A model generated the notes under the pieces. The model was not told the DNA's origin and ran no database searches. It was given only the letters and a program-made list of their open reading frames with translations. Below, piece after piece: positions 1 to 64,000 of a stretch of 64,000 bases of DNA (positions are counted from its first letter, which is position 1; the number at the start of each line of letters is the position of its first letter). The position numbers and the translations under genes are program-made. Source of the DNA: Candidatus Kaiserbacteria bacterium (GTDB lineage Bacteria > Patescibacteriota > Minisyncoccia > Phycocordibacterales > Phycocordibacteraceae); contig OY969413.1 in the NCBI GenBank assembly GCA_963699165.1, forward strand, positions 404,562-468,561. Reading direction: 5' to 3'.

Positions 1-105
1 CAGATGAAGCGGCGAGACGTGATTTTGTCCGCGCTCAATCGCAAGTTCGTGCGCGCGCCGCACGGCTTCTTTTGCTTTGGTGGTGAAATTGTTAAAAGGA
101 GGCAT
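1..105 (-). CDS. Clp ATPase (ClpB/ClpC-like) N-terminal fragment; gene continues beyond window start
   Basis: Minus-strand ATG near 105 translates MPPFNNFTTKAKEAVRRAHELAIERGQNHVSPLHL, a typical Clp N-domain opening. Only about 35 codons are visible. Confidence 0.4.
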   Translation of the reverse strand, partial: MPPFNNFTTKAKEAVRRAHELAIERGQNHVSPLHL

Positions 106-114
106 ATAGGGATA

Positions 115-888
115 TTACTTGGCGGAAGCGCTCGAGGTTGCGGTCGTTGTGGTTGCCGTCAAAAGGTCGGTGATAACGTTTGCGCCGATTAAAAGACCCG
201 CCTGGCCGCCCGCGCTGATGCCGATGAGATTGCCCGAAAGGTCGACCGCCGCGCTTCCGGTGCCTATATCGGGAAGCGTGGTGTACACGCCCTTGCTGCT
301 CACGCGCGACACAATACCGGTTGCCGCGGAGCCGTCCACACCGAGCGCGAGAACCGTCTCGCCCAATTTCAAACTGCCGTCATCAAGCAATACCGGCGAA
401 GAAATTTTCGGCAATGCCGTGGCGTCCGCAAAACCGTACACCGTTATACCATTTCCTTCATGTGAAATTGATGCGGGAATGTGGGAACCGTCGGGAAATT
501 CGATAATCGCTTCTTTCGGCAGCGCATCTTGGGACGCGGTTGCGACCGCGCGCGACTTTGAAAGATAGGTGCCGTACGAAACCGCCGGTGTCGTCGTACC
601 GTCTTTTTCGGAGTAAATGGCAACCATGCGCGCCTCGTCGGCGCTGATTGCCGCCGTCACCAAATCCTGATTCGATGGCGCAGGCGACTGAATAATGGGA
701 GCCGGGACCGCAGAGGCGACGGTCTCGATTGTGTGCTCGACGACGCGGTTGACGGTTTGCGTCACAACCGCCGGAGCATGGTCAAGCAGCGACACCGTTA
801 AAATCGCGGTGGCGATGGACGTCACGAAGTTAACGAGAATCGTAAGCAGTATCAGTTGGGATTTTGAGAGTCCTTCAATATCATTCAT
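115..888 (-). CDS. Membrane-anchored trypsin-like (S1C/HtrA-like fold) protein, possibly catalytically degenerate
   Basis: 257-aa ORF with an N-terminal TM helix (LILLTILVNFVTSIATAILTVSLL). The C-terminal region resembles the HtrA core (TLPDIGTGSAAVDLSGNLIGISAGG versus TDAAINPGNSGGPLVNxxGEVIGINTA), but the GNSGG serine box is altered and no TNAHV histidine motif was seen. Confidence 0.4.
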   Translation of the reverse strand: MNDIEGLSKSQLILLTILVNFVTSIATAILTVSLLDHAPAVVTQTVNRVVEHTIETVASAVPAPIIQSPAPSNQDLVTAAISADEARMVAIYSEKDGTTTPAVSYGTYLSKSRAVATASQDALPKEAIIEFPDGSHIPASISHEGNGITVYGFADATALPKISSPVLLDDGSLKLGETVLALGVDGSAATGIVSRVSSKGVYTTLPDIGTGSAAVDLSGNLIGISAGGQAGLLIGANVITDLLTATTTTATSSASAK

Positions 889-900
889 ATGTCTATGATG

Positions 901-2034
901 CTACCTGTTGCCGGGTGTGTCAATGAATGCAATCGCCCGTATAATTGCTTCGGCAAGGCGAACAAACATTTGATGAGAACGATTCTCGCTTCGCCACGAA
1001 ATCCGCAGCGTTGAGCGCGCTTTTACTGCGTCCCCAGTGAGTGCAAACACGGCGCGCGAACCGTCCACCGAGTCGGTTTCGCACGCGCTTCGCGTCGCCA
1101 CCGCAAAACCGGCTTCGTCGAGAAGCGCGACTAAATAATCGGTGTCGCGGCCGGGAAGCGATACATTCAAAATATTCGGCGCCTGCGAGCGGCCTTCCTG
1201 AATATGCGCGTTCGGAATATTTTTCAATTCATCGACGAGGTACGCGCGTTCGCGCAATGCGGATGCCGCAAAGGCCTCGCGGTTATGCACGCATTCGGAC
1301 AGCGCGCGCGCGAAAGCGCGCGCGAGTTCGGGCGCTTCGCTTCCCGGTCGAAGTCCGCGCTCCTGTCCTCCGCCCGCATACAATGGTGCAAGCGGTATCG
1401 TGCGATGAGCGATTAACGCCCCGATGCCGCGAACCGCGCCGACCTTTGAGGCGTCAAACGTGACCATGTCCGCATCAAAATGCGCGCGCGTAATTTTTTC
1501 CGTAAGCGGCGCCTGGCTGGCGTCGACATGCAGGAGGATGCGCGCGCCACCTGCGGTGGCGCGCGCATTCCGCAGCGTGTGCGCCACCTCATGTGTATTC
1601 CACACCACACCCGTTTCGCCGCAAACCGCTTCCATTGCGACGAGCACGGTTTCATTCCGAATCAATTTCGCAAGCGCATCGGTGTGGACGCGATAATCCT
1701 TGACGGGAAGCGGCTCGACCGCAACACCTTCATCGGCGAGCAACTTCGCATTTTCGACCAGAGACGCGTGCGCTGTCGGGAGATACAGCATATGCAAATC
1801 GTTTCTGCCGTTTTTTTTGAGCGCCCGAACATGTCCGAGAATCGCGAGTGCATTGCTCTCGGTTGCTCCGCTCGTAAATAGCACATCGTCGGACTGCACT
1901 TCAACGAGCCGTGCAATAGCTGTCCGCGCGTCCTCAAGCATTGTCTTTGCGCGCCGACCCTCCTCGTGCGGCGATGAAGGATTTCCGCTTATGCCCGCGG
2001 CGGCATCAAGATAATTTCGTTTCTTCGAGAACAT
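901..2034 (-). CDS. Cysteine desulfurase (class V aminotransferase, IscS/NifS/SufS family)
   Basis: 378 aa starting MFSKKRNYLDAAAG; fold-type I PLP enzyme layout typical of NifS/IscS. The ORF-track N-terminal extension from 2202 is rejected in favour of the internal ATG at 2034. Confidence 0.8.
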   Translation of the reverse strand: MFSKKRNYLDAAAGISGNPSSPHEEGRRAKTMLEDARTAIARLVEVQSDDVLFTSGATESNALAILGHVRALKKNGRNDLHMLYLPTAHASLVENAKLLADEGVAVEPLPVKDYRVHTDALAKLIRNETVLVAMEAVCGETGVVWNTHEVAHTLRNARATAGGARILLHVDASQAPLTEKITRAHFDADMVTFDASKVGAVRGIGALIAHRTIPLAPLYAGGGQERGLRPGSEAPELARAFARALSECVHNREAFAASALRERAYLVDELKNIPNAHIQEGRSQAPNILNVSLPGRDTDYLVALLDEAGFAVATRSACETDSVDGSRAVFALTGDAVKARSTLRISWRSENRSHQMFVRLAEAIIRAIAFIDTPGNR

Positions 2035-2153
2035 CTCTGCAATTCTACACGAAACCGAATGCGCCCGCTTAACAAAACAGACGTCTTCGCATACCATTCG
2101 CTTCGGAACGTTTGCATTTGCAAAACGTAAAAGCGCCCTGAAAGGACTACTGC

Positions 2154-2426
2154 ATGACCGACAATGTAATCTACACAATGCTTGTTGTCTCGTTGGTGAC
2201 ATGGTTCGCTTGCTGGATTCTGGGCGTATTTATATTCCCAAGGGGAAACAACGTCGGCGAAAATTTATTCATTGCCTCCGCCTGCGCAGCAACGTTGGCG
2301 GGATGCATCACAATTCTTTTTCGAAATGAAGGATTGTCCGCAGGCGACATCGTCTTTCGATTCATTCTGGATGTTGTCATGATTTTATTCCCGCTGTACT
2401 TATCGAAGCCGCGCACTGTGACTTGA
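2154..2426 (+). CDS. Small hydrophobic membrane protein (90 aa), lower GC than surroundings
   Basis: ORF with two to three predicted TM segments; GC about 48%. Ends just before a consensus promoter. Confidence 0.35.
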   Translation: MTDNVIYTMLVVSLVTWFACWILGVFIFPRGNNVGENLFIASACAATLAGCITILFRNEGLSAGDIVFRFILDVVMILFPLYLSKPRTVT

Positions 2427-2451
2427 CAATGATGCATGAATGGTGTACTAT
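2423..2451 (+). promoter_or_regulatory. sigma70-like promoter TTGACA-17-TACTAT
   Basis: TTGACA at 2423-2428 and TACTAT at 2446-2451, 17-nt spacer. Lies upstream of the 2517 ORF, which has a GGAGAAAGG Shine-Dalgarno, and of infB. Confidence 0.4.
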
Positions 2452-2516
2452 CGCTTGCAGTTAACGCCGACATAGCCGTGTCGGCGAGTTCCCCCAACGT
2501 GGAGAAAGGTCTTTGA

Positions 2517-2741
2517 ATGTTCGGTATCGCCGTGCTCGCCACGGTGATCCTGCTCGCCGCCTGGATGTCGGGCGACAAGCGGCTTCACTGGATTGGCGGA
2601 TCCACAGCCGCCTTAATGGTGGCAACAGCTACCGGCTTGGCCGGCGGTTCCGTTGCCGCGACGCCGCTCGAAATGGGCGGCACGTTCCTGGCGCTGACGG
2701 CCGCATTGGCCGTGTCCTGCAGTCCTCGGCGGGCGGAGTAG
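2517..2741 (+). CDS. Small membrane protein (74 aa)
   Basis: ATG preceded by GGAGAAAGG at -7; hydrophobic Ala/Gly/Leu-rich two-TM sequence. Confidence 0.45.
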   Translation: MFGIAVLATVILLAAWMSGDKRLHWIGGSTAALMVATATGLAGGSVAATPLEMGGTFLALTAALAVSCSPRRAE

Positions 2742-2853
2742 ACGTGTTTACTTTGTCGCGCGCATCGCCGTCAACCTCCGGTTGGCGGCGATTTCCATTT
2801 ATGGGGAGGTCGTGATTGCGAATAAGCCATTTTTGTGATGAAATGGAGGCATT

Positions 2854-4320
2854 ATGGCACGGGAAGCTCGACCACCCGTCATCGCGGTGATGGGCCACAT
2901 AGACCACGGCAAATCGTCCCTCTTGGATTACATCCGGAAGGCCAATATTGTCGCGGGAGAAGCCGGCGGCATCACCCAGCACGTTGCCGCATATATTGCC
3001 GTGCACAACGGCCGCTCGATGACGTTTCTCGACACACCGGGACACGAAGCATTTAAAGCATTGCGGCAGCGCGGCGCACTCGCGGCCGATATCGCGATTC
3101 TTGTCGTCGCGGCCGACGAAGGCGTGATGCCGCAGACACTCGACGCTCTTGCCGCGATACGGGAGTCCGGCATTCCGTTTATCGTCGCCATCACGAAGAT
3201 TGATAAAAACAACGCGGACATCGAGCATGCAAAAAATTCCCTGCTAGAGCACGAAGTGTTTATCGAGGGCATGGGCGGCGACGTCGCCTACGCGCTTATT
3301 TCTTCAAAAACCGGCGAAGGCATTCCCGATTTGCTCGACCTTGTCTTGCTCACGGCCGACATCGGCGATATCACGGCCGACCCGGAAGCAACCGCAAGCG
3401 GCTTCGTTCTCGAGTCGACGCAGGACCCTAAGCATGGCGTCTCGGCGACGCTCATCATCAAAGACGGCACGCTCACGCAAGGCGGTTTCGTGGTCGCCGG
3501 CGATGCGTTTGCGCCGATTCGTTTTATCGAGGATTTCCGCGGCAAGCGCATCGAACAAGCCGGACCGTCTGCGCCGGTGCGTATTTCCGGATTTAATAAA
3601 TTGCCGGCTGCCGGTTCCCTTTTCAGCATCGCGGCGAATAAAAAAGAGGCCGAAGCGTTTGCCGTTGCGCACGCAAGGTCATCGGCGACTCCCGAGCGCA
3701 GCGCACTCGCGGAAGGCATCGCCGAACTTCCCATCATCATCAAAGCGGATGTCGCCGGTTCAATCGATGCAATCGCGCACGAACTCAAAAAGAGCACTCA
3801 TGAACGCGCCGTGATTCGCGTCGTTGCGACCGGCGTCGGCAGCGTTTCGGAGACCGATGTAAAAACGGCGCACGCGTCGAATGCGGTCATCATCGCGTTC
3901 AATGTTTCGACCGATTCGATTGCGAACGAGCTTGCGCTTCGCGACAACATTCAGATTCTGTCCTTCTCGATAATTTACGAACTTGCCGATGCAGTGAAAG
4001 AACTGTTTGCCGAGCGCGTGCCGTCAATCGAAGTGGAAAAAGAAACCGGCCGCGCGATGGTGCTCAAAGCATTTTCGTCGACCGCCAAAAAGCAGGTGCT
4101 CGGCGCGCGGTACGTGTCCGGCACGCTTGCGGTCGGCAACCGCGTCAAATTGCTCCGCAAAGACGTCGAAGTATCGCGCGGCAGCATCGTCAATCTGCAG
4201 CAGGCGCGCGCCGATGTGAAAGAGATTAAAACCGATGGGGATTTCGGTACGGAAATCGAGGCGCGCGAGCAAGCGATTTACGGCGATGAAATCGTCGCGT
4301 TTGTCGTACTGAAAACATGA
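2854..4320 (+). CDS. infB: Translation initiation factor IF-2, short form (488 aa, lacks N-terminal domains)
   Basis: G-domain motifs GHIDHGKSSLLD, DTPGHEAF and TKID, followed by the conserved IF-2 C-terminal domains. The stop overlaps the rbfA start (ATGA). Confidence 0.9.
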   Translation: MAREARPPVIAVMGHIDHGKSSLLDYIRKANIVAGEAGGITQHVAAYIAVHNGRSMTFLDTPGHEAFKALRQRGALAADIAILVVAADEGVMPQTLDALAAIRESGIPFIVAITKIDKNNADIEHAKNSLLEHEVFIEGMGGDVAYALISSKTGEGIPDLLDLVLLTADIGDITADPEATASGFVLESTQDPKHGVSATLIIKDGTLTQGGFVVAGDAFAPIRFIEDFRGKRIEQAGPSAPVRISGFNKLPAAGSLFSIAANKKEAEAFAVAHARSSATPERSALAEGIAELPIIIKADVAGSIDAIAHELKKSTHERAVIRVVATGVGSVSETDVKTAHASNAVIIAFNVSTDSIANELALRDNIQILSFSIIYELADAVKELFAERVPSIEVEKETGRAMVLKAFSSTAKKQVLGARYVSGTLAVGNRVKLLRKDVEVSRGSIVNLQQARADVKEIKTDGDFGTEIEAREQAIYGDEIVAFVVLKT

Positions 4321-4637
4321 GCGCGCCCGGAGCAAGCAGAAAAAACGACCGCGCGGCGGAAATCGTCGCTCGCGAAGCCGCGCTGTTTATTGCGCGCGAA
4401 GCCGGAACCGAATCGCTCATCACGGTTGTCCGCACCGAGAGCCGTGCGCACGGCGAGCACATTCTGGTATTTGTGAGCGTCTTCCCCATCGAGAAAGCGC
4501 GCGCGGCCGTTGCGTTTCTCGAACATCACCGCCATGAATTTTCCGACTATCTAAAAAGCCGCGTGCATATGCGAATCCCTCGCGTCGATTTTCTGCTTGA
4601 TAACGGCGAATCGGTAGGCGAAACGCCGAAAAGTTAG
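4317..4637 (+). CDS. rbfA: Ribosome-binding factor A
   Basis: 106-aa protein immediately after infB in the classic infB-rbfA arrangement, with a KH-like RbfA pattern (ITVVRTE...HILVFVSV...R.P.VDFLLD). Confidence 0.75.
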   Translation: MSAPGASRKNDRAAEIVAREAALFIAREAGTESLITVVRTESRAHGEHILVFVSVFPIEKARAAVAFLEHHRHEFSDYLKSRVHMRIPRVDFLLDNGESVGETPKS

Positions 4638-4651
4638 TAATATAGGAAAAC

Positions 4652-4723
4652 GGCCCGGTGGTGAAGTGGTAACACAGGGGACTGCAAATCCTCGATGCGC
4701 GGGTTCAATTCCCGCCCGGGCCT
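4652..4723 (+). tRNA. tRNA-Cys (GCA)
   Basis: Cloverleaf: acceptor GGCCCGG/CCGGGCC, anticodon loop CTGCAAA (anticodon GCA), T-arm CGCGGGTTCAATTCCCGC, discriminator U73 as expected for Cys. Confidence 0.85.
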
Positions 4724-4847
4724 CATGACATACGCGAAGCGGATGGCGGCGGGAATTGAATGCCGTAGCGATGTTCGGTGAGCTGACCGAACCGCGAGGC
4801 GGGGCCGAGAAAATGCTCGAGCGGCGGCGGGAGCATTATTCGTGGCC

Positions 4848-4887
4848 AATCCCGCCCGGGCCTCATGACATACGCGAGGCAGATGGT
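4848..4887 (+). repeat. Imperfect direct repeat of the tRNA-Cys 3' end plus 20 nt of its downstream flank (copy of 4706-4745)
   Basis: caatcccgcccgggcctcatgacatacgcgaggcagatgg versus caattcccgcccgggcctcatgacatacgcgaagcggatgg, about 38 of 41 nt identical. Resembles an attL/attR-like scar. Confidence 0.6.
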
Positions 4888-4942
4888 TGTCCGCATGTAT
4901 GCGGTTTAAAAATGGTAGACGCAAATATGGTATAGTGACTCT

Positions 4943-5485
4943 GTGAGGACCATATCGAAACATTGGGAGGAAAAGTCCTTGCGGAAGACCATTGCTTCAT
5001 CGCAAAGTGTTCGTGAAGCCTTGCGGAAAATGGGGTTGCGCGGGGCGGGAGGAAACTACCGCTACTTTGAAATGTTTGTTGAAAAGTATCATATCGATAC
5101 CGGCCATTTCCTAGGAAAGGGTTGGAGCAAAAACAAAAGCATTTCGAAAGAACCTGTTCGCAGTCTTGAGGAAATACTTGTTCCAAACAGTTATTTTTCG
5201 ATTCACCAACTGAAGAAAAGACTGTTCAAGGCCGGGCTTAAAATTCCAAAATGCGAGGAGTGCGGTTGGGCGAAAAGGAGTGCGGACGGCCGAATCCCCA
5301 TCGAGATTGATCATGTGAATGGAGATCATTCGGATAATCGAATCGAGAATCTTCGCATACTTTGCCCCAACTGTCACAGTATGAAGCCCACTCATCGTGG
5401 TAAAAATAAAAAAGCTCGCCAAGGTGGCGGAATGGTAGACGCACCGCTCTTAAAATGCGGAGAGGAAATAAAAACCCTCATGTGA
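4943..5485 (+). CDS. HNH endonuclease (homing-endonuclease-like), low GC
   Basis: HNH motif IEIDHVNGDHSDNRIENLRILCPNCHS. GTG start. GC about 47% against about 59% in neighbours. The ORF 3' end reads into tRNA-Leu(UAA), so the true stop is uncertain. Confidence 0.7.
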   Translation: MRTISKHWEEKSLRKTIASSQSVREALRKMGLRGAGGNYRYFEMFVEKYHIDTGHFLGKGWSKNKSISKEPVRSLEEILVPNSYFSIHQLKKRLFKAGLKIPKCEECGWAKRSADGRIPIEIDHVNGDHSDNRIENLRILCPNCHSMKPTHRGKNKKARQGGGMVDAPLLKCGEEIKTLM

Positions 5486-5506
5486 GTTCAAGTCTCACCC
5501 TTGGTA
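5418..5506 (+). tRNA. tRNA-Leu (TAA), type II with long variable arm
   Basis: Acceptor GCCAAGG/CCTTGGT, anticodon loop CTTAAAA (anticodon TAA), T-arm GTGAGTTCAAGTCTCAC, discriminator A. Long extra arm GAGG...CCTC. Confidence 0.65.
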
Positions 5507-5511
5507 CTGAA

Positions 5512-6330
5512 ATGGTTAATAAGCGCATCGGCATTTTTGATTCCGGCTTCGGCGGGCTGCATGTCATGCGCGCCATCGTTCGCGCACTTCCGCAGTATGA
5601 CTACGTCTATTTGGGCGATGCGGCGCGTGCTCCTTACGGCGACCGGCAGCAAAAGGAGATTTACAAGTTCACAAAACAGGCAGTCGAATTTCTTTTCGCG
5701 CACGATTGCGAGCTTGTCATTCTTGCGTGCAATACCGCGTCAAGCGAAGCGCTGCGCAATATTCAGAAATTATTCGTGCCAAAGTACGCGCCAGAAAAGA
5801 AAGTACTTGGCGTGCTCATCCCCGCAGCAGAAGAGGCATCACGGCGAAGCCGTGGAAAACAAATCGGTGTGCTCGCGACGCGCGGAACGGTTGAATCGCA
5901 ATCGTTTGTGCGCGAACTCGCGAAGCTCGACCCTGATATTCGAGTTTTCCAAAAGGAGTGTCCTCTATTGGTGCCGCTCATCGAAGCCGGCAAACAGAAC
6001 TCACCGAAAACCCGAGCCGTGCTTGAAAGGTATCTCCATCCGCTTCTGCGGAAAAATATTGACACGCTCATCCTCGGTTGTACGCATTACGGGATTTTGG
6101 AGAAGCAAATCAGAAACATTATCGGACGGGACATCGTCATCATTTCCGAAGCGCGCGCCGTGCCGAAAAAACTGAAAGCGTATTTGGAAAAGCATTCCGA
6201 TATCGAAGCTAAACTTTCGAAAAAAGGAACGGTGCACTTTTTTTCTACCGGCGATACTGGGACATTCGCGTTCATCGGCCGCAAATTTTTCGGAATGAAA
6301 ATCCAGGTAGAAAAAGCGTCACTTCGATAA
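5512..6330 (+). CDS. murI: Glutamate racemase
   Basis: Starts MVNKRIGIFDSGFGGLHV; MurI motifs DSGxGG and conserved Cys motifs (LACNTAS, ILGCTHY). Confidence 0.9.
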   Translation: MVNKRIGIFDSGFGGLHVMRAIVRALPQYDYVYLGDAARAPYGDRQQKEIYKFTKQAVEFLFAHDCELVILACNTASSEALRNIQKLFVPKYAPEKKVLGVLIPAAEEASRRSRGKQIGVLATRGTVESQSFVRELAKLDPDIRVFQKECPLLVPLIEAGKQNSPKTRAVLERYLHPLLRKNIDTLILGCTHYGILEKQIRNIIGRDIVIISEARAVPKKLKAYLEKHSDIEAKLSKKGTVHFFSTGDTGTFAFIGRKFFGMKIQVEKASLR

Positions 6331-6334
6331 GTTG

Positions 6335-6365
6335 TGCCGGGAAGAGGACTCGCCTCTCATTTGGC
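6335..6365 (-). repeat. Partial degenerate copy of the tRNA-Leu(TAG) 3' end (tRNA fragment or pseudo-tRNA)
   Basis: gtgccgggaagaggactcg is shared with the 3' end of the intact minus-strand tRNA-Leu at 6512-6530. The remainder diverges and the T-loop lacks TTC. Confidence 0.35.
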
Positions 6366-6511
6366 AAAATGATCTACTGGGTCGCGCTGCTACACTCGAG
6401 ACCTACGGCACCTCGTCGGTGCCGGCGGCCCGCGGTTCGAGTCCTCCTCCACCATGCACATATGCTTACTCGGAAAAGACCGGGCGAGTTATCCGATTTT
6501 TCCTGTCCCGG

Positions 6512-6593
6512 TGCTGGGAAGAGGACTCGAACCTCCATGGGTTGCCCCGTCTGCTCCTAAGGCAGGTGCGTCTACCAATTTCGCCATCCCAGC
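6512..6593 (-). tRNA. tRNA-Leu (TAG), type II
   Basis: Reverse complement gives GCTGGGATGGCGAAATTGGTAGACGCACCTGCCTTAGGAGCAGACGGGGCAACCCATGGAGGTTCGAGTCCTCTTCCCAGCA: anticodon loop CTTAGGA (TAG), T-arm GGAGGTTCGAGTCCTCT, discriminator A. Confidence 0.75.
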
Positions 6594-6713
6594 GCTTTGA
6601 AACTATACTATCATTTGCTATATTCTAATAATGCGCCTGTATCTTCGCGGATTCGATACAAGCGCTCGTTCGGCGAACAAGAATCCGAGGACGCGTTCTT
6701 GTTTCCTCACTTC

Positions 6714-6786
6714 GCGCCTGTAGCTCAGTTGGTAGAGCAGCTCCCTCTTAAGGAGACGGTCCCTGGTTCGAGCCCAGGTAGGCGCA
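6714..6786 (+). tRNA. tRNA-Lys (CTT)
   Basis: GCGCCTGTAGCTCAGTTGGTAGAGCAGCTCCCTCTTAAGGAGACGGTCCCTGGTTCGAGCCCAGGTAGGCGCA; anticodon loop CTCTTAA. Confidence 0.85.
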
Positions 6787-6858
6787 CAAAAACGGCGGCT
6801 TGACAGGCACGCTATAATATGTATATAATGCATTCGGACTGATGAAAGGAGTTCACAT

Positions 6859-7779
6859 ATGGCAGGCACGCCCCCACCGACACCGCCGGCCGGAACGCCG
6901 CCGACACACCCCGGCATTGGGGTCCTTGAACGCCGTCTCGGAGTCAAGATGCCCGATTTTTTGTATCGCGCGTCTTCGTCGAAAGTCGGGTGTTTCTTGC
7001 TGTGGGCATTTTTTGCAATAGAGCTGTTTTACGTTGTGCAAGACATCGCCGGCGTAATCGGCAGAACATTGCATCACATCCGCAACCCAGGCGCGACCCC
7101 GGAAGCGCACGAGGCCCACGGACGGCTGTGGAAGATTTCGTCGTGGGTCGTGGTCGGGGCCGCAATCTTTGCGTGGTTGATGCTGCGACCAGCGCTCGAC
7201 GCGCATCCCTCTGGCGGGACGGTCGCAAATTGGTACGCGACCAACCCGCTCGTCGTTTCGCTTTTTTTCTTGCCGTTACTAGCAACAATGCTGCTAACGA
7301 CACGGAAGCTGTGGACCTCCGTTGGAGTGGCAGCATTGTTTACACTCCTGCCACTGCTGTTCGCCTTAATCGCGGCGCCGTTTGCTCCGGAGAGAGCGCC
7401 GAGTCCGGAGACCACAACTGCGCCGACCGATCATGCCAACGCGGCCCCATTTGCTCCGGAGAGAGCGCCGAGCCCGGAGACCACAGCTGCGCCGACCGAT
7501 CATGCCAGCAGTGCCAAAAAAACTTGCACCATCGCGACCCCGTGTACCGTAGATGTACCGGTTACCGGGGAGTCGAAACCCATCGTTCCCGTACCGGTCG
7601 GTTACCATCCATACTATCTGGCTCCAGCATCGAGCTACATGGAGCACAGAACGTATGATAAGGAGTCAGGCATGCCGGACTGCAAGGGAACGTGTCCTCC
7701 GGGTCCAGGGGGACAGACAACCTTGTTAAACAAGACAGCAGAGCCCCTGAAAATGGGGTACTACTTCTTGCCGAACTAA
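6859..7779 (+). CDS. Membrane protein with proline-rich N-terminus and an internal 20-aa tandem repeat (APFAPERAPSPETTxAPTDHA, two copies)
   Basis: 306-aa ORF with several TM segments; the true start may be the internal MPDFLY at about 6949. Cys-rich C-terminal tail. Confidence 0.5.
   Translation: MAGTPPPTPPAGTPPTHPGIGVLERRLGVKMPDFLYRASSSKVGCFLLWAFFAIELFYVVQDIAGVIGRTLHHIRNPGATPEAHEAHGRLWKISSWVVVGAAIFAWLMLRPALDAHPSGGTVANWYATNPLVVSLFFLPLLATMLLTTRKLWTSVGVAALFTLLPLLFALIAAPFAPERAPSPETTTAPTDHANAAPFAPERAPSPETTAAPTDHASSAKKTCTIATPCTVDVPVTGESKPIVPVPVGYHPYYLAPASSYMEHRTYDKESGMPDCKGTCPPGPGGQTTLLNKTAEPLKMGYYFLPN
7378..7497 (+). repeat. 60-bp tandem duplication (two copies, about 90% identical) inside the 6859..7779 CDS
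   Basis: gcgccgtttgctccggagagagcgccgagtccggagaccaca... repeated immediately afterwards; in-frame. Confidence 0.8.
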
Positions 7780-7857
7780 TCTTTCTTGAGCCGGGGCGCG
7801 TGAACACCGCTCCGGCTCAATTTTTTAGTACAGCCTGCGCATGTATCTGTTTCTTGG

Positions 7858-8133
7858 CTACTGTGAATTCGAGAGCGGAGCAATCGGCGGTAAACCGAAT
7901 GAATTGAGCGCGACGTTAATGATGCCGTACGCGCCGAAGATGATGACCAATCCGACAAGTCCCCACAAGATTGCCGAGCGGCCCTCGAGGCGACCTTTTT
8001 CATCGCCCGATTTGCGAATGAATTCAAACACGCCCCAAATGAAGACCACGAAAGCGACCGCGGACAGGAGCAGGATAATCGGGTCGATAACCTGCGTCAC
8101 TACTTTCGCGAGAAACGCTCTTAGAACGGTCAT
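7858..8133 (-). CDS. Small two-helix membrane protein, paralog 1 of 6 (VirB2/TrbC-pilin-like candidate)
   Basis: 91 aa; shared family motif ...VPxIxxxAFxxFxWG...(charged loop)...LWGxxGxxxxxSxWGLVN.... Its start overlaps the stop of paralog 2 (TAATG). Confidence 0.55.
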   Translation of the reverse strand: MTVLRAFLAKVVTQVIDPIILLLSAVAFVVFIWGVFEFIRKSGDEKGRLEGRSAILWGLVGLVIIFGAYGIINVALNSFGLPPIAPLSNSQ

Positions 8134-8510
8134 TAGCTGCCGACCTGAACGCCCGCCTTCGGCAGACCGGTTGACGGCCCAGTATTATTCCCGAAAGAAA
8201 TAGTGCCCGTGAGAATGTTCACGAGACCCCAGATGGAGACCATGACGAAGAACCCGATAAGGCCCCAGAGCATGAGATTCTTCCCCTCCTCGCGCTTATC
8301 TTCTTTGCCGGCTCCCAAAATGAACGTCACGAAGACGCCCCAAAGGAAGACAATGAACGCAATCGCAAAGATAACCGGAACGATTATGTTATTGATGGTA
8401 TTGATAATGAACGAGCCGACATCGGACACGTTGTTAATCTGGGCAAACGAGACGAGCGGCAATGCAAACAACGCGAGCGTACCTGAAGTAAGAGCAAGTG
8501 CTTTTTTCAT
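8133..8510 (-). CDS. Small two-helix membrane protein, paralog 2 (signal peptide MKKALALTSGTLALFALPLVSFA)
   Basis: Internal ATG at 8510 yields a 125-aa protein with a signal peptide plus the family core (IIVPVIFAIAFIVFLWG...LMLWGLIGFFVMVSIWGLVNIL). Confidence 0.55.
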   Translation of the reverse strand: MKKALALTSGTLALFALPLVSFAQINNVSDVGSFIINTINNIIVPVIFAIAFIVFLWGVFVTFILGAGKEDKREEGKNLMLWGLIGFFVMVSIWGLVNILTGTISFGNNTGPSTGLPKAGVQVGS

Positions 8511-8591
8511 AATGAAGATAAGTGGGTAACGGGATAATTGTAACGTCTTTGAAACGTCGGTCAATACACCGACGCACAATATGTGGATATG

Positions 8592-8894
8592 CTACAAAGT
8601 CGGCGGCTTTGGAGCGGTGGTGTTGGCGCTTGATGGAATCAGCGTGCTTTGAGCCATGTTCACCAACCCCCATACGGAAATCATGATAACAAAACCGATT
8701 ATGCCCCAGAGAGCGAATTGATGTCCTTCTTTTCTTTTCGACTCGTCGCCGCCCGAGAAAATATAGGCGCGAGCGATTCCGAACAAAAACATGAGGAATG
8801 CAATCGCGATTATGAGCGGAACAAGGTATGAATTGATGATTGTGATAACGCCGGAAGGACCGGTCGTATAGGATTGAATGAAAGAGAGGTTCAT
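8592..8894 (-). CDS. Small two-helix membrane protein, paralog 3
   Basis: Starts MNLSFIQSY; core LVPLIIAIAFLMFLFG...FALWGIIGFVIMISVWGLVNM. Confidence 0.55.
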   Translation of the reverse strand: MNLSFIQSYTTGPSGVITIINSYLVPLIIAIAFLMFLFGIARAYIFSGGDESKRKEGHQFALWGIIGFVIMISVWGLVNMAQSTLIPSSANTTAPKPPTL

Positions 8895-8907
8895 GGGGAT
8901 TGAAATG

Positions 8908-9312
8908 CTATTGGCACGCGTACATCGGATTCCCGTTTGCGTCGGAGCCGGTTCGCACGCACGAGCCGGTGGCACAGCCGCCGCCGCATCCGGCACCGAC
9001 GCCGGAACTGCTTACGGGACTAAGCGGCAAGGTTACCGACTGTCCCTGCAATCCGAACGTATTCGCGATTACATTCACAAGGCCCCAGAGTGAAATCATA
9101 ACTGCAAAACCGACTATTCCCCACAAAACGAGCCGATGCCCTTCTTCGATTTTTCCGGAATCGCCGCGGGAGAAGATGTATGCCTCCGCGATTCCGTACA
9201 GAAATACCAGGAACGCCGCAGCAAAAATGAGCGGCACTAGTACATAATTAATAATCCAAATAAACTGTTGCGCGATGCAGGCGATACCGACGGACGAGCT
9301 GCAAGTTGGCAT
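8908..9312 (-). CDS. Small two-helix membrane protein, paralog 4, with Cys/Gly-rich C-terminal tail
   Basis: Core LVPLIFAAAFLVFLYG...LVLWGIVGFAVMISLWGLVNV; tail GAGCGGGCATGSCVRTGSDANGNPMYACQ. Confidence 0.55.
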   Translation of the reverse strand: MPTCSSSVGIACIAQQFIWIINYVLVPLIFAAAFLVFLYGIAEAYIFSRGDSGKIEEGHRLVLWGIVGFAVMISLWGLVNVIANTFGLQGQSVTLPLSPVSSSGVGAGCGGGCATGSCVRTGSDANGNPMYACQ

Positions 9313-9329
9313 GGGCTCAGTATATCAAG

Positions 9330-9587
9330 CTATTGCGCCGGGGCGATGCCGAGTGTGGATAAAAGCATATTAACCAATCCCCATACCGAGAGAAGAACGA
9401 CGAGGCCGAGAATGCCCCATAGCGCGAATTGTCTGCCGCTCGCCCGCGCCTTTTCATCATTTCCATGAAGGAAAAAGTAATCCTGAAGACCCCAGATAAA
9501 TGCGGCAAATGCCAACGCAAAAATGACCGGCACGACGACGGTGCTTAAGACGCTCACGACGCTGGTCACAAATTGGGCGAACGTCAT
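9330..9587 (-). CDS. Small two-helix membrane protein, paralog 5
   Basis: Internal start MTFAQFVTSVV; core VVPVIFALAFAAFIWG...FALWGILGLVVLLSVWGLVNM. Confidence 0.55.
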   Translation of the reverse strand: MTFAQFVTSVVSVLSTVVVPVIFALAFAAFIWGLQDYFFLHGNDEKARASGRQFALWGILGLVVLLSVWGLVNMLLSTLGIAPAQ

Positions 9588-9588
9588 G

Positions 9589-10170
9589 TTAACTGCCCGT
9601 CGATAGCGCCTGCGCGGTCGCCTGGATGCCAAGGGCTATTCCCTGCGCGCCAAGCAAAATGAGCGCGCCGATGACCGTCCAGAGAAGCGCGTTTCTTGCT
9701 TGAGACAGCTTTGAGTCATTCCCTTGCGCCGTGACAAAGAGAAAACCGACATACACGAGCATCAAAACGACGATTATTGAACCGATTTGCACGACAAAAC
9801 CGAGAATGCTGGTCAATAACGAATTGAGGGTCGTGCCTGTCCCGAGCGGATTGGTGAGGGTGACAGTCGGAGCGGTATATCCTGATCCGCCTGAACCACC
9901 CGTGTTGCCTGATCCGCTTGAACCACCCGTGTTGCCTGATCCGCTTGAACCACCCGTACCGGATTGCCCACCGGAACCCCCCGTTCCTTGCGATGCGCAA
10001 ATCCCATTTGTGCAAACGCCGGATTCGCAATCAGATCCGAGAGTACACGTTGAACCGTCAGGCGAACCGAACCCTCCGCCCGTTTGTGCAAACACAACCG
10101 CGGGTACCGTATTACCGACGATTGCGAGATTCAAAAGAAAAAAAGATAGGACGACTATTTTTAATTTCAT
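9589..10170 (-). CDS. Paralog 6: signal peptide + Cys-rich + Gly/Ser-repeat N-terminal extension fused to the family two-helix core
   Basis: 193 aa: MKLKIVVLSFFLLNLAIVG..., CTLGSDCESGVCTNGICAS, (GGSSGSGNT)n, then ...VVLMLVYVGFLFV...ALLWTVIGALILLGAQGIALG. Its start overlaps the stop of the upstream solute-binding-like gene (ATGA). Confidence 0.55.
   Translation of the reverse strand: MKLKIVVLSFFLLNLAIVGNTVPAVVFAQTGGGFGSPDGSTCTLGSDCESGVCTNGICASQGTGGSGGQSGTGGSSGSGNTGGSSGSGNTGGSGGSGYTAPTVTLTNPLGTGTTLNSLLTSILGFVVQIGSIIVVLMLVYVGFLFVTAQGNDSKLSQARNALLWTVIGALILLGAQGIALGIQATAQALSTGS
9840..9962 (-). repeat. 27-bp tandem repeat, about three copies, encoding GSSGSGNTG units in paralog 6
   Basis: cctgatccgc(t/c)tgaaccacccgtgttg repeated three times on the plus strand. 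Confidence 0.7.
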
Positions 10171-11471
10171 TGTTGCAGAAGAGAGTTCAACGCGCTCTCG
10201 GCGTTTGCGAGCGCGGCTTGTAATGTTAAGCGTCCGCTTATCACATTTCCAATCATACCCGAGAAAACGGTGTCTATGTCGGTCGGCGCTGGGGACAGCC
10301 AGCCCTTCGCGTAAAGCGCCTCTGTGTATGCGACCGCCGCAGTCGGGTCGGAAGGAGCGGTTGAGAGCTGCGACAACGTGGCTGGCGCAAGACCGGTCGC
10401 GCCCGCTGCCGCGCTTTGTTCGGCCGAATTCGTGAATAGCACGGCGGCTTGATATGCGCCGGAAGCGTTTTTCGCGCCGCGCGGAATCATAAAGGCATAC
10501 AATAGGCCATAAGTGCTCTTTCCCGTCGCGGTCGCGGGCTGCGGCAACGGCGAGACCTGGAAATCAAGATTCGGATTTGCGGCGGCAAAGTACTGCGCTT
10601 CGGAGGCATATCCGATATAGAGCGCGAGGTCGCCGTTAAGAAATGCCTGCTGCGAATCGGGCAGCGAAGAATTCCAAGTGTATGAGACCTTTGACGGATC
10701 GGCGAATTGCGTGTAAAAACCGACGACCGCCTGCCCGGGTGAATTTGCATCGTTTGACGAAATGCCGAGGTCCGCGGAAAGCGCGCCGCCGGAAGAGTAT
10801 GCGGTTACCGGAACGCTCGTCTGCAAAAAGAGCGCCGACAGTATTCCGCGCGCGTCATGCACGTTGTCATAGGTGCCAAGAGCGATAAGCCCGCGCGTAA
10901 TCTGGTGCGACGACGTTAACACCGCAATGGAAGGCACGAGTCCGGTCAGCGATTCCCATGTCGAAGGCGGCGTTGCGATGCCGTTGCTCGAAAGCACGGA
11001 ACGGTTCGAAAAGAGCTCAAGCGGATCGACGAGAAACGGAACGCCGTAATAGCCGGCGCCTCCCGGCACTGCGAACAGATTTCCTTCTTCGATAAACGTG
11101 TTCGTAAAGGCCCGCGCGGGAAGCGTCGCCGTCGGTATCGGCGAAATAAATTTCTCGAGCGGACGCAGCTCCTCCTGCGAGGCGAGTACGAGGTCGGGAG
11201 CATCGCCGGTCGCAATGGCCGCGGCAAGGTCGGCTTGAAGCGTGGCGGGATTTTTCTGCACATAGCTCACGGTTTTTAGGCCTGCTTCGGTCTGCCCGAT
11301 GGTAACGAGAGCGCGCTGAATATCCGTGCTCGGCAGAGTTCCCCATATGAGAACGCTGCCTACGGTGGACGTTCCGGATGTGCTTTTATGCGTTGCGAAC
11401 ACAAAAAGGCCGATGAGCGCGGCAACGCCGAACACGCTGAACAACATTATCTGGAAAATGGAAAGTTTCAT
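10167..11471 (-). CDS. N-terminally anchored extracellular solute-binding-protein-like protein (ABC SBP family-1-like)
   Basis: 434 aa with an N-terminal TM/signal. Motifs reminiscent of SBP_bac_1 (LIWGTLP, GDAPDLV, YGVPFLVDPLELFSN, PSTWESL). Translationally coupled on both sides. Confidence 0.45.
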   Translation of the reverse strand: MKLSIFQIMLFSVFGVAALIGLFVFATHKSTSGTSTVGSVLIWGTLPSTDIQRALVTIGQTEAGLKTVSYVQKNPATLQADLAAAIATGDAPDLVLASQEELRPLEKFISPIPTATLPARAFTNTFIEEGNLFAVPGGAGYYGVPFLVDPLELFSNRSVLSSNGIATPPSTWESLTGLVPSIAVLTSSHQITRGLIALGTYDNVHDARGILSALFLQTSVPVTAYSSGGALSADLGISSNDANSPGQAVVGFYTQFADPSKVSYTWNSSLPDSQQAFLNGDLALYIGYASEAQYFAAANPNLDFQVSPLPQPATATGKSTYGLLYAFMIPRGAKNASGAYQAAVLFTNSAEQSAAAGATGLAPATLSQLSTAPSDPTAAVAYTEALYAKGWLSPAPTDIDTVFSGMIGNVISGRLTLQAALANAESALNSLLQQ

Positions 11472-12004
11472 GGCGAAGTGAAAATGAGGCCGTAATGGTG
11501 CGGACCGGCTCGAAAGGAGCGAACTTTATGGAAACCGCCGTTGATGAAAAACTCCTCCGCTTCGTGCTCGGGAACAACGCGTTTTTGTTCGGGACCCATG
11601 CCTTTGTAACTTCCCGCCCAGTCGACAACCATGAGTTTCCCGCCCGGTTTCAAGACGCGCTTGATTTCGGCGAGCGTGCCGAAACGATTCTCGACCTGGA
11701 AAAGCGTGTTGGCGAGAATGACCGCATCGAGAGACGCATCGCGCAAATGCGTACCGCCCGCCTTCTCGATATCCCCCCAGCGCACGTCGATGATGCGTTG
11801 ATGATGCTCCTGCGTGCCGAGCTTTTGATGTTTTAGTATATCCTCCTGTATGTCGATGGCATACACTTTTCCGCTGGGTCCGACGATGCCGGCCGCCGCG
11901 CGCGCATAATGGCCCGTACCGGCGCCGAAATCGCCGACTTTCATGCCTTCGCGCAAACCGAGTTGCAGGACGTTTTCCTGCGGATTACTAAAGGATGCGG
12001 ACAT
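11468..12004 (-). CDS. Class I SAM-dependent methyltransferase
   Basis: Motif I VGDFGAGTGHYA and post-I acidic residue (YAIDIQED). Internal ATG at 12004; the ORF-track extension is rejected. Confidence 0.7.
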   Translation of the reverse strand: MSASFSNPQENVLQLGLREGMKVGDFGAGTGHYARAAAGIVGPSGKVYAIDIQEDILKHQKLGTQEHHQRIIDVRWGDIEKAGGTHLRDASLDAVILANTLFQVENRFGTLAEIKRVLKPGGKLMVVDWAGSYKGMGPEQKRVVPEHEAEEFFINGGFHKVRSFRAGPHHYGLIFTSP

Positions 12005-12077
12005 GCGTATAAAATAGCATGTGCGGCCCGCTGCGGGCCGCACAATCAACACCGACACGGCTAACGTGAGTTGGCGC

Positions 12078-12302
12078 TTAAGCTGACGGAATCCACCAGA
12101 GCGACGACCGACTGACTCGCTTCCCGCGAACATGCCCTCTTAAAGAAAGCGCGAACAGTAACCAATACACCTCATTGCTGTTCCGACCCAACTGCTTGGC
12201 TATTTCCCGGGTCGTAGCGAAGCCGTCTAGATCCGTCAGCGCATCCATGACATCCTTTTTGCAAGAAATACTCTTTATGATTCTTGTTATGATTCTTGGC
12301 AC
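12078..12302 (-). CDS. Small putative winged-helix/HTH DNA-binding protein
   Basis: 74-aa ORF; TTREIAKQLGRNSNEVYWLLFAL resembles an HTH recognition region. First gene of the minus-strand operon downstream of gyrA. Confidence 0.3.
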   Translation of the reverse strand: MPRIITRIIKSISCKKDVMDALTDLDGFATTREIAKQLGRNSNEVYWLLFALSLRGHVRGKRVSRSSLWWIPSA

Positions 12303-12405
12303 GTCTGTGTCCCCTCCTCGCGATGACCGTTTGTCCGCGACCCCTCAATCAAAAAGACGCGGCATTTCGAATCGAGCCGGTCTACGCCAATCCAATTGGA
12401 ATTTA

Positions 12406-14892
12406 TCACAACGCCACCATCGACGCAATCGAATCGCCCTCGCGCATTTTCATAATGCGCACGCCCTGCGTCACGCGGGACAGCGAAGGGATTTCCGCGA
12501 CCGAAGTGCGAATGACCTGCCCTTTTTTCGAGACGACCACGAGTTCCTCCTCTTTAAGATCGCCCACGACGACCTTTGCTCCGATGATTTCTCCCGTTTT
12601 CGGCGTCACTGCGGCGGTCTTCATGCCGGAGCCGCCGCGCCCTTGAATCTTGTACTCGGACAATTCTGTGCGTTTGCCGTACCCCTTGCTCATGATGATG
12701 AGGAGCGAAGCGTCTTTCGCGTGAATCGCCGGAATCACTTCCGCCGAAACGACGCCGTCGCCTTTCTTGACGCTGATGCCGCGCACGCCGCCTGCGGTGC
12801 GGCCCATCTCGCGAACATCTTCCGCCTCAAAACGAATCGACTGGCCCTTCGAGGTGACGATGGAAACCGTATCGCCTTCCGCGGCAAGATTTGCCGAAAC
12901 GAGGCGGTCTCCCTTTTTCAGATTGATGGCTATGATGCCGGAACGGCGGACATCGGCAAATGCTTTTGCAGCCACGCGCTTCGTCGCACCTTCCTGGGTC
13001 ACAAAGACGATTGAGGAGGCATCGAGCGCCGCGCCCTTCGGCACCGCCAAAATCGATGTGACTTTCTCTTCGCCTGCAAGCGAGAGGAAATTCATGATGC
13101 TCTTGCCCTTGGTTGCACGCCGTCCTTCAGGAATCTCGTACATTTTGAGCTGGTACGCTTTGCCGAAATCGGTAAAGAACAGCAGGTCGCTGTGCGCGCT
13201 CGTCACAAGGAAATGCGTGACGATATCTTCTTCTTTCGTCGCGATATCGACCACTCCCACCCCGCCGCGCTTTTGCACTTTGTATTCGTTTGGGTTGGTG
13301 CGCTTCACGTAGCCGCCCTGCGTGAGAAGCAGCATCGACTCCTCGTCCGGCACAAGGTCTTCGACGGAAATGTTTTGCACGCCGCCGCGGACGATTTTCG
13401 TGCGGCGGTCGTCGCCGTATTTCTCTGCGTATTCCTCAAGCTCTTTCTTTACGACCGCCAAAATCTTTTTCGCGGATGAAAGAATGTCCTTCAATTTTTT
13501 GATGAGCGCCTGTACTTCGGTGAGTTCATCTTCGAGCTTTTTGCGCTCAAGACCGGCGAGTTTGGAGAGGCGCATCTCGAGAATGGCCGAGGCCTGCAAT
13601 TCCGAAAAGCCGAATTTCTTCTGGAGCGCCAAACTGGCGGACGGAATGTCTGCGGCTTTTTTGATAATCGCGATAACTTCGTCGATGTGATCGAGCGCTT
13701 TGCAAAGCCCGAGCAAAATGTGTTCGCGCGCTTCCGCCTGCCGCAAATCGTATTCGGTACGTCGCTTCACGACTTCCTGACGGTGCTTGATGAAATGCTG
13801 CAGCATTCCCTGAAGCGAGAGCATTTCCGGCACGCCGTCGACGAGCGCGAGCATGTTGTAATGGAACGAACTTTCGAGCTCGGTGTGCTTGTAGAGCGCG
13901 TTCAAAACGGCCTGCGGGTGCGCCGTGCCTTTGAGTTCGACGACGATGCGAATGTCCGGACGGCCGTTTGCGTCGCCCGCCGACTCGTCGCGCAAATCGC
14001 GGATGCCTTCGAGTTTCTTTTCCTGCACCAGTTCGGCCATGCGAATGATGAGGTCGCTCTTATTTACGCGGTACGGAATCGACGTGATAATGATCCGCGA
14101 ATCCTTCTTCCCGTCGTCTACGATTTCCGCCTCGCCGCGCACGACGACCGGACCCTTGCCGGAACTGTATGCATGCGCAATGTCGCTTCTATTAAATGCA
14201 ATGCCGCCCATCGGAAAATCGGGGCCTTTCACAAACTCGAGCAAGTCCGCCGTCGTCGCGTTTGGATTTTCAATAAGATGCACGGTTGCGGCCACGATTT
14301 CTCGGAGATTGTGCGGCGGCACGTTGGTCGCCATGCCGACTGCGATGCCGAGCGTCCCGTTCAACAAAAGGTTCGGAAGCGCGGAAGGAAGCACGTTCGG
14401 CTCTTCGCGCGTTCCGTCGTAGTTTGGATTCCATGCGACCGTCTCCTTTTCGAGGTCGGCAAGCAGTGCCTCGGCGATGCGCGACAATTTCGCTTCGGTA
14501 TAACGATAGGCGGCCGGCGAGTCGCCGTCGATGGAACCGAAGTTTCCCTGTCCAAGCACGAGCGGATAGCGGGTGGAAAATTCCTGCGCCATTTTTGTCA
14601 TCGAATCGTACACGGCCGTGTCGCCATGCGGATGGTACTTGCCGAGCACATCGCCGACCACCGTTGCGCTTTTGCGGAATTTTCCGCCGGGCACCAGCCC
14701 CGCCTCTTTCATGGTGTACAAAATGCGTCGATGCACCGGCTTCAGACCGTCGCGGACATCCGGCAACGCCCGGCCCGTAATAACGGTCATTGCGTAGTCG
14801 ATGTACGACTGCCGCATCTCCGAGACAATCGGCTGGTCGATAATATTCGCGGCTACCGGCGGCACGTCGTGCTTTTTGTCTTTCGAAGGCAT
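12406..14892 (-). CDS. gyrA: DNA gyrase subunit A
   Basis: 828 aa; active-site region [32 protein letters not shown] and C-terminal beta-pinwheel repeats with a GyrA-box-like KRGGVGV. Confidence 0.9.
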
Positions 14893-15030
14893 GGTGGTTA
14901 GTTTTTGTTAGCGAGCCCCTGCGAGCTTAGAAAAACTTCCACTCTGTTAAATCCCGCAAAGCGGGACATTTGCGTATCAAATTCATTTAACGGGGTTTTG
15001 GATTTCATAATCGCTTCGCTCATTGAAATC

Positions 15031-15378
15031 CTAAAACGGTATCGTCGTTTGTTCCTGCTGCGTTTTGGTCGAAGACGAGGATGTGTCAACGATTTGAATC
15101 TGCGCCGGCGCGCTTGCGCTCGGAACCACCGCTGCCGCGCCCGCGAGGTTGGAAGAATCGGTCTCGGAACTCGTTGTCACGACTGCCGAACCCTCCTGTC
15201 CGGTGCTTTCCGCAAAATTGCTGCTCTTGATTGCAAAACCTCCGAGCGCGAGATTCGTGCCGGCCCAGACAAGCGCAATCAGCGCCGTGACGACGGTCGC
15301 GGTGCCGAACGCCACACCTTTGCGAACGTGATGCGGCTGCTCTCGTATCGTCTCAATATGTTGCGAAATGGTTTTCAT
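15031..15378 (-). CDS. Hypothetical N-terminally anchored Ser/Thr-rich protein
   Basis: 115-aa ORF with one TM (VVTALIALVWAGTNLALGGFAI) and a low-complexity tail. Confidence 0.35.
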   Translation of the reverse strand: MKTISQHIETIREQPHHVRKGVAFGTATVVTALIALVWAGTNLALGGFAIKSSNFAESTGQEGSAVVTTSSETDSSNLAGAAAVVPSASAPAQIQIVDTSSSSTKTQQEQTTIPF

Positions 15379-15383
15379 AGCAA

Positions 15384-16034
15384 TTAGGGTGTTATGACCA
15401 GTATACTCCCATCACGGCCAATCAAGTCCTTTTTCTTCAGCGTGAATTTATCGACTTTTTCGCTCCCGTTTCCGGCGCTTTTCAAAAACGCTTCGAGCGA
15501 TTTCGGCTCGCCGACGCCGCTCCAGTGCATCGGCACGATGATTTTCGGTTCGAGCGACACCGCGAGCTTGTGAGCATCTTCGGGAGATAGCACGCCATCG
15601 CCTCCAACCGGCACGAAGAGCACGTCGATTTCCCCGAGTCCCTCACGAGCTTCTTTTGAAAGTTCTTTGTCGGACAGCGCGCCCAAATGCACGAGCGTCA
15701 TGTCTTCAAGCACGACCGAGTAGACCGTATTCACGGCATCCGTTTTGCCCTTTGGAAGTCCGTATTCGCTTTTCGAAAGAAATCCCTGCACGACCACGCC
15801 CTGCCGCTCGTATTCGCCGGGGCCGGTAATCGCAAACGGAACCTTGTCGCCGAATGTAACTTCCGCGACACCGTTCATGTCGGGATGGTCGCGCGAAACG
15901 AGTGCAATGTCGGCTCCAAAACGAACCGACGGCAAGGTCGCGCCTTTTGCGATTGGGTCGAAAACGAGCGTCAAGTCGCCGAATGTCACTTTGAAACACT
16001 GTCCGCCGTGATGCGTAATAACCATATTGTGCAT
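15384..16034 (-). CDS. Metal-dependent hydrolase, metallo-beta-lactamase fold (UPF0173-like)
   Basis: MVITHHGGQCFKV..., HxDH-like region (SRDHPDMNGV) and VPMHW motif, as in the UPF0173/YtkL family. Confidence 0.7.
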   Translation of the reverse strand: MHNMVITHHGGQCFKVTFGDLTLVFDPIAKGATLPSVRFGADIALVSRDHPDMNGVAEVTFGDKVPFAITGPGEYERQGVVVQGFLSKSEYGLPKGKTDAVNTVYSVVLEDMTLVHLGALSDKELSKEAREGLGEIDVLFVPVGGDGVLSPEDAHKLAVSLEPKIIVPMHWSGVGEPKSLEAFLKSAGNGSEKVDKFTLKKKDLIGRDGSILVITP

Positions 16035-16105
16035 TCATTTTAGCACAAAAGTCGGGCAAGCGATAGCGAATGCGAGGCGCGTTTTTTGGGGCTAAGCTAC
16101 GAAGC

Positions 16106-16133
16106 TTGACATTAGTTCTGTATATGCTAATGT
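16106..16133 (+). promoter_or_regulatory. sigma70-like promoter TTGACA-16-(TGc)TAATGT, extended -10
   Basis: TTGACA at 16106-16111 and TGCTAATGT at 16125-16133, about 95 nt upstream of the 16230 ORF. Confidence 0.4.
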
Positions 16134-16229
16134 TTACAGCGGAACGATGTTCCACCTCATTTGATGAGGCACTTTGCGGAATGACGCGATGCGTTCATTC
16201 CCGTTCTTGGTGATGCCAGGAGAAGTTAC

Positions 16230-16847
16230 ATGTCGAAAATCAGCGCTGGAAATGGTTGCGCCAGCTTCGATCTCCGTGCATATAATAAAATCGAATTCCT
16301 AGGTGCTACGGGTGAAGGAACCTTTCCGCCGACTGCTGTAGGATATGACCGGTTCTGTTTCACTGCACCCGAGGGAGCCGGTGGTACTATCTTTTTCAGA
16401 TTGAATTATACCGAGGAGAGAAAAGGGAGCCAATACGTCGTGTACCGTGTGTACGCGTATCGGTGGCAGTCCGGAAAGCTTCTCGTCGAGTATGATGCGG
16501 TCGACTCCGTGCGTCCTTTTTCCATCTCCAAAGAGCTCGGCATCGTGGTCGGACCCTTCAATGGACGGTACTACTCAACGGAGGCGTCCGAGACGGGCAA
16601 CCACTACTCCCAGAAGGTGGACTGCGTCACGATGATTGCGTTCCTCGGAGGTAAGATCGGTCCAACGGAATTGGAAAATGCTGCGAGGCACGTAGACCTA
16701 GTTCGAAACGTGGACGCGGGTGAACGGGTACGTATCTTGCTCCGCTTGAAAAACCAACGTGCGGAGATCTTCGCGAACCCGCTCGCCGCGCTCTTTTGCG
16801 GGCGCGCGCTTCGGGAACTCTCAGGTTTGATTGCCGAGTTCGAATAG
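16230..16847 (+). CDS. Hypothetical protein (205 aa)
   Basis: Long ORF with coding-like composition; no recognisable motif. Confidence 0.45.
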   Translation: MSKISAGNGCASFDLRAYNKIEFLGATGEGTFPPTAVGYDRFCFTAPEGAGGTIFFRLNYTEERKGSQYVVYRVYAYRWQSGKLLVEYDAVDSVRPFSISKELGIVVGPFNGRYYSTEASETGNHYSQKVDCVTMIAFLGGKIGPTELENAARHVDLVRNVDAGERVRILLRLKNQRAEIFANPLAALFCGRALRELSGLIAEFE

Positions 16848-17025
16848 CAACGAGTCGGCGCAAAATCGAACGGGGGCGGGTACACCAACGGTGTACCCGC
16901 CCATTCCCTTTTTATACCCAATCTGCTATAATGCCTCCCGTTGCGTGCGAAGAAGTAGAGAGGCGTTAACCCTGTTTCGCGAAAGCGGCCAGCACCCTTT
17001 TCGAAAATCCGCACCGCTTATATAT

Positions 17026-18153
17026 ATGTCTGACGAAAAGTCAGCCGCTCCGGCGAAAGCCGTAGTAGCAAACGTTCACTTGCCCGAAGGCCATCCGATG
17101 GCCGCGCTTTTTGATTCCATCCCGACACCGCCTTCGACCGGCGACATTGTGGAGGGTTCGATTATCGCGATTGTCCGCGGCCGCGTGTACATCGACCTCT
17201 CGCCGTTTGGCACCGGTCTTATTTACGGCCGTGAGTACCTCAACGCGGCCGACGTGCTTCGCAAGGCGAATCCGGGCGACATCATCAGCGCCAAAGTCGT
17301 CGACCCGGCCGGTCGCGAGGGCTACATCGAACTTTCTCTTCGCGAGGCGCGCCAGGCCGCTATTTGGGGCGAGGCCGAGCAGGCAATTCTTTCAGAGACG
17401 CCGTACTCGCTCGTCGTCGAGGAAGCAAACAAGGGCGGACTCATTCTCTCGTGGCAAGGCATCGCAGGATTCCTTCCCGCGTCGCAACTTTCAAAGGACC
17501 ACTACCCGCGCGTTCCGGAAGGCGACAAGGAGAAAATTCTCGGCGAACTTATGCAGCTTGTCGGACATCCGCTTTCGGTGCGCATCATCACGGCGGACGC
17601 GAAGGAAGGCAAACTTATTTTCTCGGAGCGCACCGGCAACGAGGCCGAAGAGAAAGCATCTCTCATCGATAAGTATCAAGTCGGCGACAGCGCAGAGGGC
17701 GAGGTGACGGGCATCGTCGACTTTGGCGTCTTCGTGAAGCTGGAGCCGGGACTCGAAGGACTTGTGCACATCAGCGAACTCGATTGGGGTCTCGTTGAGG
17801 ACCCGCATGCGCTCTTCAAAGTCGGCGACAAGGTGCGCGTGAAGGTTATTGAAATCAAAGACGGAAAGATTTCGCTTTCCATCAAGGCGCTCAAGGAAAA
17901 TCCGTGGCACACCGCCGCAGACCGCTACACGAAAGGCCAGGAGGTCATGGGCGTTGTCATCAAGTACAACAAGCACGGCGCGCTCGCCTCAATCGAGGAA
18001 GGCGTTGCGGGGCTTGTGCATGTAAGCGAATTCGCCACTCCGGCAGAACTGCGCGAGACGCTTGAGCTCGGCAAGAAGTATCCGTTTACGATTTCCCTCT
18101 TTGAACCGAAGGAACAGCGGATGACGCTGACGTACGCGGGAAAGAAGAAGTAG
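17026..18153 (+). CDS. rpsA: 30S ribosomal protein S1, short four-domain form
   Basis: 375 aa with repeated S1 OB-fold signatures (GDIVEGSI..., GDSAEGEVTGIVDFGVFVKLEPGLEGLVHISEL, GQEVMGVVIKYNKHGALASIEEGVAGLVHVSEF). Confidence 0.85.
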   Translation: MSDEKSAAPAKAVVANVHLPEGHPMAALFDSIPTPPSTGDIVEGSIIAIVRGRVYIDLSPFGTGLIYGREYLNAADVLRKANPGDIISAKVVDPAGREGYIELSLREARQAAIWGEAEQAILSETPYSLVVEEANKGGLILSWQGIAGFLPASQLSKDHYPRVPEGDKEKILGELMQLVGHPLSVRIITADAKEGKLIFSERTGNEAEEKASLIDKYQVGDSAEGEVTGIVDFGVFVKLEPGLEGLVHISELDWGLVEDPHALFKVGDKVRVKVIEIKDGKISLSIKALKENPWHTAADRYTKGQEVMGVVIKYNKHGALASIEEGVAGLVHVSEFATPAELRETLELGKKYPFTISLFEPKEQRMTLTYAGKKK

Positions 18154-18540
18154 GGCTTCGGCGAGCGTAATTTCGGAGTACGCATCGGCCTCCCCAGCGG
18201 GAGGCCGTGCTCGCTCTCGGCATCGCGAATCTTGGCGCAAACCCCTGCGGCGCCAAGATTACCCTGCCGCTCCGCCTCCGAGATCCTCCGAAATTACGCT
18301 CGACCTCCGCAGAGAAAAAAGACGCGGAAATGCGCCGGCTCCGAGGTCTCCGAAACAGGACTCTCGCTCCGCAGGGGTGGAATAAAAGATGTGTAGAAAG
18401 CTCCGCCTCCGAGATCCTCCGAAATTACGCTCGACCTTCGCGAGGAAGAATGAAAAACAACATACGCGGCGCCGAAGGCGCCGCGTATGTTGTTATGAAA
18501 TGAAAAGAGCCCCTGCCTTGTTTTTCGGCGGGGCTCGTAG
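18154..18540 (+). repeat. Structured intergenic region: two 34-bp direct repeats (about 18270 and 18404), a long-range inverted repeat (18159-18177 versus 18283-18302) and at least four stable hairpins
   Basis: CCGCCTCCGAGATCCTCCGAAATTACGCTCGACC occurs twice; GGCGAGCGTAATTTCGGAG is its inverted complement. Hairpins include ggcctccc/gggaggcc, cttggcgc/gcgccaag, an 18-bp aacaacatacgcggcgcc/ggcgccgcgtatgttgtt, and gcccctgcc/ggcggggc. Confidence 0.6.
18456..18494 (+). terminator. Perfect 18-bp hairpin (terminator-like) downstream of rpsA
   Basis: aacaacatacgcggcgcc-GAAG-ggcgccgcgtatgttgtt; no clean U-tract follows, so its function as a terminator is uncertain. Confidence 0.35.
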
Positions 18541-18778
18541 CAGACTTTTACCGACCGTCTGCAGGTCTAAGTTAAGCGCATGAAGATTCTCCTTTCTTGT
18601 TCATGCGATCGTACCATTTTTGAGCTCGTCCTATTTGAACGAACTCAGCAGAATTTACCGGCCCTCTGCAAGGCCTTCATTCGCCGCATGGATGAACCTC
18701 CTTGCGTGCTCGTATATGCTAGCATGAACTCGTATTTCTGTCAAGCAAAAAACCCACTTGCGGATACCCTGCCGGCGC

Positions 18779-19276
18779 CTATCGAGCGATGTCCACCGCT
18801 GTCACGGGGAAAGTGTTCAGATTTGCCGCATCTGCGGGAGCGTACGCATGTATCGTATCACCGACCTTGATTGCCGAAAGTGTCGTTTCCGTGATCGAAA
18901 ACGGCAGAATCGGCGGATCAGACGGTTTTGCAGTAGCGCGTTCTTTTTGGAGCGTGACCGAACCTTTCGCAACGTCCACCCGGATAAGCGTACTTGAGCT
19001 TACAAGCAGAGTGACACTGCTCTGAAGCGGCACCGCGGAGCCGGTACCGTTTGAGGTTTCAAGCAGCGTGATTTTGCCGCCCGAGATGCCTTGAACTGTT
19101 CCGGTCAGCGAATGTACTTGAGGAGGGACGAGTTGTTCATGAATGGTTTGCGGGGTCTGCGAAAGCGGCATCGGAAAGTAAATCTCATATGCCATAGCTC
19201 CCACAAGGGCAAAGATGAGCACAATTGACACACTGAGTCCGATGACGAGCGCTTTTTTGTTGGTGATTTGAATCAT
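18779..19276 (-). CDS. Hypothetical N-terminally anchored protein
   Basis: Internal start MIQITNKKALVIGLSVSIVLIFALVGAMAY (TM), then a soluble domain. Directly downstream of the large repeat protein on the same strand. Confidence 0.45.
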   Translation of the reverse strand: MIQITNKKALVIGLSVSIVLIFALVGAMAYEIYFPMPLSQTPQTIHEQLVPPQVHSLTGTVQGISGGKITLLETSNGTGSAVPLQSSVTLLVSSSTLIRVDVAKGSVTLQKERATAKPSDPPILPFSITETTLSAIKVGDTIHAYAPADAANLNTFPVTAVDIAR

Positions 19277-19299
19277 ATACATATATGTGTATCGCCGCA

Positions 19300-21624
19300 T
19301 TAAAATTCCGAAAAACCTGTCGTCGAGACATTCACCACGAGCGGTACGTTGATAGTGTTGTTGAGAATGTCGGTGCACTTAAACAGGAATGCCGTTTGCG
19401 AGACGAGGCCATTCACCGCATAGGTACCCGATGTCGCGGAACCGCTCACGACTGGTGCCAAGACCGCGGTTCCATTTTTGTAAAGTGTGCAGCTTTGAAC
19501 CAACGTGGCCGCATACGAGAGCGTCGTATTGCCCCCGAGCGGCACGCGGGTATTCGTCGCGGTGAGTGAAATGGTCGGCTGGATAACGGTGATTGTCGGG
19601 AACGGCGGTATGGGGAAGGTATCGCAGGTCAGCCCGAAAGAATACGTTCCGGCCGTACCAAAGGGCCCGACCGTAGTATCGGAGCCGCTTGTTTGCCCCC
19701 CGGTCGAAAATCCATAGGAATTTGAGGTCTGGGTGCAGGAACTGGCGTTGCTGCATGTCCAGGTGAGCGTATCCGTATCGCCGACCTTGATACTCGATTT
19801 GCTCACGGAAATTGTGCAAGCCGGGGCGGGAGCGCAGCTATTTGTGACCGGATTAAACACGAGCGACGACGTGCATTTGTTGCAGCCGCTTGTCGGATTG
19901 GTCGCGCCGTTTGAACATTCGGAACAGGAGGCAGAGCTTCCGCCGCCGCTTCCGGCACAAGTCCATGTATAGAGCGGGGGTACGAACTGATTTGCACCTG
20001 ATGTACCGGGTGCGCAGTTGTAGTGAGTGGAGGCACAGACGCCGTTAACTGCGGCAGCGCATTTATTCCCGTCCCAGCTGCTACCCGAGGCGCAGTTGCC
20101 CGAAATGAGTACGCTGCCGAGCACGTTGCCACCGCTGTCTTTGAGAACAAGCGTTACGGGACTATAGACGCCGGTATCCGTCTGCGAGCCGTTTATTCCG
20201 GTCCACAGTGTTCCACCGCCCTGCTGAACAACGGACGCACTCGGCGTGTTTGACGTATTCCATGAGACGGTTACCGGACACCCGCTTTGTCCCGCTGCGA
20301 CAGTGCAAGGATTCGGGGATGCCGTGATGATGCCGGTGGGTGCGGCAGGCGGGCCGTTCACCGTAAAGCTGCTAACTGTCCATGCCGGCTGGTACGACAT
20401 TGCCGAATTAGCGCAAAGTGATCGTATGTTGTGCACACCGGGAGACAAACCGGTCACGTTCCACGTTCCGGAGGTGAAATATCCGGGACTGGTAGGACCG
20501 CCGTATCCCGAAATGTCTACAAAACCGTTGCCGTCATTTTTGTCGATGTTGACGTTGCAGTAGTATGCTGCGGCCGAGGAAGTGAGTTTAATCGTAGCAG
20601 TTCCTGTTGTCCCGCCTCCCGTGTTGTATAGGACGGGGTTTGGGGACTCTGTAACCGAAGATGTCGGAAGCGGGCAGCTCGAATCCGAAGGCGTGCTCGC
20701 GGAACACGTTCCATCGCACTGAACAGTGCCCGTATTCGTTTGTCCGCAGGCGTTGGCGGCGGAGGTGCAGGCATTTCCGTAGCCGGAAGGATTGGCGGGC
20801 GTGCTCGCGGAACATGCGCCATTACACTGAATGGTGCCCGAGTTCGTTTGGCCGCAGGAATTTGCGGCAGAGGTGCAGGCATTTCCGTAGCCGGAAGGAT
20901 TGGCGGGCGTGCTCGCGGAACATGCGCCATTACACTGAATGGTGCCCGAGTTCGTTTGTCCGCAGGCGTTGGCGGCGGAGGTGCAGGCATTTCCGTAGCC
21001 GGAAGGATTGGCGGGCGTGCTCGCGGAACACGTTCCATCGCACTGAACAGTGCCCGTATTCGTTTGGCCGCAGGAATTTGCGGCAGAGGTGCAGGCATTT
21101 CCGTAGCCGGAAGGATTGGCGGGCGTGCTCGCGGAACACGTTCCATCGCACTGAACAGTGCCCGTATTCGTTTGGCCGCAGGAATTTGCGGCAGAGGTGC
21201 AGGTGCTGCCGTTGCCGGCAGCGCATGCCACGGTGATATTTGCAGAGCAGACGGCCCGCTGTTGCTGAGATAGTCCCGTAATTGTCACCCATGGACCCGT
21301 ATACGTTACTGTACCCGTTTGAGTCGGACACGCTATTCCTGTGGCGCCAAAGTCATAGTTTGCACACAGATTCCCTATGGTAAAAGTGGTCCATGTACCT
21401 CCTGTGTATTGACCGGTGCCGCTGACTTTCACGGAAATCGATTGCCCATAGCTCACGGTCTGTGAAGGTGAAACGGTAATGGAACAGAAAGGTAATATAC
21501 ATGGTTGCAGCCCGCAATTACTATAGGCCACTGCACGATTTGCACCAACCGCTAAAGAAGAAAAAGCGAATAAAACAGAAAGGAGAACGATAAGGTTCCC
21601 TCGAGACCGCATACTCTGATTCAT
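19300..21624 (-). CDS. Large secreted Cys-rich repeat protein (adhesin-like), about 775 aa
   Basis: Signal peptide MNQSMRSRGNLIVLLSVLFAFSSLAVGA, five to six near-identical 36-aa repeats (CSASTPANPSGYGNACTSAANSCGQTNTGTVQCDGT), then further Cys-rich Ig/PKD-like modules. Confidence 0.65.
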   Translation of the reverse strand: MNQSMRSRGNLIVLLSVLFAFSSLAVGANRAVAYSNCGLQPCILPFCSITVSPSQTVSYGQSISVKVSGTGQYTGGTWTTFTIGNLCANYDFGATGIACPTQTGTVTYTGPWVTITGLSQQQRAVCSANITVACAAGNGSTCTSAANSCGQTNTGTVQCDGTCSASTPANPSGYGNACTSAANSCGQTNTGTVQCDGTCSASTPANPSGYGNACTSAANACGQTNSGTIQCNGACSASTPANPSGYGNACTSAANSCGQTNSGTIQCNGACSASTPANPSGYGNACTSAANACGQTNTGTVQCDGTCSASTPSDSSCPLPTSSVTESPNPVLYNTGGGTTGTATIKLTSSAAAYYCNVNIDKNDGNGFVDISGYGGPTSPGYFTSGTWNVTGLSPGVHNIRSLCANSAMSYQPAWTVSSFTVNGPPAAPTGIITASPNPCTVAAGQSGCPVTVSWNTSNTPSASVVQQGGGTLWTGINGSQTDTGVYSPVTLVLKDSGGNVLGSVLISGNCASGSSWDGNKCAAAVNGVCASTHYNCAPGTSGANQFVPPLYTWTCAGSGGGSSASCSECSNGATNPTSGCNKCTSSLVFNPVTNSCAPAPACTISVSKSSIKVGDTDTLTWTCSNASSCTQTSNSYGFSTGGQTSGSDTTVGPFGTAGTYSFGLTCDTFPIPPFPTITVIQPTISLTATNTRVPLGGNTTLSYAATLVQSCTLYKNGTAVLAPVVSGSATSGTYAVNGLVSQTAFLFKCTDILNNTINVPLVVNVSTTGFSEF
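20660..21250 (-). repeat. 108-bp tandem repeat, about 5.5 near-identical copies, inside the 19300..21624 CDS
   Basis: Periodicity is visible directly in the DNA (gcaggcatttccgtagccggaaggattggcgggcgtgctcgcggaaca...). The repeats generate the opposite-strand shadow ORFs 20661..21236, 20740..21273 and 20517..21146. Confidence 0.85.
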
Positions 21625-21802
21625 TATTTTAAGTATACTAAAAAAAAAGCACCTGAACCGATACCGCGAGATTAGTGTGGACAACTTTGTCCGCTCGGGT
21701 CGGGGTTTTCGGTGCGCGGTGGCAATTAGTCGTATGAAATAGGAAAACCGGCTCGCTTGTGGCGAGCCGGCGTTCTTGGTGGTCACGGTGACCTGAGGCG
21801 GT

Positions 21803-22300
21803 CTACTGCGACCGCGGGTACAGGACGACCACCGCGGGCTCGTCCTTCAGCACCGTGCTCGGCACCTGATCGAGCTCGTATCTGCTGACCGAGAACAGCC
21901 GCGGCACACCGGTCGGCGCGCCGACGCTGTCGAACGCGAGAACGCGGGCCCGGCCGTCGGTGGCCGGGATGACGATGTAGTACCCCTGAAGCGGCTGCCC
22001 GCCCCAGGCGGTCTCGAAATCGACGGACCCCGGCGACTTCGAAAAGAATCGGGTGCCGTACTGCAACCCGCCCGGGTTCGTGTTGGCGTATGCGCTCGAA
22101 AGCGCGTCCGCCTGCTGGGGCGTGAACTCGTCAGCGGCGCTCACGGGTCCGAGGCGAACGCCTTGGCCCGTCGAGAGGATGTCGAACGATCCGACCACCG
22201 CGGTCGGGTCGATCGCGTCGGCGCTCGCGAACGAGGGCGCTCCGACGAACGCGGCCAAGGCGAATGCTGCCGCCAGGATTCCGTTGAACCTGATGATCAT
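21803..22300 (-). CDS. Secreted hypothetical protein (165 aa), atypically high GC (about 66%)
   Basis: Signal peptide MIIRFNGILAAAFALAAFVGAPSFASA; strong SD AAAGGAGG at -9; consensus promoter upstream. Codon usage differs from neighbours. Confidence 0.6.
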   Translation of the reverse strand: MIIRFNGILAAAFALAAFVGAPSFASADAIDPTAVVGSFDILSTGQGVRLGPVSAADEFTPQQADALSSAYANTNPGGLQYGTRFFSKSPGSVDFETAWGGQPLQGYYIVIPATDGRARVLAFDSVGAPTGVPRLFSVSRYELDQVPSTVLKDEPAVVVLYPRSQ

Positions 22301-22355
22301 GTCTGTGGCCTCCTTTTGAAATTGAAAGATCGGGTCTGCTTCCGCAGCTATCCCA

Positions 22356-22385
22356 AGTATACTGCACAGGTATGTTATTTGTCAA
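22356..22385 (-). promoter_or_regulatory. Near-consensus sigma70 promoter TTGACA-18-TATACT for the 21803..22300 gene
   Basis: Minus strand reads cgggcTTGACAaataacatacctgtgcagTATACTtggg. IS copy 1 ends 5 bp upstream of the -35 box. Confidence 0.5.
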
Positions 22386-23425
22386 GCCCGTGTACGCGTC
22401 CAGTACTTTTGGCAGTCCCCGACGGTTAATGTACACACAATATACCGCAAGGGGGACACCATGCCGAGCGACTGGTGCGGGCGTTTGGTGTTGTACCAAA
22501 TCAGCCAGTCGACAAGCTTCAGATTGAAGGAATGAATATCGTCCCGCAGCAGGCCCCGATTCAGCATGATGAAGTCCTCGGAGACGGTGCGATTGAATCG
22601 TTCGACGTGGGCATTCATCTTGGGAGTGCGGGGGCGGGTGTGAAAGTGCGTGAGCCCGAGTTCGGCACAGGCATCCTCGAAGTGTTTGGCGAACTCGCTC
22701 CCGTTGTCGGTCTGCAACTCGTCGATATCGAAGGGGCAAACCTCGATGACTCGGCGAAGGAAGTCGTCCGCGCTTCTCGACGAGTGGTTCGTATACGCGC
22801 CCGCAAAGGCGAACTTCCGCTCCACGTCCACTGCCGTGAGGACGTACCGCTTCACGCCGTCGATGAAGCGGACGACGGTATCGAGCTCCATGCCGCGCTT
22901 GCCGGTGCGGCGAAGCTTGGTACGGCGTTTCTGCGGTGTTTCCGTGTGATTGCCCGTACGTGCGTGGAACGAGAGCCGGCTCTGCTGCGGGAGCAGACCG
23001 CGGTTCTTCAAATCCAGAATGACCCGCCCAACGTATGACTCCGACACGGAGTACCCTTCTTCGCGCAGGAGAACGGCAAGCTTTGCTTTCCCAAGCCGGG
23101 GATGCGCCTGTCGTTCGCGGATGATGAAATCCTCGACCTCGGGCAGAACAGTCCTCCTTCGACGCGCCTTCGGCGCAGTGCTCTTCGGGTCAAGTGCATC
23201 AATGCGGCCCTCGTGGGCTTTGAGTTCCTCCTTCCAGCGATACAAGGTGCGCTCCGAGGTGCCAAAGGCGTCGTATGCGGCCTCCGTCCCGTGCATGTCC
23301 CAGAATCCCAATATCTTCACCCGTCTGTCGACTTCCTTTGGTTTCCGCATATGCCGCAATCGTATCGTCCTTTCCCACATGCTCAACCAGCCCTTCGTAC
23401 CCCTGAAATTGCTTCTGATGTGCAT
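22382..23425 (-). CDS. IS481-family DDE transposase (rve integrase core), copy 1
   Basis: N-terminal HTH (GTSERTLYRWKEEL) plus integrase core with TAVDVERK, DNGSEF and HVERFNRT motifs (D, D, E). The stop codon lies 2-3 codons beyond the IS end. Confidence 0.85.
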   Translation of the reverse strand: MHIRSNFRGTKGWLSMWERTIRLRHMRKPKEVDRRVKILGFWDMHGTEAAYDAFGTSERTLYRWKEELKAHEGRIDALDPKSTAPKARRRRTVLPEVEDFIIRERQAHPRLGKAKLAVLLREEGYSVSESYVGRVILDLKNRGLLPQQSRLSFHARTGNHTETPQKRRTKLRRTGKRGMELDTVVRFIDGVKRYVLTAVDVERKFAFAGAYTNHSSRSADDFLRRVIEVCPFDIDELQTDNGSEFAKHFEDACAELGLTHFHTRPRTPKMNAHVERFNRTVSEDFIMLNRGLLRDDIHSFNLKLVDWLIWYNTKRPHQSLGMVSPLRYIVCTLTVGDCQKYWTRTRA

Positions 23426-23470
23426 ATATCCTCGGTTATGAGGACTGCCAAATGTATCTGAACTTATGCA
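22391..23470 (-). mobile_element. IS481-like insertion sequence, copy 1 (1080 bp); ends TGCATAAGTT...GCGTACA; about 28-bp imperfect inverted repeats; 5-bp TSD GCCCG
   Basis: Near-identical (1-2 SNPs) to 31601..32680 and 42639..43718. TSD gcccg at 22386-22390 and 23471-23475. Confidence 0.85.
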
Positions 23471-23475
23471 GCCCG

Positions 23476-23503
23476 TGTACGCGATCGGGACATTTAGCAG
23501 CCC
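23476..23503 (+). repeat. Degenerate solo terminal inverted repeat of the same IS family, abutting the TSD of copy 1
   Basis: tgtacgcgatcgggacatttagcagccc versus IRR TGTACGCGTCCAGTACTTTTGGCAGTCC. Its outer end faces copy 1 across the 5-bp gcccg. Confidence 0.45.
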
Positions 23504-23534
23504 GCGACGGACGTAATGCCGATAGAGCTCGCCA

Positions 23535-23583
23535 GGAGTTTCGCGCCGGCACTTGGGAAGGTCTGACCTTCCCAAGTGCCGGC
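23535..23583 (+). terminator. Long GC-rich hairpin plus T-run (intrinsic terminator-like) between the IS relic and uppP
   Basis: gccgg(g)cacttgggaaggtc-TGA-ccttcccaagtgccggc followed by gCTTTTTc. The stem core CTTGGGAAGG/CCTTCCCAAG recurs at 60356-60380. Confidence 0.5.
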
Positions 23584-23625
23584 GCTTTTTCAAAATCTAG
23601 CTTTCGGCCGTGATACCATGTCGCC

Positions 23626-24399
23626 ATGACTTTTTTGCAGAGTTTTCTGCTCGGTATCGTCGAGGGTGCGACCGAGTTTCTGCCGGTATCTTCGACCGGA
23701 CACCTCATCTTGGCCTCTACCCTGCTCGGCGTTGTCCAAAGCGACTTTGCAAAGACATTTGAGATTGTCATTCAACTTGGCGCGATACTTGCCGTCGTCG
23801 TGCTATATTGGCGCTCATTTTTCAATCTCGAACTCTTGAAGAAACTTGTCGTGGCATTTATTCCGACCGGCATTATCGGGCTCGCCGCATACCACTTCTT
23901 GCAAACCTATCTGCTTGGCAATGACTGGGTCGTGATTGTCTCGCTCTTCCTCGGCGGCATCGTCCTCATCGCGTTTGAAAAATGGCACGGGAAAATCGAG
24001 GACGCCGCGCCGGGGACGTCAATCACCTACCGGCAAGCGGCGGCCATCGGACTCTTTCAGGCGATTTCGATTATTCCGGGCGTCTCTCGAAGCGGCGCGA
24101 CTATCGTGGGCGGCATGTATCTCGGCATCAAGCGCGCAACCATCGTCGAATTTTCATTTCTGCTTGCCGTACCGACCATGTTCGCGGCGACCGGCTTGAG
24201 TTTATTTAAAACGAATTTCGCGCTTTCGCAAAATGAATGGCTGGTCCTCGGCATCGGTTTCTTAACCGCCTTCGTCGTGGCGCTCGCGAGCATCCACTGG
24301 CTCTTGGGCTACGTGCGAAAACATTCTTTCACCGGCTTCGGCATCTACCGCATTGCGCTTTCAGTCGCATTCGCCGTCTATCTTTTCCTTCAACTCTAG
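23626..24399 (+). CDS. uppP: Undecaprenyl-diphosphatase
   Basis: Signature EGATEFLPVSSTGHLIL and ISRSGATIVGG motifs; eight-TM BacA/UppP architecture. Confidence 0.9.
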   Translation: MTFLQSFLLGIVEGATEFLPVSSTGHLILASTLLGVVQSDFAKTFEIVIQLGAILAVVVLYWRSFFNLELLKKLVVAFIPTGIIGLAAYHFLQTYLLGNDWVVIVSLFLGGIVLIAFEKWHGKIEDAAPGTSITYRQAAAIGLFQAISIIPGVSRSGATIVGGMYLGIKRATIVEFSFLLAVPTMFAATGLSLFKTNFALSQNEWLVLGIGFLTAFVVALASIHWLLGYVRKHSFTGFGIYRIALSVAFAVYLFLQL

Positions 24400-24890
24400 C
24401 CGGCCGGGATAATCGAGCCGATAAGCACGCCCATGATGATTGCGGCGCCGCCCAAGAGCGCCATTCGGATGCCGCGCGAGAAGACGGGCAGGCGCGAAAG
24501 ACGGGCGCTCACCGTTCCAACCAAAAACAGCACCGCGATTGAGAGCAAAATAGACGTCGCGAGCGCCATCCACGCCGTCAAAAAAAGATACGGCGCGAGA
24601 GGAATGAAGGCGGCAAGGACAAAGGAGAAAAACATGATAGCTCCGGCAAATACGGACGGCGCGTCCGCTACATCCGACCTATTTTCATATTCCTCGGCCG
24701 ATTTCTCCGAAAGGAAATTGCCGACGGCCATTGAAAACGCCTCCACAAACGCGTACACGACACCGGTGAGCGCAAGCGTCTTGTGCGACGCGCCGGCAAC
24801 GTCGAGCCCCGCAAGCAATCCGACCGTCGAAACCAAGCTGTCGGTGATGCCGAAAATGACGGCTCGCAAATTCAGCGGTGATATTTTCAT
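24396..24890 (-). CDS. VIT1/CCC1-family membrane protein (vacuolar-iron-transporter-like)
   Basis: ITDSLVSTVGLLAGL motif and TM layout typical of the VIT family. Convergent with uppP and overlaps it by 4 nt. Confidence 0.6.
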   Translation of the reverse strand: MKISPLNLRAVIFGITDSLVSTVGLLAGLDVAGASHKTLALTGVVYAFVEAFSMAVGNFLSEKSAEEYENRSDVADAPSVFAGAIMFFSFVLAAFIPLAPYLFLTAWMALATSILLSIAVLFLVGTVSARLSRLPVFSRGIRMALLGGAAIIMGVLIGSIIPAG

Positions 24891-25000
24891 ATTGAAATGG
24901 TAGCACGACAAACTTATGAACAGTTTTGCACCTTTTGCGTTATAAAACGCGGCGTGCCGGTGTTATTCTAAAGGAGTACTTTTGAAATCTTTTCTATGGC

Positions 25001-26158
25001 ATGACTTTTGATCTTGCGGTAAATATTCTTGCACTTCTTTTCACGTTCTTCATTGCGGGAACGTTGCTCGGCGCCCTGTTCTTTAAACCGGTCCGCGAAA
25101 AGCTGGCGCGGATTTTTCGCATAAAAAAACGCCTCGCTCTTTCGCGAAGCACGCACAATCCGATTTTGAAACCCGACGCCGTCAGTCCTTGGAAAGCCGA
25201 ATCCGTGATGAATCCGGCCGCAATTGTGCTGAAAGGCCGAACACATCTTATTTTCCGCGCGGTCGGCTCGGACGGCGTTTCGCGGCTCGGTTATGCGAGC
25301 AGTCCGGACGGTTTTATTTTTGACGAACAACTTCCCTACCCAATCTACGCGGCACGAACCCCGGGCGGCACGCCGACGCGTGAGCGGCGCTACTCGCCGG
25401 TGCTCTACCCATCGGGCGGCAGCTGGGGCGGGTGCGAAGACCCGCGGATGGTCGCCATCGACGGCCGCGTATATGTGACATTCAACACGTTCATGAACTG
25501 GAACATGAGCGTCAGCGTGATTTGGTTTAGCGAAGAAGATTTCCTCGCGAAACAATTCCATAAATTGGAAGGACCGTATGTTATCGCGAACTCTCCGCGC
25601 GAGAAGAACTGGATGCTATTCCCGGAAAAGATTAATGGTCACGTCGCCGTTTTAATCGGCATCATAGACGAAGATGAGTCCCGCGTGCGTGTGGAATATA
25701 CCGATGACTTGACCACCCTCTCGCGGGCGACTTTCAAAACCATTGACCCGCAGAAAGTGCCGGATAGGCCCATCGCCTGGCATGTGCATGTGCGGAGCGC
25801 CGGGCCACCGCCAATCAAGACCGACCGCGGTTGGCTCGTTTTCTATCATGCACACGATGCGGCAGAACCAAGTCGCTATAAACTCGGCGCAATGCTGCTC
25901 GACCTCAACGACCCATCAAAAGTTCTTCATCGAAGCATTTGTCCCGTCCTTTCTCCGGACGAGTCATACGAAAATGACGGGAAACCGGGCATCGTGTACG
26001 CATGCGGTGCCACCGTCCAAAATGGGACACTCTATGTGTACTACGGCGGCGCGGACAAGGTTGCATGCGTCGCGACCGCGCCTCTGGATGATTTTCTCGA
26101 CGCACTTATCTCCGGCACCGAAATCGCGCTTGAATCGGAACCGTTACATGCCCCGTAA
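25001..26158 (+). CDS. Membrane-anchored GH130-family glycoside phosphorylase/hydrolase (beta-mannoside-acting family)
   Basis: N-terminal TM, then NPILKP...NPAAIV..FRAVGSDGVSRLGYASSPDG and GGCEDPRM, the GH130/PF04041 hallmark; five-bladed-propeller-like repeats. Confidence 0.7.
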   Translation: MTFDLAVNILALLFTFFIAGTLLGALFFKPVREKLARIFRIKKRLALSRSTHNPILKPDAVSPWKAESVMNPAAIVLKGRTHLIFRAVGSDGVSRLGYASSPDGFIFDEQLPYPIYAARTPGGTPTRERRYSPVLYPSGGSWGGCEDPRMVAIDGRVYVTFNTFMNWNMSVSVIWFSEEDFLAKQFHKLEGPYVIANSPREKNWMLFPEKINGHVAVLIGIIDEDESRVRVEYTDDLTTLSRATFKTIDPQKVPDRPIAWHVHVRSAGPPPIKTDRGWLVFYHAHDAAEPSRYKLGAMLLDLNDPSKVLHRSICPVLSPDESYENDGKPGIVYACGATVQNGTLYVYYGGADKVACVATAPLDDFLDALISGTEIALESEPLHAP

Positions 26159-26166
26159 TTACAAAC

Positions 26167-27276
26167 ATGGATTCTCAATCAACCCCCAGTCCCGAGCCGA
26201 TCGACGAAGTTATCGCGCCGTCGCAATTTGAATTTTTAGCATCGAAACCGAGCGTTGCCGCATACCGCCAGCACGAGGGCAGAGTCATCGGAGGCGACGC
26301 CCGCTTCAAGTATTTCATGGCGGTGACGCTCGACCCGCGAACGAACAATCGAAGCGGCATTGTCCGCTGTATTATGAGCCGCGACGGCGATGTCGCGGTC
26401 GAGGGATACGTTGACAGGAGCGAATTGCATCGCATCGACGGCGAGTCGCTCGAGCAGTTCGCCGTCGGCGATGAAATCGTCATCCGAAACAGCTCGGAAA
26501 TCATCTTCGGTCTCACCAAAGGAGACGAGGCGTGGGATTTCCTCGGTTTTGAAGACCCGGACATTTGGATAGACCCCGACACGCAGCTGCTGCATCTGTA
26601 TTTTACGATTCCTTTCAAACATCGGAATTCCGAGTTCGCGATTTGTCTCGGACACGCCGTGGGTCAGGATGTGGACTCGCTCGTCATGACGCAGCCGGCG
26701 CTGCTTCCGAAACAACTCGGCGGCCGCGGCAACGGCGCGAAAGAAGTGTCCATTGCTCCGAAGAATTCGCGCGGAGTGCATCTGAATCTTATCGAGTCGG
26801 CTGCCGGAGGGTTTGAGGGCGATTCGGCATCGGTTGCGCAAATCGCCGCCGCGAACGACATGGGCGGCGTGTGGGAATACGGAGACGTCGTTTTCAACCC
26901 GCTTGCGGAACGCATTGCGTGGATTGCGGGACACGCATCGCCCGGACCGCTGCTTCCCCGCTCGTTTATCGACATCGGCGAAGGAAAAGCGGTCGGCATC
27001 ATGAACGGCCGCGAGGCAAATCGCCGCGAAGGCGAATCGGTTTTGTACGGAACGTTTTCCGTAGGGCTCTTTATATACGATTACGAGAACGGAGCCATCG
27101 ACTGGGTTTCGCCGGAGCCGCTCATTCGCGACAGCGAGGCGCGAACGATAACCTTTGCGAGCCAGTTCGTCGAGGCCGTTCCGGGCCAAGAAGGCATTCT
27201 CTATGCACACGTCGACGACTCGTTCGTGCGCGCGTACACGCTGTATGCCGAAGGCATTCGCTCGCTTCTACCATAA
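26167..27276 (+). CDS. Divergent GH130-like beta-propeller glycosidase-related protein
   Basis: 369 aa; carries FEDPDIW in place of CEDPR. Sits between two clear GH130 genes in the same orientation. Confidence 0.5.
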   Translation: MDSQSTPSPEPIDEVIAPSQFEFLASKPSVAAYRQHEGRVIGGDARFKYFMAVTLDPRTNNRSGIVRCIMSRDGDVAVEGYVDRSELHRIDGESLEQFAVGDEIVIRNSSEIIFGLTKGDEAWDFLGFEDPDIWIDPDTQLLHLYFTIPFKHRNSEFAICLGHAVGQDVDSLVMTQPALLPKQLGGRGNGAKEVSIAPKNSRGVHLNLIESAAGGFEGDSASVAQIAAANDMGGVWEYGDVVFNPLAERIAWIAGHASPGPLLPRSFIDIGEGKAVGIMNGREANRREGESVLYGTFSVGLFIYDYENGAIDWVSPEPLIRDSEARTITFASQFVEAVPGQEGILYAHVDDSFVRAYTLYAEGIRSLLP

Positions 27277-27281
27277 CTGCC

Positions 27282-29276
27282 ATGTTTGTCATTCGCCGAG
27301 AACCCCATAATCCAATCCTCACGCCGCGCCGCGAGCATTTGTGGGAATCGCTTTCCACTTTTAATCCGTCCGTGGTGCGCACCAAAGAAGGCGTGCGCCT
27401 GTACTATCGCGCCTTTGGAAATCAAAATGCGCTCCATACGCCGATTGAAGGCCTTTCGAGCATCGGCACCGCTTTTTCCGAAGACGGCGTGTTTTTTCAT
27501 TCGCGAAAACAAGTTGTCGCGCCGCAGGAATCGTGGGACGCGTTCGGATGCGAAGACCCGCGCGTCACCTTCTTCGAAGGCCGTTGGTACTGTTTTTACA
27601 CCGCGCTCGGCGGCTACCCGTTCGGTCCCGAAAACATCAAAGTCGCCCTTGCCATCGGCAACGAACCGGAAAATCTCACCGAGCGGCATCTCATAACGCC
27701 GTTTAATGCGAAAGCGGCGACATTGTTCCCCGAGCGCATCGATGGCGACATCGTGATGCTGCTTACAGCGCATACCGATTGGACGAGCGAACATCCGCGG
27801 CCGACGATTGCGCTCGCGCGGGCGAAACACATCGAGGACTTTTTCGATCCCGGCTTTTGGCAGGAGTGGCACGACCACCTTCCCGACCACGCGCTTTCGG
27901 AATTGCGCCGAAACGACGCCGACCATATCGAGGTGGGCGCATCGCCGCTTTTGACCGACAAAGGATGGCTGCTCGTCTATTCGTACATTCAAAATTATTA
28001 TGACGAGCATAAACGCACATTCTCGGTCGAAGCGGCGCTGCTTGATGAAAAAGATCCGAGAAAGCTCACTTCGCGCACCGAGTCGATGTTTGTGCCGGAA
28101 GAAATTTACGAAGAATACGGTCTCGTGCCGCACATCGTCTTCCCGACGAGCATTTCGCTCGACGAAAACGGAATGCTGGATATTTGGTATGGCGCAGCCG
28201 ACACCGTATGCGCGAAAGCCAGCGTGCGTCTCGCCGACCTATTGCGCTCGCTGAACCCGGAAAAACCCGCGCGCACGTTCATCCGGGCCGCGCAAAATCC
28301 GATTTTAGCTCCGCAAGGCAGCGGATTTGAAAGCCGCGACGTCTTTAATCCGGCAGCCGTTGACGTGGACGGCAAGGTGCACATTTTGTACCGGGCGATG
28401 GATGCGGCAAACACTTCGACCATCGGTCTGGCGATTTCGAAAGACGGGGTAACAATCGACGAACGTCTGCCGGAACCCGTGTACGTGCCGCGCGCCGACT
28501 TCGAGATGAAGCTCGGAAATCCGACCGGAAATTCCGGTTGCGAAGACCCGCGCATCGTCCGCATCGGCGATACGCTTTACATGACCTACACCGCTTACGA
28601 TGGCGTACATGCGCCTGCGGGAGCCGTTTCTTCGATTTCAGTTGACGATTTTCTCGCCCGCCGGTTTGAAAAATGGAGCAAGCCGTTTTTGATTACTCCC
28701 GAGGGCATCGATGATAAGGACCTTACGTTTTTCCCGGAAAAAATAAATGGGAATTTTCTGCTCTATCATCGCATAAGCAATCAGATTTGCGCCGACCCCT
28801 TCGCCGAGCTTGCTCCCGGCATTCGCGCTAAGCGCTGCATCGATGTGATGGGGCCTCGCCACGGCATGTGGGACGGTACGAAAGTCGGCAGCGCGGCGCC
28901 GCCGATTAAAGTCGGCGAAAACTGGCTTGTGATTTATCACGGCGTCTCGCGCCACGCGACCTACCGCCTCGGCGCCGCGCTGCTCGACCCGTCCGGCCTT
29001 TCGGTACTCGCGCGCACGGCCGATGCCATTTTTGAACCGCTAGAATCGTATGAAAAAGTTGGCGAGGTGCCGAATGTCGTCTTTGCATGCGGCGCCGTTG
29101 TCCGCGATGACACGCTCTTCCTCTACTACGGCGGCGCGGACAAAGTCATCGGTGTCGCGACGGGCTCGGTCGCGCACATTATCGATGCGCTTACGTCGTC
29201 CGGCAACCGAGATTCGGCAAGTTTGAGACCGTCGGAGCCGGTGCGGCAGGACTTTGCCGCGTTTGCGACACACTGA
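27282..29276 (+). CDS. Tandem-domain GH130 protein (two complete GH130 modules fused, 664 aa)
   Basis: Module 1 HNPILTP...FGCEDPRVTFFEGRWYCFYTA; module 2 QNPILAP...GNSGCEDPRIVRIGDTLYMTYTAYDG. True start ATG at 27282; the ORF-track start at 26871 is rejected because it overlaps the previous gene. Confidence 0.75.
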   Translation: MFVIRREPHNPILTPRREHLWESLSTFNPSVVRTKEGVRLYYRAFGNQNALHTPIEGLSSIGTAFSEDGVFFHSRKQVVAPQESWDAFGCEDPRVTFFEGRWYCFYTALGGYPFGPENIKVALAIGNEPENLTERHLITPFNAKAATLFPERIDGDIVMLLTAHTDWTSEHPRPTIALARAKHIEDFFDPGFWQEWHDHLPDHALSELRRNDADHIEVGASPLLTDKGWLLVYSYIQNYYDEHKRTFSVEAALLDEKDPRKLTSRTESMFVPEEIYEEYGLVPHIVFPTSISLDENGMLDIWYGAADTVCAKASVRLADLLRSLNPEKPARTFIRAAQNPILAPQGSGFESRDVFNPAAVDVDGKVHILYRAMDAANTSTIGLAISKDGVTIDERLPEPVYVPRADFEMKLGNPTGNSGCEDPRIVRIGDTLYMTYTAYDGVHAPAGAVSSISVDDFLARRFEKWSKPFLITPEGIDDKDLTFFPEKINGNFLLYHRISNQICADPFAELAPGIRAKRCIDVMGPRHGMWDGTKVGSAAPPIKVGENWLVIYHGVSRHATYRLGAALLDPSGLSVLARTADAIFEPLESYEKVGEVPNVVFACGAVVRDDTLFLYYGGADKVIGVATGSVAHIIDALTSSGNRDSASLRPSEPVRQDFAAFATH

Positions 29277-29286
29277 TGCGCCTGTC

Positions 29287-30030
29287 ATGCCCAAGCTGAT
29301 TTTTTTCGACCTCGACGGTACGCTTGCCGAAAGTAAGCAGCCGCTCGACGATGAGATGTCGGCACTGCTTGCAAAGCTTCTGACCCGCACGGATGCGGCG
29401 GTTATTTCCGGCGGACTCCTTTCGCAATTTCTCAAGCAGGTTGTCGGGCGGCTGCCGATTGAAGCCGATTTCGGGCGCTTGCATCTGCTGCCGACATCCG
29501 GCGCGGCACTTTATGAGTGGCACAATGACGAGTGGAAAAAAATATACGAGGAGCGCTTGTCGGACAAAGACGCATTCCACATTCAGGACGTGATGCAGTC
29601 GGCTGCGGAAGAAACCGGCATTATTGATTTTGCACAGCCGTCTTGGGGCGAGCGCATAGAAAACCGCGGGAGCCAAGTCACGCTTTCGGCGCTTGGCCAG
29701 CTCGCGCCGATTGCCGAGAAAAAGAAGTGGGACCCTGACCACGCAAAACGGCGAATACTGCTGGAGAAAATGGCGGCTCTCTTGCCCGATTTTTTGGTAA
29801 GCATCGGCGGCTCGACGAGCATCGACATCACAAAGCGCGGCATCGACAAAGCATACGGCGTCCACAAACTCTGCGACCGGCTCGGCGTGAAAGAGCAGGA
29901 TGCGCTCTACGTCGGCGACGAACTGCAGTCGGGCGGCAATGACGAGGCGGTATACAAGACCGACATTCAAACAAAACCCGTAAAAAATCCGCAGGATACG
30001 AAACGAATTATCGAGAAACTGCTCGCGTGA
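29287..30030 (+). CDS. HAD-superfamily phosphomannomutase (eukaryotic PMM type, PF03332-like)
   Basis: HAD motif I FFDLDGTL; C-terminal SIGGSTSIDITKRGIDKAYGVH...YVGDELQSGGNDEAV aligns with the human PMM2 region [20 protein letters not shown]...FFGDKTMPGGNDHEIF. Confidence 0.7.
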   Translation: MPKLIFFDLDGTLAESKQPLDDEMSALLAKLLTRTDAAVISGGLLSQFLKQVVGRLPIEADFGRLHLLPTSGAALYEWHNDEWKKIYEERLSDKDAFHIQDVMQSAAEETGIIDFAQPSWGERIENRGSQVTLSALGQLAPIAEKKKWDPDHAKRRILLEKMAALLPDFLVSIGGSTSIDITKRGIDKAYGVHKLCDRLGVKEQDALYVGDELQSGGNDEAVYKTDIQTKPVKNPQDTKRIIEKLLA

Positions 30031-30345
30031 ACGAAGTGGTTTCCTCTCTTTGCATACTGCTCGGAATTTTTTTCAGCATGGCGGGTGATATTTTCTTGAA
30101 GCGAAGCGGCTTTCGGTAATTTTGGACTGCTTGGTCTCCGTGTGGTGTTTTATGCGCTTGGCGCCCTCCCTGTCGCGTTTGCGTTCAAAAAATTGCAGTT
30201 TGGGACGGTCTTTCTCATATGGGAAGCTTTCTCGGTCATAATTGCTCTCATTTTGGCGGGCTTTCTTTTCCACGAACCGCTGACCGCTTACAAAATAATT
30301 GCGCTCCTTCTTGCAATTGGAGCGCTGTGTTTCAGCTATATGTAG
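30026..30345 (+). pseudogene. SMR/EmrE-type small multidrug-resistance transporter interrupted by a +1 frameshift
   Basis: Frame A reads VNEVVSSLCILLGIFFSMAGDIFLKRSGFR* (stop at about 30119). Frame B continues (F)GLLGLRVVFYALGALPVAFAFKKLQFGTVFLIWEAFSVIIALILAGFLFHEPLTAYKIIALLLAIGALCFSYM. Together they give an EmrE-like 4-TM pattern of about 105 aa. Confidence 0.4.
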
Positions 30346-30419
30346 TCCCCCTTTACTTCGGAGGAAAATAGAATATGCTTCCCGAGGATATTAGTTAGTA
30401 TGACGCTTTAGTAGGGAGT

Positions 30420-31031
30420 TTGGGAAAAATGCCGACAGAAGCAAAAGATCGTCGAGTAATCGACGTGCTTTTGAGCCATCAAATTCTTCGGGATTTCAAT
30501 CTGGGAGAATTGCCCGATGAAGGATACGTAGTCGCCGCTTGCGGAGATAAGGACCGTTTTATCCACGGTACGCTTGACCATTTGCTGCAGCTGCGCAAGC
30601 CAGGTGGTGCTATGCCCCATCTGGTCTGTTTCAACGGAGGGCCATTGGTAATTCCGCTCTGTTCTCCACTCAACGCCGAAAACGACGGGAAATCTATGCT
30701 GAGGCAGATTTACGGAGCGGTAAGAATCAAGAACCTTAGGGCTGTCTGTACGATTGTGCATGCTCCATGCGGCGCGGGAGGTGATGCCAACCTCAACATG
30801 CTCGAATCCCTTCTTCTGCATGCGTTGGTACCGGCGGCCATGCGTGATTTCGGAAAAAAACGAGATTTGCCGATGCTAGACGTGATTCCGCTTTTCAACG
30901 TGGAGTATCCGGGCGCGGACGGCGAGTTTTTCAGAACCTATCGTTTCGAACACGAACTCTTTCAGACGTTTATGACCACCCCGAAAGCGCGTCAGCTCGA
31001 AGAGCTCTATGGGCGCGCGGTCGCCGTGTAA
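30420..31031 (+). CDS. Hypothetical protein (203 aa), lower GC (about 52%)
   Basis: Clean ORF with no recognisable motif; Cys/His-containing segment VHAPCGAGGDANL. Confidence 0.45.
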   Translation: MGKMPTEAKDRRVIDVLLSHQILRDFNLGELPDEGYVVAACGDKDRFIHGTLDHLLQLRKPGGAMPHLVCFNGGPLVIPLCSPLNAENDGKSMLRQIYGAVRIKNLRAVCTIVHAPCGAGGDANLNMLESLLLHALVPAAMRDFGKKRDLPMLDVIPLFNVEYPGADGEFFRTYRFEHELFQTFMTTPKARQLEELYGRAVAV

Positions 31032-31102
31032 GGAATGAGGACGAGACGCGGGCTGTAAGGCTCGCGTTTTCTCTTTGTCTCAGACCCGAATAATGCGCCG
31101 CA

Positions 31103-31582
31103 TTGTACGGATTTGCGTTTTGGTATACATTCCAAGCAGAACAGCACGCCAACGAAGGAGTTCGAATGGCCGCCTTTTTATTAATTGCCCGGGAATCGCC
31201 CGACAGAATCGGCGCACTGGCATTTGCGGATTTGGTTTGGGCGAAAACCGATAATTCCGCAAGGACGAAGTTGAGGAAGGCGCTCAAATCGCTGTCGCCG
31301 GAGATTTCCGATTGGAGATTCTGGACAGAGCGGTTATCGGACGACCTTTTAACCTACCTGCGCACGAATGCCGATGTATGCGCAAGAATCTTCCTGGTGA
31401 CAGGCCGACAGTTGCCGGAGCAAATCAATAGAATCATAGATGTGACGTTCGTATTCCCGAAAATGGGCGAAGAGGACAAATGCGAGGCGATTCGCACTGA
31501 TGCGCTTCGTGCGAAATATCCGCACATTTCGGAGTGGACGATAATCGTCCAAGAATTGACACTCAATCAACTTCTCCCGTGA
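31103..31582 (+). CDS. Hypothetical protein (159 aa)
   Basis: ORF ending 13 nt before the TSD of IS copy 2; no recognisable motif. Confidence 0.45.
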   Translation: MYGFAFWYTFQAEQHANEGVRMAAFLLIARESPDRIGALAFADLVWAKTDNSARTKLRKALKSLSPEISDWRFWTERLSDDLLTYLRTNADVCARIFLVTGRQLPEQINRIIDVTFVFPKMGEEDKCEAIRTDALRAKYPHISEWTIIVQELTLNQLLP

Positions 31583-31600
31583 ATTTTGCACAGCAAAAAA

Positions 31601-32680
31601 TGCATAAGTTCAGATACATTTGGCAGTCCTCATAACCGAGGATATATGCGCATCAGAAGCAATTTCAGGGGTACGAAGGGCTGGTTGAGCATGTGGGAAA
31701 GGACGATACGATTGCGGCATATGCGGAAACCAAAGGAAGTCGACAGACGGGTGAAGATATTGGGATTCTGGGACATGCACGGGACGGAGGCCGCATACGA
31801 CGCCTTTGGCACCTCGGAGCGCACCTTGTATCGCTGGAAGGAGGAACTCAAAGCCCACGAGGGCCGCATTGATGCACTTGACCCGAAGAGCACTGCGCCG
31901 AAGGCGCGTCGAAGGAGGACTGTTCTGCCCGAGGTCGAGGATTTCATCATCCGCGAACGACAGGCGCATCCCCGGCTTGGGAAAGCAAAGCTTGCCGTTC
32001 TCCTGCGCGAAGAAGGGTACTCCGTGTCGGAGTCATACGTTGGGCGGGTCATTCTGGATTTGAAGAACCGCGGTCTGCTCCCGCAGCAGAGCCGGCTCTC
32101 GTTCCACGCACGTACGGGCAATCACACGGAAACACCGCAGAAACGCCGTACCAAGCTTCGCCGCACCGGCAAGCGCGGCATGGAGCTCGATACCGTCGTC
32201 CGCTTCATCGACGGCGTGAAGCGGTACGTCCTCACGGCAGTGGACGTGGAGCGGAAGTTCGCCTTTGCGGGCGCGTATACGAACCACTCGTCGAGAAGCG
32301 CGGACGACTTCCTTCGCCGAGTCATCGAGGTTTGCCCCTTCGATATCGACGAGTTGCAGACCGACAACGGGAGCGAGTTCGCCAAACACTTCGAGGATGC
32401 CTGTGCCGAACTCGGGCTCACGCACTTTCACACCCGCCCCCGCACTCCCAAGATGAATGCCCACGTCGAACGATTCAATCGCACCGTCTCCGAGGACTTC
32501 ATCATGCTGAATCGGGGCCTGCTGCGGGACGATATTCATTCCTTCAATCTGAAGCTTGTCGACTGGCTGATCTGGTACAACACCAAACGCCCGCACCAGT
32601 CGCTCGGCATGGTGTCCCCCTTGCGGTATATTGTGTGTACATTAACCGTCGGGGACTGCCAAAAGTACTGGACGCGTACA
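31601..32680 (+). mobile_element. IS481-like insertion sequence, copy 2 (1080 bp), 5-6-bp TSD AAAAA(A)
   Basis: Same ends as copy 1; flanked by aaaaaa on both sides. Confidence 0.85.
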
Positions 32681-32689
32681 AAAAATTGA
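31646..32689 (+). CDS. IS481-family DDE transposase, copy 2
   Basis: Identical protein to copy 1 apart from the flank-encoded tail (..YWTRT then KN*). The TGA stop at 32687-32689 lies outside the IS within TTGACT. Confidence 0.85.
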   Translation: MRIRSNFRGTKGWLSMWERTIRLRHMRKPKEVDRRVKILGFWDMHGTEAAYDAFGTSERTLYRWKEELKAHEGRIDALDPKSTAPKARRRRTVLPEVEDFIIRERQAHPRLGKAKLAVLLREEGYSVSESYVGRVILDLKNRGLLPQQSRLSFHARTGNHTETPQKRRTKLRRTGKRGMELDTVVRFIDGVKRYVLTAVDVERKFAFAGAYTNHSSRSADDFLRRVIEVCPFDIDELQTDNGSEFAKHFEDACAELGLTHFHTRPRTPKMNAHVERFNRTVSEDFIMLNRGLLRDDIHSFNLKLVDWLIWYNTKRPHQSLGMVSPLRYIVCTLTVGDCQKYWTRTKN

Positions 32690-32731
32690 CTGCTGCAGTT
32701 GCATATGATTTTATCAAAAAGGAGGATTAAC

Positions 32732-32884
32732 ATGGAGTTCTACGAAGAGTATGTCGCACCACTTCCAGCGGTAAACGCCCGACAATTCGAGGGCATACCA
32801 CCACAACATAGTAACCGGTTCACCGCCATTACCATCGACCCAGACAAAACCGACGAGGGACCGCTGCTTCTTTCCAGCAACTAA
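32732..32884 (+). CDS. Small acidic protein (50 aa) with canonical SD, immediately downstream of IS copy 2
   Basis: aaaAAGGAGGattaacATG; protein MEFYEEYVAPLPAVNARQFEGIPPQHSNRFTAITIDPDKTDEGPLLLSSN; followed by hairpin acgagccca-cctcg-tgggctcgt plus a T-run. Confidence 0.35.
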   Translation: MEFYEEYVAPLPAVNARQFEGIPPQHSNRFTAITIDPDKTDEGPLLLSSN

Positions 32885-32941
32885 AAGCCCGACGAGCCCA
32901 CCTCGTTGGGCTCGTTAATTTTATTCAATGCGGTTATGAAT

Positions 32942-34618
32942 TTAGCTCGAGCGCATGAGACGTGCGAGACGGATGATTTCAAATGAATACCTGCCACGAA
33001 GTGCAAGAAAGACCGGCGAGAGGCGGCCGCTCGTTTCGGCGGCGAGCGCTTCGTGAATTTCATCAAGCTGGCCGAGCGGGACCAGATGCGCGAAGTCGGC
33101 GCGCGTCAGCTTCCCGATTTCCGCAAGCTCTTCCAAATGCTTCACGATGGTCGATGCCGTGAGCCCGCGCGACTTCGCGGCGGATTGGAGCGTCTTTGAA
33201 TCGCGTACTGCCTGCAGCGTCTCGGCGAGACGGCCGGGCATGCCTTTTTGGGGCGCGGCGCTTCGCGCCGCGCCCTTGCCTTTCGCATTTGCATTTTCAA
33301 TCCACGCGCCCCCCATGGCTTTGACGAACTTCTTCTGCAGGTCAAGCCGCTCGGTTTCCGGCATTTCGGCAAACGCGTCCCGCGCCGCCTCCGAGGCGGC
33401 GCGAAAATCCCGGTCTTTTTGCAAAATCTCCGGATGCACTTCGAGCGCGCGCTGGTTCAAACCCGTCAAATACACCCCTGAGAGCCGCCGCACGCGCGAA
33501 AGCGCGACATATCCCTGCCCGTACTCAAAGGCCCGTGAGAGGTCAATAATGGCCGCATCCATGCTCATTCCCTGGCTTTTGTGCACGGTCATTGCATATG
33601 CCAGCCGAAGCGGTATTTGAGCCACGCTGGCCCGAACCTTGCCCTGCTCTTCAAGCTGCCATTCCATCGGCTCGGTGGTGATTTTCAAACCGTCTTTCGT
33701 CGCGACAATCGGCTGCCCCATCGCGTCCCAGCCGATAACCGTGCCGAGCGTTCCATTCACAAATTTTCCCTGCGGCGAATTTTTCGTAAACATTACGGCC
33801 GCGCCCTCCTTTAATTCGAGCACTTCCGGCGATAGGCATCCCCGCTTCAGCCCTTCAATCATCGAATCTTTGCCTTTCGCGCTCATATGGAATTTCTTCG
33901 ACGGAGTTTTAAGTTTCGCAAGCTCCGCGGCATTGATGCGGTCGACATCCGCATTGTGCGAGAAAAGTTTTGGCGCATCCGCGGGAAGCTCTGACTCGCC
34001 GCAATGCCGCGACATCAGCTCTTCGTAGTGCAGCTCCTCGACGTTTCCCTCGCGTATCGCCGAAAGCACGCTTAAAAATCCGCTATCGTCCTGCCGATAC
34101 TGCTCCGTGAGGTAGCACGTAATCAAATTCAGGTCGCGCCACAGAGTCGAGGTGTACGCAAACCGCGCGTCATGGGCGCGGGATACCGGCGGCAATTGAA
34201 AAAAGTCGCCAACCAAAATAACGGTGAGTCCGCCAAACGGCTTGTCCACACGCCGCACCTCTCTGCAAATGGCATCCGCCATTTCAAATGTCGCCGCCGA
34301 GAGCATCGAGATTTCCTCGATAATAAGCACCTTCGCTTTTTGAATGCGCTTGGCGATGTGCTCCTTGCCCGCGATGCGGTCGACATCGGCTTTCGACAGC
34401 GATTCGCTCACGCCGATGCCGCTCCACGAATGCAGCGTCATGCCGCTCACGTGCGTCGCGGCGATTCCGGTCGCGGCCGTTACCGACGGCTCGATTCCGC
34501 ACGCACGCAACCACGATAAAAATTCGTTTACCGTATGCGTCTTGCCGCTTCCCGGTTCGCCGGTGAGAAAAACATTCGCGCCCGTCTTCAAAATGGTCAG
34601 CGCCTCGCCTTGCGTCAT
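32942..34618 (-). CDS. RecD/Pif1-family ATP-dependent DNA helicase (AAA_30 + UvrD_C_2-like)
   Basis: Walker A VFLTGEPGSGKTH, helicase motifs (VLIIEEISM, TVHKSQG), C-terminal helix-rich tail. Confidence 0.8.
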   Translation of the reverse strand: MTQGEALTILKTGANVFLTGEPGSGKTHTVNEFLSWLRACGIEPSVTAATGIAATHVSGMTLHSWSGIGVSESLSKADVDRIAGKEHIAKRIQKAKVLIIEEISMLSAATFEMADAICREVRRVDKPFGGLTVILVGDFFQLPPVSRAHDARFAYTSTLWRDLNLITCYLTEQYRQDDSGFLSVLSAIREGNVEELHYEELMSRHCGESELPADAPKLFSHNADVDRINAAELAKLKTPSKKFHMSAKGKDSMIEGLKRGCLSPEVLELKEGAAVMFTKNSPQGKFVNGTLGTVIGWDAMGQPIVATKDGLKITTEPMEWQLEEQGKVRASVAQIPLRLAYAMTVHKSQGMSMDAAIIDLSRAFEYGQGYVALSRVRRLSGVYLTGLNQRALEVHPEILQKDRDFRAASEAARDAFAEMPETERLDLQKKFVKAMGGAWIENANAKGKGAARSAAPQKGMPGRLAETLQAVRDSKTLQSAAKSRGLTASTIVKHLEELAEIGKLTRADFAHLVPLGQLDEIHEALAAETSGRLSPVFLALRGRYSFEIIRLARLMRSS

Positions 34619-34651
34619 GTTGACACTGTATCAGAGCCGATACATCACGCT

Positions 34652-34807
34652 CTACCGACCCACCGGCGCCCCAAGAATCGATGTTTGAACATACACGTAC
34701 TCGTAATATATGCCGAGTTTGAACGCGATGCCGAAGGTCGCCAAAAAAACGACGACAGCGGCAAGCTTGGAATACCACGTAACCTTGTTCCATTCTATTT
34801 TAATCAT
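34652..34807 (-). CDS. 51-aa single-TM protein, translationally coupled (ATGA) to the upstream gene
   Basis: MIKIEWNKVTWYSKLAAVVVFLATFGIAFKLGIYYEYVYVQTSILGAPVGR; below the ORF-track length cutoff and found by reading the strand. Confidence 0.3.
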   Translation of the reverse strand: MIKIEWNKVTWYSKLAAVVVFLATFGIAFKLGIYYEYVYVQTSILGAPVGR

Positions 34808-35127
34808 GATTTTGCATCGTTATCTTTGGAAAAACCCCACTGCCATCCCGGCTTTTCGCCTTTCCAAAAGCAGACGACAATGAGAATTACTGCAGCGAGA
34901 AAAATCTTCGCCAAAAACAATTCGACGTTTTGGTTGATTTGCTCGCTCGACACCGTGTTCGAACCGATTGCGGTCGATTGCCAAAAAAGATATCCGATGA
35001 ATATGACGAGCACAGCCCAGCCCTCCCGCCGCGCCGGCACCCAGCCCCAGCCGTACAATTTGCGCTTAAACCAATACCCTTCGGGATTGACTTTCAGATA
35101 TTCGGAATATTTTCTGATGGAGTTCAT
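34804..35127 (-). CDS. Small Trp-rich membrane protein (107 aa)
   Basis: PEGYWFKRKLYGWGWVP..W, then two TM segments; its start overlaps the stop of the zinc-ribbon gene. Confidence 0.4.
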   Translation of the reverse strand: MNSIRKYSEYLKVNPEGYWFKRKLYGWGWVPARREGWAVLVIFIGYLFWQSTAIGSNTVSSEQINQNVELFLAKIFLAAVILIVVCFWKGEKPGWQWGFSKDNDAKS

Positions 35128-35372
35128 GCGCGGTTTTGCTTTTTCCAGCGCGGCGCAAACCGTATGAGATAGGCGAATAGCTTTGCCTGCAATGTATTCA
35201 TGCCTTTCGCGACCATCGCATCGTACGAGGCCTTTTGAAATTCTTTTACGTCACTCCCTTCGTACGCAAGCTTCCCGTTTTTAAAACAGTAACTGCAATA
35301 CTTCTCCGACTCGCGTGGTCCAGGGTCTTGCACAAACGGCATCATGCAACTTTCGCAATTTTTGTTCGACAT
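35124..35372 (-). CDS. Zinc-ribbon domain protein (82 aa)
   Basis: MSNKNCESCMMPF...CSYCF: two CxxC pairs. The ORF-track start at 35438 is rejected in favour of the internal ATG. Confidence 0.5.
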   Translation of the reverse strand: MSNKNCESCMMPFVQDPGPRESEKYCSYCFKNGKLAYEGSDVKEFQKASYDAMVAKGMNTLQAKLFAYLIRFAPRWKKQNRA

Positions 35373-35403
35373 ATGTTGGTAAGTATACGCGATTATTTTC
35401 CGA

Positions 35404-36096
35404 TTATTTCCTCGGCTCGTATTCCGGGTAATATTCAATCTTTATGTCATCAACCCATTCGATACCCGGAATGACGCTCAAGACCTTGCCGAAAATCTTC
35501 GAGTCCTCTTGCCCAACCACAATCGGATGATATGCGCCGCTTTTGTTTTCGGGATTGAGGAACACAACGCCGTCAGTTTTGACATACCGCTTGATGACGG
35601 CCATGTGTCCGACGATAGCGACGACGCGGTCGCCATTATGAACCTGCTCGGTAACCTCGACGATGACATAATCGCCGTTTTTGATGCCCGCATCTTCCAT
35701 GCTGTCGCCGACGGCTTTAATCGCCGCGATGTTCGTATGCACGTTGATGAGATTTTTATCGACGAGAATGTATTCGCCGAATTCGTCCTGCGCGTACACT
35801 TCCATCGCATCGCATCCGGCCGATGCGATGACCGGCACTTGAATCGTCCCTGAAGAAATACCCGAACCGTCGCCTTTCAAAATCTGAATGCTGCGGTGCT
35901 GAAATCGGTCGCGTTTGATGAACCCCTTCTTTTCGAGACCTTCGAGCCGTTGCGTCACGCTTCGAAGCGAGCGCAAATTGAATTCTTTCCGCAACTCGAC
36001 CATCGTCGGCGCTTCGCCGTGCTTCGCGATGTACCGTTTCAAAAACGAAAGCGTTTTTTCTTGCACCGGAGTGAAGGTTATCTGCCGCATACTCAT
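35404..36096 (-). CDS. lexA: LexA repressor (S24 peptidase) with a C-terminal extension of about 25 aa
   Basis: N-terminal winged-helix, cleavage-site region, catalytic AVGDSMEDAGI (Ser) and VIKRYV (Lys). Confidence 0.85.
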   Translation of the reverse strand: MSMRQITFTPVQEKTLSFLKRYIAKHGEAPTMVELRKEFNLRSLRSVTQRLEGLEKKGFIKRDRFQHRSIQILKGDGSGISSGTIQVPVIASAGCDAMEVYAQDEFGEYILVDKNLINVHTNIAAIKAVGDSMEDAGIKNGDYVIVEVTEQVHNGDRVVAIVGHMAVIKRYVKTDGVVFLNPENKSGAYHPIVVGQEDSKIFGKVLSVIPGIEWVDDIKIEYYPEYEPRK

Positions 36097-36199
36097 ACAA
36101 TATCATCCGAACGGATTTGAAAACGCGTTATCCACAACTATGGACACAATATACACAACTTTGCAAGCTTAAAAAAGAACGGACCCGCTTCATGGCGGG

Positions 36200-36637
36200 T
36201 CACGTTTGCTGTGAGGGATGAGATTTGCAGTAAACCTTCAGGAGCTCGCTTATCTCCTTCGAATCTATGGCAACCGGATACACATACACCTTCTGAATTG
36301 CGCGCCGATTACCGCATTCAATCATGGCTTTTATGTTTCTAAATGTCGAATGTCCGAGCGCTCGCCCGAACAGAACCGCGCCGATGGTCCCGCCGAATAG
36401 GTACCAGTGATTTATACGGCAGGACTCCGACTGGGAATAAAATCGAACGATTCGCCTCGGAAGTTCCCGCGTGAACGCATCGTAGAAATCGGAACGCCAC
36501 CCGACCACAAGAATATGCTGATGCCGCTCAAGCCGTTCCAGAACGCGCTTAGGCTCTTCGGCGTATTCAGCTTCCAACAAGACCATTCTCCTTTCTCCCG
36601 CCGCAGTGAACGGGCACATCCGTACCGAGGGTAGCAC
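36200..36637 (-). CDS. Hypothetical protein
   Basis: 145-aa ORF; start uncertain (alternative MVLLEAEY at about 36586). Confidence 0.35.
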   Translation of the reverse strand: MLPSVRMCPFTAAGERRMVLLEAEYAEEPKRVLERLERHQHILVVGWRSDFYDAFTRELPRRIVRFYSQSESCRINHWYLFGGTIGAVLFGRALGHSTFRNIKAMIECGNRRAIQKVYVYPVAIDSKEISELLKVYCKSHPSQQT

Positions 36638-36667
36638 GGAAATCGAACTTGTACATACACATTCTTC

Positions 36668-37672
36668 TTAGAGTGTGCTTAATGCCTGGGATAAAATCTG
36701 CACCTGCGGAGCGGTTTGCGTGTTGAAAAATATGCAGCCCATAACGATGAGAAGCAAGAGCAACCCCCCGCCGATGACTTCCACGTATTGCACGCGCGCT
36801 TTTACGACAATCGCGACGATGAGCAAAACGGCAATGATGACGGCGAGCGCGGAAAGGATACAGGTTATCGTGAGCGTCGGCGACGTGATAACGAGTGTTA
36901 AGAAATTTTTCAGTCGCGATGAACTTTCGACCGGCATCTGAGCGGGTGCCTGCGCACCGAGAACTTTCACAACCGCTGCAGTCGTGGTCGCCTTCACCAC
37001 GACGGTTGTTGTAGCGACTTTCGTCGATGGCTTTTTCAAAGCGTTCGTAACGACAACGGACTTTTGCGCCTGCGCTTCCGGAAGGGCAAGTTCGGGCGTC
37101 CCGAAATATTGCACAACAAATGTCGTTTCTTGACCGTTGTAAACGCCGTTTGCAACGCCGATGCCGATTTGCGTATATTGCGGCTTTACGATATTTGCGT
37201 GATGCGACGGCGATGCCATCCATGCGCTTTCAACGGCCGACGAGTCGGTGAAGTTTACGGCAAGATTTTGGCCGGCATATCGATAGTCGTAACCGACCAA
37301 ACTCAGCCAATACCAGGGGTCTTTGCCGTCCGGACTCACATGAGAAAAATATCCCTTCGCCGCCATATCGTTCGCCGCGTCCTGCGCCGCCTGCGCAAGC
37401 AGCGCGTTATGGGTAAGCGGCGCATCCCCGTTTGCGATTCGATCGTCATTGGTGAGAATCGTAAGCGCCGCCGGAAGAACCGAGGCGAGAAAATCGGTAT
37501 CCGGCAGAACGAATTTGATTTGCGCGAGATAGACCCCTTGAATCGCGACGATTCCGGCGATGATGAGCGCAATCGACGCTGCGCGGAAAATGTGCGGTTT
37601 GTAGCCGTTTCGCTTGTGCGGGAGAAAATGGTCATGCACGCGATGCAGAAGCGGCTTTTTAGTCGAGGCCAT
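36668..37672 (-). CDS. CAP/SCP/PR-1 domain protein anchored by N- and C-terminal TM segments
   Basis: CAP signatures HVSPDGKDPWYWLSLVGYDYRYAGQNLAVNF and WMASPSHHANIV. N-terminal TM IALIIAGIVAI; C-terminal hydrophobic region ILSALAVIIAVLLIVAIVV. Confidence 0.65.
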   Translation of the reverse strand: MASTKKPLLHRVHDHFLPHKRNGYKPHIFRAASIALIIAGIVAIQGVYLAQIKFVLPDTDFLASVLPAALTILTNDDRIANGDAPLTHNALLAQAAQDAANDMAAKGYFSHVSPDGKDPWYWLSLVGYDYRYAGQNLAVNFTDSSAVESAWMASPSHHANIVKPQYTQIGIGVANGVYNGQETTFVVQYFGTPELALPEAQAQKSVVVTNALKKPSTKVATTTVVVKATTTAAVVKVLGAQAPAQMPVESSSRLKNFLTLVITSPTLTITCILSALAVIIAVLLIVAIVVKARVQYVEVIGGGLLLLLIVMGCIFFNTQTAPQVQILSQALSTL

Positions 37673-37680
37673 GTGTAAAT

Positions 37681-37740
37681 AATAATAAAACGAAAATATA
37701 AAAAAGGGAATCCCGCGGGCGGCTTTGCCGCCCGCGGGAT
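37681..37740 (-). terminator. Perfect 15-bp GC hairpin followed, on the minus strand, by a T-rich run (intrinsic terminator)
   Basis: aatcccgcgggcggc-TTTG-gccgcccgcgggatt; the minus strand continues cccTTTTTTATATTTTCGTTTT. Lies just upstream of the CAP gene start. Confidence 0.4.
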
Positions 37741-37985
37741 TTCTGGTATCCTGCCGATATGAAACGCGCATTTTCAATCGTTATCGTCGCACTGTTGGCG
37801 GTCGGCATGATTGCGATGTTCTTCCCGGCCCTTGCCTCGCTGACCAAATAGCACTTGTCCCCAGTCGGACTTGTGCAATCAACGGATTTCTGGCATACTG
37901 GAAATACTCGCAGAGTATTAGAGCTTCGCTCGGTCTTCGGACCGAAATGTTCAGTTTCGGCGAGATTAACCAGTAGTTGCAACTC

Positions 37986-38360
37986 ATGGCGGATAATCAG
38001 CAGTCAGTTCAGGGAAACAAGCTTTATGTCGGCGGTATTCCCTATCGCTCAACGGAAGACGACCTCAAAAAGGCCTTTGGTGAGGCCGGAAATGTCGTTT
38101 CCGCAAGCATTATCAGCGACAGAATGACGGGCCGCTCGCGCGGTTTCGGCTTCGTTGAAATGGCGTCCGAAGCGGAGGCCCAAGCGGCTATCGACCGTTG
38201 GGACGGCAAGGAACTTGACGGGCGCACGCTCTCGGTTTCTTTTGCACGCCCGCAAGGTGATCGTCCTCCTCGCCGCGAAAACGGCGGCGGCGGTTACGGT
38301 GGCGGCGACCGGGGCGGTTTTGGCGGTGGAAACGGCGGCTATGGCCGCGGCGGATACTAA
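37986..38360 (+). CDS. RRM-type RNA-binding protein with C-terminal Gly/Arg/Tyr-rich tail
   Basis: RNP-2 LYVGGI and RNP-1 RGFGFVEM; tail GGGGYGGGDRGGFGGGNGGYGRGGY. Confidence 0.8.
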   Translation: MADNQQSVQGNKLYVGGIPYRSTEDDLKKAFGEAGNVVSASIISDRMTGRSRGFGFVEMASEAEAQAAIDRWDGKELDGRTLSVSFARPQGDRPPRRENGGGGYGGGDRGGFGGGNGGYGRGGY

Positions 38361-38462
38361 TTTCCCTTACCGAATGAAAGAAGGCGCGTCGCGAAAGCGA
38401 CGCGCCTTCTTTCATTTCATCTTAACGATTGTCCATGCTACTCTCTTTGCGGAGGGCGTTCA

Positions 38463-38828
38463 TTGATGAGGAATGAATACATATGGGCCGTAACGGATGC
38501 GGCGGAATTGCTCAAAAGAGTGCGTGGATATGTCTCCCATCATATCAAAGATGTTGTCGGCGCGAAACCGCGTGCGCAGCGGGAAATCGAACTTAGCTGC
38601 CACAAACTAACCGACGGCACACCGGTTGGATTCTGTGTAGCGATGTACCAACCGGAACCCACGGGAAGAAAGCCCTGGCGGAAACAGGAGCTCCTTGTGA
38701 TTTTCCATCCCACGGTGCTTACGCCCGAAAAACTGCCGAGCACAACGCAGACGGTTATGGACGCGCTTCGGAAAGCGTTTCAAAAAAGGCAAGACGGACA
38801 GCATTTCGCGATTGTCTTTCGCGAATAG
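38463..38828 (+). CDS. Hypothetical protein (121 aa)
   Basis: ORF upstream of and overlapping the prmC leader; no recognisable motif. Confidence 0.4.
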   Translation: MMRNEYIWAVTDAAELLKRVRGYVSHHIKDVVGAKPRAQREIELSCHKLTDGTPVGFCVAMYQPEPTGRKPWRKQELLVIFHPTVLTPEKLPSTTQTVMDALRKAFQKRQDGQHFAIVFRE

Positions 38829-38904
38829 AAATGAGCGCCGCTTTAAACAGCGGCGCTACATCTATTTTATGCGCCGATATCTATCGTGTGGTACTTTCTT
38901 TAAT

Positions 38905-39696
38905 ATGAACCGCGATGAGCAGTGGCTGCTGGATGAAAAATATGGTGGAAAAGAAACCGCGGCATATGAGGAAGATAAGAAGCGGCTCGCCGAAGGCGAG
39001 CCGCTTGCATACGTGATTGGCTCACAGCCCTTTCTCGGTTTGAAAATCTATCTCGATTCAAAGCCGCTCATCCCCCGTCCCGAAACGGAGTGGTGGACGG
39101 AGCGTCTCGTCGCGAATGTTAAAAACAGTATGAGAAAATTCTGGCCGAGTGCAACTCGGAGAACCGAGGAATTTTCGAGGACTGTTTTTAACATCCGCGC
39201 GCTCGATTTATGCGCCGGCTCGGGCGCCATCGGCTGCGCATTTCTCAAGTTACTGCCGGATGTCCAAGTATTTTTCGGCGAGATTGACCCCGCGCATGAA
39301 ATGACAATCCAAAAAAATATCCATGAAAATCAATTGAACGAATCGCGCTCAACAATCGGCATCGGCGACCTTTTTGAACCGTTTGGCGAAACCCGCTTCG
39401 ACATCATCGCGGCAAATCCTCCGTACATTCCGAGCGGCCGGAAGCTCCAGGAGAGCGTAGCCGATTACGAGCCGTCGCGGGCCCTTTTTTCGGGCGCAGA
39501 CGGCCTCGACATCATCCGCCGCATCGCCGAACAGTTGCCGGGGCATCTCGCGCCGGATGGCATCGCATGGATTGAATGCGACGAAAACGCCGCGGAGGCA
39601 AGTTGCGCACTTTTCGAGTCCCACGGCCTTGCGGCCGAAATACGCACCGACCAGTATGACAAACCGCGCTTTATTGTAGTATCATTTCCGCAATGA
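38905..39696 (+). CDS. prmC: Release-factor glutamine N5-methyltransferase
   Basis: PrmC/HemK motifs LIPRPETE, DLCAGSGAIG and NPPY. Confidence 0.8.
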   Translation: MNRDEQWLLDEKYGGKETAAYEEDKKRLAEGEPLAYVIGSQPFLGLKIYLDSKPLIPRPETEWWTERLVANVKNSMRKFWPSATRRTEEFSRTVFNIRALDLCAGSGAIGCAFLKLLPDVQVFFGEIDPAHEMTIQKNIHENQLNESRSTIGIGDLFEPFGETRFDIIAANPPYIPSGRKLQESVADYEPSRALFSGADGLDIIRRIAEQLPGHLAPDGIAWIECDENAAEASCALFESHGLAAEIRTDQYDKPRFIVVSFPQ

Positions 39697-39959
39697 ATAG
39701 CCAGCCGCTTCAGCCCTTCGGGACGCCGAATGCCGCGTTTTCACAGTTGCATATTTCGAGCGGTTCAATCGTGACATGGTTGTTCTATCTGGTTTTCGCT
39801 TACTGGGCGATTTATACGATTGTGGCGATTTACCACTGGATTCGATATTCGCGCGCCTCGCACATCGCGGTGCCCGCGATTGTCGTGCATATCCTGGTTT
39901 CACTCGCGCTCCTCGGATACATTGTCTCGGGCTCGGCTTCCGCCGCTGCACTGCCATGA
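39693..39959 (+). CDS. Small membrane protein (88 aa), coupled to prmC (ATGA)
   Basis: Two TM helices (IVTWLFYLVFAYWAIYTIVAIY, AVPAIVVHILVSLALLGYIV). Confidence 0.45.
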   Translation: MNSQPLQPFGTPNAAFSQLHISSGSIVTWLFYLVFAYWAIYTIVAIYHWIRYSRASHIAVPAIVVHILVSLALLGYIVSGSASAAALP

Positions 39960-40486
39960 ACGAATTCCAGCTTGAACCGGACGAAAAAATAATCGTGCAG
40001 GCGCGAAAGAGCTGGCTGCTTTTTCTCATCGAGCTGCTGCCCTACGCAATCATTGCGATAATTCCTTTTGTATTTGCATACATGCTCGCGGCAACGCCAT
40101 CAGCACCGACCATCAATTTCGGCGCACCGATTACGCGCGCGATTCTCGGCATTTGGCTTCTCATAACCTGGACGAGCGCGTGGGGCATCTATACCCGCTA
40201 TTTTCTGAACGCCTGGGTGCTCACCAATCAGCGCGTCGTCGACATCAAGCAACGCGCATTCTTCAACCGCGAGGTTTCGAGTTTGTTCCTTTCGCGCGTC
40301 CAAGACGTAACGAGCGATATGGACGGTTTTCTGTTTTCCATTTGTAACGTCGGCAACATAAACGTTCAGAGCGCCGGCGAGGAAGAACGCTTTTCAATGC
40401 ACGGCATTCCGCATCCCGACCAGATGCGCGACCTCATTCTCAAGTACATTTCTACGGATTCAAAACCGGGAAGCGGGGTTGAATAA
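39956..40486 (+). CDS. Membrane protein with bacterial PH domain (YdbT/DUF304-like)
   Basis: MNEFQLEPDEKIIVQARKSWLLF...two TM...YFLNAWVLTNQRVVDIKQRAFFNREVSSL; start ATGA-coupled to the previous gene. Confidence 0.55.
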   Translation: MNEFQLEPDEKIIVQARKSWLLFLIELLPYAIIAIIPFVFAYMLAATPSAPTINFGAPITRAILGIWLLITWTSAWGIYTRYFLNAWVLTNQRVVDIKQRAFFNREVSSLFLSRVQDVTSDMDGFLFSICNVGNINVQSAGEEERFSMHGIPHPDQMRDLILKYISTDSKPGSGVE

Positions 40487-41020
40487 ATGGGAAAGGGGCA
40501 AGCGACATCCGTGTCGCTCACCCCTTTCTAGCAACCGCGGCGACATGACGGCGGCATTGCGCCGTGCGGCGGTGTCGTGATCACCTCCCTTCGACTTCTG
40601 TTACCTGGGGTTACAAAAGCCGAAGAGAGGATGCAAGGTTGCCATGATGCCTCCTAGCGCGAGATGTGCAGATTGGCGACTAGTCTTTTGAATTCGAACG
40701 TTTGATACATTGAGCGAATGAAAAAACCTCCGGCGGTGCGCACTTCACAAGGTCCGAACGAGACGAAATACAGATACTGTTAGCGAAGGGATACTCTTTG
40801 CAAGATGTCGGAGATGCACTCGACCGACCGAAGAGTGTCATATGGTACGAGACGCAAAAGAAGAGGAAGGGACGGCCGTATGATGCTGCATATGCGCATC
40901 ACATTTCATACGTACGAAGGAAATACAGCCGAGCGGTCGGCAAGATGATTGCTCTCGACCCGAAGCTCCGGAAGTTCATCGAGGCGGGTATTCAGACTCT
41001 GTTGGCACAGCTCCCGTATC

Positions 41021-41824
41021 ATGGAAGCTATGTACACGCTCAAACAAATTCCGTCTGAAGTGCAGATTAGAAAGTTTTTGCGGCGAACGTTGTTCGGAAA
41101 GAATGTGTTTTGCCCGCTCTGCCGCTCGCGCAGGATTGTGCGGTACGAAGACCGGTACCGGTGTGTTGCCTGCCGCCGAAGGTTCTCGCTCCTCTCGCAT
41201 ACCTGGCTCTCAAACCTCAAGCTTCCGCTCCAGACGTGGTGGATGCTCCTCTGGTGCTGGACGATACGAGAACCCGTCTTGCAGGCCATGGAGCTCACGC
41301 ATTTGCCTGAACGAACGATACGCCGCTGGTATGCCACCTTTCGTGAGCATTTGCCCCAAGAAGAGCATATTCTCGAGCGTATCGTGCAGATGGACGAGGC
41401 ATATTTCAAGAACGCAGCTCTCGTGATGGCCAAGCAGAAAGGAACGAGAAAGCTTGCCTATACCGTCATGCACAATCGCTTCCCGAACAAGACGGACGTG
41501 ATGGACTTTCTCTTTGCCAAAGTGAAGCCGGGGAGCGAGTTGTGGACCGATGGCGGTTCGATATACCGGGGTGTCGGCAAGCGATGGCCGGTCTCCCACA
41601 GCAGAGACATTCATTCAAAATTCGAGTTCGAACATACCTCCGAAATCGAAGGCGTGTTCGGCGTATACCGCACCTTTGTGCGGAGGATGTATCATCATCA
41701 CTGGAGCGAGAACCTCGAGCAATACGTGAGGGAATTCTGCTTCAGATTTTCCTCACCGGAATTGTTCGGAAATCCGCGCACTTACTTATTAAAATCATTA
41801 ACGCTTGTGCCAACTCGTTCTTAA
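41021..41824 (+). CDS. IS1595-family (ISXO2-like) transposase with N-terminal zinc ribbon
   Basis: CPLCRSRRIVRYEDRYRCVACRRRF zinc ribbon, then a DDE_Tnp_IS1595-like core (QMDEAYF...LWTDGGSIYRGV...HSRD...HTSEIEGVFG). Confidence 0.7.
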   Translation: MEAMYTLKQIPSEVQIRKFLRRTLFGKNVFCPLCRSRRIVRYEDRYRCVACRRRFSLLSHTWLSNLKLPLQTWWMLLWCWTIREPVLQAMELTHLPERTIRRWYATFREHLPQEEHILERIVQMDEAYFKNAALVMAKQKGTRKLAYTVMHNRFPNKTDVMDFLFAKVKPGSELWTDGGSIYRGVGKRWPVSHSRDIHSKFEFEHTSEIEGVFGVYRTFVRRMYHHHWSENLEQYVREFCFRFSSPELFGNPRTYLLKSLTLVPTRS

Positions 41825-42573
41825 TACCCATCGAGGCGCATCTCTTCGACGATCAGTCGCCCGAAAACATCTCACTTCGATTGAAGCGGATCGAGAAGGA
41901 TATCGGATATGCTTCATCCTCGGCTATACGCCGATATATCAAGAGCCCGTATGGCAGACGGATCGAGTCGCATCGAGCAAAGGTATTCAAGAAGAGGCGA
42001 CGCTCTCGGCCATCGAAACCACACATTGCCGACAAGCGCCTGATCGACAAACGACCGAGCAAAATCAACAAGCGATGGGGATTGGGTCACATGGAGGGCG
42101 ACTTCATCGTGTCGGGCAAGAGCGGTCAAGGCATCATTCTTGGTCTGCGGGATCGCAGGGTGCGCAAAAACCTGCTGGAGCGGATCCTGCCAGTGTCAGT
42201 GCGAAACGTGGAGCGAGCGCTTCGCAGAATGAAAAAGCGGTATCCCGAGATGCAGACCATCACATTCGACAACGATATTCTCTTTCTCGAACACAAACGG
42301 CTAGAGAAGGTGCTTGGGGTGAAGATATATTTCTGTCATGTGCATGCGCCATGGGAGAAGCCATCAATCGAGAATCTGAACAAGGACTTGCGGCGGTACA
42401 TCCCGAAAAGCTCGGATATTTCAAAGTATTCAAAAAGATTTGTGCAGAAACTCGAAGCAAAGATGAATCGCCGCTTCATGGATGTGCTCGGTTCACTCAC
42501 GCCAGATGAGGCGTATGCTGCGGAAAAGAAACAACGCGCTCAGAGGAGCGCAAAAAACCGTCGTTCGAATTGA
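41825..42573 (+). pseudogene. IS30-family transposase, N-terminally truncated (about the C-terminal 250 aa only)
   Basis: WGLGHMEGDFIVSGKSGQG, ITFDNDILFLEHKRLEKVLGVKIYFCHVHAPWEKPSIENLNKDLRRYIPK and MDVLGSLTPDE match the IS30 DDE core. No N-terminal HTH. Begins exactly where the IS1595 transposase stops. Confidence 0.6.
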
Positions 42574-42629
42574 GGGGTTTGGGTGCCATTGGTTTCCCAT
42601 TAAGATACTCGTATATGAAGGATTGTTTG

Positions 42630-43673
42630 TCAATTCATTGTACGCGTCCAGTACTTTTGGCAGTCCCCGACGGTTAATGTACACACAATATACCGCAAGG
42701 GGGACACCATGCCGAGCGACTGGTGCGGGCGTTTGGTGTTGTACCAGATCAGCCAGTCGACAAGCTTCAGATTGAAGGAATGAATATCGTCCCGCAGCAG
42801 GCCCCGATTCAGCATGATGAAGTCCTCGGAGACGGTGCGATTGAATCGTTCGACGTGGGCATTCATCTTGGGAGTGCGGGGGCGGGTGTGAAAGTGCGTG
42901 AGCCCGAGTTCGGCACAGGCATCCTCGAAGTGTTTGGCGAACTCGCTCCCGTTGTCGGTCTGCAACTCGTCGATATCGAAGGGGCAAACCTCGATGACTC
43001 GGCGAAGGAAGTCGTCCGCGCTTCTCGACGAGTGGTTCGTATACGCGCCCGCAAAGGCGAACTTCCGCTCCACATCCACTGCCGTGAGGACGTACCGCTT
43101 CACGCCGTCGATGAAGCGGACGACGGTATCGAGCTCCATGCCGCGCTTGCCGGTGCGGCGAAGCTTGGTACGGCGTTTCTGCGGTGTTTCCGTGTGATTG
43201 CCCGTACGTGCGTGGAACGAGAGCCGGCTCTGCTGCGGGAGCAGACCGCGGTTCTTCAAATCCAGAATGACCCGCCCAACGTATGACTCCGACACGGAGT
43301 GCCCTTCTTCGCGCAGGAGAACGGCAAGCTTTGCTTTCCCAAGCCGGGGATGCGCCTGTCGTTCGCGGATGATGAAATCCTCGACCTCGGGCAGAACAGT
43401 CCTCCTTCGACGCGCCTTCGGCGCAGTGCTCTTCGGGTCAAGTGCATCAATGCGGCCCTCGTGGGCTTTGAGTTCCTCCTTCCAGCGATACAAGGTGCGC
43501 TCCGAGGTGCCAAAGGCGTCGTATGCGGCCTCCGTCCCGTGCATGTCCCAGAATCCCAATATCTTCACCCGTCTGTCGACTTCCTTTGGTTTCCGCATAT
43601 GCCGCAATCGTATCGTCCTTTCCCACATGCTCAACCAGCCCTTCGTACCCCTGAAATTGCTTCTGATGCGCAT
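42630..43673 (-). CDS. IS481-family DDE transposase, copy 3
   Basis: Same protein as copies 1 and 2; the stop codon TGA is supplied by the flank within TTGACA. Confidence 0.85.
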   Translation of the reverse strand: MRIRSNFRGTKGWLSMWERTIRLRHMRKPKEVDRRVKILGFWDMHGTEAAYDAFGTSERTLYRWKEELKAHEGRIDALDPKSTAPKARRRRTVLPEVEDFIIRERQAHPRLGKAKLAVLLREEGHSVSESYVGRVILDLKNRGLLPQQSRLSFHARTGNHTETPQKRRTKLRRTGKRGMELDTVVRFIDGVKRYVLTAVDVERKFAFAGAYTNHSSRSADDFLRRVIEVCPFDIDELQTDNGSEFAKHFEDACAELGLTHFHTRPRTPKMNAHVERFNRTVSEDFIMLNRGLLRDDIHSFNLKLVDWLIWYNTKRPHQSLGMVSPLRYIVCTLTVGDCQKYWTRTMN

Positions 43674-43718
43674 ATATCCTCGGTTATGAGGACTGCCAAA
43701 TGTATCTGAACTTATGCA
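42639..43718 (-). mobile_element. IS481-like insertion sequence, copy 3 (1080 bp), 5-bp TSD TTCAT
   Basis: ttcat at 42634-42638 and 43719-43723. One coding SNP (Y to H) relative to copies 1 and 2. Its left end lies about 30 nt upstream of the hisS start. Confidence 0.85.
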
Positions 43719-43753
43719 TTCATCCGGCGTGCAGGCTGTGATAAACTTTGAGA

Positions 43754-45022
43754 ATGTCCGAAATGCTTTCGACCGACCCCTATAAAGGCGTGCGCGATTT
43801 TTATCCGGCCGACTGGGCGGTCCTGCAGGCGCTTTTGGGAAGTGCGCGCGAGACGCTTTTGAAATGGGGATACGAAGAATACAATGCTTCCCCGCTTGAG
43901 CGCGCGGAGCTCTATGAAGCAAAGACGTCCGAAGAAATCGTAAACGAGCAGACCTATACATTCACCGACCGCGGCGACCGGCGCGTCACGCTCCGGCCCG
44001 AAATGACGCCGACCTTGGCGCGCATGGTTGCCGCAAAGCGCCGCGAGCTCGCCTTTCCTTTGCGCTGGTTTTCCATCGGCAACCGTTTCCGCTACGAGCG
44101 TCCCCAAAAAGGCCGCCTGCGGGAGTTTTATCAGGCAGACGTCGACTTGGTCGGCCTTCCCGAAGGCGAGGCGGATATCGAGATTGTTACGCTTGCCTCG
44201 CGCATTTTGCGCGACCTGGGTGCCGATGAAAGCGAGTTCTCGATACGATTAAATTCGCGCCCGCTTTTAAATGCGGCGTGCAAAGCCGCCGGTCTTGAGG
44301 ACGAGAAAGCCCGAACATATGTTCGCCTGCTGGATAAAAAATCGAAAATGACCGACGAAGAATTCGCTGCCGCATCGAGCGAGATTTCGGCAAAGGACCC
44401 GCTTTCGTTTATCGAGAACGCGGGCGAAGCGCCGGAAGTTTCCGAAGAGAAAAAGAAACTTCTCGACCGCATCGAGACGCTCAAAGCCCGCGGCGTGGCT
44501 AACGCCGTCTTTAATCCGGCCGTCACCCGGGGTTTCGATTATTACACCGGCATGGTATTCGAAATTTTCGATACGAATCCGGAAAACTCGCGTTCCATTT
44601 TCGGCGGCGGCCGCTACGACCGGCTCGTCGCGCTTTTTGGCGGCGATCCTATTCCGGCGGTCGGCTTTGCCATCGGCGATGTGACGCTTGCGGATTTTGC
44701 GCAAACACATGGGCTCGCTCAAAAGGCAGCGACGGACAAACCGCAGTTGTATCTCGGCACGCCGGGCGCAGGCGACATTCCCGCCGCACAGGCATTTGCC
44801 GACACGCTCCGCGCGCAAGGTTGCCGCATTTTTGTGAACCTCACCGAACGCGGACTCGGCGACCAAATAAAGGATGCAGTGAAGCACGGCATACCCTTCT
44901 TTGCCGCATACGGCGCGAATGAGGTCGAACGCGGCGCCCTACGGCTGAAAACGCTGGCAACCGGCAAGGAAAGCGAGCTTCCCGCCTCCGAAATTCCTTC
45001 GCGTCTTCGGATGGACAACTGA
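43754..45022 (+). CDS. hisS: Histidine--tRNA ligase
   Basis: Class II aaRS motifs (RLREFYQADVD...) and a C-terminal anticodon-binding domain. The ORF-track TTG start at 43748 is replaced by the ATG at 43754. Confidence 0.9.
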   Translation: MSEMLSTDPYKGVRDFYPADWAVLQALLGSARETLLKWGYEEYNASPLERAELYEAKTSEEIVNEQTYTFTDRGDRRVTLRPEMTPTLARMVAAKRRELAFPLRWFSIGNRFRYERPQKGRLREFYQADVDLVGLPEGEADIEIVTLASRILRDLGADESEFSIRLNSRPLLNAACKAAGLEDEKARTYVRLLDKKSKMTDEEFAAASSEISAKDPLSFIENAGEAPEVSEEKKKLLDRIETLKARGVANAVFNPAVTRGFDYYTGMVFEIFDTNPENSRSIFGGGRYDRLVALFGGDPIPAVGFAIGDVTLADFAQTHGLAQKAATDKPQLYLGTPGAGDIPAAQAFADTLRAQGCRIFVNLTERGLGDQIKDAVKHGIPFFAAYGANEVERGALRLKTLATGKESELPASEIPSRLRMDN

Positions 45023-45026
45023 CCGT

Positions 45027-45608
45027 ATGCGCGTCATCACGCTCGATATCGAATCGATTTCAAACTCCGCGGTTCGCGGCCACGTCGATGTAAACGAACA
45101 GGAAATCACGGTCGTCGCGATTCATGATTCGGAAACGGACACTTATGCCGCTTATTTTAAAGAGGATTTGCCGAAGCTTTGGCCGGTTCTTGAACGCACG
45201 GGCATGCTTGTCGGTTTTAACTCTGATTCGTTCGATATTCCGCTCCTCAATCGTTATTACCCCGGAGACCTTTCGCACGTTCTTTCTCTCGACCTGCTGA
45301 CCGAAGTTCAGAAAGTGCTCGGCAGGCGCATTCGGCTGCAATCGCTTGCGGAAGCAACCTTGGGCAAAGGAAAAAAAGGCGACGGCCTCAAAGCCGGCGA
45401 ATGGTGGAGAAACGGAGAGAAACAAAAAGTCGCGGAGTATTGCATCGAAGATGTCCGCCTTACGAGAGAACTGTACGATTACGCGCTTGCGCATAACGCG
45501 GTTAGGTACAAGGATTTGCGCGACGTGCGCGACATAAAACTCGATACGAAACACTGGGGCGAGAGAACGCACGCGGCGCCCGCAATGACCCACGCACTGC
45601 CGCTATGA
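45027..45608 (+). CDS. DEDDy-type 3'-5' exonuclease domain protein (RNase-H-like fold, YprB/PolB-exo-like)
   Basis: Exo I LDIES, Exo II GFNSDSFDIPLL, Exo III YCIEDVRLTRELY. Confidence 0.6.
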   Translation: MRVITLDIESISNSAVRGHVDVNEQEITVVAIHDSETDTYAAYFKEDLPKLWPVLERTGMLVGFNSDSFDIPLLNRYYPGDLSHVLSLDLLTEVQKVLGRRIRLQSLAEATLGKGKKGDGLKAGEWWRNGEKQKVAEYCIEDVRLTRELYDYALAHNAVRYKDLRDVRDIKLDTKHWGERTHAAPAMTHALPL

Positions 45609-46285
45609 AATCCTCGCTTAGTATTCCCTTTGCAATCCTCGCCGCAGGCATTATCGTCGCGCTCGCGGTGTATTTTAGCGTTGCAAAGCCCGCGCCGGGA
45701 AAATTAAGCGCCGGAGATTCTGCGCTCGTGCGTCCGGTAAGCACAAATGACCACATTCTTGGAAATCCCGCCGCGTCGGTTTTCATCGTCGAATACGCGG
45801 ATTTCGATTGCACCTATTGCAAACAATTTAATGACACGTTGGACCAAGTCATCGCAAACGACGGCGCGACCGGCAAGGTGGCGCTCGTGTTTCGCGAATT
45901 TCCGCTCACCGAATTGCATCCGAATGCGCTTCTGCACGCCGAAGCCGCCGAGTGCGTCGCGAATGTCGGGGGCAACGACGCGTTTTGGAAATTTGCCGAT
46001 TTGCTTTTTGCAAACCAGCCGGTCGACCCGACGCGGTACGGAGAATACGCGGCGTCGGCCGGAGTCGCGAGCAATGATGCGTTCGCTTCGTGTTTTGCGA
46101 ACGCATCGAGCACCGTTGGAGGGCGCATAAACGCCGACAGACAAAATGCCCTTTCAATCGGCGCACAGGGAACGCCGTATTCGCTCATTCTTGTTTCGGG
46201 CCAAGCGCCGGTCGTGCTTGATGGCGCATCGTCATACGACGCGGTCAAAGAGCTTGTGGATAAAGCGCTGGGCGAGGCGCAGTAA
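45605..46285 (+). CDS. DsbA-like thiol:disulfide oxidoreductase (thioredoxin fold)
   Basis: N-terminal TM/signal; CxxC active site DFDCTYCKQF. Confidence 0.7.
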   Translation: MKSSLSIPFAILAAGIIVALAVYFSVAKPAPGKLSAGDSALVRPVSTNDHILGNPAASVFIVEYADFDCTYCKQFNDTLDQVIANDGATGKVALVFREFPLTELHPNALLHAEAAECVANVGGNDAFWKFADLLFANQPVDPTRYGEYAASAGVASNDAFASCFANASSTVGGRINADRQNALSIGAQGTPYSLILVSGQAPVVLDGASSYDAVKELVDKALGEAQ

Positions 46286-49225
46286 CTATTCGGCGAGCAG
46301 GAATCCGACGAGGTCGCAGAAATCACATGTCTCGGAGTCGCATGAGGTTGTAAACGCCGAGCCATCGGCAATCGCTTTCGCTGCTTCGACGAGTTCCTTT
46401 TCGAGAGCCGCGACTTCCGAATCGGTAATCGCGAAGCGGCGAATCACGCATTTCCCTTTTGAGTCCGGTGCGACGAAATGCAGCCCGGCTTCGCGCATGG
46501 AATAGCGGCCGTCCATTTTCAAAAGCAATTTGTAAAACACCAGCTGGCGATAGTAATGTCCATCGGCGGATTTCGTGAGCCCCCGGATTTCATTTTCGCT
46601 TTTTACGGGACCGGTTTTGTAATCGATGACTTCCGCGGTCCCGTCTCCTTTAATGTCGAGCCGGTCGAGCTTGCCCGTAATCGGCACGTCGCCGACACCC
46701 GGCACGGAAAGCGAGCCGCTCAAGGAAATTTCCGATTCGGACATCGCATTCAACGAACTGCCTTCCTGCGCTACATATGCGCGAAGCGCCGCCTCGCCCG
46801 TTTTCGCGAGCTCTTTCCGGTCGAGCGGCGTAAGCGGCAAACGGCCAAGCTCGCGTTCGCATGCCACGATTGCGTCTTCAAGTGACGCCATTCCTTTTTT
46901 TGCGCCGTCGGCATATGCTTTGAGTCCGGCGTGCACGGCCGTGCCGAACATCATCGGAATCGACTGCGCGCTCGGCAGCATGAGCAGCGAGCGGAAATAA
47001 TATTGCCACGGAGAATCGACATAATTATTGAATGCGGTCGGCGAAAATCCTCGGACAAGCAGGCGCTCTTTCAAAAACGCCGTATCGAGAATGGCGCGCC
47101 TCTCGTACGAGCTCGCACGCGGCGGTTCCGGTGTGAATTCTTTCGGAGCAACGTATGCGGCGATGTCCGACAAAAATCGAAGCGGTGTCTGCACGCGATT
47201 TTCCTCCGTCATGTCCGAACGCGTAATCAGGACGCCGTCGCGGGCGCGCGTAAGCGCCACATACAACAACCGCCGCACATCATGTTCGTCGTCGTCTTTT
47301 TCAAGCAACAGCGAAAATTCATCCGTTCGTCCGCGTATCCATTTTTCGTCGGTCGCGTTCGCAATGATGACCTGCGGAAATTCGAGTCCTTTTGCCGCGT
47401 GCGCCGTCATGAGCCGCACGCCCGCGTGCCTCGTGCGGGCCCGTTTGACTTTTAATTCATGCATCTCGATGAGCGCGATGCGGCGCAGGAAATCGCCCGC
47501 AGTCGCACTCGGATTTTCTTTGGCGAGCAGCGCCGCCTCGTCCATGAATCCCTGATACGCCTCGTAGGCGTCCTCGCTCTCGCCGAGCGCAAGAATACCG
47601 GCAAGAAATCCGCTTTCGCCCGCAAGCCGCGCAAGCCACTCCACGACCGGCGTTGCCGGCATTTCTTTCGATGCTTTTTCCATGCAGCGAGCCCATGCGC
47701 GCAATTCCGGCGACCCGTGCGCTTTTATGTATTCAAATAGCGGCGCTCCCTCGCGCGACACAGAAAGCAACCGCAGACGCTCGGCAAGCGCTCCGGGCAG
47801 CCCGGGCATAAAGAGCGCGCGGGAGAGCGGCGCGTCTTGCGAAAGGTCGGCAAGCGCGCGAATAAGCGAGAGGAAAAGCTGAACTGCCGGATGCGCAAGC
47901 GCACTCATCTCCGCGGCGACATGGTCTTCCGGAATGCCGGCGACGCGCAGACATTCGGCGAGCGATAGCACATCGGCATTTTTCTTTGTGATTATCGCAA
48001 TGTCTTCATACGGCACGCCGGACATACGCAAGGCGCGTATGTGCGCGGCAATGGCGTCGCATTCCTCTCGCGGCGTGCCGCATACGGCTTCTTCAATCGC
48101 ACCTCCTTTGCCGCGAACGGCTTTAAGGACCGGACGAAGCGTCGCATCGGGAACCGGCGCGGGCGCAATGAGATCATGAGCGGTATTCAGAATGTGCGCC
48201 TTTGAACGGTAATTTTCGTCGAGCGAAATGACGCGCGCATCCGGATATTTTTCCTTAAAATAGAAGAAAGATGCGAGCGATGCTCCTTGGAAACGGTAAA
48301 TCGCCTGCTTTTCATCGCCCACGATGAAAAGGTTCGGCGCGCCGTCGAAATCCGTCACCAGTTCAAGCAATCGATTTTGCGCCGGATTCGCATCCTGATG
48401 TTCATCGGCCAGAACGAATTGCGACCGCTCGCCGACTTCTGCGCGAAATCCTTCGTCCGATTCGAGCCCCCGCACCGCCTCGCTGATGAGATCTTCGTAA
48501 TCGTATAGGGACTTTTTTTCAAGCGCCTCGCAGTACGCAGCGAAAAGATGCGCCGCTTCGATGTGCTTCTCGAGGCGCTCGCGCCGATGAATATACTCGC
48601 CCTTTTCGCGCCCTTTGTATGCGCCGCGCGCGTGCACGCGTTCCGGATCGGCCAGCAATTGCGAATGCGAAGCCGTCAATTCCGCAAGATAGCTCTCGGG
48701 CGTGTAGTGCTCCTGTTTCAATTTTTTCATGAACTCGAGAAGCTGTTTTGCCGCGCGGTGCGGGAATTTCGGGTTGCGTATTTTCGCGTACTCCCCCGCA
48801 TCAAGCAGTTCCTCCATGAGCGTCATGCCGGCAATTTCGGAAAGCGGCGTGCCAAGCGCGATTCTCGGAAAAAGGTCGGGGCGCAATTCCAAAATCGAAC
48901 GCGCAAAACCGTGAAAGGTATGGATGCGGACGCGATACGCGGCGGCGCCGATAAAACCCGCAAGCCGCGTGCGCAGCGCCGCTACCGCGCTTTCCGTAAA
49001 CGTGAGCGCAAGAATGTCGTCCGGTTTTGTTCCGGTCGCCTTCTGCAGAATATTTCCGATGCGAAGCGCGAGCATCTGCGTTTTGCCGGTGCCCGGTCCG
49101 GCAATGACGATGACCGGGCCGTAAATTGCGTCGACGGCTTCTTTTTGCTTCGTATTCAGTTTTGCGTACGCTTCTTCGAATGCCTGCGTGGTCGCCATAT
49201 GTTCCAGTGTACCGCGCATCGGCAT
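46286..49225 (-). CDS. UvrD/PcrA-family helicase fused to a C-terminal Cas4/AddB-type Fe-S PD-(D/E)xK nuclease (AddA-like helicase-nuclease)
   Basis: Walker A IAGPGTGKTQ and UvrD motifs; C-terminus YYRQLVFYKLLL...TTSCDSETCDFCD (QLxxY motif plus Cys cluster). Confidence 0.8.
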   Translation of the reverse strand: MPMRGTLEHMATTQAFEEAYAKLNTKQKEAVDAIYGPVIVIAGPGTGKTQMLALRIGNILQKATGTKPDDILALTFTESAVAALRTRLAGFIGAAAYRVRIHTFHGFARSILELRPDLFPRIALGTPLSEIAGMTLMEELLDAGEYAKIRNPKFPHRAAKQLLEFMKKLKQEHYTPESYLAELTASHSQLLADPERVHARGAYKGREKGEYIHRRERLEKHIEAAHLFAAYCEALEKKSLYDYEDLISEAVRGLESDEGFRAEVGERSQFVLADEHQDANPAQNRLLELVTDFDGAPNLFIVGDEKQAIYRFQGASLASFFYFKEKYPDARVISLDENYRSKAHILNTAHDLIAPAPVPDATLRPVLKAVRGKGGAIEEAVCGTPREECDAIAAHIRALRMSGVPYEDIAIITKKNADVLSLAECLRVAGIPEDHVAAEMSALAHPAVQLFLSLIRALADLSQDAPLSRALFMPGLPGALAERLRLLSVSREGAPLFEYIKAHGSPELRAWARCMEKASKEMPATPVVEWLARLAGESGFLAGILALGESEDAYEAYQGFMDEAALLAKENPSATAGDFLRRIALIEMHELKVKRARTRHAGVRLMTAHAAKGLEFPQVIIANATDEKWIRGRTDEFSLLLEKDDDEHDVRRLLYVALTRARDGVLITRSDMTEENRVQTPLRFLSDIAAYVAPKEFTPEPPRASSYERRAILDTAFLKERLLVRGFSPTAFNNYVDSPWQYYFRSLLMLPSAQSIPMMFGTAVHAGLKAYADGAKKGMASLEDAIVACERELGRLPLTPLDRKELAKTGEAALRAYVAQEGSSLNAMSESEISLSGSLSVPGVGDVPITGKLDRLDIKGDGTAEVIDYKTGPVKSENEIRGLTKSADGHYYRQLVFYKLLLKMDGRYSMREAGLHFVAPDSKGKCVIRRFAITDSEVAALEKELVEAAKAIADGSAFTTSCDSETCDFCDLVGFLLAE

Positions 49226-49237
49226 TTTTCCGAAAAA

Positions 49238-49265
49238 TTGACATCGCTTTCGGGAATGTTATATT
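49238..49265 (+). promoter_or_regulatory. Near-consensus sigma70 promoter TTGACA-16-TATATT
   Basis: In the divergent intergenic region between the helicase-nuclease gene and the 49330 ORF; 5' UTR hairpin tcacgaggttttcgtga. Confidence 0.5.
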
Positions 49266-49329
49266 GCACACATTCCTATTTGGGAATCCTTTCACGAGGT
49301 TTTCGTGAGAATAGTAACGGGAGTGGATT

Positions 49330-49530
49330 ATGCAGAAGTTAAGTGACCACGGCCGTCGTGCGCTTGCACTTGGCGCTTATTTAAGCGCTCGCCAGGCCGC
49401 AAAGAAACCGCCTCTCACCGAAGTGGAACGGCGGTATGTCCTGGATGCCGCGGAAAAAGAAAATGTTCTGCCCGAAGACGTGGCTGCCTTTGCCGAAAAG
49501 ATTCTAATGCTGGCGGAGAAAGCCGCATAA
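49330..49530 (+). CDS. Small helical hypothetical protein (66 aa)
   Basis: ORF downstream of the consensus promoter; Ala/Glu-rich. Confidence 0.35.
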   Translation: MQKLSDHGRRALALGAYLSARQAAKKPPLTEVERRYVLDAAEKENVLPEDVAAFAEKILMLAEKAA

Positions 49531-49540
49531 GGAGGGCTCG

Positions 49541-49903
49541 TTGCCACTCATCGAGGTGTTGGGGGTACCGATGGGTACTCCCGACGAAGTATTGAACGGT
49601 CTTGAAGCGGCTCTGGTAACGGAGGTGCTCAAAATTCGCGAGCTTGCCCTACAAAGTCCGCGGGATGTGACCTGTTATTTCGGCCGCGACACTAGAGACG
49701 TTAGGCCGCGCGGGACAGAGATTGTAAATCGGGTCACTGTCGACGAACGCCCGGAACGTACGCATGCCGTGCTTGAGTGGCTCGCGGGAGTCATCTCGGC
49801 GCAAGTCGGGTTTGTTTTCCTGGACGCCACATTGAATGAATGTATGGTCATCACCTTCAATCGTCAAAAAGGTGGCTATGCCTGCCTGAAAAAACAAACG
49901 TAA
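49541..49903 (+). CDS. Hypothetical protein (120 aa)
   Basis: ORF following the small gene with a 10-nt gap; no recognisable motif. Confidence 0.4.
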   Translation: MPLIEVLGVPMGTPDEVLNGLEAALVTEVLKIRELALQSPRDVTCYFGRDTRDVRPRGTEIVNRVTVDERPERTHAVLEWLAGVISAQVGFVFLDATLNECMVITFNRQKGGYACLKKQT

Positions 49904-49945
49904 AAAAACCCGAGCCGCCCTTACAGGCGGCTCAAATCTTTTTAA
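49901..49945. terminator. Bidirectional intrinsic terminator between convergent genes
   Basis: aaaaaaaccc-GAGCCGCC-cttaca-GGCGGCTC-aaatcttttta: 8-bp stem flanked by an A-run and a T-run. Confidence 0.5.
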
Positions 49946-51189
49946 TACGACTTCAGATGCCGCGCTTTTTCGTGCGTGCGGATTCGCTCGAGCGCCTTTG
50001 CTTCGATTTGGCGGATGCGCTCGCGCGTAACGCCGAACTCCTTCCCCACTTCTTCAAGGGTGTGGTAGACGCCGTCGGTGAGGCCGTGGCGCAATTCGAG
50101 AATCTTGCGTTCCTTCGGCAACAGGTCGCTCAAAATCGCCCGCACTTGCTCGTGCAATATGCGCTCGGATGACTCCTGGACCGGCGATGGGATCTTGTCG
50201 TCCGGAATAAAATCGCCGAGGGTCGATTTATCATCGTCGTCGGAACCGATTGGATTTTCGAGCGAAAGCGTATCCTGATTGATTTTCTCAATTTGATACA
50301 CCTTTTCCGGCTCGATGCCCATTTCAATCGCGATTTCCTCGGGCTGCGGGTCGCGACCGAGTGCTTGTGCGAGGCGGCGCGACACTTGTTTATATTTCGC
50401 GATTGTCTCCACCATGTGCACCGGAATGCGGATAGTGCGCGACTGGTCGGCGAGCGCGCGCGTTATCGCCTGGCGAATCCACCAAGTGGCATACGTCGAA
50501 AACTTGTATCCTTTTTTCCAATCAAACTTGTCGACGGCGCGGAACAAACCCAAGTTCCCTTCCTGAATCAAATCGAGCAAGGTGAGGTCCGGGCTGCGGC
50601 CGACGTATTTCTTCGCGATGGATACGACAAGGCGCAGGTTGCTGCGCGCGAGAATGTTGCGGGCCTCCGAATCGCCTTTCTCGATGCGTTTTGCAAGTTC
50701 GCGTTCTTCGGCCGCCGTCAAAAGCGGATACTGGCCGATTTCCCGCAGATAAATCTGAATCGAATCGTAGCTCGTCGAATGGCGGTCTTTAATATTGCGC
50801 GTGGCCAAGTATTCGTCCGCGGCTTCTTCGAGCATGCCACCTTCAAGCACGTCAACGCCCGCGATTGCAAAACGCTCGTAGAGCGACTCGAGAAAATTCA
50901 CGTCGTCTTCGACGTGCGGAAAGGATTTGAGAATTTCATTGTACGTGACGTACCCGCGCTCCTTGCCTTTTTCGATAAGCTGTTCGGCGGAGAGCGCTTT
51001 TGCGGAGTCCGCCTTAGCTTTGGCTCCGCGGGCCGCGGCGCGCACAACATCCTTTTTGGACCGCAACGCTTTCTTAACCGCCTTCTTTTTTGCGGTCTTA
51101 TTTTTTGCGGCCACGCGCTTAGCCGGCCGCTTCACGGTGCGCGCATGCGCGGTCTTTTTCTTTTTTGCACTGGAGGATTTTTTTGCCAT
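49942..51189 (-). CDS. rpoD: RNA polymerase sigma factor RpoD (sigma70 family)
   Basis: Regions 1.2, 2 ([13 protein letters not shown]), 3 and 4 present; Lys-rich N-terminus. Internal ATG at 51189 chosen. Confidence 0.9.
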
Positions 51190-51205
51190 GTGAATATAAA
51201 ATGAA

Positions 51206-52897
51206 TCAGGCACCAAATGCGGCGAGTCGCGCAGACACTTGTGCGCACACGTTCTGCGCTTTTTCAATCACGGAAACATCGCCCGACGCCTCGGCTCTTC
51301 GTAAATCTGCAACGGCTTCCCGATACGCCTCGCGGATAACCGCTTCTTCAAAGGCGTGGAGCAACTCGTCTGCCGCCCGTTCTTCCGGCTGTTCACCAAA
51401 CGTCTGTTCAGCCAGAAACAAAGACGATTCCGGAAGCACAACGGACGGAAGCACTTCTGCCCCGGTAATTCGACAATACTCCGTTTCGACGCGCCGTGCA
51501 AGGGCCGTACCGGTATATACGTGGAAAACGGCTAAAAGTTGCTCCCCGCGCGTCTCTTGAGGCGAGCGCGGAGCCGAGCGTGGAACTGCACCTGTAGTTA
51601 TGCCGTTCGACCCTGTGGAAAGTTTCGGCAGGCGCGCCAGCGATTCGCGTACCGCCTCGGTCGAAAGTCCCAGCGTCCGCGCTGCCGACTGCACGAAATG
51701 CTCGCGTTCCATCGGACTCGGTATTGCGGCGATAATCGGCAGCACGATGGCTTCCGCCGAACGCAAAAGACGATGCGGGTCGCTTTCTTTGTCCGCCAGC
51801 TCTCCGAGAAAAAATTCGGCGACGGGTTTGGCGGCGGCGATGCGTTTTGAAAATTCTTGCGGGTCCTCGCTGATGAGGTCGGCAGGGTCTTTGCCGGTCG
51901 GGAGCCGCGCGGCTTTGACGCGCAATCCGGCTTGCAGCGCGAGTATAGCCGAACGCGCCGTCGCCTTCAAACCGGCGGCGTCCGCGTCAAGCACAAGCAT
52001 CAGGTTTTCGCTGTAGCGCTTCATGAGCGAAAGATGCCGCTCTGAAAGCGCCGTGCCGGAAAGAGCGATTGCGTTTGTAAATCCCGCTTGATGCGCATGC
52101 AGCACATCCATTTGCCCTTCGACCAGCATAGTAAACCCGCGCGTGCGAATCGCGTCCTTCGCCGTATCCATGCCGAAAAGAATTTCGGATTTGCGATACA
52201 AATCTGTTTCCGGACTGTTCAAATATTTCGCGAGCTCGTCCTCAGCGAGCGCGCGTCCCGTAAAACCGACGACGCGGCCCGCGATGTCGCGAATGGGAAA
52301 AAGCAATCGGTTTCGAAATCGGTCGTAATACGTGCCCGGCTTCCCGTCCGCTTCTTTGATGAGACCGGCTGCAAGCAGTTCGTCGGCCGTGAATCCTCCT
52401 GCCGAAAGCGCTTCAAGCAGCTCGCGCCACGCGTCCGGCGCATACCCGAGCCGCCACGCGCTCGCGGTTTCCTCCGAAAGCCCGCGGCGTTTTGCATAGG
52501 CCTGCGCCGGACTGCCCGCAAATTTTCCGGCGTACCACTCGCCCGCGCGGCTCATCGCATCGTATAATCTTTCTTTTTTTGAAGTGTCCTCTTTGTTTTT
52601 ACTACCATATATGGTAGTGATTTCGACTCCGGCCTTTTGGGCGAGAATTTTCATCGCACCTTTGAAATCCACGCCTTCGATTTTTTCAATAAACGAGAAG
52701 CCGTCGCCCCCAAGACCGCAACCAAAGCAGTGCCACGTGCCGCGTTCGGGACTCACGTGGAACGAGGGCGTCTTTTCCTTGTGGAACGGGCACAGCCCCC
52801 GAAGTGACTTCCCCGCGCGCGTGAGCTTTACATACGGACCGATGATGTCCTGAATGCCAAGGCGCTCCTTAATCTGCGCGACGGTGTCGGTTGCCAT
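51206..52897 (-). CDS. dnaG: DNA primase
   Basis: CHC2 zinc finger [32 protein letters not shown] ([10 protein letters not shown]...VLDADAAG). Confidence 0.9.
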
Positions 52898-52974
52898 TGG
52901 AATGATTCTACCGCGGTTTCAAAGTTTTTGACAAAAACACAGCCAGTGTTAGTTTAGTTTCGGGAGGATAGGAC

Positions 52975-53178
52975 GTGAACAGTAATCGATGGGTGTTAGT
53001 CCCCTTGGTATCCTGCGGGATAATTTTTTTCTTTTCAGCAGGAGCTCTTCTTTGGGGCTTCGCTGAGAATCATTCAATGGTATACACGGGCACGGGTCTG
53101 CTGACGTTACTTGGCCCGCTACTCGTGGGCCTAACGGTTGCCGCCGTTCTCCGTCAGCGGAAACGGCGTCCACGATAG
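52975..53178 (+). CDS. Small two-TM hypothetical protein (67 aa)
   Basis: Hydrophobic ORF with an RKRRPR tail; followed directly by a perfect-stem terminator. Confidence 0.3.
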   Translation: MNSNRWVLVPLVSCGIIFFFSAGALLWGFAENHSMVYTGTGLLTLLGPLLVGLTVAAVLRQRKRRPR

Positions 53179-53222
53179 CAAACAGCGAGGAACCCTACGG
53201 GTTCCTCGCTGTTTGCTTTTTT
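53178..53222 (+). terminator. Intrinsic terminator: 18-bp perfect stem plus TTTTTT
   Basis: gcaaacagcgaggaaccc-TAC-gggttcctcgctgtttgc-tttttt. Confidence 0.5.
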
Positions 53223-53235
53223 ATATGCGCTGATT

Positions 53236-56955
<3,720 letters not shown>

Positions 56956-56978
56956 AGTAGTGGAAGAAATTAATAAAA

Positions 56979-59900
56979 CTACGCCTCCGGCTCCGGCGGC
57001 AGATTTAAGGGCTCGACATCGAGCGCAAGGCCGCGGATTTGGTTGGTAAGAACGGCAAACGATGCCGGCGTGCCGCTGTGGCTAATCGGCTCGTTTTTCA
57101 CGATGGCATCGAAGGCGGCGGAACGGCCCTGAATGTCGTCCGATTTAATCGTGAGCATTTCGCGAAGCGTGTACGCGGCGCCGTAGCCGAGGAGCGCCCA
57201 CACTTCCATTTCTCCGAAGCGCTGACCGCCGTTTTGCGCCTTGCCGCCAAGCGGCTGCTGCGTGATGAGCGAGTATGGACCAATTGAGCGCATGTGGATT
57301 TTGTCTTCCACCATGTGATGCAATTTGAGAACGTACATGTAGCCCACGGCAATGTCCTGCGCAAATGCGGCGCCGGTAAGACCGTCATAGAGTTTCATCT
57401 TCCCCGTTTCCGAAAAACCGGCTGCCGCGAGTTCTTTGCGAATTTCGTCCGGCGTTGCTCCGGCAAACGGCGGCACGACGGCCTGATAGCCGAGCGTGTT
57501 TGCCGCGAGCCCAAGGTGCATTTCGAGAATTTGGCCGAGGTTCATGCGCGACGGAACGCCGAGCGGCGTCAGAATAAGGTCAATCGGATTGCCGTCCTTG
57601 TCGTATGGCATATCCTCGACCGGAAGCACGCGGCTGATGACGCCTTTGTTGCCGTGTCGTCCCGCGAGTTTGTCGCCGACGGAGACGTTTCGCACCTGCG
57701 CAACCGTCACGACGATTTTCTTGATGATGCCTGTTTCAAGCTGGTCGCCCTTTTCGCGCGAGAAAACGCGCACGCCGATGACGCGGCCTCGCTTGCCGCC
57801 TTCCATGCGAAGCGATGTGTCCTTCACATCTTTTGCCTTATCGCCGAAGATACTGCGCAAGAGACGCTCTTCGGGCGTGAGCTGGGTCTCGCCTTTCGGC
57901 GTCACTTTTCCGACGAGAATGTCGCCAGGACGCACTTCCGCACCGATGCAAATGACGCCCTCTTCATCGAGATTCTTGAGGCGCATTTCACCGACGTTTG
58001 GAATGTCGTGCGTCGTCGTCTCGGGACCGAGCTTCGTGTCGCGCACGACGCATTCGAAGTCCTCGATATGCACGGTTGTAAATTTCGCGTCTTCGACGAG
58101 GCGCTCGGAAATGATGATGGCGTCTTCGTAGTTCGCGCCGTTCCAGCTCATGAATGCGACGCGCACATTTTGGCCGAGCGAAAGCTGGCCATGGTCGGTC
58201 GAAGAGTTGTCAGCGAGCACGTCGCCCTTCTTCACCTTGTCGCCGAGCACCACCGACGGGCGCTGCATAAAGGCGGAATTTTGGTTGGTTTGGGTCAGTC
58301 CCTGGAGGCGATATTCTTTCGCCTTGCCGTCCTTGTTTTTCACGATGACTTTTCGCGCATCGACATAAGAAACTTCGCCCGCTTCTTCGGCGAGCACGAG
58401 GCGTCCGGTGCTGCGGGCGGCATGCCCTTCGATGCCGGTCGCAACGAGCGGCGCTTCCGGAATCAACACCGGAGTTGCCTGCTTCTGCATGTTCGAACCC
58501 ATGAGCGCGCGGTTCGCATCGTCGTGGTCGACGAACGGAATCATCGATGTCGCGATTGAAAACATCTGGTAGGTCGATGCGTCCATCAAGGTCACCGTGT
58601 CGCGCGGCGCGATAATCGGGTCGCCCTTGTAGCGCGCTTCGACGAAATCGGGGACAATGCGGTTCTGCTCGTCGAGCTTGGTTGCGCCGTGCGCAATCGT
58701 CTCGAGTTCTTCGTCGAGGCCGTTCAGGTACACGATTTCGTCCGTGACTTTTCCGTTCTTCACGCGAACGTAGGGCGTTTCGATAACGCCGAAGTCGTTG
58801 GTGCGGGCGTGCGTCGCCATGTGGAGAATGAGGCCGATGTTTTGGCCTTCCGGCGTATGAATCGGACAGAGGCGTCCGTAATGCGACGGATGCACGTCGC
58901 GCACTTCGAAGCCCGCTCGCTCGCGCGTAAGGCCGCCCGGACCGAGCGCCGAAAAAGTGCGCATATTTTCGAGCTCGGAAAGAATGTTCTGCTGGTCCAT
59001 GAACTGCGAAAGTTGGTTTGCCGTAAAGAATTCGTGGACGGATGCATGGAACGGGCGCGGATTGACGAGCGCCATCGGAAGGGTCGTTTCGCTTTCAATC
59101 GTGGACATGCGGTCCTGAATGTTTCGCTTCATGCGGCTCATGCCGACGCGCATGCGCGCCTGAAGAAGTTCGCCGACGAAACGCACGCGGCGGAAGCCGA
59201 GATGATCGATGTCATCCGGTCGCGCCGACGGATCGGCGTTCAGTTTCGTGATTTCGGAGATGATGCGGACGAAGTCCGCGAGACCGAGCGTGTGCTTGTC
59301 GAGCGCCTTGCCGGTAAGCGGCAGACCGAAGCGCGAATTGAGGCGGTGGCGTCCGACCTTTCCGAGGTCGTAGCGTTCCGCAGAGAAAAGCGACTGTACG
59401 AAGTTCTTTGCGTTTTCCGGGGTAGCAAGGTCGCCGTCGCGCATGCGGCGGTGGATTTCAACGTAGGCCTCTTCAATCGACTTTGCTTCGTCGTGCTCAA
59501 GCGTCGCCTTAATCGCGGCGAGCGCGAGCGGGTCTTTTTCAAAATGCTTCAAAACGGCTTCGCCCAAACCGCCGCCGAAGACGGAGAGAATCTGCGTAAT
59601 CGGGAACTTGCGCTTGCGGTCGATTTTCATGTAGAGCGCGCCGTCCGCTTCGGAATCGATTTCAATCCAAACGCCGCGAAGCGGAATGATTTTCGCGCCG
59701 AAGTACGCCTTGCCGCGGATGAGTTCGGATACGAAGAAAGCGCCGAAGCTTCGTGCGAGCTGCGGTACGATTGCGCGTTCGACGCCGGAAACGATAAATG
59801 AGCCGTGCGGCGTCATAATCGGCATGTCGGTAAGGAAGATTTCCTGCGACTTCTCCGAGCCGAAAGTTTTATTGATGAGCTTCACCGTCGCCTTGACCGG

Positions 59901-60155
59901 CGCCTCGTAGGTGCGCATATTTTCGCGCGCAAAGTCCTCATCGTACTTCGGCTCCCCGATTTCAAAGCTTTCAAAACGAAGTTCGAACTTTTTCCCCGAG
60001 TAGTCCGTAATCGGCGAAAATTCCTTGAAGAGTTCGGCGAGGCCGTCTTTCAAAAGCCAATCAAATGAACCGCGCTGATGTCCGACAAGGTCCGGAAACG
60101 GGACCCGCGGCGCTCGAAACGCACCGAACGTCTTTTGAACGAGGTTTTTTTGCAT
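56979..60155 (-). CDS. rpoB: DNA-directed RNA polymerase subunit beta
   Basis: 1058 aa from the internal ATG (MQKNLVQKTFG...); conserved beta-subunit blocks; rpoB-rpoC gene order. Confidence 0.95.
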   Translation of the reverse strand: MQKNLVQKTFGAFRAPRVPFPDLVGHQRGSFDWLLKDGLAELFKEFSPITDYSGKKFELRFESFEIGEPKYDEDFARENMRTYEAPVKATVKLINKTFGSEKSQEIFLTDMPIMTPHGSFIVSGVERAIVPQLARSFGAFFVSELIRGKAYFGAKIIPLRGVWIEIDSEADGALYMKIDRKRKFPITQILSVFGGGLGEAVLKHFEKDPLALAAIKATLEHDEAKSIEEAYVEIHRRMRDGDLATPENAKNFVQSLFSAERYDLGKVGRHRLNSRFGLPLTGKALDKHTLGLADFVRIISEITKLNADPSARPDDIDHLGFRRVRFVGELLQARMRVGMSRMKRNIQDRMSTIESETTLPMALVNPRPFHASVHEFFTANQLSQFMDQQNILSELENMRTFSALGPGGLTRERAGFEVRDVHPSHYGRLCPIHTPEGQNIGLILHMATHARTNDFGVIETPYVRVKNGKVTDEIVYLNGLDEELETIAHGATKLDEQNRIVPDFVEARYKGDPIIAPRDTVTLMDASTYQMFSIATSMIPFVDHDDANRALMGSNMQKQATPVLIPEAPLVATGIEGHAARSTGRLVLAEEAGEVSYVDARKVIVKNKDGKAKEYRLQGLTQTNQNSAFMQRPSVVLGDKVKKGDVLADNSSTDHGQLSLGQNVRVAFMSWNGANYEDAIIISERLVEDAKFTTVHIEDFECVVRDTKLGPETTTHDIPNVGEMRLKNLDEEGVICIGAEVRPGDILVGKVTPKGETQLTPEERLLRSIFGDKAKDVKDTSLRMEGGKRGRVIGVRVFSREKGDQLETGIIKKIVVTVAQVRNVSVGDKLAGRHGNKGVISRVLPVEDMPYDKDGNPIDLILTPLGVPSRMNLGQILEMHLGLAANTLGYQAVVPPFAGATPDEIRKELAAAGFSETGKMKLYDGLTGAAFAQDIAVGYMYVLKLHHMVEDKIHMRSIGPYSLITQQPLGGKAQNGGQRFGEMEVWALLGYGAAYTLREMLTIKSDDIQGRSAAFDAIVKNEPISHSGTPASFAVLTNQIRGLALDVEPLNLPPEPEA

Positions 60156-60355
60156 GTGGTTGTGGCGTAACCTGGTAAATATATAAATGCGAACGCACGG
60201 ACAGGAGTCCGCTTTGCGTTTCTTTTGTTCCCCGTTATGTATCCTTGCCCGCGTACTCGACAGCACAATGCTGCATTGCACTCCGTGACTCACTCGTATC
60301 TAATGTCCCCAAATGTATCAGAATCCGTCTCCAAGCGCAAGCGGGCTGGGGATAA

Positions 60356-60380
60356 TTTGGGAAGGTATCACCTTCCCAAG
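60356..60380. repeat. Palindrome CTTGGGAAGG-tatca-CCTTCCCAAG (second copy of the 23547-23570 hairpin core)
   Basis: Same 10-bp arms as the terminator-like hairpin at 23535-23583 with a different loop. Lies between the 60391 gene's 3' end and the rpoB leader. Confidence 0.35.
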
Positions 60381-60390
60381 TTACAGGAAG

Positions 60391-61230
60391 TCAGAGGAGA
60401 AAGCGGAAAATCGAGAGGACTATGACAAGGATAATAGCAGCGATTCCTGTCGGAATTGCGATGCTCGAGACGATGGAAGGCGCGGGGGCTTTTGGCGCGG
60501 GTGCAGTCGCAAAAGAATTTAGCGCGGATGTTTTTGCAGGAGTCGGAATTGCCGGAACTACGGTTTGCAGAACGGTCGTAGTTGCCGTGGTAGTCGCGGA
60601 GCGGCCGGTGTTTGAAATCGACTTAATCGTTTGGGTGGGAGTTGGGAATGACGTCGATGTCGAAGGCGGCGACGAAGGATTTGGTTTGGTCAATGATGCC
60701 GGTGAGTTTACGGAAAGAGTTGAGACAATCGGAGAGATAGCGCCCGGACTTGCGGAGACAGTACTGGAAGAAGTCGAGCGCCACGTAGTGCGCACATCGC
60801 ACGTAGAACAATCAAAGTTGATGGCATAGCTGTTTGCGCCGGTAGCTTTGCCGTGGAACTTGCCCAAAGAGTCGATAGTGACGCCGAGAAAAGAGACGAA
60901 TCCCGCTTGCGAATCCCATGCGAAACCGGAGAGGTTGCCGTGGCTGTCATTCATCACGCCGCTTCCAGTCGGGGAAAGGTTAATCCATCCGTCGTTAGCG
61001 CTCCATGCGTAACCGGTGACAGCAGAGTCGGTGACGGAGATGTTTCCGTTTTGTGCGGCAAAGTTAACCCATCCTGCCACGCTTCCCCATGCGTATTTGT
61101 GTGCGGGGTCGATTGTGCCGGAAGAAGCGTCAGCGAAAGAAACGCCGGTGAAAAGAAACAGAGTGAGGACTGCTCCGCGCACGAATACATGCGCGAGCTT
61201 ATTTCTTCGATTTGGTGCTTGTTGCTGCAT
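60391..61230 (-). CDS. Secreted/surface protein with aromatic GW-type repeats (cell-wall-binding-repeat-like), Ser/Thr/Pro linker and C-terminal TM anchor
   Basis: Signal peptide; repeats GWVNFAAQNG, GYAWSANDGWINL, GFAWDSQAGFVSF; STP-rich spacer; C-terminal GIAAIILVIVLSIF. Confidence 0.5.
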   Translation of the reverse strand: MQQQAPNRRNKLAHVFVRGAVLTLFLFTGVSFADASSGTIDPAHKYAWGSVAGWVNFAAQNGNISVTDSAVTGYAWSANDGWINLSPTGSGVMNDSHGNLSGFAWDSQAGFVSFLGVTIDSLGKFHGKATGANSYAINFDCSTCDVRTTWRSTSSSTVSASPGAISPIVSTLSVNSPASLTKPNPSSPPSTSTSFPTPTQTIKSISNTGRSATTTATTTVLQTVVPAIPTPAKTSALNSFATAPAPKAPAPSIVSSIAIPTGIAAIILVIVLSIFRFLL

Positions 61231-61657
61231 TGGTTGAAGTGGCCGTTGCCGGTGGAACAGACTGCGAAACAGTTTGGGTTGCCGCTCCATCATTCACCGG
61301 ACCGACATTGATGAGTTTGTCGGTTGAAGGGCGGTACAGGAGCGCTTCGGGAGGGTTTTGATAGACGATGAGGATATCGCCGTTCTCGGCATTTACGAGG
61401 AAGGGTTGGCCTCGCTTCGCGCTTCCCGCATCTTTGATGGTTGCCATGGTTGGCGTCTCGTTTGGTAGTTGAATGAGTTTGCCGACATTTGCGAGTATTT
61501 GGGCTGCTTGTTCAGCTCCGGAAAGTTCGGGGTGTGTGCGGTACACGGTATATCGGCCGAGCCAGAAGGAAGCTCCAAGAGCAAGAATGACGGCAATCCA
61601 GAACGCAGATCGACGGGCAAAGCGCAATATGGAGTTGGTTCGGAGTTTGACATCCAT
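61199..61657 (-). CDS. N-terminally anchored hypothetical protein (152 aa)
   Basis: TM AFWIAVILALGASFWLG, then a soluble domain and an Ala/Thr/Ser tail. Confidence 0.4.
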   Translation of the reverse strand: MDVKLRTNSILRFARRSAFWIAVILALGASFWLGRYTVYRTHPELSGAEQAAQILANVGKLIQLPNETPTMATIKDAGSAKRGQPFLVNAENGDILIVYQNPPEALLYRPSTDKLINVGPVNDGAATQTVSQSVPPATATSTNAATSTKSKK

Positions 61658-61663
61658 AGCGGG

Positions 61664-64000
61664 CTAGTTTGCGGTGGAAGAATCCATCGCATCGGTGCTT
61701 GAAGCGTCAGGCGTAGTCGGTTCGGAAGTGGAAGCATCGGTCAAAGAAGATCCGGAACCCGCGGCCGCTGGCGCGGCCGCGCTACCGCTTCCACCGCCTC
61801 CGCTTCCCTGCCCCGCATTTTGCAAAAGCTGTTGCAGCTGACTTCCGGTAACGCAGGTTCCATCAACGCAGAGCTTTTGTGTATTTTCTTGTTGCGAATT
61901 TACCGTCGTCGCATTCAACACCGCCGTCGTGATTGATTGCGAAAATGCATTCACCTGCGTCGCGAGCGCCTGCACCGCCTTCACAAGCGGCGCGATGAGA
62001 CCGACGTAGTTGACCGTGAGCGTACCATCGGGCGTGAGAGAGGTCGGCGAAGTGGTTGAAACGAGTTCGGGGAAGATTTGCTGAACCTGTTGCGCGACGA
62101 AGCCGAGGTTGGTTCCGGAATCGCTCTGGTCGAGACGGGTGTATGAGACAGGCACAAGTCCTTCGATTGCAGAAAGAGAGGAAGAAGCATCGAGCAACGT
62201 GATGTTGGTTTTCAACCGCTGGTCTGACGACTGGAAGATAGAACCGCTATATGTGGCGTTGCCATTATCACGAACCGAGAAGACAGTTGTGGAAGCACTG
62301 TTCACCACGGCAAAAGCTGTGGTCGAGGCGGTGTCTGGACCCCACACGGTGAGGAGAGAATACGGAGAGGTTGTGCCGATGCCGATGTTGCCTTTGAGTA
62401 TTGATTGCCAAGCACTGGACCATTTAGTCCCGCTCGTGCTTATGCCGGAGGTGTTGTAGTAGAGGGTAGAGCCAGTTGAACCGTCGTAGCGGAGAAACTG
62501 CGAGGCATTGGGAGCAGAAAACGTCGGTGCTCCAACGCCCGAGTAGAAACCAGGGGCTGTACCGGATTGAATTGCCGTCGAATTACTGCCGAGGCCAGTA
62601 ATGGCGTAGCCGATGACTATTTCGTTCGAGTCGCTCGAGGCCAAAGCCTTGGTGCTAGCGCCTTCATATACTGAGTACGACGACGCCTGGTTGGCTGTTG
62701 AACCATCCGCAATATAATCGCCGGCATTGTAGCCATTGGCGGTATTGCCGATGCCTGTTGTATTGCCGCCAAGCGCACCTTGCCCGTCGGCAGTATTACC
62801 ACTGCCAGTAGAGTTAGCGTACAGAGCGCTTTGACCGTTAGCTACGTTGAACGCGCCAGACGACACATTGTAGAGGGCATTGTACCCAATCGCCGTATTG
62901 TTGCCGCCTGAAGTAAGAAGGTGGAGCGCGTCAAACCCAACAGCAGTATTGCCAGCACCGGTCGTGTTTGTGGAGAGTGCGTTTGCGCCCACTGCCGTAT
63001 TTCCATTCCCGGATGTGTTAGAAACGAGAGCACTAAACCCAAATGCCGAGTTGCCTGATCCCGTGCTTCCTGTCCCCGAGCGGTTTGCCAAAAGTGCACC
63101 ATACCCTACAGCGGTGTCGAGTGTACTCAACTGTGGTCCGAAAAGCAGCGTCGGTGATGACGCTAATTGCGCATTGTTTTGCGCATACTCAGAAACGGCG
63201 TATCCGTAGTTTGCTATCTCAAAGGCTGTAGCGATGTACGAATAGCCATTATTGTCAGGGTGGGTATTGTCTGAATACAGGCATGTATCCGCGTAGGATA
63301 GCGAGAGCACACACGTTTGCAAGACGTTGGCAGTAGGTGCTACGGCGTAGCCATACTGCATAGCAACTTGGTCAATTGTCACATTGAATAGATATTGCAT
63401 TACGGGGTCTTGTGATGCGTTGTCCATCGGAAGCTCGCCCAGGACGACATTCTTGCTGCCGACGATAGCAGCGAACGCTGACGCAACCGTAATAAGATTC
63501 GCCCGGAAGGTCGCGACATTTATTTGCGAGTCATTCGCACTGGCGCCGGCATCGTTATTACCAATCATCAGATGGACTCTCATCCCTGGAGCAAGAGTCG
63601 TGGCGTCGCTCATATATCGCTTTATTAGCGATCCAGTTGAGGAACTTGACTGATTGCAAGGCGAACCAGCAGTCGTCGTGTACTCAAGGCATGTGCCTGA
63701 AACGGCCTCGTTGACTTCCGCCGCAGAATCGTGAATGGATACTAGGTCGGAGAAACACGTCCCCGAGGGAGAAGCGGAGGTTCGTGAACAGGACGTTGCT
63801 CCGATACCTGCCGTTGCAGAGTCGCCATCGAACCAATCATCTCCCGAAGGCGTCGGGAGCGAGTAGGAACCAAGTCCCCCATTCGCAGGAGGAAGAACAC
63901 CCGTCACTTCAGACGTGAGATCGACGAGCGAGGCGGTGAGAGCTCCGGCAGTCGCATGGAGTATGCCCGTGAAGGAAGAACCTATGTTTGTAAGACCGGA
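61664..64000 (-). CDS. Phage-tail-fibre/tailspike-like protein: SGNH-like region, Gly-rich beta-helix repeats, C-terminal peptidase-S74 intramolecular-chaperone domain; 5' end beyond the window
   Basis: C-terminal SDQRLKTNITLLD...LVPVSYTRLDQSDSGTNLGFVAQQVQQIFPELV...VNYVGLIAPLVKAVQAL matches the S74 chaperone consensus. Repeats GNTAVGxxAL. The reading frame stays open to position 64000. Confidence 0.65.
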   Translation of the reverse strand, partial: SGLTNIGSSFTGILHATAGALTASLVDLTSEVTGVLPPANGGLGSYSLPTPSGDDWFDGDSATAGIGATSCSRTSASPSGTCFSDLVSIHDSAAEVNEAVSGTCLEYTTTAGSPCNQSSSSTGSLIKRYMSDATTLAPGMRVHLMIGNNDAGASANDSQINVATFRANLITVASAFAAIVGSKNVVLGELPMDNASQDPVMQYLFNVTIDQVAMQYGYAVAPTANVLQTCVLSLSYADTCLYSDNTHPDNNGYSYIATAFEIANYGYAVSEYAQNNAQLASSPTLLFGPQLSTLDTAVGYGALLANRSGTGSTGSGNSAFGFSALVSNTSGNGNTAVGANALSTNTTGAGNTAVGFDALHLLTSGGNNTAIGYNALYNVSSGAFNVANGQSALYANSTGSGNTADGQGALGGNTTGIGNTANGYNAGDYIADGSTANQASSYSVYEGASTKALASSDSNEIVIGYAITGLGSNSTAIQSGTAPGFYSGVGAPTFSAPNASQFLRYDGSTGSTLYYNTSGISTSGTKWSSAWQSILKGNIGIGTTSPYSLLTVWGPDTASTTAFAVVNSASTTVFSVRDNGNATYSGSIFQSSDQRLKTNITLLDASSSLSAIEGLVPVSYTRLDQSDSGTNLGFVAQQVQQIFPELVSTTSPTSLTPDGTLTVNYVGLIAPLVKAVQALATQVNAFSQSITTAVLNATTVNSQQENTQKLCVDGTCVTGSQLQQLLQNAGQGSGGGGSGSAAAPAAAGSGSSLTDASTSEPTTPDASSTDAMDSSTAN

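What the first reader, a model, noticed from the sequence alone, without database searches (positions are those of the whole stretch)
25001..30030. Mannoside-salvage-like cluster: three GH130-type genes (four catalytic modules, one membrane-anchored, one a tandem fusion) followed by a eukaryote-type HAD phosphomannomutase
GCEDPR hallmarks occur three times (25001.. once, 27282.. twice), and a divergent FEDPD variant sits in the middle gene. GH130 enzymes are beta-mannoside phosphorylases or hydrolases that yield mannose-1-phosphate. The downstream PMM-type HAD enzyme (FFDLDGTL...SIGGSTSIDITKRGIDKAYGV...YVGDELQSGGNDEAV, aligning with human PMM2) would interconvert Man-1-P and Man-6-P. This gives a coherent route for scavenging beta-mannosides or N-glycan cores. 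A four-module GH130 arsenal is a large investment for a small genome and suggests feeding on host or environmental mannans.
Basis: partly seen in the sequence, partly recalled or inferred. Interest (0 to 1): 0.6.

Follow-up and report, generated by a model that had tools for sequence, protein, structure and literature searches.

The report
Conserved beta-1,2-mannoside operon in Paceibacteria
A four-gene operon in a tiny-genome (CPR) bacterium encodes four GH130-type sugar-processing modules plus a sugar-phosphate mutase. Only one module keeps the phosphate site of a true mannoside phosphorylase, and the operon is shared across the lineage rather than special to this genome.

Summary
Four co-directional genes, 5-10 nt apart, lie at 25001-30030.

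- **g1** is a GH130 with one N-terminal membrane helix.
- **g2** has no sequence-family hit, but its confident AlphaFold model matches only GH130/GT108 propellers.
- **g3** is a tandem GH130-GH130 protein.
- **g4** is a HAD-IIB protein that passes the Pfam PMM threshold.

- All three sequence-recognisable modules carry the Glu/Lys pair that predicts beta-1,2-mannoside specificity. This does not fit beta-1,4-mannan or N-glycan cores.
- Only the C-terminal module of g3 keeps the phosphate-binding Arg and His. These are lost in its N-module (Thr/Ser, checked in 126 homologues) and partly lost in g1 (Arg lost).
- g1's catalytic domain is predicted to face the cytoplasm.
- g4's closest solved relative is the Lactococcus alpha-phosphoglucomutase, not a PMM. 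Its cap residues are a mixture of the two types.
- The g1-g3-g4 core recurs in most related Paceibacteria/Kaiserbacteria loci examined, with no transporter.
- The window holds no mannose-6-P isomerase or GDP-mannose gene.

Best reading: a lineage-wide cytoplasmic beta-1,2-mannoside phosphorylase/mutase operon with three non-phosphorolytic GH130-like partners. It is a new variant of a known kind, of moderate interest.

The parts
25001..26158 (+). g1: membrane-tethered GH130 (385 aa). TM helix at aa 9-27. The catalytic and sugar-site residues N71, R86, E146, D147, K202, H283 and D352 are kept. The phosphate-binding Arg is replaced by G220.
   Evidence: Pfam GH130 3e-34. The best solved relative is the 1,2-beta-oligomannan phosphorylase 9fj8, at 3e-39. 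Residue mapping against Teth514_1788/1789 and UhgbMP used 18 orthologues: the Arg position is Ser in 15 of the 16 HR-lacking orthologues, Asn in one and Gly here. TM and flank charges: N flank -1, C flank +8.
26167..27276 (+). g2: divergent GH130-like five-bladed propeller (369 aa). It belongs to a compact, unannotated Paceibacteria family. Family-invariant residues include E129, D130, K192, E210, N280, E283, D350 and D351.
   Evidence: No Pfam, NCBIfam or PDB sequence hit. More than 1000 homologues at about 60% identity, all named 'hypothetical'. AF2 model pLDDT 90.6, pTM 0.87. The top 27 Foldseek PDB hits are all GH130 or GT108 (best E 3.8e-11, TM 0.6-0.7, 9-16% identity). A profile search of 1.84 billion representatives found only 129 hits. 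Eight of the longer, mostly weaker hits scanned against Pfam showed no GH130 match.
27282..28262 (+). g3 N-module (aa 1-327): GH130 propeller with proton donor D92 and sugar-site residues N28, R43, E91, K144 and D307. It lacks the phosphate-binding Arg (T162) and His (S234). The loop after position 162 is 9 residues longer than in the Thermoanaerobacter enzymes.
   Evidence: Alone it hits 7fip at 4.7e-33, and the alignment to UhgbMP places T162 at R168 and S234 at H231. In 126 tandem homologues position 162 is T in 123, S in 2 and A in 1. Position 234 is S in 108, A in 14, C in 3 and G in 1. The other six residues are invariant.
28263..29276 (+). g3 C-module (aa 328-664): GH130 with the complete beta-1,2-mannoside phosphorylase signature (N356, R371, E421, D422, K479, H496, R497, H553, D620).
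   Evidence: Best solved relatives are the beta-1,2-mannobiose phosphorylase 7fip and 9fj8. All signature residues are invariant or nearly so in 126 homologues. The criteria come from PMC7660257 Table 2. The whole-protein AF2 model has pLDDT 88.3 and pTM 0.86.
29287..30030 (+). g4: HAD-IIB phosphohexomutase of the PMM/alpha-PGM clade (247 aa). Motifs: D8-x-D10-G-T, K188, D211, D219. Cap residues: K17, R127, Q138, K145, S178, D180.
   Evidence: Pfam PMM 41.8 bits against cut-off 22.4, and TIGR01484 above its cut-off. The best solved relative is 4bnd, the Lactococcus alpha-phosphoglucomutase, at 1.2e-41; PMM2 scores 1.2e-13. Identity is 35% to 4bnd and 28% to PMM2. Cap residues are conserved in 16 orthologues. 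It lies directly downstream of g3 in 17 of the 20 fetched loci that hold DNA downstream of g3.

Best explanation
This is a lineage-conserved operon of Paceibacteria (Kaiserbacteria-like CPR bacteria) that processes beta-1,2-linked mannosides on the cytoplasmic side of the membrane.

**Steps shown by sequence criteria**
- The C-terminal module of the tandem protein g3 has every residue that defines a GH130 beta-1,2-mannoside phosphorylase. It should therefore interconvert beta-1,2-mannooligosaccharide + Pi with alpha-mannose-1-phosphate + a shortened chain.
- g4 is a PMM/alpha-PGM-type HAD phosphohexomutase.

**Steps inferred**
- g4 interconverts the hexose-1-phosphate made or used by g3 with hexose-6-phosphate. 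This links the mannoside pool to central sugar-phosphate metabolism. The reaction can run in either direction.
- The other three GH130-type modules are the g3 N-module, the membrane-tethered g1 and the very divergent g2. They keep the proton-donor Asp and the -1/+1 sugar-binding residues but lack the canonical phosphate site.
- These three modules therefore most likely bind the same beta-1,2-mannoside and act without phosphate. They could be hydrolases or mannosyl-transferases, or, for the g3 N-module, a fixed sugar-binding partner in an intramolecular pseudo-dimer.

Whether the mannoside is imported or made by the cell itself is not resolved.
For: - **Family and closest relatives:**
- **Published decision residues:** UhgbMP numbering gives proton donor D104, Pi-binding R168/H231 and the linkage pair Y103/R150 (E/K means beta-1,2), from PMC7660257. 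PMC4599007 shows that loss of the basic residues marks non-phosphorylases.
- **Mapping of those residues:** the g3 C-module is complete. The N-module has T162/S234. Both patterns hold in 126 homologues down to about 40% identity.
- **g1:** the Arg is lost in the window and in the 16 orthologues that lack HR, 14 of them with a clear TM. It is kept only in the two TM-less Moraniibacteria relatives.
- **g1 topology:** the N flank has charge 0 or -1 and the C flank +2 to +8 in the TM-bearing orthologues. By the positive-inside rule the catalytic domain is cytoplasmic.
- **g2:** the fold is GH130/GT108-like.
- **Synteny:** g1 lies directly upstream of g3 in most of the 20 fetched loci that hold upstream DNA. 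g4 lies directly downstream in 17 of the 20 with downstream DNA. g2 sits between them in the window, in L003/L004 and in L007.
- **Operon structure:** intergenic gaps are 5-10 nt.
- **g3 model:** pTM 0.86 for the two-propeller chain suggests a fixed mutual arrangement.
- **g4:** it has the mutase-type motifs and is closest to the PMM/alpha-PGM clade.
Against: - No enzyme here has been assayed.
- The N-module has a conserved loop, 9 residues longer, directly after the lost Arg (H164, D166 and T168 invariant; R173 at 90% or more). This loop could rebuild a phosphate or nucleotide site. I could not inspect coordinates.
- In GT108, active-site residues alone do not decide phosphorylase versus transferase activity (PMC10913872). 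Residue-based calls are therefore fallible.
- g2's link to GH130 rests on predicted fold only. hhalign was not significant (E 0.24), so its residue equivalences are tentative.
- g4's sugar specificity is open. Its closest characterised relative is a glucose mutase.
- g4 is absent from the Nomurabacteria and Moraniibacteria loci.
- No mannose-6-P isomerase or other mannose gene lies in the window.
Confidence: 0.6

Rival explanations
1. The cluster is a catabolic scavenging route for exogenous beta-mannosides or N-glycan cores. Several GH130 phosphorylases release Man-1-P, and the PMM converts it to Man-6-P for glycolysis, feeding the cell on host or environmental mannan.
For: - GH130 and PMM family assignments hold.
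- The GH130-mutase adjacency is conserved.
- Thermoanaerobacter has a precedent in which two beta-1,2-mannoside phosphorylases are proposed to salvage Man-1-P (PMC4264767).
Against: - The Glu/Lys pair in all three recognisable modules predicts beta-1,2 specificity. It does not predict beta-1,4-Man or Man-beta1,4-GlcNAc.
- Only one of the four modules has the phosphate site.
- The Thermoanaerobacter cluster carries an ABC transporter, a GH5 and a guanylyltransferase. No transporter, binding protein or isomerase appears next to this cluster in the loci whose genes were listed (L003-L005) or in this window. The only solute-binding protein here is about 14 kb away.
- g1's catalytic domain is predicted to be cytoplasmic, not surface-exposed.
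- The cluster is a lineage-wide feature, not a genome-specific expansion.
Confidence: 0.25
2. An endogenous beta-1,2-mannan cycle, like mannogen in Leishmania. The phosphate-site-less modules (g1 at the membrane, the g3 N-module) build a beta-1,2-mannoside from GDP-Man or Man-1-P. The g3 C-module mobilises it by phosphorolysis without spending ATP. g4 connects Man-1-P to the hexose-6-P pool.
For: - Leishmania runs such a cycle with GT108 enzymes. These share the GH130 fold and mechanism and include strict transferases that lack the phosphate-pocket Arg (PMC10913872; PMC12814180).
- Beta-1,2-specific GH130 phosphorylases show weak GDP-Man transferase activity.
- g2's fold search returns GT108 MTPs among its hits.
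- The operon has no transporter and is very highly conserved: g3 73-79% and g4 63-71% among the listed homologues. This looks housekeeping-like.
- The catalytic domains are cytoplasmic.
Against: - There is no direct evidence for such a polymer in any CPR bacterium.
- No GDP-mannose pyrophosphorylase is seen in the window.
- The authors of PMC12814180 regard GH130 transferase activity as possibly without physiological relevance.
- Residue patterns cannot distinguish a hydrolase from a transferase.
Confidence: 0.17
3. The HAD gene is simply the cell's housekeeping alpha-phosphoglucomutase (Glc-1-P/Glc-6-P), as in Lactococcus. It has no metabolic link to the GH130 genes, and the adjacency is inherited gene order.
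For: - The best solved relative is the L. lactis alpha-PGM 4bnd, at 1.2e-41.
- g4 shares K17, Q138 and K145 with that enzyme where PMMs have Arg.
- From my own knowledge (Neves et al. 2006, J Biol Chem 281:36864), that enzyme was reported to have no activity on mannose phosphates. The paper is not held, so I could not check this.
Against: - The adjacency to g3 holds in 17 of 20 loci, with g3 identity to the window ranging from about 55% to 77%.
- The gaps are operon-like or the genes overlap.
- g4 keeps the PMM-type Ser-x-Asp (S178/D180) where the Lactococcus enzyme has Thr-x-Asn.
- Eukaryotic PMMs also convert glucose phosphates, so the two roles are not exclusive.
Confidence: 0.15

Closest known systems
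Teth514_1788 / Teth514_1789 (Thermoanaerobacter sp. [quoted passage not shown]
   Same: They are the best solved relatives of g1 and of both g3 modules. They share the five-bladed propeller, the Asp proton donor, the Glu/Lys beta-1,2 pair and, in the g3 C-module, the His-Arg and His phosphate site. As here, two GH130 units lie side by side in one cluster that handles Man-1-P.
   Different: Identity is only 27-37%. NCBIfam equivalog scores are below cut-off. Here the two units are fused into one chain and one has lost the phosphate site. A third unit is membrane-tethered. The partner enzyme is a HAD mutase instead of a guanylyltransferase, and there is no ABC transporter or GH5.
GH130_3 beta-1,2-mannosidases (BT3780, BACOVA_03624)
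   Same: These are GH130 members that lack the basic phosphate-binding residues yet keep the proton donor, the Glu next to it and the beta-1,2 Lys. g1, the g3 N-module and apparently g2 show the same general pattern.
   Different: The hydrolases replace the basic residues with a Glu pair (E227/E268) and usually carry signal peptides. g1 has Gly or Ser and keeps the His. The g3 N-module has Thr/Ser. None of the proteins has a signal peptide. Only g2 has invariant carboxylates (E210, E283) near the equivalent positions, and that alignment is tentative.
Leishmania GT108 mannogen enzymes (MTP1/2 strict transferases; MTP3/4 transferase-phosphorylases)
   Same: They share the fold and the proposed mechanism of GH130 and act on beta-1,2-mannan. 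The family mixes phosphorylases with members that lack the phosphate-pocket Arg. They appear among g2's structural hits (6q50, 6q4w, 6q4z).
   Different: They are a separate CAZy family with no detectable sequence match to the proteins here. No transferase activity has been shown for any module here.
Lactococcus lactis alpha-phosphoglucomutase PgmH (PDB 4BND) and eukaryotic PMM1/PMM2
   Same: All are HAD-IIB enzymes with a DxDGT nucleophile motif and a PMM-type cap. g4 aligns end to end with 4bnd (aa 1-246) and passes the Pfam PMM threshold.
   Different: Identity is 35% to PgmH and 28% to PMM2. The cap pattern is mixed. K17, Q138 and K145 match PgmH, where PMM2 has R21, R134 and R141. S178 and D180 match PMM, where PgmH has T/N.
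GH130-GH130 bimodular entries in CAZy
   Same: Tandem GH130-GH130 proteins were already noted: four sequences among the 1592 CAZy entries of 2018 (PMC7660257).
   Different: Those were reported as rare and uncharacterised, with both modules falling in the same network node. Here the fusion is the rule across a lineage. The 120 listed homologues, out of 5666 GH130-type matches, are all two-module length. The two modules are only 28% identical and differ systematically at the phosphate site.

Membership tests
GH130 (Pfam PF04041) | Profile HMM score above the curated threshold | tested here: met
   g1 scores 118.9 bits and g3 315.8 bits in two stretches, against a cut-off of 26. This feature is not met for g2, which has no hit.
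GH130 (fold) | Five-bladed beta-propeller most similar to solved GH130 structures | tested here: met
   The g2 model has pLDDT 90.6. Its top 27 Foldseek PDB hits are all GH130 or GT108, ahead of GH43, GH32 and GH62. The g3 model has pLDDT 88.3 and is all-beta in two repeats, but I did not fold-search it.
GH130 | Catalytic proton-donor Asp (UhgbMP D104) and -1 subsite Asn/Asp | tested here: met
   g1 has N71, D147 and D352. The g3 N-module has N28, D92 and D307. The g3 C-module has N356, D422 and D620. These are invariant in orthologues. g2 has D130 and D350/D351 at tentatively equivalent places, with D56 instead of Asn.
GH130 mannoside phosphorylases | Phosphate-binding Arg (UhgbMP R168) and His (H231) | tested here: met
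   This holds for the g3 C-module only. R497 is present in 126 of 126 homologues and H553 in 125 of 126. The criteria come from PMC7660257.
GH130 mannoside phosphorylases | Phosphate-binding Arg and His in the g3 N-module, g1 and g2 | tested here: not met
   The g3 N-module has T162 (T123/S2/A1) and S234 (S108/A14/C3/G1). g1 has G220 at the Arg position, while orthologues have Ser in 15 and Asn in 1; His283 is kept. g2 has no Arg or His at the tentatively equivalent E210/S211 and N280.
beta-1,2-specific GH130 | Glu next to the proton donor plus Lys at the UhgbMP R150 position (E/K pair) | tested here: met
   The pairs are g1 E146/K202, g3 N-module E91/K144 and g3 C-module E421/K479. All are invariant in orthologues. 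The rule comes from PMC7660257 and PMC4599007.
GH130_3 beta-1,2-mannosidases | Carboxylate pair in place of the phosphate-binding residues, and a signal peptide | tested here: not met
   g1 has Gly/Ser and keeps His. The g3 N-module has Thr/Ser. No signal peptide is present, and g1's helix has its positive flank on the C-terminal side. g2 is inconclusive: E210 and E283 are invariant, but the alignment is not significant.
NCBIfam equivalog beta-1,2-mannobiose phosphorylase (NF052550) | Score above the equivalog cut-off of 450 bits | tested here: not met
   g1 scores 164.3 bits. g3 scores 360.5 bits summed over two modules.
Eukaryote-type phosphomannomutase family (Pfam PF03332, HAD-IIB) | Profile HMM above threshold, and the DxDGT nucleophile/acid-base motif | tested here: met
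   PF03332 scores 41.8 bits against 22.4, and TIGR01484 64.4 against 41.8. D8 and D10 lie in FFDLDGTL, and K188, D211 and D219 are present.
Phosphomannomutase (PMM1/PMM2-type specificity) | Cap residues that hold the substrate in PMM2: R21, R123, R134, R141, S179, D181 (residue list recalled from the PMM1/PMM2 structure literature, not re-read here) | tested here: inconclusive
   g4 has K17, R127, Q138, K145, S178 and D180, conserved in 16 orthologues. Three of the four arginines are replaced, as in the Lactococcus alpha-PGM, while Ser and Asp are kept as in PMM.
Phosphohexomutase activity (mutase rather than phosphatase) | Turnover through a hexose-1,6-bisphosphate intermediate | not testable with these tools
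   This needs an enzyme assay. Only similarity to mutases is shown.

The most novel reading that the evidence does not exclude
CPR bacteria of the Paceibacteria keep an internal beta-1,2-mannan (mannogen-like) reserve or envelope glycan. The polymer would be built by GH130-derived modules that have lost the phosphate site: the membrane-tethered g1, the g3 N-module and perhaps g2. It would be mobilised by the fused phosphorylase module, with the HAD mutase coupling it to hexose-6-phosphate. This would be a bacterial counterpart of the Leishmania mannogen cycle, carried out by GH130 proteins, in organisms thought to have almost no storage metabolism.
Probability: 0.15. Interest if true: 0.75.

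Novelty: new variant of a known kind. Interest (0 to 1): 0.45.

Why it matters
**For GH130 enzymology.** GH130 is used as a model for how one fold switches between phosphorylase, hydrolase and transferase chemistry. This operon puts four diverged versions side by side:
- a complete beta-1,2 phosphorylase module;
- a fused partner that lost both phosphate ligands but kept every sugar ligand, across 126 sequences;
- a membrane-tethered form that lost only the Arg;
- an isolated family (g2) that is recognisable only by fold.

That gives natural, testable variants for the phosphate-site rules.

**For CPR biology.** The operon is a strongly conserved piece of sugar metabolism in organisms with about 1-Mb genomes. 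Databases currently label it 'hypothetical', 'GH43/DUF377' or 'HAD hydrolase'. Knowing whether it degrades a host glycan or cycles an internal mannan would say something concrete about how these episymbionts obtain or store carbon.

Tried and rejected
- **g2 sequence searches.** Searches against Pfam, NCBIfam and PDB sequences found nothing.
- **g2 profile comparison.** hhalign of the g2 family against a GH130 alignment was not significant (Prob 0.25%, E 0.24). It did pair FEDPD with LEDPR and AKEVSIAP with NKDASLFP.
- **g2 family profile search.** A search of 1.84 billion representatives gave 129 hits and no bridge to GH130. Eight of the longer, mostly weaker hits had no Pfam match; one showed a meaningless DUF1861 hit at E 0.17.
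- **Promoter and terminator scan.** The counts were no higher than in shuffles.
- **Literature.** The primary papers on the Lactococcus alpha-PGM are not held. Full-text searches turned up no paper that treats a GH130 cluster in CPR bacteria, and none using the terms 'GH130 domains', 'tandem GH130' or 'GH130 modules'.
- **IS cargo, considered and rejected.** I considered that the cluster might be cargo of the flanking identical IS copies. The same order, VIT1 - g1 - g3 - g4 - PIF1 helicase, occurs in other genomes.
- **g1 decay, considered and rejected.** I considered that g1 might be decaying in this genome. It differs at 18 of 159 near-invariant columns, against 1-15 for the orthologues. It is more diverged but intact.

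Full report
**1. What is in the sequence**

The + strand of 25001-30030 carries four ORFs:
- g1, 25001-26158 (385 aa);
- g2, 26167-27276 (369 aa);
- g3, 27282-29276 (664 aa counted from the ATG; the mechanical ORF begins at an upstream GTG);
- g4, 29287-30030 (247 aa from the ATG).

The gaps between them are 8, 5 and 10 nt. The motif GCEDPR is found once in g1 and twice in g3, and GFEDPD once in g2. The window comes from a Minisyncoccia (CPR/Patescibacteria) metagenome-assembled genome. Proteins identical to g2, g3 and g4 are on record with a longest contig of 993,452 bp.

**2. Family assignments**

g1 and g3 pass Pfam GH130 by a wide margin, and g3 does so in two stretches. The GH43 match on g3 is below threshold. 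Their best solved relatives are the Thermoanaerobacter beta-1,2-mannobiose and 1,2-beta-oligomannan phosphorylases (7FIP, 9FJ8), followed by other GH130 enzymes. NCBIfam's equivalog models for these enzymes are hit only below their cut-offs.

g2 has no hit in Pfam, NCBIfam or PDB sequences. It has more than 1000 homologues at about 60% identity, all unnamed or 'hypothetical', from Paceibacteria, Kaiserbacteria, Liptonbacteria and Nomurabacteria. An AlphaFold model built on 45 of them is confident (pLDDT 90.6, pTM 0.87). Its 27 best Foldseek matches in the PDB are all GH130 or the related GT108 mannogen enzymes, with best E 3.8e-11, TM 0.6-0.7 and 9-16% identity. GH43, GH32 and GH62 propellers come lower.

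- hhalign gave E 0.24;
- a profile search of 1.84 billion representatives found only 129 family members and no bridge to GH130.

g4 passes Pfam PMM (41.8 vs 22.4 bits) and TIGR01484 HAD-IIB.

**3. Phosphorylase or not, module by module**

Li et al. (PMC7660257, Table 2) and Cuskin et al. (PMC4599007) give the working rules, in UhgbMP numbering:
- proton donor D104;
- phosphate ligands R168 and H231, both absent from the hydrolases;
- linkage pair Y103/R150, where Y/R means beta-1,4, E/K means beta-1,2 and E/R means beta-1,3.

I mapped these with the HMMER alignments to UhgbMP, Teth514_1788 and Teth514_1789 and with MAFFT alignments.

| Module | Sugar-site and proton-donor residues | Phosphate-site positions |
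|---|---|---|
| g3 C-module | N356, R371, E421, D422, K479, D620 | H496-R497 and H553, the full beta-1,2 phosphorylase signature |
| g3 N-module | N28, R43, E91, D92, K144, D307 | T162 at the Arg position, S234 at the His position |
| g1 | N71, R86, E146, D147, K202, D352 | G220 at the Arg position; H283 kept |

The g3 patterns hold in 126 tandem homologues that reach down to about 40% identity. The C-module residues are invariant or nearly so. In the N-module, position 162 is T in 123, S in 2 and A in 1, and position 234 is S in 108, A in 14, C in 3 and G in 1. The six sugar-site residues of the N-module are 126/126.

For g1, the orthologues read 'HS' where the phosphorylases read 'HR': Ser in 15 and Asn in 1. 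Only the two Moraniibacteria relatives, which lack the TM helix, keep the Arg.

For g2, the tentative equivalences are D56, R67, E129, D130, K192, E210/S211, N280/E283 and D350/D351. There is no Arg or His at the phosphate positions. Two invariant carboxylates lie close to them, reminiscent of the Glu pair of the GH130_3 hydrolases. This last point is inference from a non-significant alignment.

In summary, all three sequence-recognisable modules are of the beta-1,2 type, and only one of the four modules is a canonical phosphorylase.

Two caveats apply:
- The N-module has a conserved loop, nine residues longer, immediately after position 162 (H164, D166 and T168 invariant; R173 at 90% or more). 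This is the 'L2' region that PMC12814180 links to nucleotide-sugar use, and it might rebuild a binding site.
- Work on GT108 shows that active-site residues alone do not fix phosphorylase versus transferase activity (PMC10913872).

**4. Architecture**

The two g3 modules are only 28% identical to each other, so the fusion is old. The AlphaFold model of the whole chain has pLDDT 88.3 and pTM 0.86. For a two-domain chain of 664 residues this implies a defined mutual arrangement. I read it as an intramolecular version of the dimers that GH130 enzymes normally form (inference).

g1 has one helix at aa 9-27. In the window and in the 14 orthologues with a clear N-terminal helix, the short N-terminal flank has charge 0 or -1. 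The 25 residues after the helix carry +2 to +8. By the positive-inside rule the catalytic domain faces the cytoplasm (inference). 'Membrane-anchored' is therefore correct, but the enzyme is probably not displayed on the surface.

**5. The HAD enzyme**

The best solved relative of g4 is the Lactococcus lactis alpha-phosphoglucomutase 4BND (E 1.2e-41, aligned end to end, 35% identity). The PMMs follow at E 1e-13 or weaker, at 28% identity to PMM2.

In g4 and 16 syntenic orthologues, the cap positions that are R21, R134 and R141 in PMM2 are K17, Q138 and K145, as in the Lactococcus enzyme. The Ser-x-Asp of PMMs (S178/D180) is kept, where the Lactococcus enzyme has Thr-x-Asn.

From my own knowledge, Neves et al. 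2006 reported the Lactococcus enzyme to be glucose-specific. That paper is not in the library, so this is unverified here.

g4 is thus a member of the PMM/alpha-PGM clade and very probably a hexose-phosphate mutase. Its preference for mannose or glucose phosphates is open.

**6. Conservation and context**

I obtained loci through the look-up of encoding contigs and a scan of GTDB species genomes. I compared them with the window by BLAST.
- g1 lies directly upstream of g3 in most of the 20 fetched loci that hold upstream DNA.
- g4 lies directly downstream of g3 in 17 of the 20 that hold downstream DNA. It is missing in the Nomurabacteria and Moraniibacteria loci.
- g2 sits between g1 and g3 only in the window, in L003/L004 (55% identical) and in L007. 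In L005 an unrelated 205-aa ORF takes that place. In L001 and L002, g2 homologues lie elsewhere, away from any GH130 gene.
- A VIT1 gene upstream and a PIF1-type helicase downstream recur too, so this is a native locus.

Among the 120 listed homologues of each, g3 is 73-79% identical and g4 is 63-71% identical. This points to strong purifying selection.

None of the loci whose genes were listed shows a transporter, binding protein, isomerase or guanylyltransferase next to the cluster. The 64-kb window has none either, apart from an orphan solute-binding protein about 14 kb away.

The Thermoanaerobacter beta-1,2 cluster is different. It has an ABC transporter, a GH5 and a Man-1-P guanylyltransferase.

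**7. Most likely mechanism**

*Shown by sequence criteria:* one beta-1,2-mannoside phosphorylase module and one PMM/alpha-PGM-type mutase are encoded in a tight, conserved operon.

*Inferred:*
- The phosphorylase interconverts beta-1,2-mannooligosaccharide + Pi with alpha-Man-1-P.
- The mutase links that sugar phosphate to hexose-6-phosphate.
- The three phosphate-site-less modules bind the same glycan and act as hydrolases, as transferases or as a binding partner.
- All of this happens at or near the cytoplasmic face of the membrane.

I put 0.6 on this general statement.

The source of the mannoside is unresolved:
- An internal, mannogen-like cycle gets about 0.15-0.17.
- A rival in which g4 is merely the housekeeping PGM gets 0.15.

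**8. Comparison with what is known, and novelty**

The parts belong to known families. CAZy already lists a few GH130-GH130 proteins: four of 1592 entries in 2018, none characterised. Full-text searches turned up no paper on a GH130 cluster in CPR bacteria.

The following appear to be new:
- the systematic asymmetry of the tandem protein, with one module complete and one without phosphate ligands;
- the membrane-tethered, Arg-less g1 family;
- the isolated g2 family, which is GH130-like only by fold;
- the conserved pairing of these with a PMM/alpha-PGM-type mutase across a CPR lineage.

I rate this a new variant of a known kind, with interest 0.45. It is not a surprise at the level of principle.

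Noticed in passing
window 22391-23470 (-), 31599-32690 (+), 42629-43720 (-): Three copies of one insertion sequence lie within 21 kb. The transposase has HTH_32 plus rve/rve_3 integrase-core domains. The aligned arms are 100% identical over about 1.08 kb. Two copies in inverted orientation bracket the segment that holds uppP, VIT1 and the GH130 operon. Synteny with other genomes indicates insertions into a native locus rather than transposon cargo.
   Followed up: partly
window 30031-31585: In related genomes g4 is usually followed within about 0.7 kb by the PIF1-type helicase, though the gap is larger in a few loci. Here about 2.9 kb intervene. They hold a 67-aa fragment resembling the C-terminal half of an SMR/EamA transporter (30142-30345), two ORFs without any Pfam hit (30420-31031 and 31103-31582), and then the IS copy.
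   Followed up: partly
window 40949-41824 (+): A second kind of mobile element is present: an IS1595-family transposase (DDE_Tnp_IS1595 plus its zinc ribbon). With the three IS copies, this makes an unusually transposon-rich stretch for a genome of about 1 Mb.
   Followed up: no
L001 8001-9017 and L002 8001-9017: Homologues of g2 (58-59% identical) lie away from any GH130 gene in other Paceibacteria, next to unrelated genes. The g2 family is therefore only sometimes part of the operon.
   Followed up: partly
window 61664-63907 (-): A 747-aa protein combines a GDSL lipase/acylhydrolase domain with a Peptidase_S74 domain. The latter is the intramolecular chaperone of endosialidase and phage tail-fibre proteins.
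   Followed up: no
window 19300-21786 (-) and 21803-22300 (-): An 828-aa ORF and an adjacent 165-aa ORF have no Pfam match at all. The 165-aa ORF has a hydrophobic, signal-like N-terminus. They lie directly upstream of the first IS copy.
   Followed up: no
window 9589-11471 (-): A protein with a type IV secretion pilin-like domain (T4SS_pilin/TrbC) lies next to an orphan sugar-type solute-binding protein (SBP_bac_8/SBP_bac_1). No permease or ATPase genes are nearby.
   Followed up: no
window 26236-27210 (-), 27201-28133 (-), 29191-29970 (-): Long ORFs of 259-324 aa run antisense to g2, g3 and g4. They are probably shadow ORFs of the G+C-rich coding strand. I did not test them for homologues.
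   Followed up: no
L007, L010, L011, L021, L024, L025 (record titles): Several GTDB records that carry this operon are titled 'uncultured Candidatus Saccharibacteria'. Their proteins are 73-77% identical to those of Paceibacteria/Kaiserbacteria records. The titles look like automatic labels rather than real taxonomy.
   Followed up: no
L009 8090-8878, L011 1741-2523, L023 7998-8807: Some g4 orthologues carry a short insertion of 8-16 residues, rich in Ser and Thr (for example PST...SLGTSAD), in the cap region. The window's g4 lacks it.
   Followed up: no

Follow-up and report, generated by a model that had tools for sequence, protein, structure and literature searches.

Proteins of the Peptidase_S74 family act in a set order, in which they trimerise and then cleave themselves. 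This trimerise-then-self-cleave mechanism has been described for MrfA/MYRF (PMC3828593). MYRF is a eukaryotic, membrane-bound transcription factor, and the structure of its ICA domain has been solved (7dc3). The endosialidase tail spikes (3gw6) carry a C-terminal S74 domain that follows a beta-helical shaft, displays a Ser-Lys dyad within an SDxRxK motif, and has a long helix after the beta part. Other phage fibre or spike proteins carry SGNH esterase domains. In Bacteroidota and other groups, proteins labelled “Tail fiber domain-containing” or “trimeric autotransporter adhesin” combine Gly/Asn repeats with a C-terminal S74 domain; some of these carry T9SS sorting (PF18962) or other repeats (PF26696), and we know of no partner genes for them. 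Surface proteins may also be subject to contingency-type switching. For example, the opa genes of Neisseria contain CTCTT repeats in the region coding for the leader peptide, and homopolymers in promoter spacers are contingency loci as well. Most CPR/Patescibacteria cannot be cultured, and to our knowledge little is understood of how they select and bind the bacteria that serve as their hosts.

The locus described here belongs to a Minisyncoccia (CPR) bacterium and lies at the end of the 64,000-nucleotide stretch of DNA that was analysed (the window). Specifically, the 3′-terminal 2,337 nt of a fibre gene occupy positions 61664–64000 of the minus strand and encode residues 124–901 of the partial protein P0001, together with the stop codon. 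No in-frame stop occurs between 63907 and 64000, so the open reading frame runs off the window; a GTG at 63907 was considered as the start and dismissed, as the frame stays open up to 64000. The complete protein comprises approximately 905 aa, and the 5′ end of its gene is located about 390 nt past the end of the window. The fibre sequence in the window is identical to that in three further loci (L001, L002, and L003) and to P0121, a 955-aa call on a 993-kb contig. Indeed, all available assemblies of the gene are 100% identical and thus represent one strain. Three of the contigs that carry it reach at most 567 nt beyond the window end, and two of these three break 10 nt before a (CT) tract that is discussed below. 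The exact 5′-UTR pattern of the gene had no match among the genome contigs searched. NCBI labels the protein [quoted passage not shown], and its matches in PHROG include phrog_1980 (tail fibre; E 1.5e-20), phrog_5668 (E 1.3e-17), phrog_4636 (tail spike), and phrog_23837 (virion structural protein), pointing to homology with phage tail-fibre families. A search for homologues returned 3,324 matches at E ≤1e-3, and the named ones among the best 120 were mostly from Bacteroidota. We give somewhat better than an even chance to the reading that the gene encodes a secreted, trimeric CPR surface fibre of ~905 aa and stands at the head of a conserved surface cassette of three genes, which is encoded by the cell.

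The S74 domain, which the original prediction had placed at the C-terminus as a self-cleaving chaperone, is borne out by profile and motif. It spans residues 715–825 (positions 61895–62227, minus strand), and Pfam profile PF13884 matches residues 561–616 of a 747-aa reading, or positions 62060–62227 of the window, with 53.3 bits (cut-off 22; E 3.5e-14). The catalytic dyad is intact within an SDQRLK motif, in which Ser715 lies at 62225–62227 and Lys720 at 62210–62212. All 26 relatives of the cassette type share both residues without exception, as do at least 90% of the rows in a 30-sequence set. The AlphaFold2 (AF2) model of the full-length fibre has a mean pLDDT of 52 and is poor outside the repeats and the S74 region, and in the latter pLDDT ranges from 70 to 87. 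Foldseek matches this region best to the MYRF ICA domain (7dc3; E 6e-5, TM 0.66 on the target) and to the endosialidase chaperone (3gw6), so that the predicted fold resembles solved chaperone domains. MYRF is therefore the best structural match, and in both cases a phage domain would have been recruited by a cellular genome; however, sequence similarity to MYRF is marginal (E 0.31, albeit the sole match in a PDB sequence search), and the surrounding domains are unrelated.

Immediately before the cleavage site lies a conserved CPR-type pre-cleavage module (IGIGTTSPYSLLTVWG...SGSIFQ; residues 651–714, positions 62228–62419, minus strand). Residues 640–901 as a whole are 70% identical to a Kaiserbacteria fibre (L012) and 48–57% identical to other CPR fibres. 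The S74 domain is followed by a C-terminal extension (61667–61885, minus strand) consisting of a conserved Cys motif, KLCVDGTCVTGSQLQQLL (61832–61885, minus strand), and a low-complexity tail of G, S, A, T, P, and D; of the 26 fibres compared, at least 90% have G837 and C839. The endosialidase tail spikes share the C-terminal S74 domain behind a beta-helical shaft, the Ser-Lys dyad, and the long helix, whereas the CPR fibre has some 75 residues after the chaperone, is encoded by a cell, possesses a Sec signal peptide, and is accompanied by two conserved, non-viral partner genes. A Bact_surface_Ig-like domain is found in 5 of 26 fibre relatives and, where it has been mapped (L012, L013, and L014), lies after the S74 domain at the C-terminal end. 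Folded Ig-like domains in this position would be unusual if the released piece were simply discarded. A YadA-type trimeric autotransporter adhesin was also considered and set aside; the C-terminus consists of S74 plus the low-complexity tail, and no match to YadA_anchor or Hep_Hag, that is, to an anchor or head HMM, was obtained in Pfam at E values up to 1.

Further upstream, the fibre contains a phage-like central module (residues ~157–650; 62420–63901, minus strand) consisting of an SGNH esterase, a repeat shaft, and a small terminal knob. The SGNH/GDSL hydrolase domain (63242–63826, minus strand) matches PF13472 (Lipase_GDSL_2) marginally, at 32.1–32.6 bits, just under the cut-off of 32.9. 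Its catalytic blocks are intact: block I, G182-D183-S184, with the nucleophile Ser184 at 63818–63820; block III, G270-x-N272-D273, at 63551–63562; and block V, D367-x-x-H370, at 63260–63271, with H370 at 63260–63262. In an alignment of a 20-member SGNH subfamily, G182, D183, G270, and D273 are invariant, and S184, N272, and H370 are conserved in at least 90%. As regards a flavodoxin-like alpha/beta fold, Foldseek recovers SGNH esterases only weakly with this region (E 0.03–0.5), where AF2 confidence is low. The SGNH-like features suspected earlier are present, and the segment MIGNNDAGA on which that suspicion was based is block III (GxND). The glycine-rich fibre repeats suspected at the same time are likewise real. 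These Gly/Asn-rich units of 17 residues (GNTAVGxxALxxNTTGx; 62570–63127, minus strand) are predicted to form a beta-helix or beta-roll shaft. The evidence for it comprises the PHROG matches given above and the AF2 model, which places short strands at residues 441, 458, 475, 492, 509, 526, and 543, i.e., every 17 residues, with pLDDT values of 74–96.

The relatives of the central module include phage-type proteins. Two complete proteins of 535–635 aa from portal-bearing phage contigs, P0145 and P0003, are 52–55% identical to the fibre in the SGNH part and 42–43% identical in the shaft-knob part, share with it the catalytic blocks and four cysteines, and, unlike the CPR fibre, end at the knob and lack S74. 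On contigs of 30–51 kb, only a few kb separate the gene for P0145 from a portal gene of the P22/SU10 type; the GC content of these contigs is 62–63% versus approximately 54% at the fibre locus. These SGNH relatives emerged from an exhaustive search; when the N-terminal half was used in a word-indexed search, all matches were to low-complexity sequence at the N-terminus. In the L012 locus, tblastn at E 1e-5 finds no counterpart of the SGNH module. The central module is preceded by the end of a CPR-type N-terminal module (residues 124–156; 63902–64000, minus strand), and the rest of that module, the signal peptide, and a (CT)7 tract are outside the window. The N-terminal region matches other proteins of Paceibacterota/Minisyncoccota, the mature N-terminus across the fibre family reads PGxTLxPxCxPxDxxC, and this N-terminal module is absent from the Bacteroidota-type proteins that share the repeats and the C-terminal S74 domain. 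By sequence comparison, the fibre is a mosaic in which an SGNH-shaft-knob module shared with phages is set between CPR-type N- and C-terminal modules.

The cassette consists of the S74 fibre gene, a gene for a membrane protein of ~150 aa, and a gene for an envelope-anchored, beta-domain protein of ~265 aa. In the window, the second gene (152 aa; 61199–61657, minus strand) begins 6 nt past the fibre stop codon and encodes a hydrophobic N-terminal anchor, a conserved domain of ~100 aa, and a low-complexity tail; its product has no match in Pfam, NCBIfam, or PHROG. The third gene (60391–61182, minus strand; 263 aa according to the NCBI call) encodes a signal peptide and a conserved all-beta domain that contains a CxxC pair and GYAWS/GWINF repeats (60778–61122, minus strand); a disordered S/T/P linker then leads to a transmembrane helix at the C-terminus (60397–60450, minus strand). 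AF2 models the beta domain at a pLDDT of ~97 (residues 21–135) and places a helix at residues 245–262. An earlier proposal that this protein carries wall-binding repeats of the GW type was not supported: the G-W repeats (GWVNF, GWINL) are real and form a distinct beta domain, but there is no Pfam GW match and no structural match in the PDB (best E 0.28), hence no sign of an SH3-like fold. NCBIfam yielded no matches for any of the three cassette proteins. Homologues of the third gene number 188, and the named ones are nearly all from Minisyncoccota, Paceibacterota, or Pacebacteria, with one labelled Acidobacteriaceae; in some family members the transmembrane helix is replaced by PG_binding_1 or a dockerin. 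The second and third genes are conserved partners of the fibre with membrane- or wall-anchoring ends.

A gene order of fibre, small membrane protein, and a third protein that ends in PG_binding_1 in some relatives recalls a phage layout, namely the tail-fibre/holin/endolysin end of a decayed prophage late operon. We regard this explanation as scarcely credible. The third protein has no match to a lytic-enzyme family in Pfam, NCBIfam, or PHROG, and its C-terminus is an anchor that sits behind a long S/T/P stalk. Its family has no relatives in IMG/VR and its fold no match in BFVD, on which grounds the gene was rejected as a phage gene; searches of viral collections did not recover the second protein either. 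Furthermore, genomes carry the cassette more than once, unaccompanied by other phage genes.

Comparative work places the fibre within a recurring arrangement. The order of fibre, homologue of the 152-aa protein, and homologue of the 263-aa protein recurs in L012, L020 (from the same MAG), and L021, and a variant order occurs in L013, L014, and L022. The L020 cassette is a second copy in the same genome, situated between murein-synthesis and ribosomal genes. Of 67 informative metagenome loci, 36 have a homologue of the second gene on the upstream side of the third-gene domain and within 700 nt of it, and so do L012, L020, L021, and L022. In 33 metagenome loci, 2.5 kb or more of sequence is available upstream of the third gene; an S74 domain lies there on the same strand in 18 of them, and all 14 loci that keep the pair of second and third genes have one. 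On the evidence of these gene neighbourhoods, the three-gene cassette is conserved across Minisyncoccota genomes. The downstream neighbour in the window is rpoB (56979–60155, minus strand; Pfam RNA_pol_Rpb2 domains), to which the cassette is not linked in relatives.

The original prediction had offered two origins for the fibre, a domesticated phage protein or the edge of a prophage lying beyond position 64000, and had noted an otherwise cellular context with no other phage genes. That context was upheld within the window. A Pfam scan of 30 of the larger open reading frames across the 64 kb returned named matches exclusively to cellular or IS genes, with no phage structural, packaging, or conjugation gene among them, and no recombinase homologue was found in the window. 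(Two 828-aa open reading frames of the window, considered as possible paralogues, are unrelated, and one of them is gyrA.) Domestication fits best, given the conserved cassette, the second copy, and the lack of viral kin of the third gene.

The alternative is that the fibre gene belongs to an integrated mobile element, either a prophage or a recombinase/conjugation-type island, as cargo at its margin; the gene would then serve that element, whose other genes would lie beyond 64000. This explanation draws on several relatives, and we consider it unlikely. In L012, two large serine recombinases lie 2–5 kb upstream of the fibre. In L013, an insert of ~11 kb between rplE and rpsN contains the fibre and the third gene together with a large serine recombinase and two further genes, one RepO-like and one MerR-like; no convincing att-like direct repeats were found around this island. 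A TrwB-like coupling protein and Replic_Relax adjoin the cassette in L014 and L022; a serine recombinase and a primase-like gene accompany them in L014, and an S26 peptidase in L022. In L020, L021, and L023, the DNA immediately upstream of the fibre contains tRNA genes, and the closest relatives of the SGNH module include the proteins from phage-like contigs. These four loci (L012, L013, L014, and L022) are the relatives on islands of the recombinase or conjugation type, however, and most relatives lie elsewhere. The copies in L020, L021, and L008 have only housekeeping neighbours, a recombinase match occurs in only 1 of 80 metagenome loci and is weak, and a coupling-protein or relaxase match occurs in none of the 80. 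Likewise, the whole fibre protein has no close relatives in IMG/VR. The domesticated, cellular reading is preferred because of the cellular window, the housekeeping neighbours of those three copies, the absence of the third-gene family from IMG/VR, and the near-absence of recombinases from the metagenome loci.

The neighbours in L014 and L022 also raise the idea of a mating adhesin, i.e., a fibre with which an integrative conjugative or mobilisable element binds its recipients and so keeps mating pairs stable, the chromosomal copies being remnants. Receptor-binding modules shared with phages would suit the recognition of a recipient surface. With conjugation genes near only 2 of more than 25 cassettes examined, none among the open reading frames scanned in the 64 kb, and no mating-pore genes seen, this idea strikes us as quite improbable.

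The 5′ end of the fibre gene, outside the window, contains a feature reminiscent of contingency loci. The DNA that encodes the signal peptide contains a (CT)7 tract, which lies ~350 nt outside the window and precedes the mature N-terminus by 86 nt. With seven repeats, every ATG is out of frame with the fibre open reading frame, the ATGs being distributed over the two other frames. Tracts of (CT)6 or (CT)9 would bring the fibre in frame with the ATG at 176, 182, or 188, and (CT)5 or (CT)8 with the ATG at 198; (CT)7, which is present in all available assemblies, is the one length class without an in-frame ATG. The gene thus appears, as judged from its reading frames, to have a contingency-type tract in its 5′ coding region whose length sets the reading frame. 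As in Neisseria opa, a pyrimidine repeat within the signal-peptide coding region sets the frame; the CPR tract differs in that its unit is a dinucleotide and ATGs are available in two frames, with the result that two of the three length classes would be ON.

The fibre gene may, however, be silent or decaying in this strain. Indeed, it could be a frameshifted, non-functional remnant in which (CT)7 is a fixed lesion and not a switch, an explanation that we hold to be distinctly unlikely. No available copy has an ATG in frame, and the only in-frame canonical starts are two TTGs ~60 codons upstream, from either of which reading crosses a 21-bp hairpin. None of eight hypothetical in-frame (ON) fibre proteins was found in a collection of 15 billion proteins, and no length polymorphism of the tract exists among the available copies, which are all identical and derive from one strain. 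Set against a remnant are more than 900 open codons with all catalytic residues intact, the recurrence of the same CATGCG-(CT)n layout in a different genome (L021), and a strong concentration of simple repeats at the 5′ ends of the fibre family, where 8 of the 14 long simple repeats in 926 kb fall in ~1% of the sequence. In L021 the tract is (CT)8, ATGs are present in both alternative frames, and the main frame has no canonical start codon from the upstream stop to the tract. A 31-nt palindrome upstream of the fibre was also considered as a dispersed repeat and is absent from the window.

A second kind of tract is seen in another fibre relative. The sole difference between two assemblies of its locus (L054 and L055) is G9 versus G10 between TTGCTA and TACAAT, in the -35/-10 spacer, and in this respect the relative resembles promoter-spacer homopolymer loci. 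An error in sequencing or assembling the homopolymer could account for the difference. The fibre gene itself is probably phase-variable through slippage of the (CT)n tract. Searches of the literature found no account of S74 fibres or of simple-repeat phase variation in CPR.

We infer that the fibre is best read as a domesticated, probably phase-variable, self-cleaving, trimeric adhesin-esterase, and as such it is a candidate means of adhering to other cells. Following Sec export, the S74 domain would nucleate trimerisation of the shaft and then cut itself off at Ser715, releasing the last 187 residues. The mature fibre would be held on the cell by its conserved N-terminal module; the anchor would probably be the beta domain of the third gene product on its long S/T/P stalk, perhaps together with the product of the second gene. 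The SGNH domain may bind and de-O-acetylate a surface glycan on another cell, in the manner of phage esterase tail spikes, and binding and deacetylation of this kind could lead to adhesion to a host or partner bacterium. Expression would probably be switched by (CT)n slippage in the signal-peptide coding region. It is tempting, if still tentative, to go further and suggest that Minisyncoccota (CPR) bacteria have their own dedicated, phase-variable fibre apparatus, made up of the S74-chaperoned trimer and its two envelope-anchored partners, built from phage tail-fibre parts and exchanging receptor-binding and enzymatic modules with phages, with which episymbionts recognise and hold their hosts.

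For the biology of the CPR, the cassette provides concrete genes to consider: a phage-like fibre that would process itself and whose enzymatic tips would be exchangeable, two envelope partners specific to the CPR, and candidate simple-repeat switches at the 5′ ends of the fibre genes. The fibre would be a further case, alongside MYRF, of cells recruiting the phage S74 chaperone. If the repeat tracts do vary in length, they would constitute an on/off contingency switch in CPR, none of which was found reported in the literature searches. Finally, matching the central module to phage fibres may offer a way to predict the host range of these bacteria.

The stop codon of the minus-strand fibre gene lies at 61664-61666, and its frame meets no further stop up to window position 64000; the gene is therefore truncated by the window. 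A GTG at 63907 was rejected as its start, being merely the first start-type codon met by the ORF lister in a frame that stays open beyond it. The portion within the window corresponds, with coordinates verified, to residues 124-901 of the partial protein P0001, whose numbering is used here. DNA identical to the fibre gene was found on three public contigs, one from an NCBI MAG (L001; GCA_049279115.1) and two from Logan (L002 and L003), and a 955-aa call of the gene (P0121) lies on a contig of 993,452 nt. The NCBI product name, 'tail fiber domain-containing protein, partial [Minisyncoccia bacterium]', places the fibre-bearing organism in the Candidate Phyla Radiation (CPR).

The fibre carries the self-cleaving S74 chaperone domain that the original prediction had read from its C-terminus, as a PF13884 search returned a Peptidase_S74 match (E 3.5e-14; 53 bits, cut-off 22). 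The Ser715 and Lys720 dyad of its SDQRLK motif is invariant in 26/26 related fibres, and in structural comparison the AF2 model comes closest to the MyRF ICA domain (7dc3; E 6e-5, TM 0.66) and to the endosialidase chaperone 3gw6. Upstream, the proposed Gly-rich repeats proved to be Gly/Asn repeats with a 17-residue period, which form the best-modelled part of the fibre (pLDDT 74-96), and PHROG tail-fibre and tail-spike families match both these repeats and S74. The SGNH HMM fell just below its cut-off (32.6 versus 32.9 bits). MIGNNDAGA, suggested earlier as an SGNH-like feature, is block III in the alignment of an SGNH subfamily with only 23 relatives among 1.84 billion representative proteins searched exhaustively. 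This alignment shows no variation at G182-D183 (block I) or at G270 and D273 (block III), while S184, N272, His370-Pro371 of block V and four cysteines are kept in at least 90% of members.

All 26 fibres examined possess S74, but their middle parts differ, and include Ig-like, Gly_rich_2, GDSL, pectate-lyase-like, Big_4 and collagen regions. Downstream of S74 (window 61667-61885) are a conserved Cys motif and then a low-complexity tail, and in the three relatives whose Ig-like domain was mapped (L012, L013 and L014) it follows S74 at the C-terminal end. Sequence continuing past the chaperone would be unusual if that fragment is discarded, as is thought.

The modules of the fibre differ in their affinities. 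Over its last 260 residues it shares 70% identity with a Kaiserbacteria fibre and 48-57% with other CPR fibres, and the N-terminal module, with the mature N-terminus motif PGxTLxPxCxPxDxxC, is also CPR-typical. The central module resembles complete proteins of 535-635 aa that stop at the knob and lack S74, with 52-55% identity in the SGNH part and 42-43% in the shaft and knob. The gene for one such protein, P0145, has a P22/SU10-type portal gene within a few kb, on contigs of 30-51 kb with a GC content of 62-63%. By these comparisons, the fibre is a CPR fibre scaffold bearing an insert of phage-type esterase, shaft and knob.

The fibre gene is followed, after 6 nt, by a second gene (61199-61657, minus strand; 152 aa, with an N-terminal hydrophobic anchor) and, after another 16 nt, by a third (60391-61182, minus strand). 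The 263-aa product of the latter comprises a signal peptide and an all-beta domain (pLDDT ~97 in its AF2 model), which a disordered S/T/P linker connects to a transmembrane helix at the C-terminus. Its 188 homologues are, where named, almost all from Minisyncoccota/Paceibacterota, with one labelled Acidobacteriaceae, and in none of them does the conserved domain have a Pfam family. Some homologues have PG_binding_1 or a dockerin in place of the transmembrane helix, and this range of endings argues for a putative envelope-anchoring role. The GW-type wall-binding repeats once proposed for this protein were not upheld, because its domain lacks a Pfam family, matches nothing significantly in the PDB or among predicted viral structures, and is without relatives in IMG/VR.

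The same gene order is found in a Kaiserbacteria locus (L012), elsewhere in the same MAG (L020) and in another Minisyncoccota genome (L021). The complete second cassette of the MAG (L020 3362-8783; products of 1351, 164 and 260 aa) lies between PBP/Mur ligase genes and YqeY/RmuC/L21, and that of L021 between the tyrosyl- and tryptophanyl-tRNA synthetase genes. The third gene was used to fetch 80 metagenome loci, 33 of which extend at least 2.5 kb upstream; an S74 domain is encoded upstream on the same strand in 18 of these 33, including all 14 in which the gene-two/gene-three pair is kept.

Four relatives reside on islands. In a Paceibacterota genome (L013 7500-18500), rplE and rpsN of the ribosomal protein operon are separated by an insert of ~11 kb, in which the fibre and third genes are accompanied by a large serine recombinase and by RepO-like and MerR-like genes; a search around it revealed no convincing att repeats. 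Two serine recombinases are encoded upstream of the L012 fibre, and L014 and L022 have a TrwB-like coupling protein and Replic_Relax around the cassette, with an additional primase-like gene and serine recombinase in L014. A tRNA gene directly precedes the fibre in L020 (tRNA-Glu), L021 and L023. By contrast, only one of the 80 metagenome loci gave a recombinase match, a weak one, and none matched a coupling protein or relaxase. The cassette is thus chromosomal in most cases and mobile in some, and the copy in the window may be either. L014 is contig NZ_JYMT01000011.1, labelled Bradyrhizobium sp. LTSP885, an alphaproteobacterial isolate (GC 52-58% in this stretch), and amid its mobility genes stand a third-gene homologue and a CPR-type fibre with S74, Ig-like and GDSL domains and a C-terminal module 57% identical. 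Either cross-phylum transfer or contamination could account for this.

Within the window, a Pfam scan of 30 larger ORFs named the cellular genes rpoB, rpoC, dnaG, rpoD, bacA, gyrA, infB and rpsA, an AddA-like helicase-nuclease, DsbA, LexA, a PIF1 helicase and two GH130 genes, the remaining named matches being IS transposases. Not one phage structural gene was among them, as the original prediction had it, and no serine recombinase was found in the window. The 64 kb contain an rve-family IS transposase gene three times (22382-23593, minus; 31586-32689, plus; 42630-43961, minus) and a transposase gene of IS1595 type (40949-41824, plus), unusually many for a small CPR genome. An 828-aa ORF (19300-21786, minus) has no Pfam match and shows no relationship to gyrA, which is just as long (12406-14892). 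The GH130 pair, of mannoside phosphorylase type (25001-26158 and 26871-29276), and a CAP-domain secreted protein (36668-37777) suggest glycan scavenging.

Just past the window end, a (CT)n tract is a probable switch. Immediately before the start codons of the fibre, L002 has a 21-bp perfect hairpin (150-194; ATACCTCGCGCATCGAAGCGG-CAA-...) that overlaps a GAGG motif in a region with a folding z-score of -7.6 and does not recur in the window. Next come three ATGs that share a frame, a fourth that is in a different one, and then (CT)7 (L002 206-222, about 346-359 nt past the window end) inside the signal-peptide coding region, with the signal-peptide core ...LVPLALISLFILSPLAAQA downstream in the third frame. 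With (CT)6 or (CT)9 the first three ATGs would be in frame with the fibre ORF, and with (CT)5 or (CT)8 the fourth, leaving (CT)7 as the sole tract-length class with no in-frame ATG. No in-frame variant of the gene is on record, and all copies represent one strain. The different genome L021 has (CT)8 in its signal-peptide coding region (3731-3746) in the same CATGCG-(CT)n layout; ATGs occupy both other frames, the main frame lacks a canonical start codon from the upstream stop to the tract, and (CT)8 is likewise the class without an in-frame ATG. The L020 paralogue has merely (CT)4, and its ATG is in frame.

Long simple repeats number 14 in the 926 kb of fetched sequence, and eight of them fall between -320 and +60 nt relative to fibre N-termini, a zone of ~1% of that sequence. 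The metagenome contigs L054 and L055 show 100% identity across 320 nt apart from a G tract, G9 (3625-3633) in the former and G10 (3624-3633) in the latter, which lies between TTGCTA and TACAAT and ~30 nt upstream of the ATG of a fibre gene. This looks like a promoter-spacer switch, and the difference could also be a homopolymer sequencing or assembly artefact. G8 or C8 tracts and a (TC)10 tract, in or beside third-gene-domain genes or upstream of a fibre gene (L075 7385; L086 4482, equivalent to L088 1318; L069 3359; L096 326), may be more switches.

S74-terminated, fibre-like proteins of bacterial genomes are already known under generic annotations. Our literature search found no description of a CPR-specific three-gene cassette, of a phage-type esterase insert in a CPR fibre or of simple repeats concentrated at the 5' ends of fibre genes, and all three appear to be undescribed; one CPR paper reports a gene with hypervariable 9-mer repeats, which is a different phenomenon.

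Domain composition, intact catalytic residues, mosaic origin, conserved partner genes bearing anchoring ends, and the way in which tract length sets the reading frame are established, and a mechanism may be proposed beyond them. The fibre would be exported via Sec, and S74 would drive trimerisation and self-cleavage at Ser715, in the manner of its family (PMC3828593). The N-terminal module and partner proteins would keep the fibre on the cell, where it may bind and de-O-acetylate a glycan on another cell, with strand slippage turning its expression on or off.
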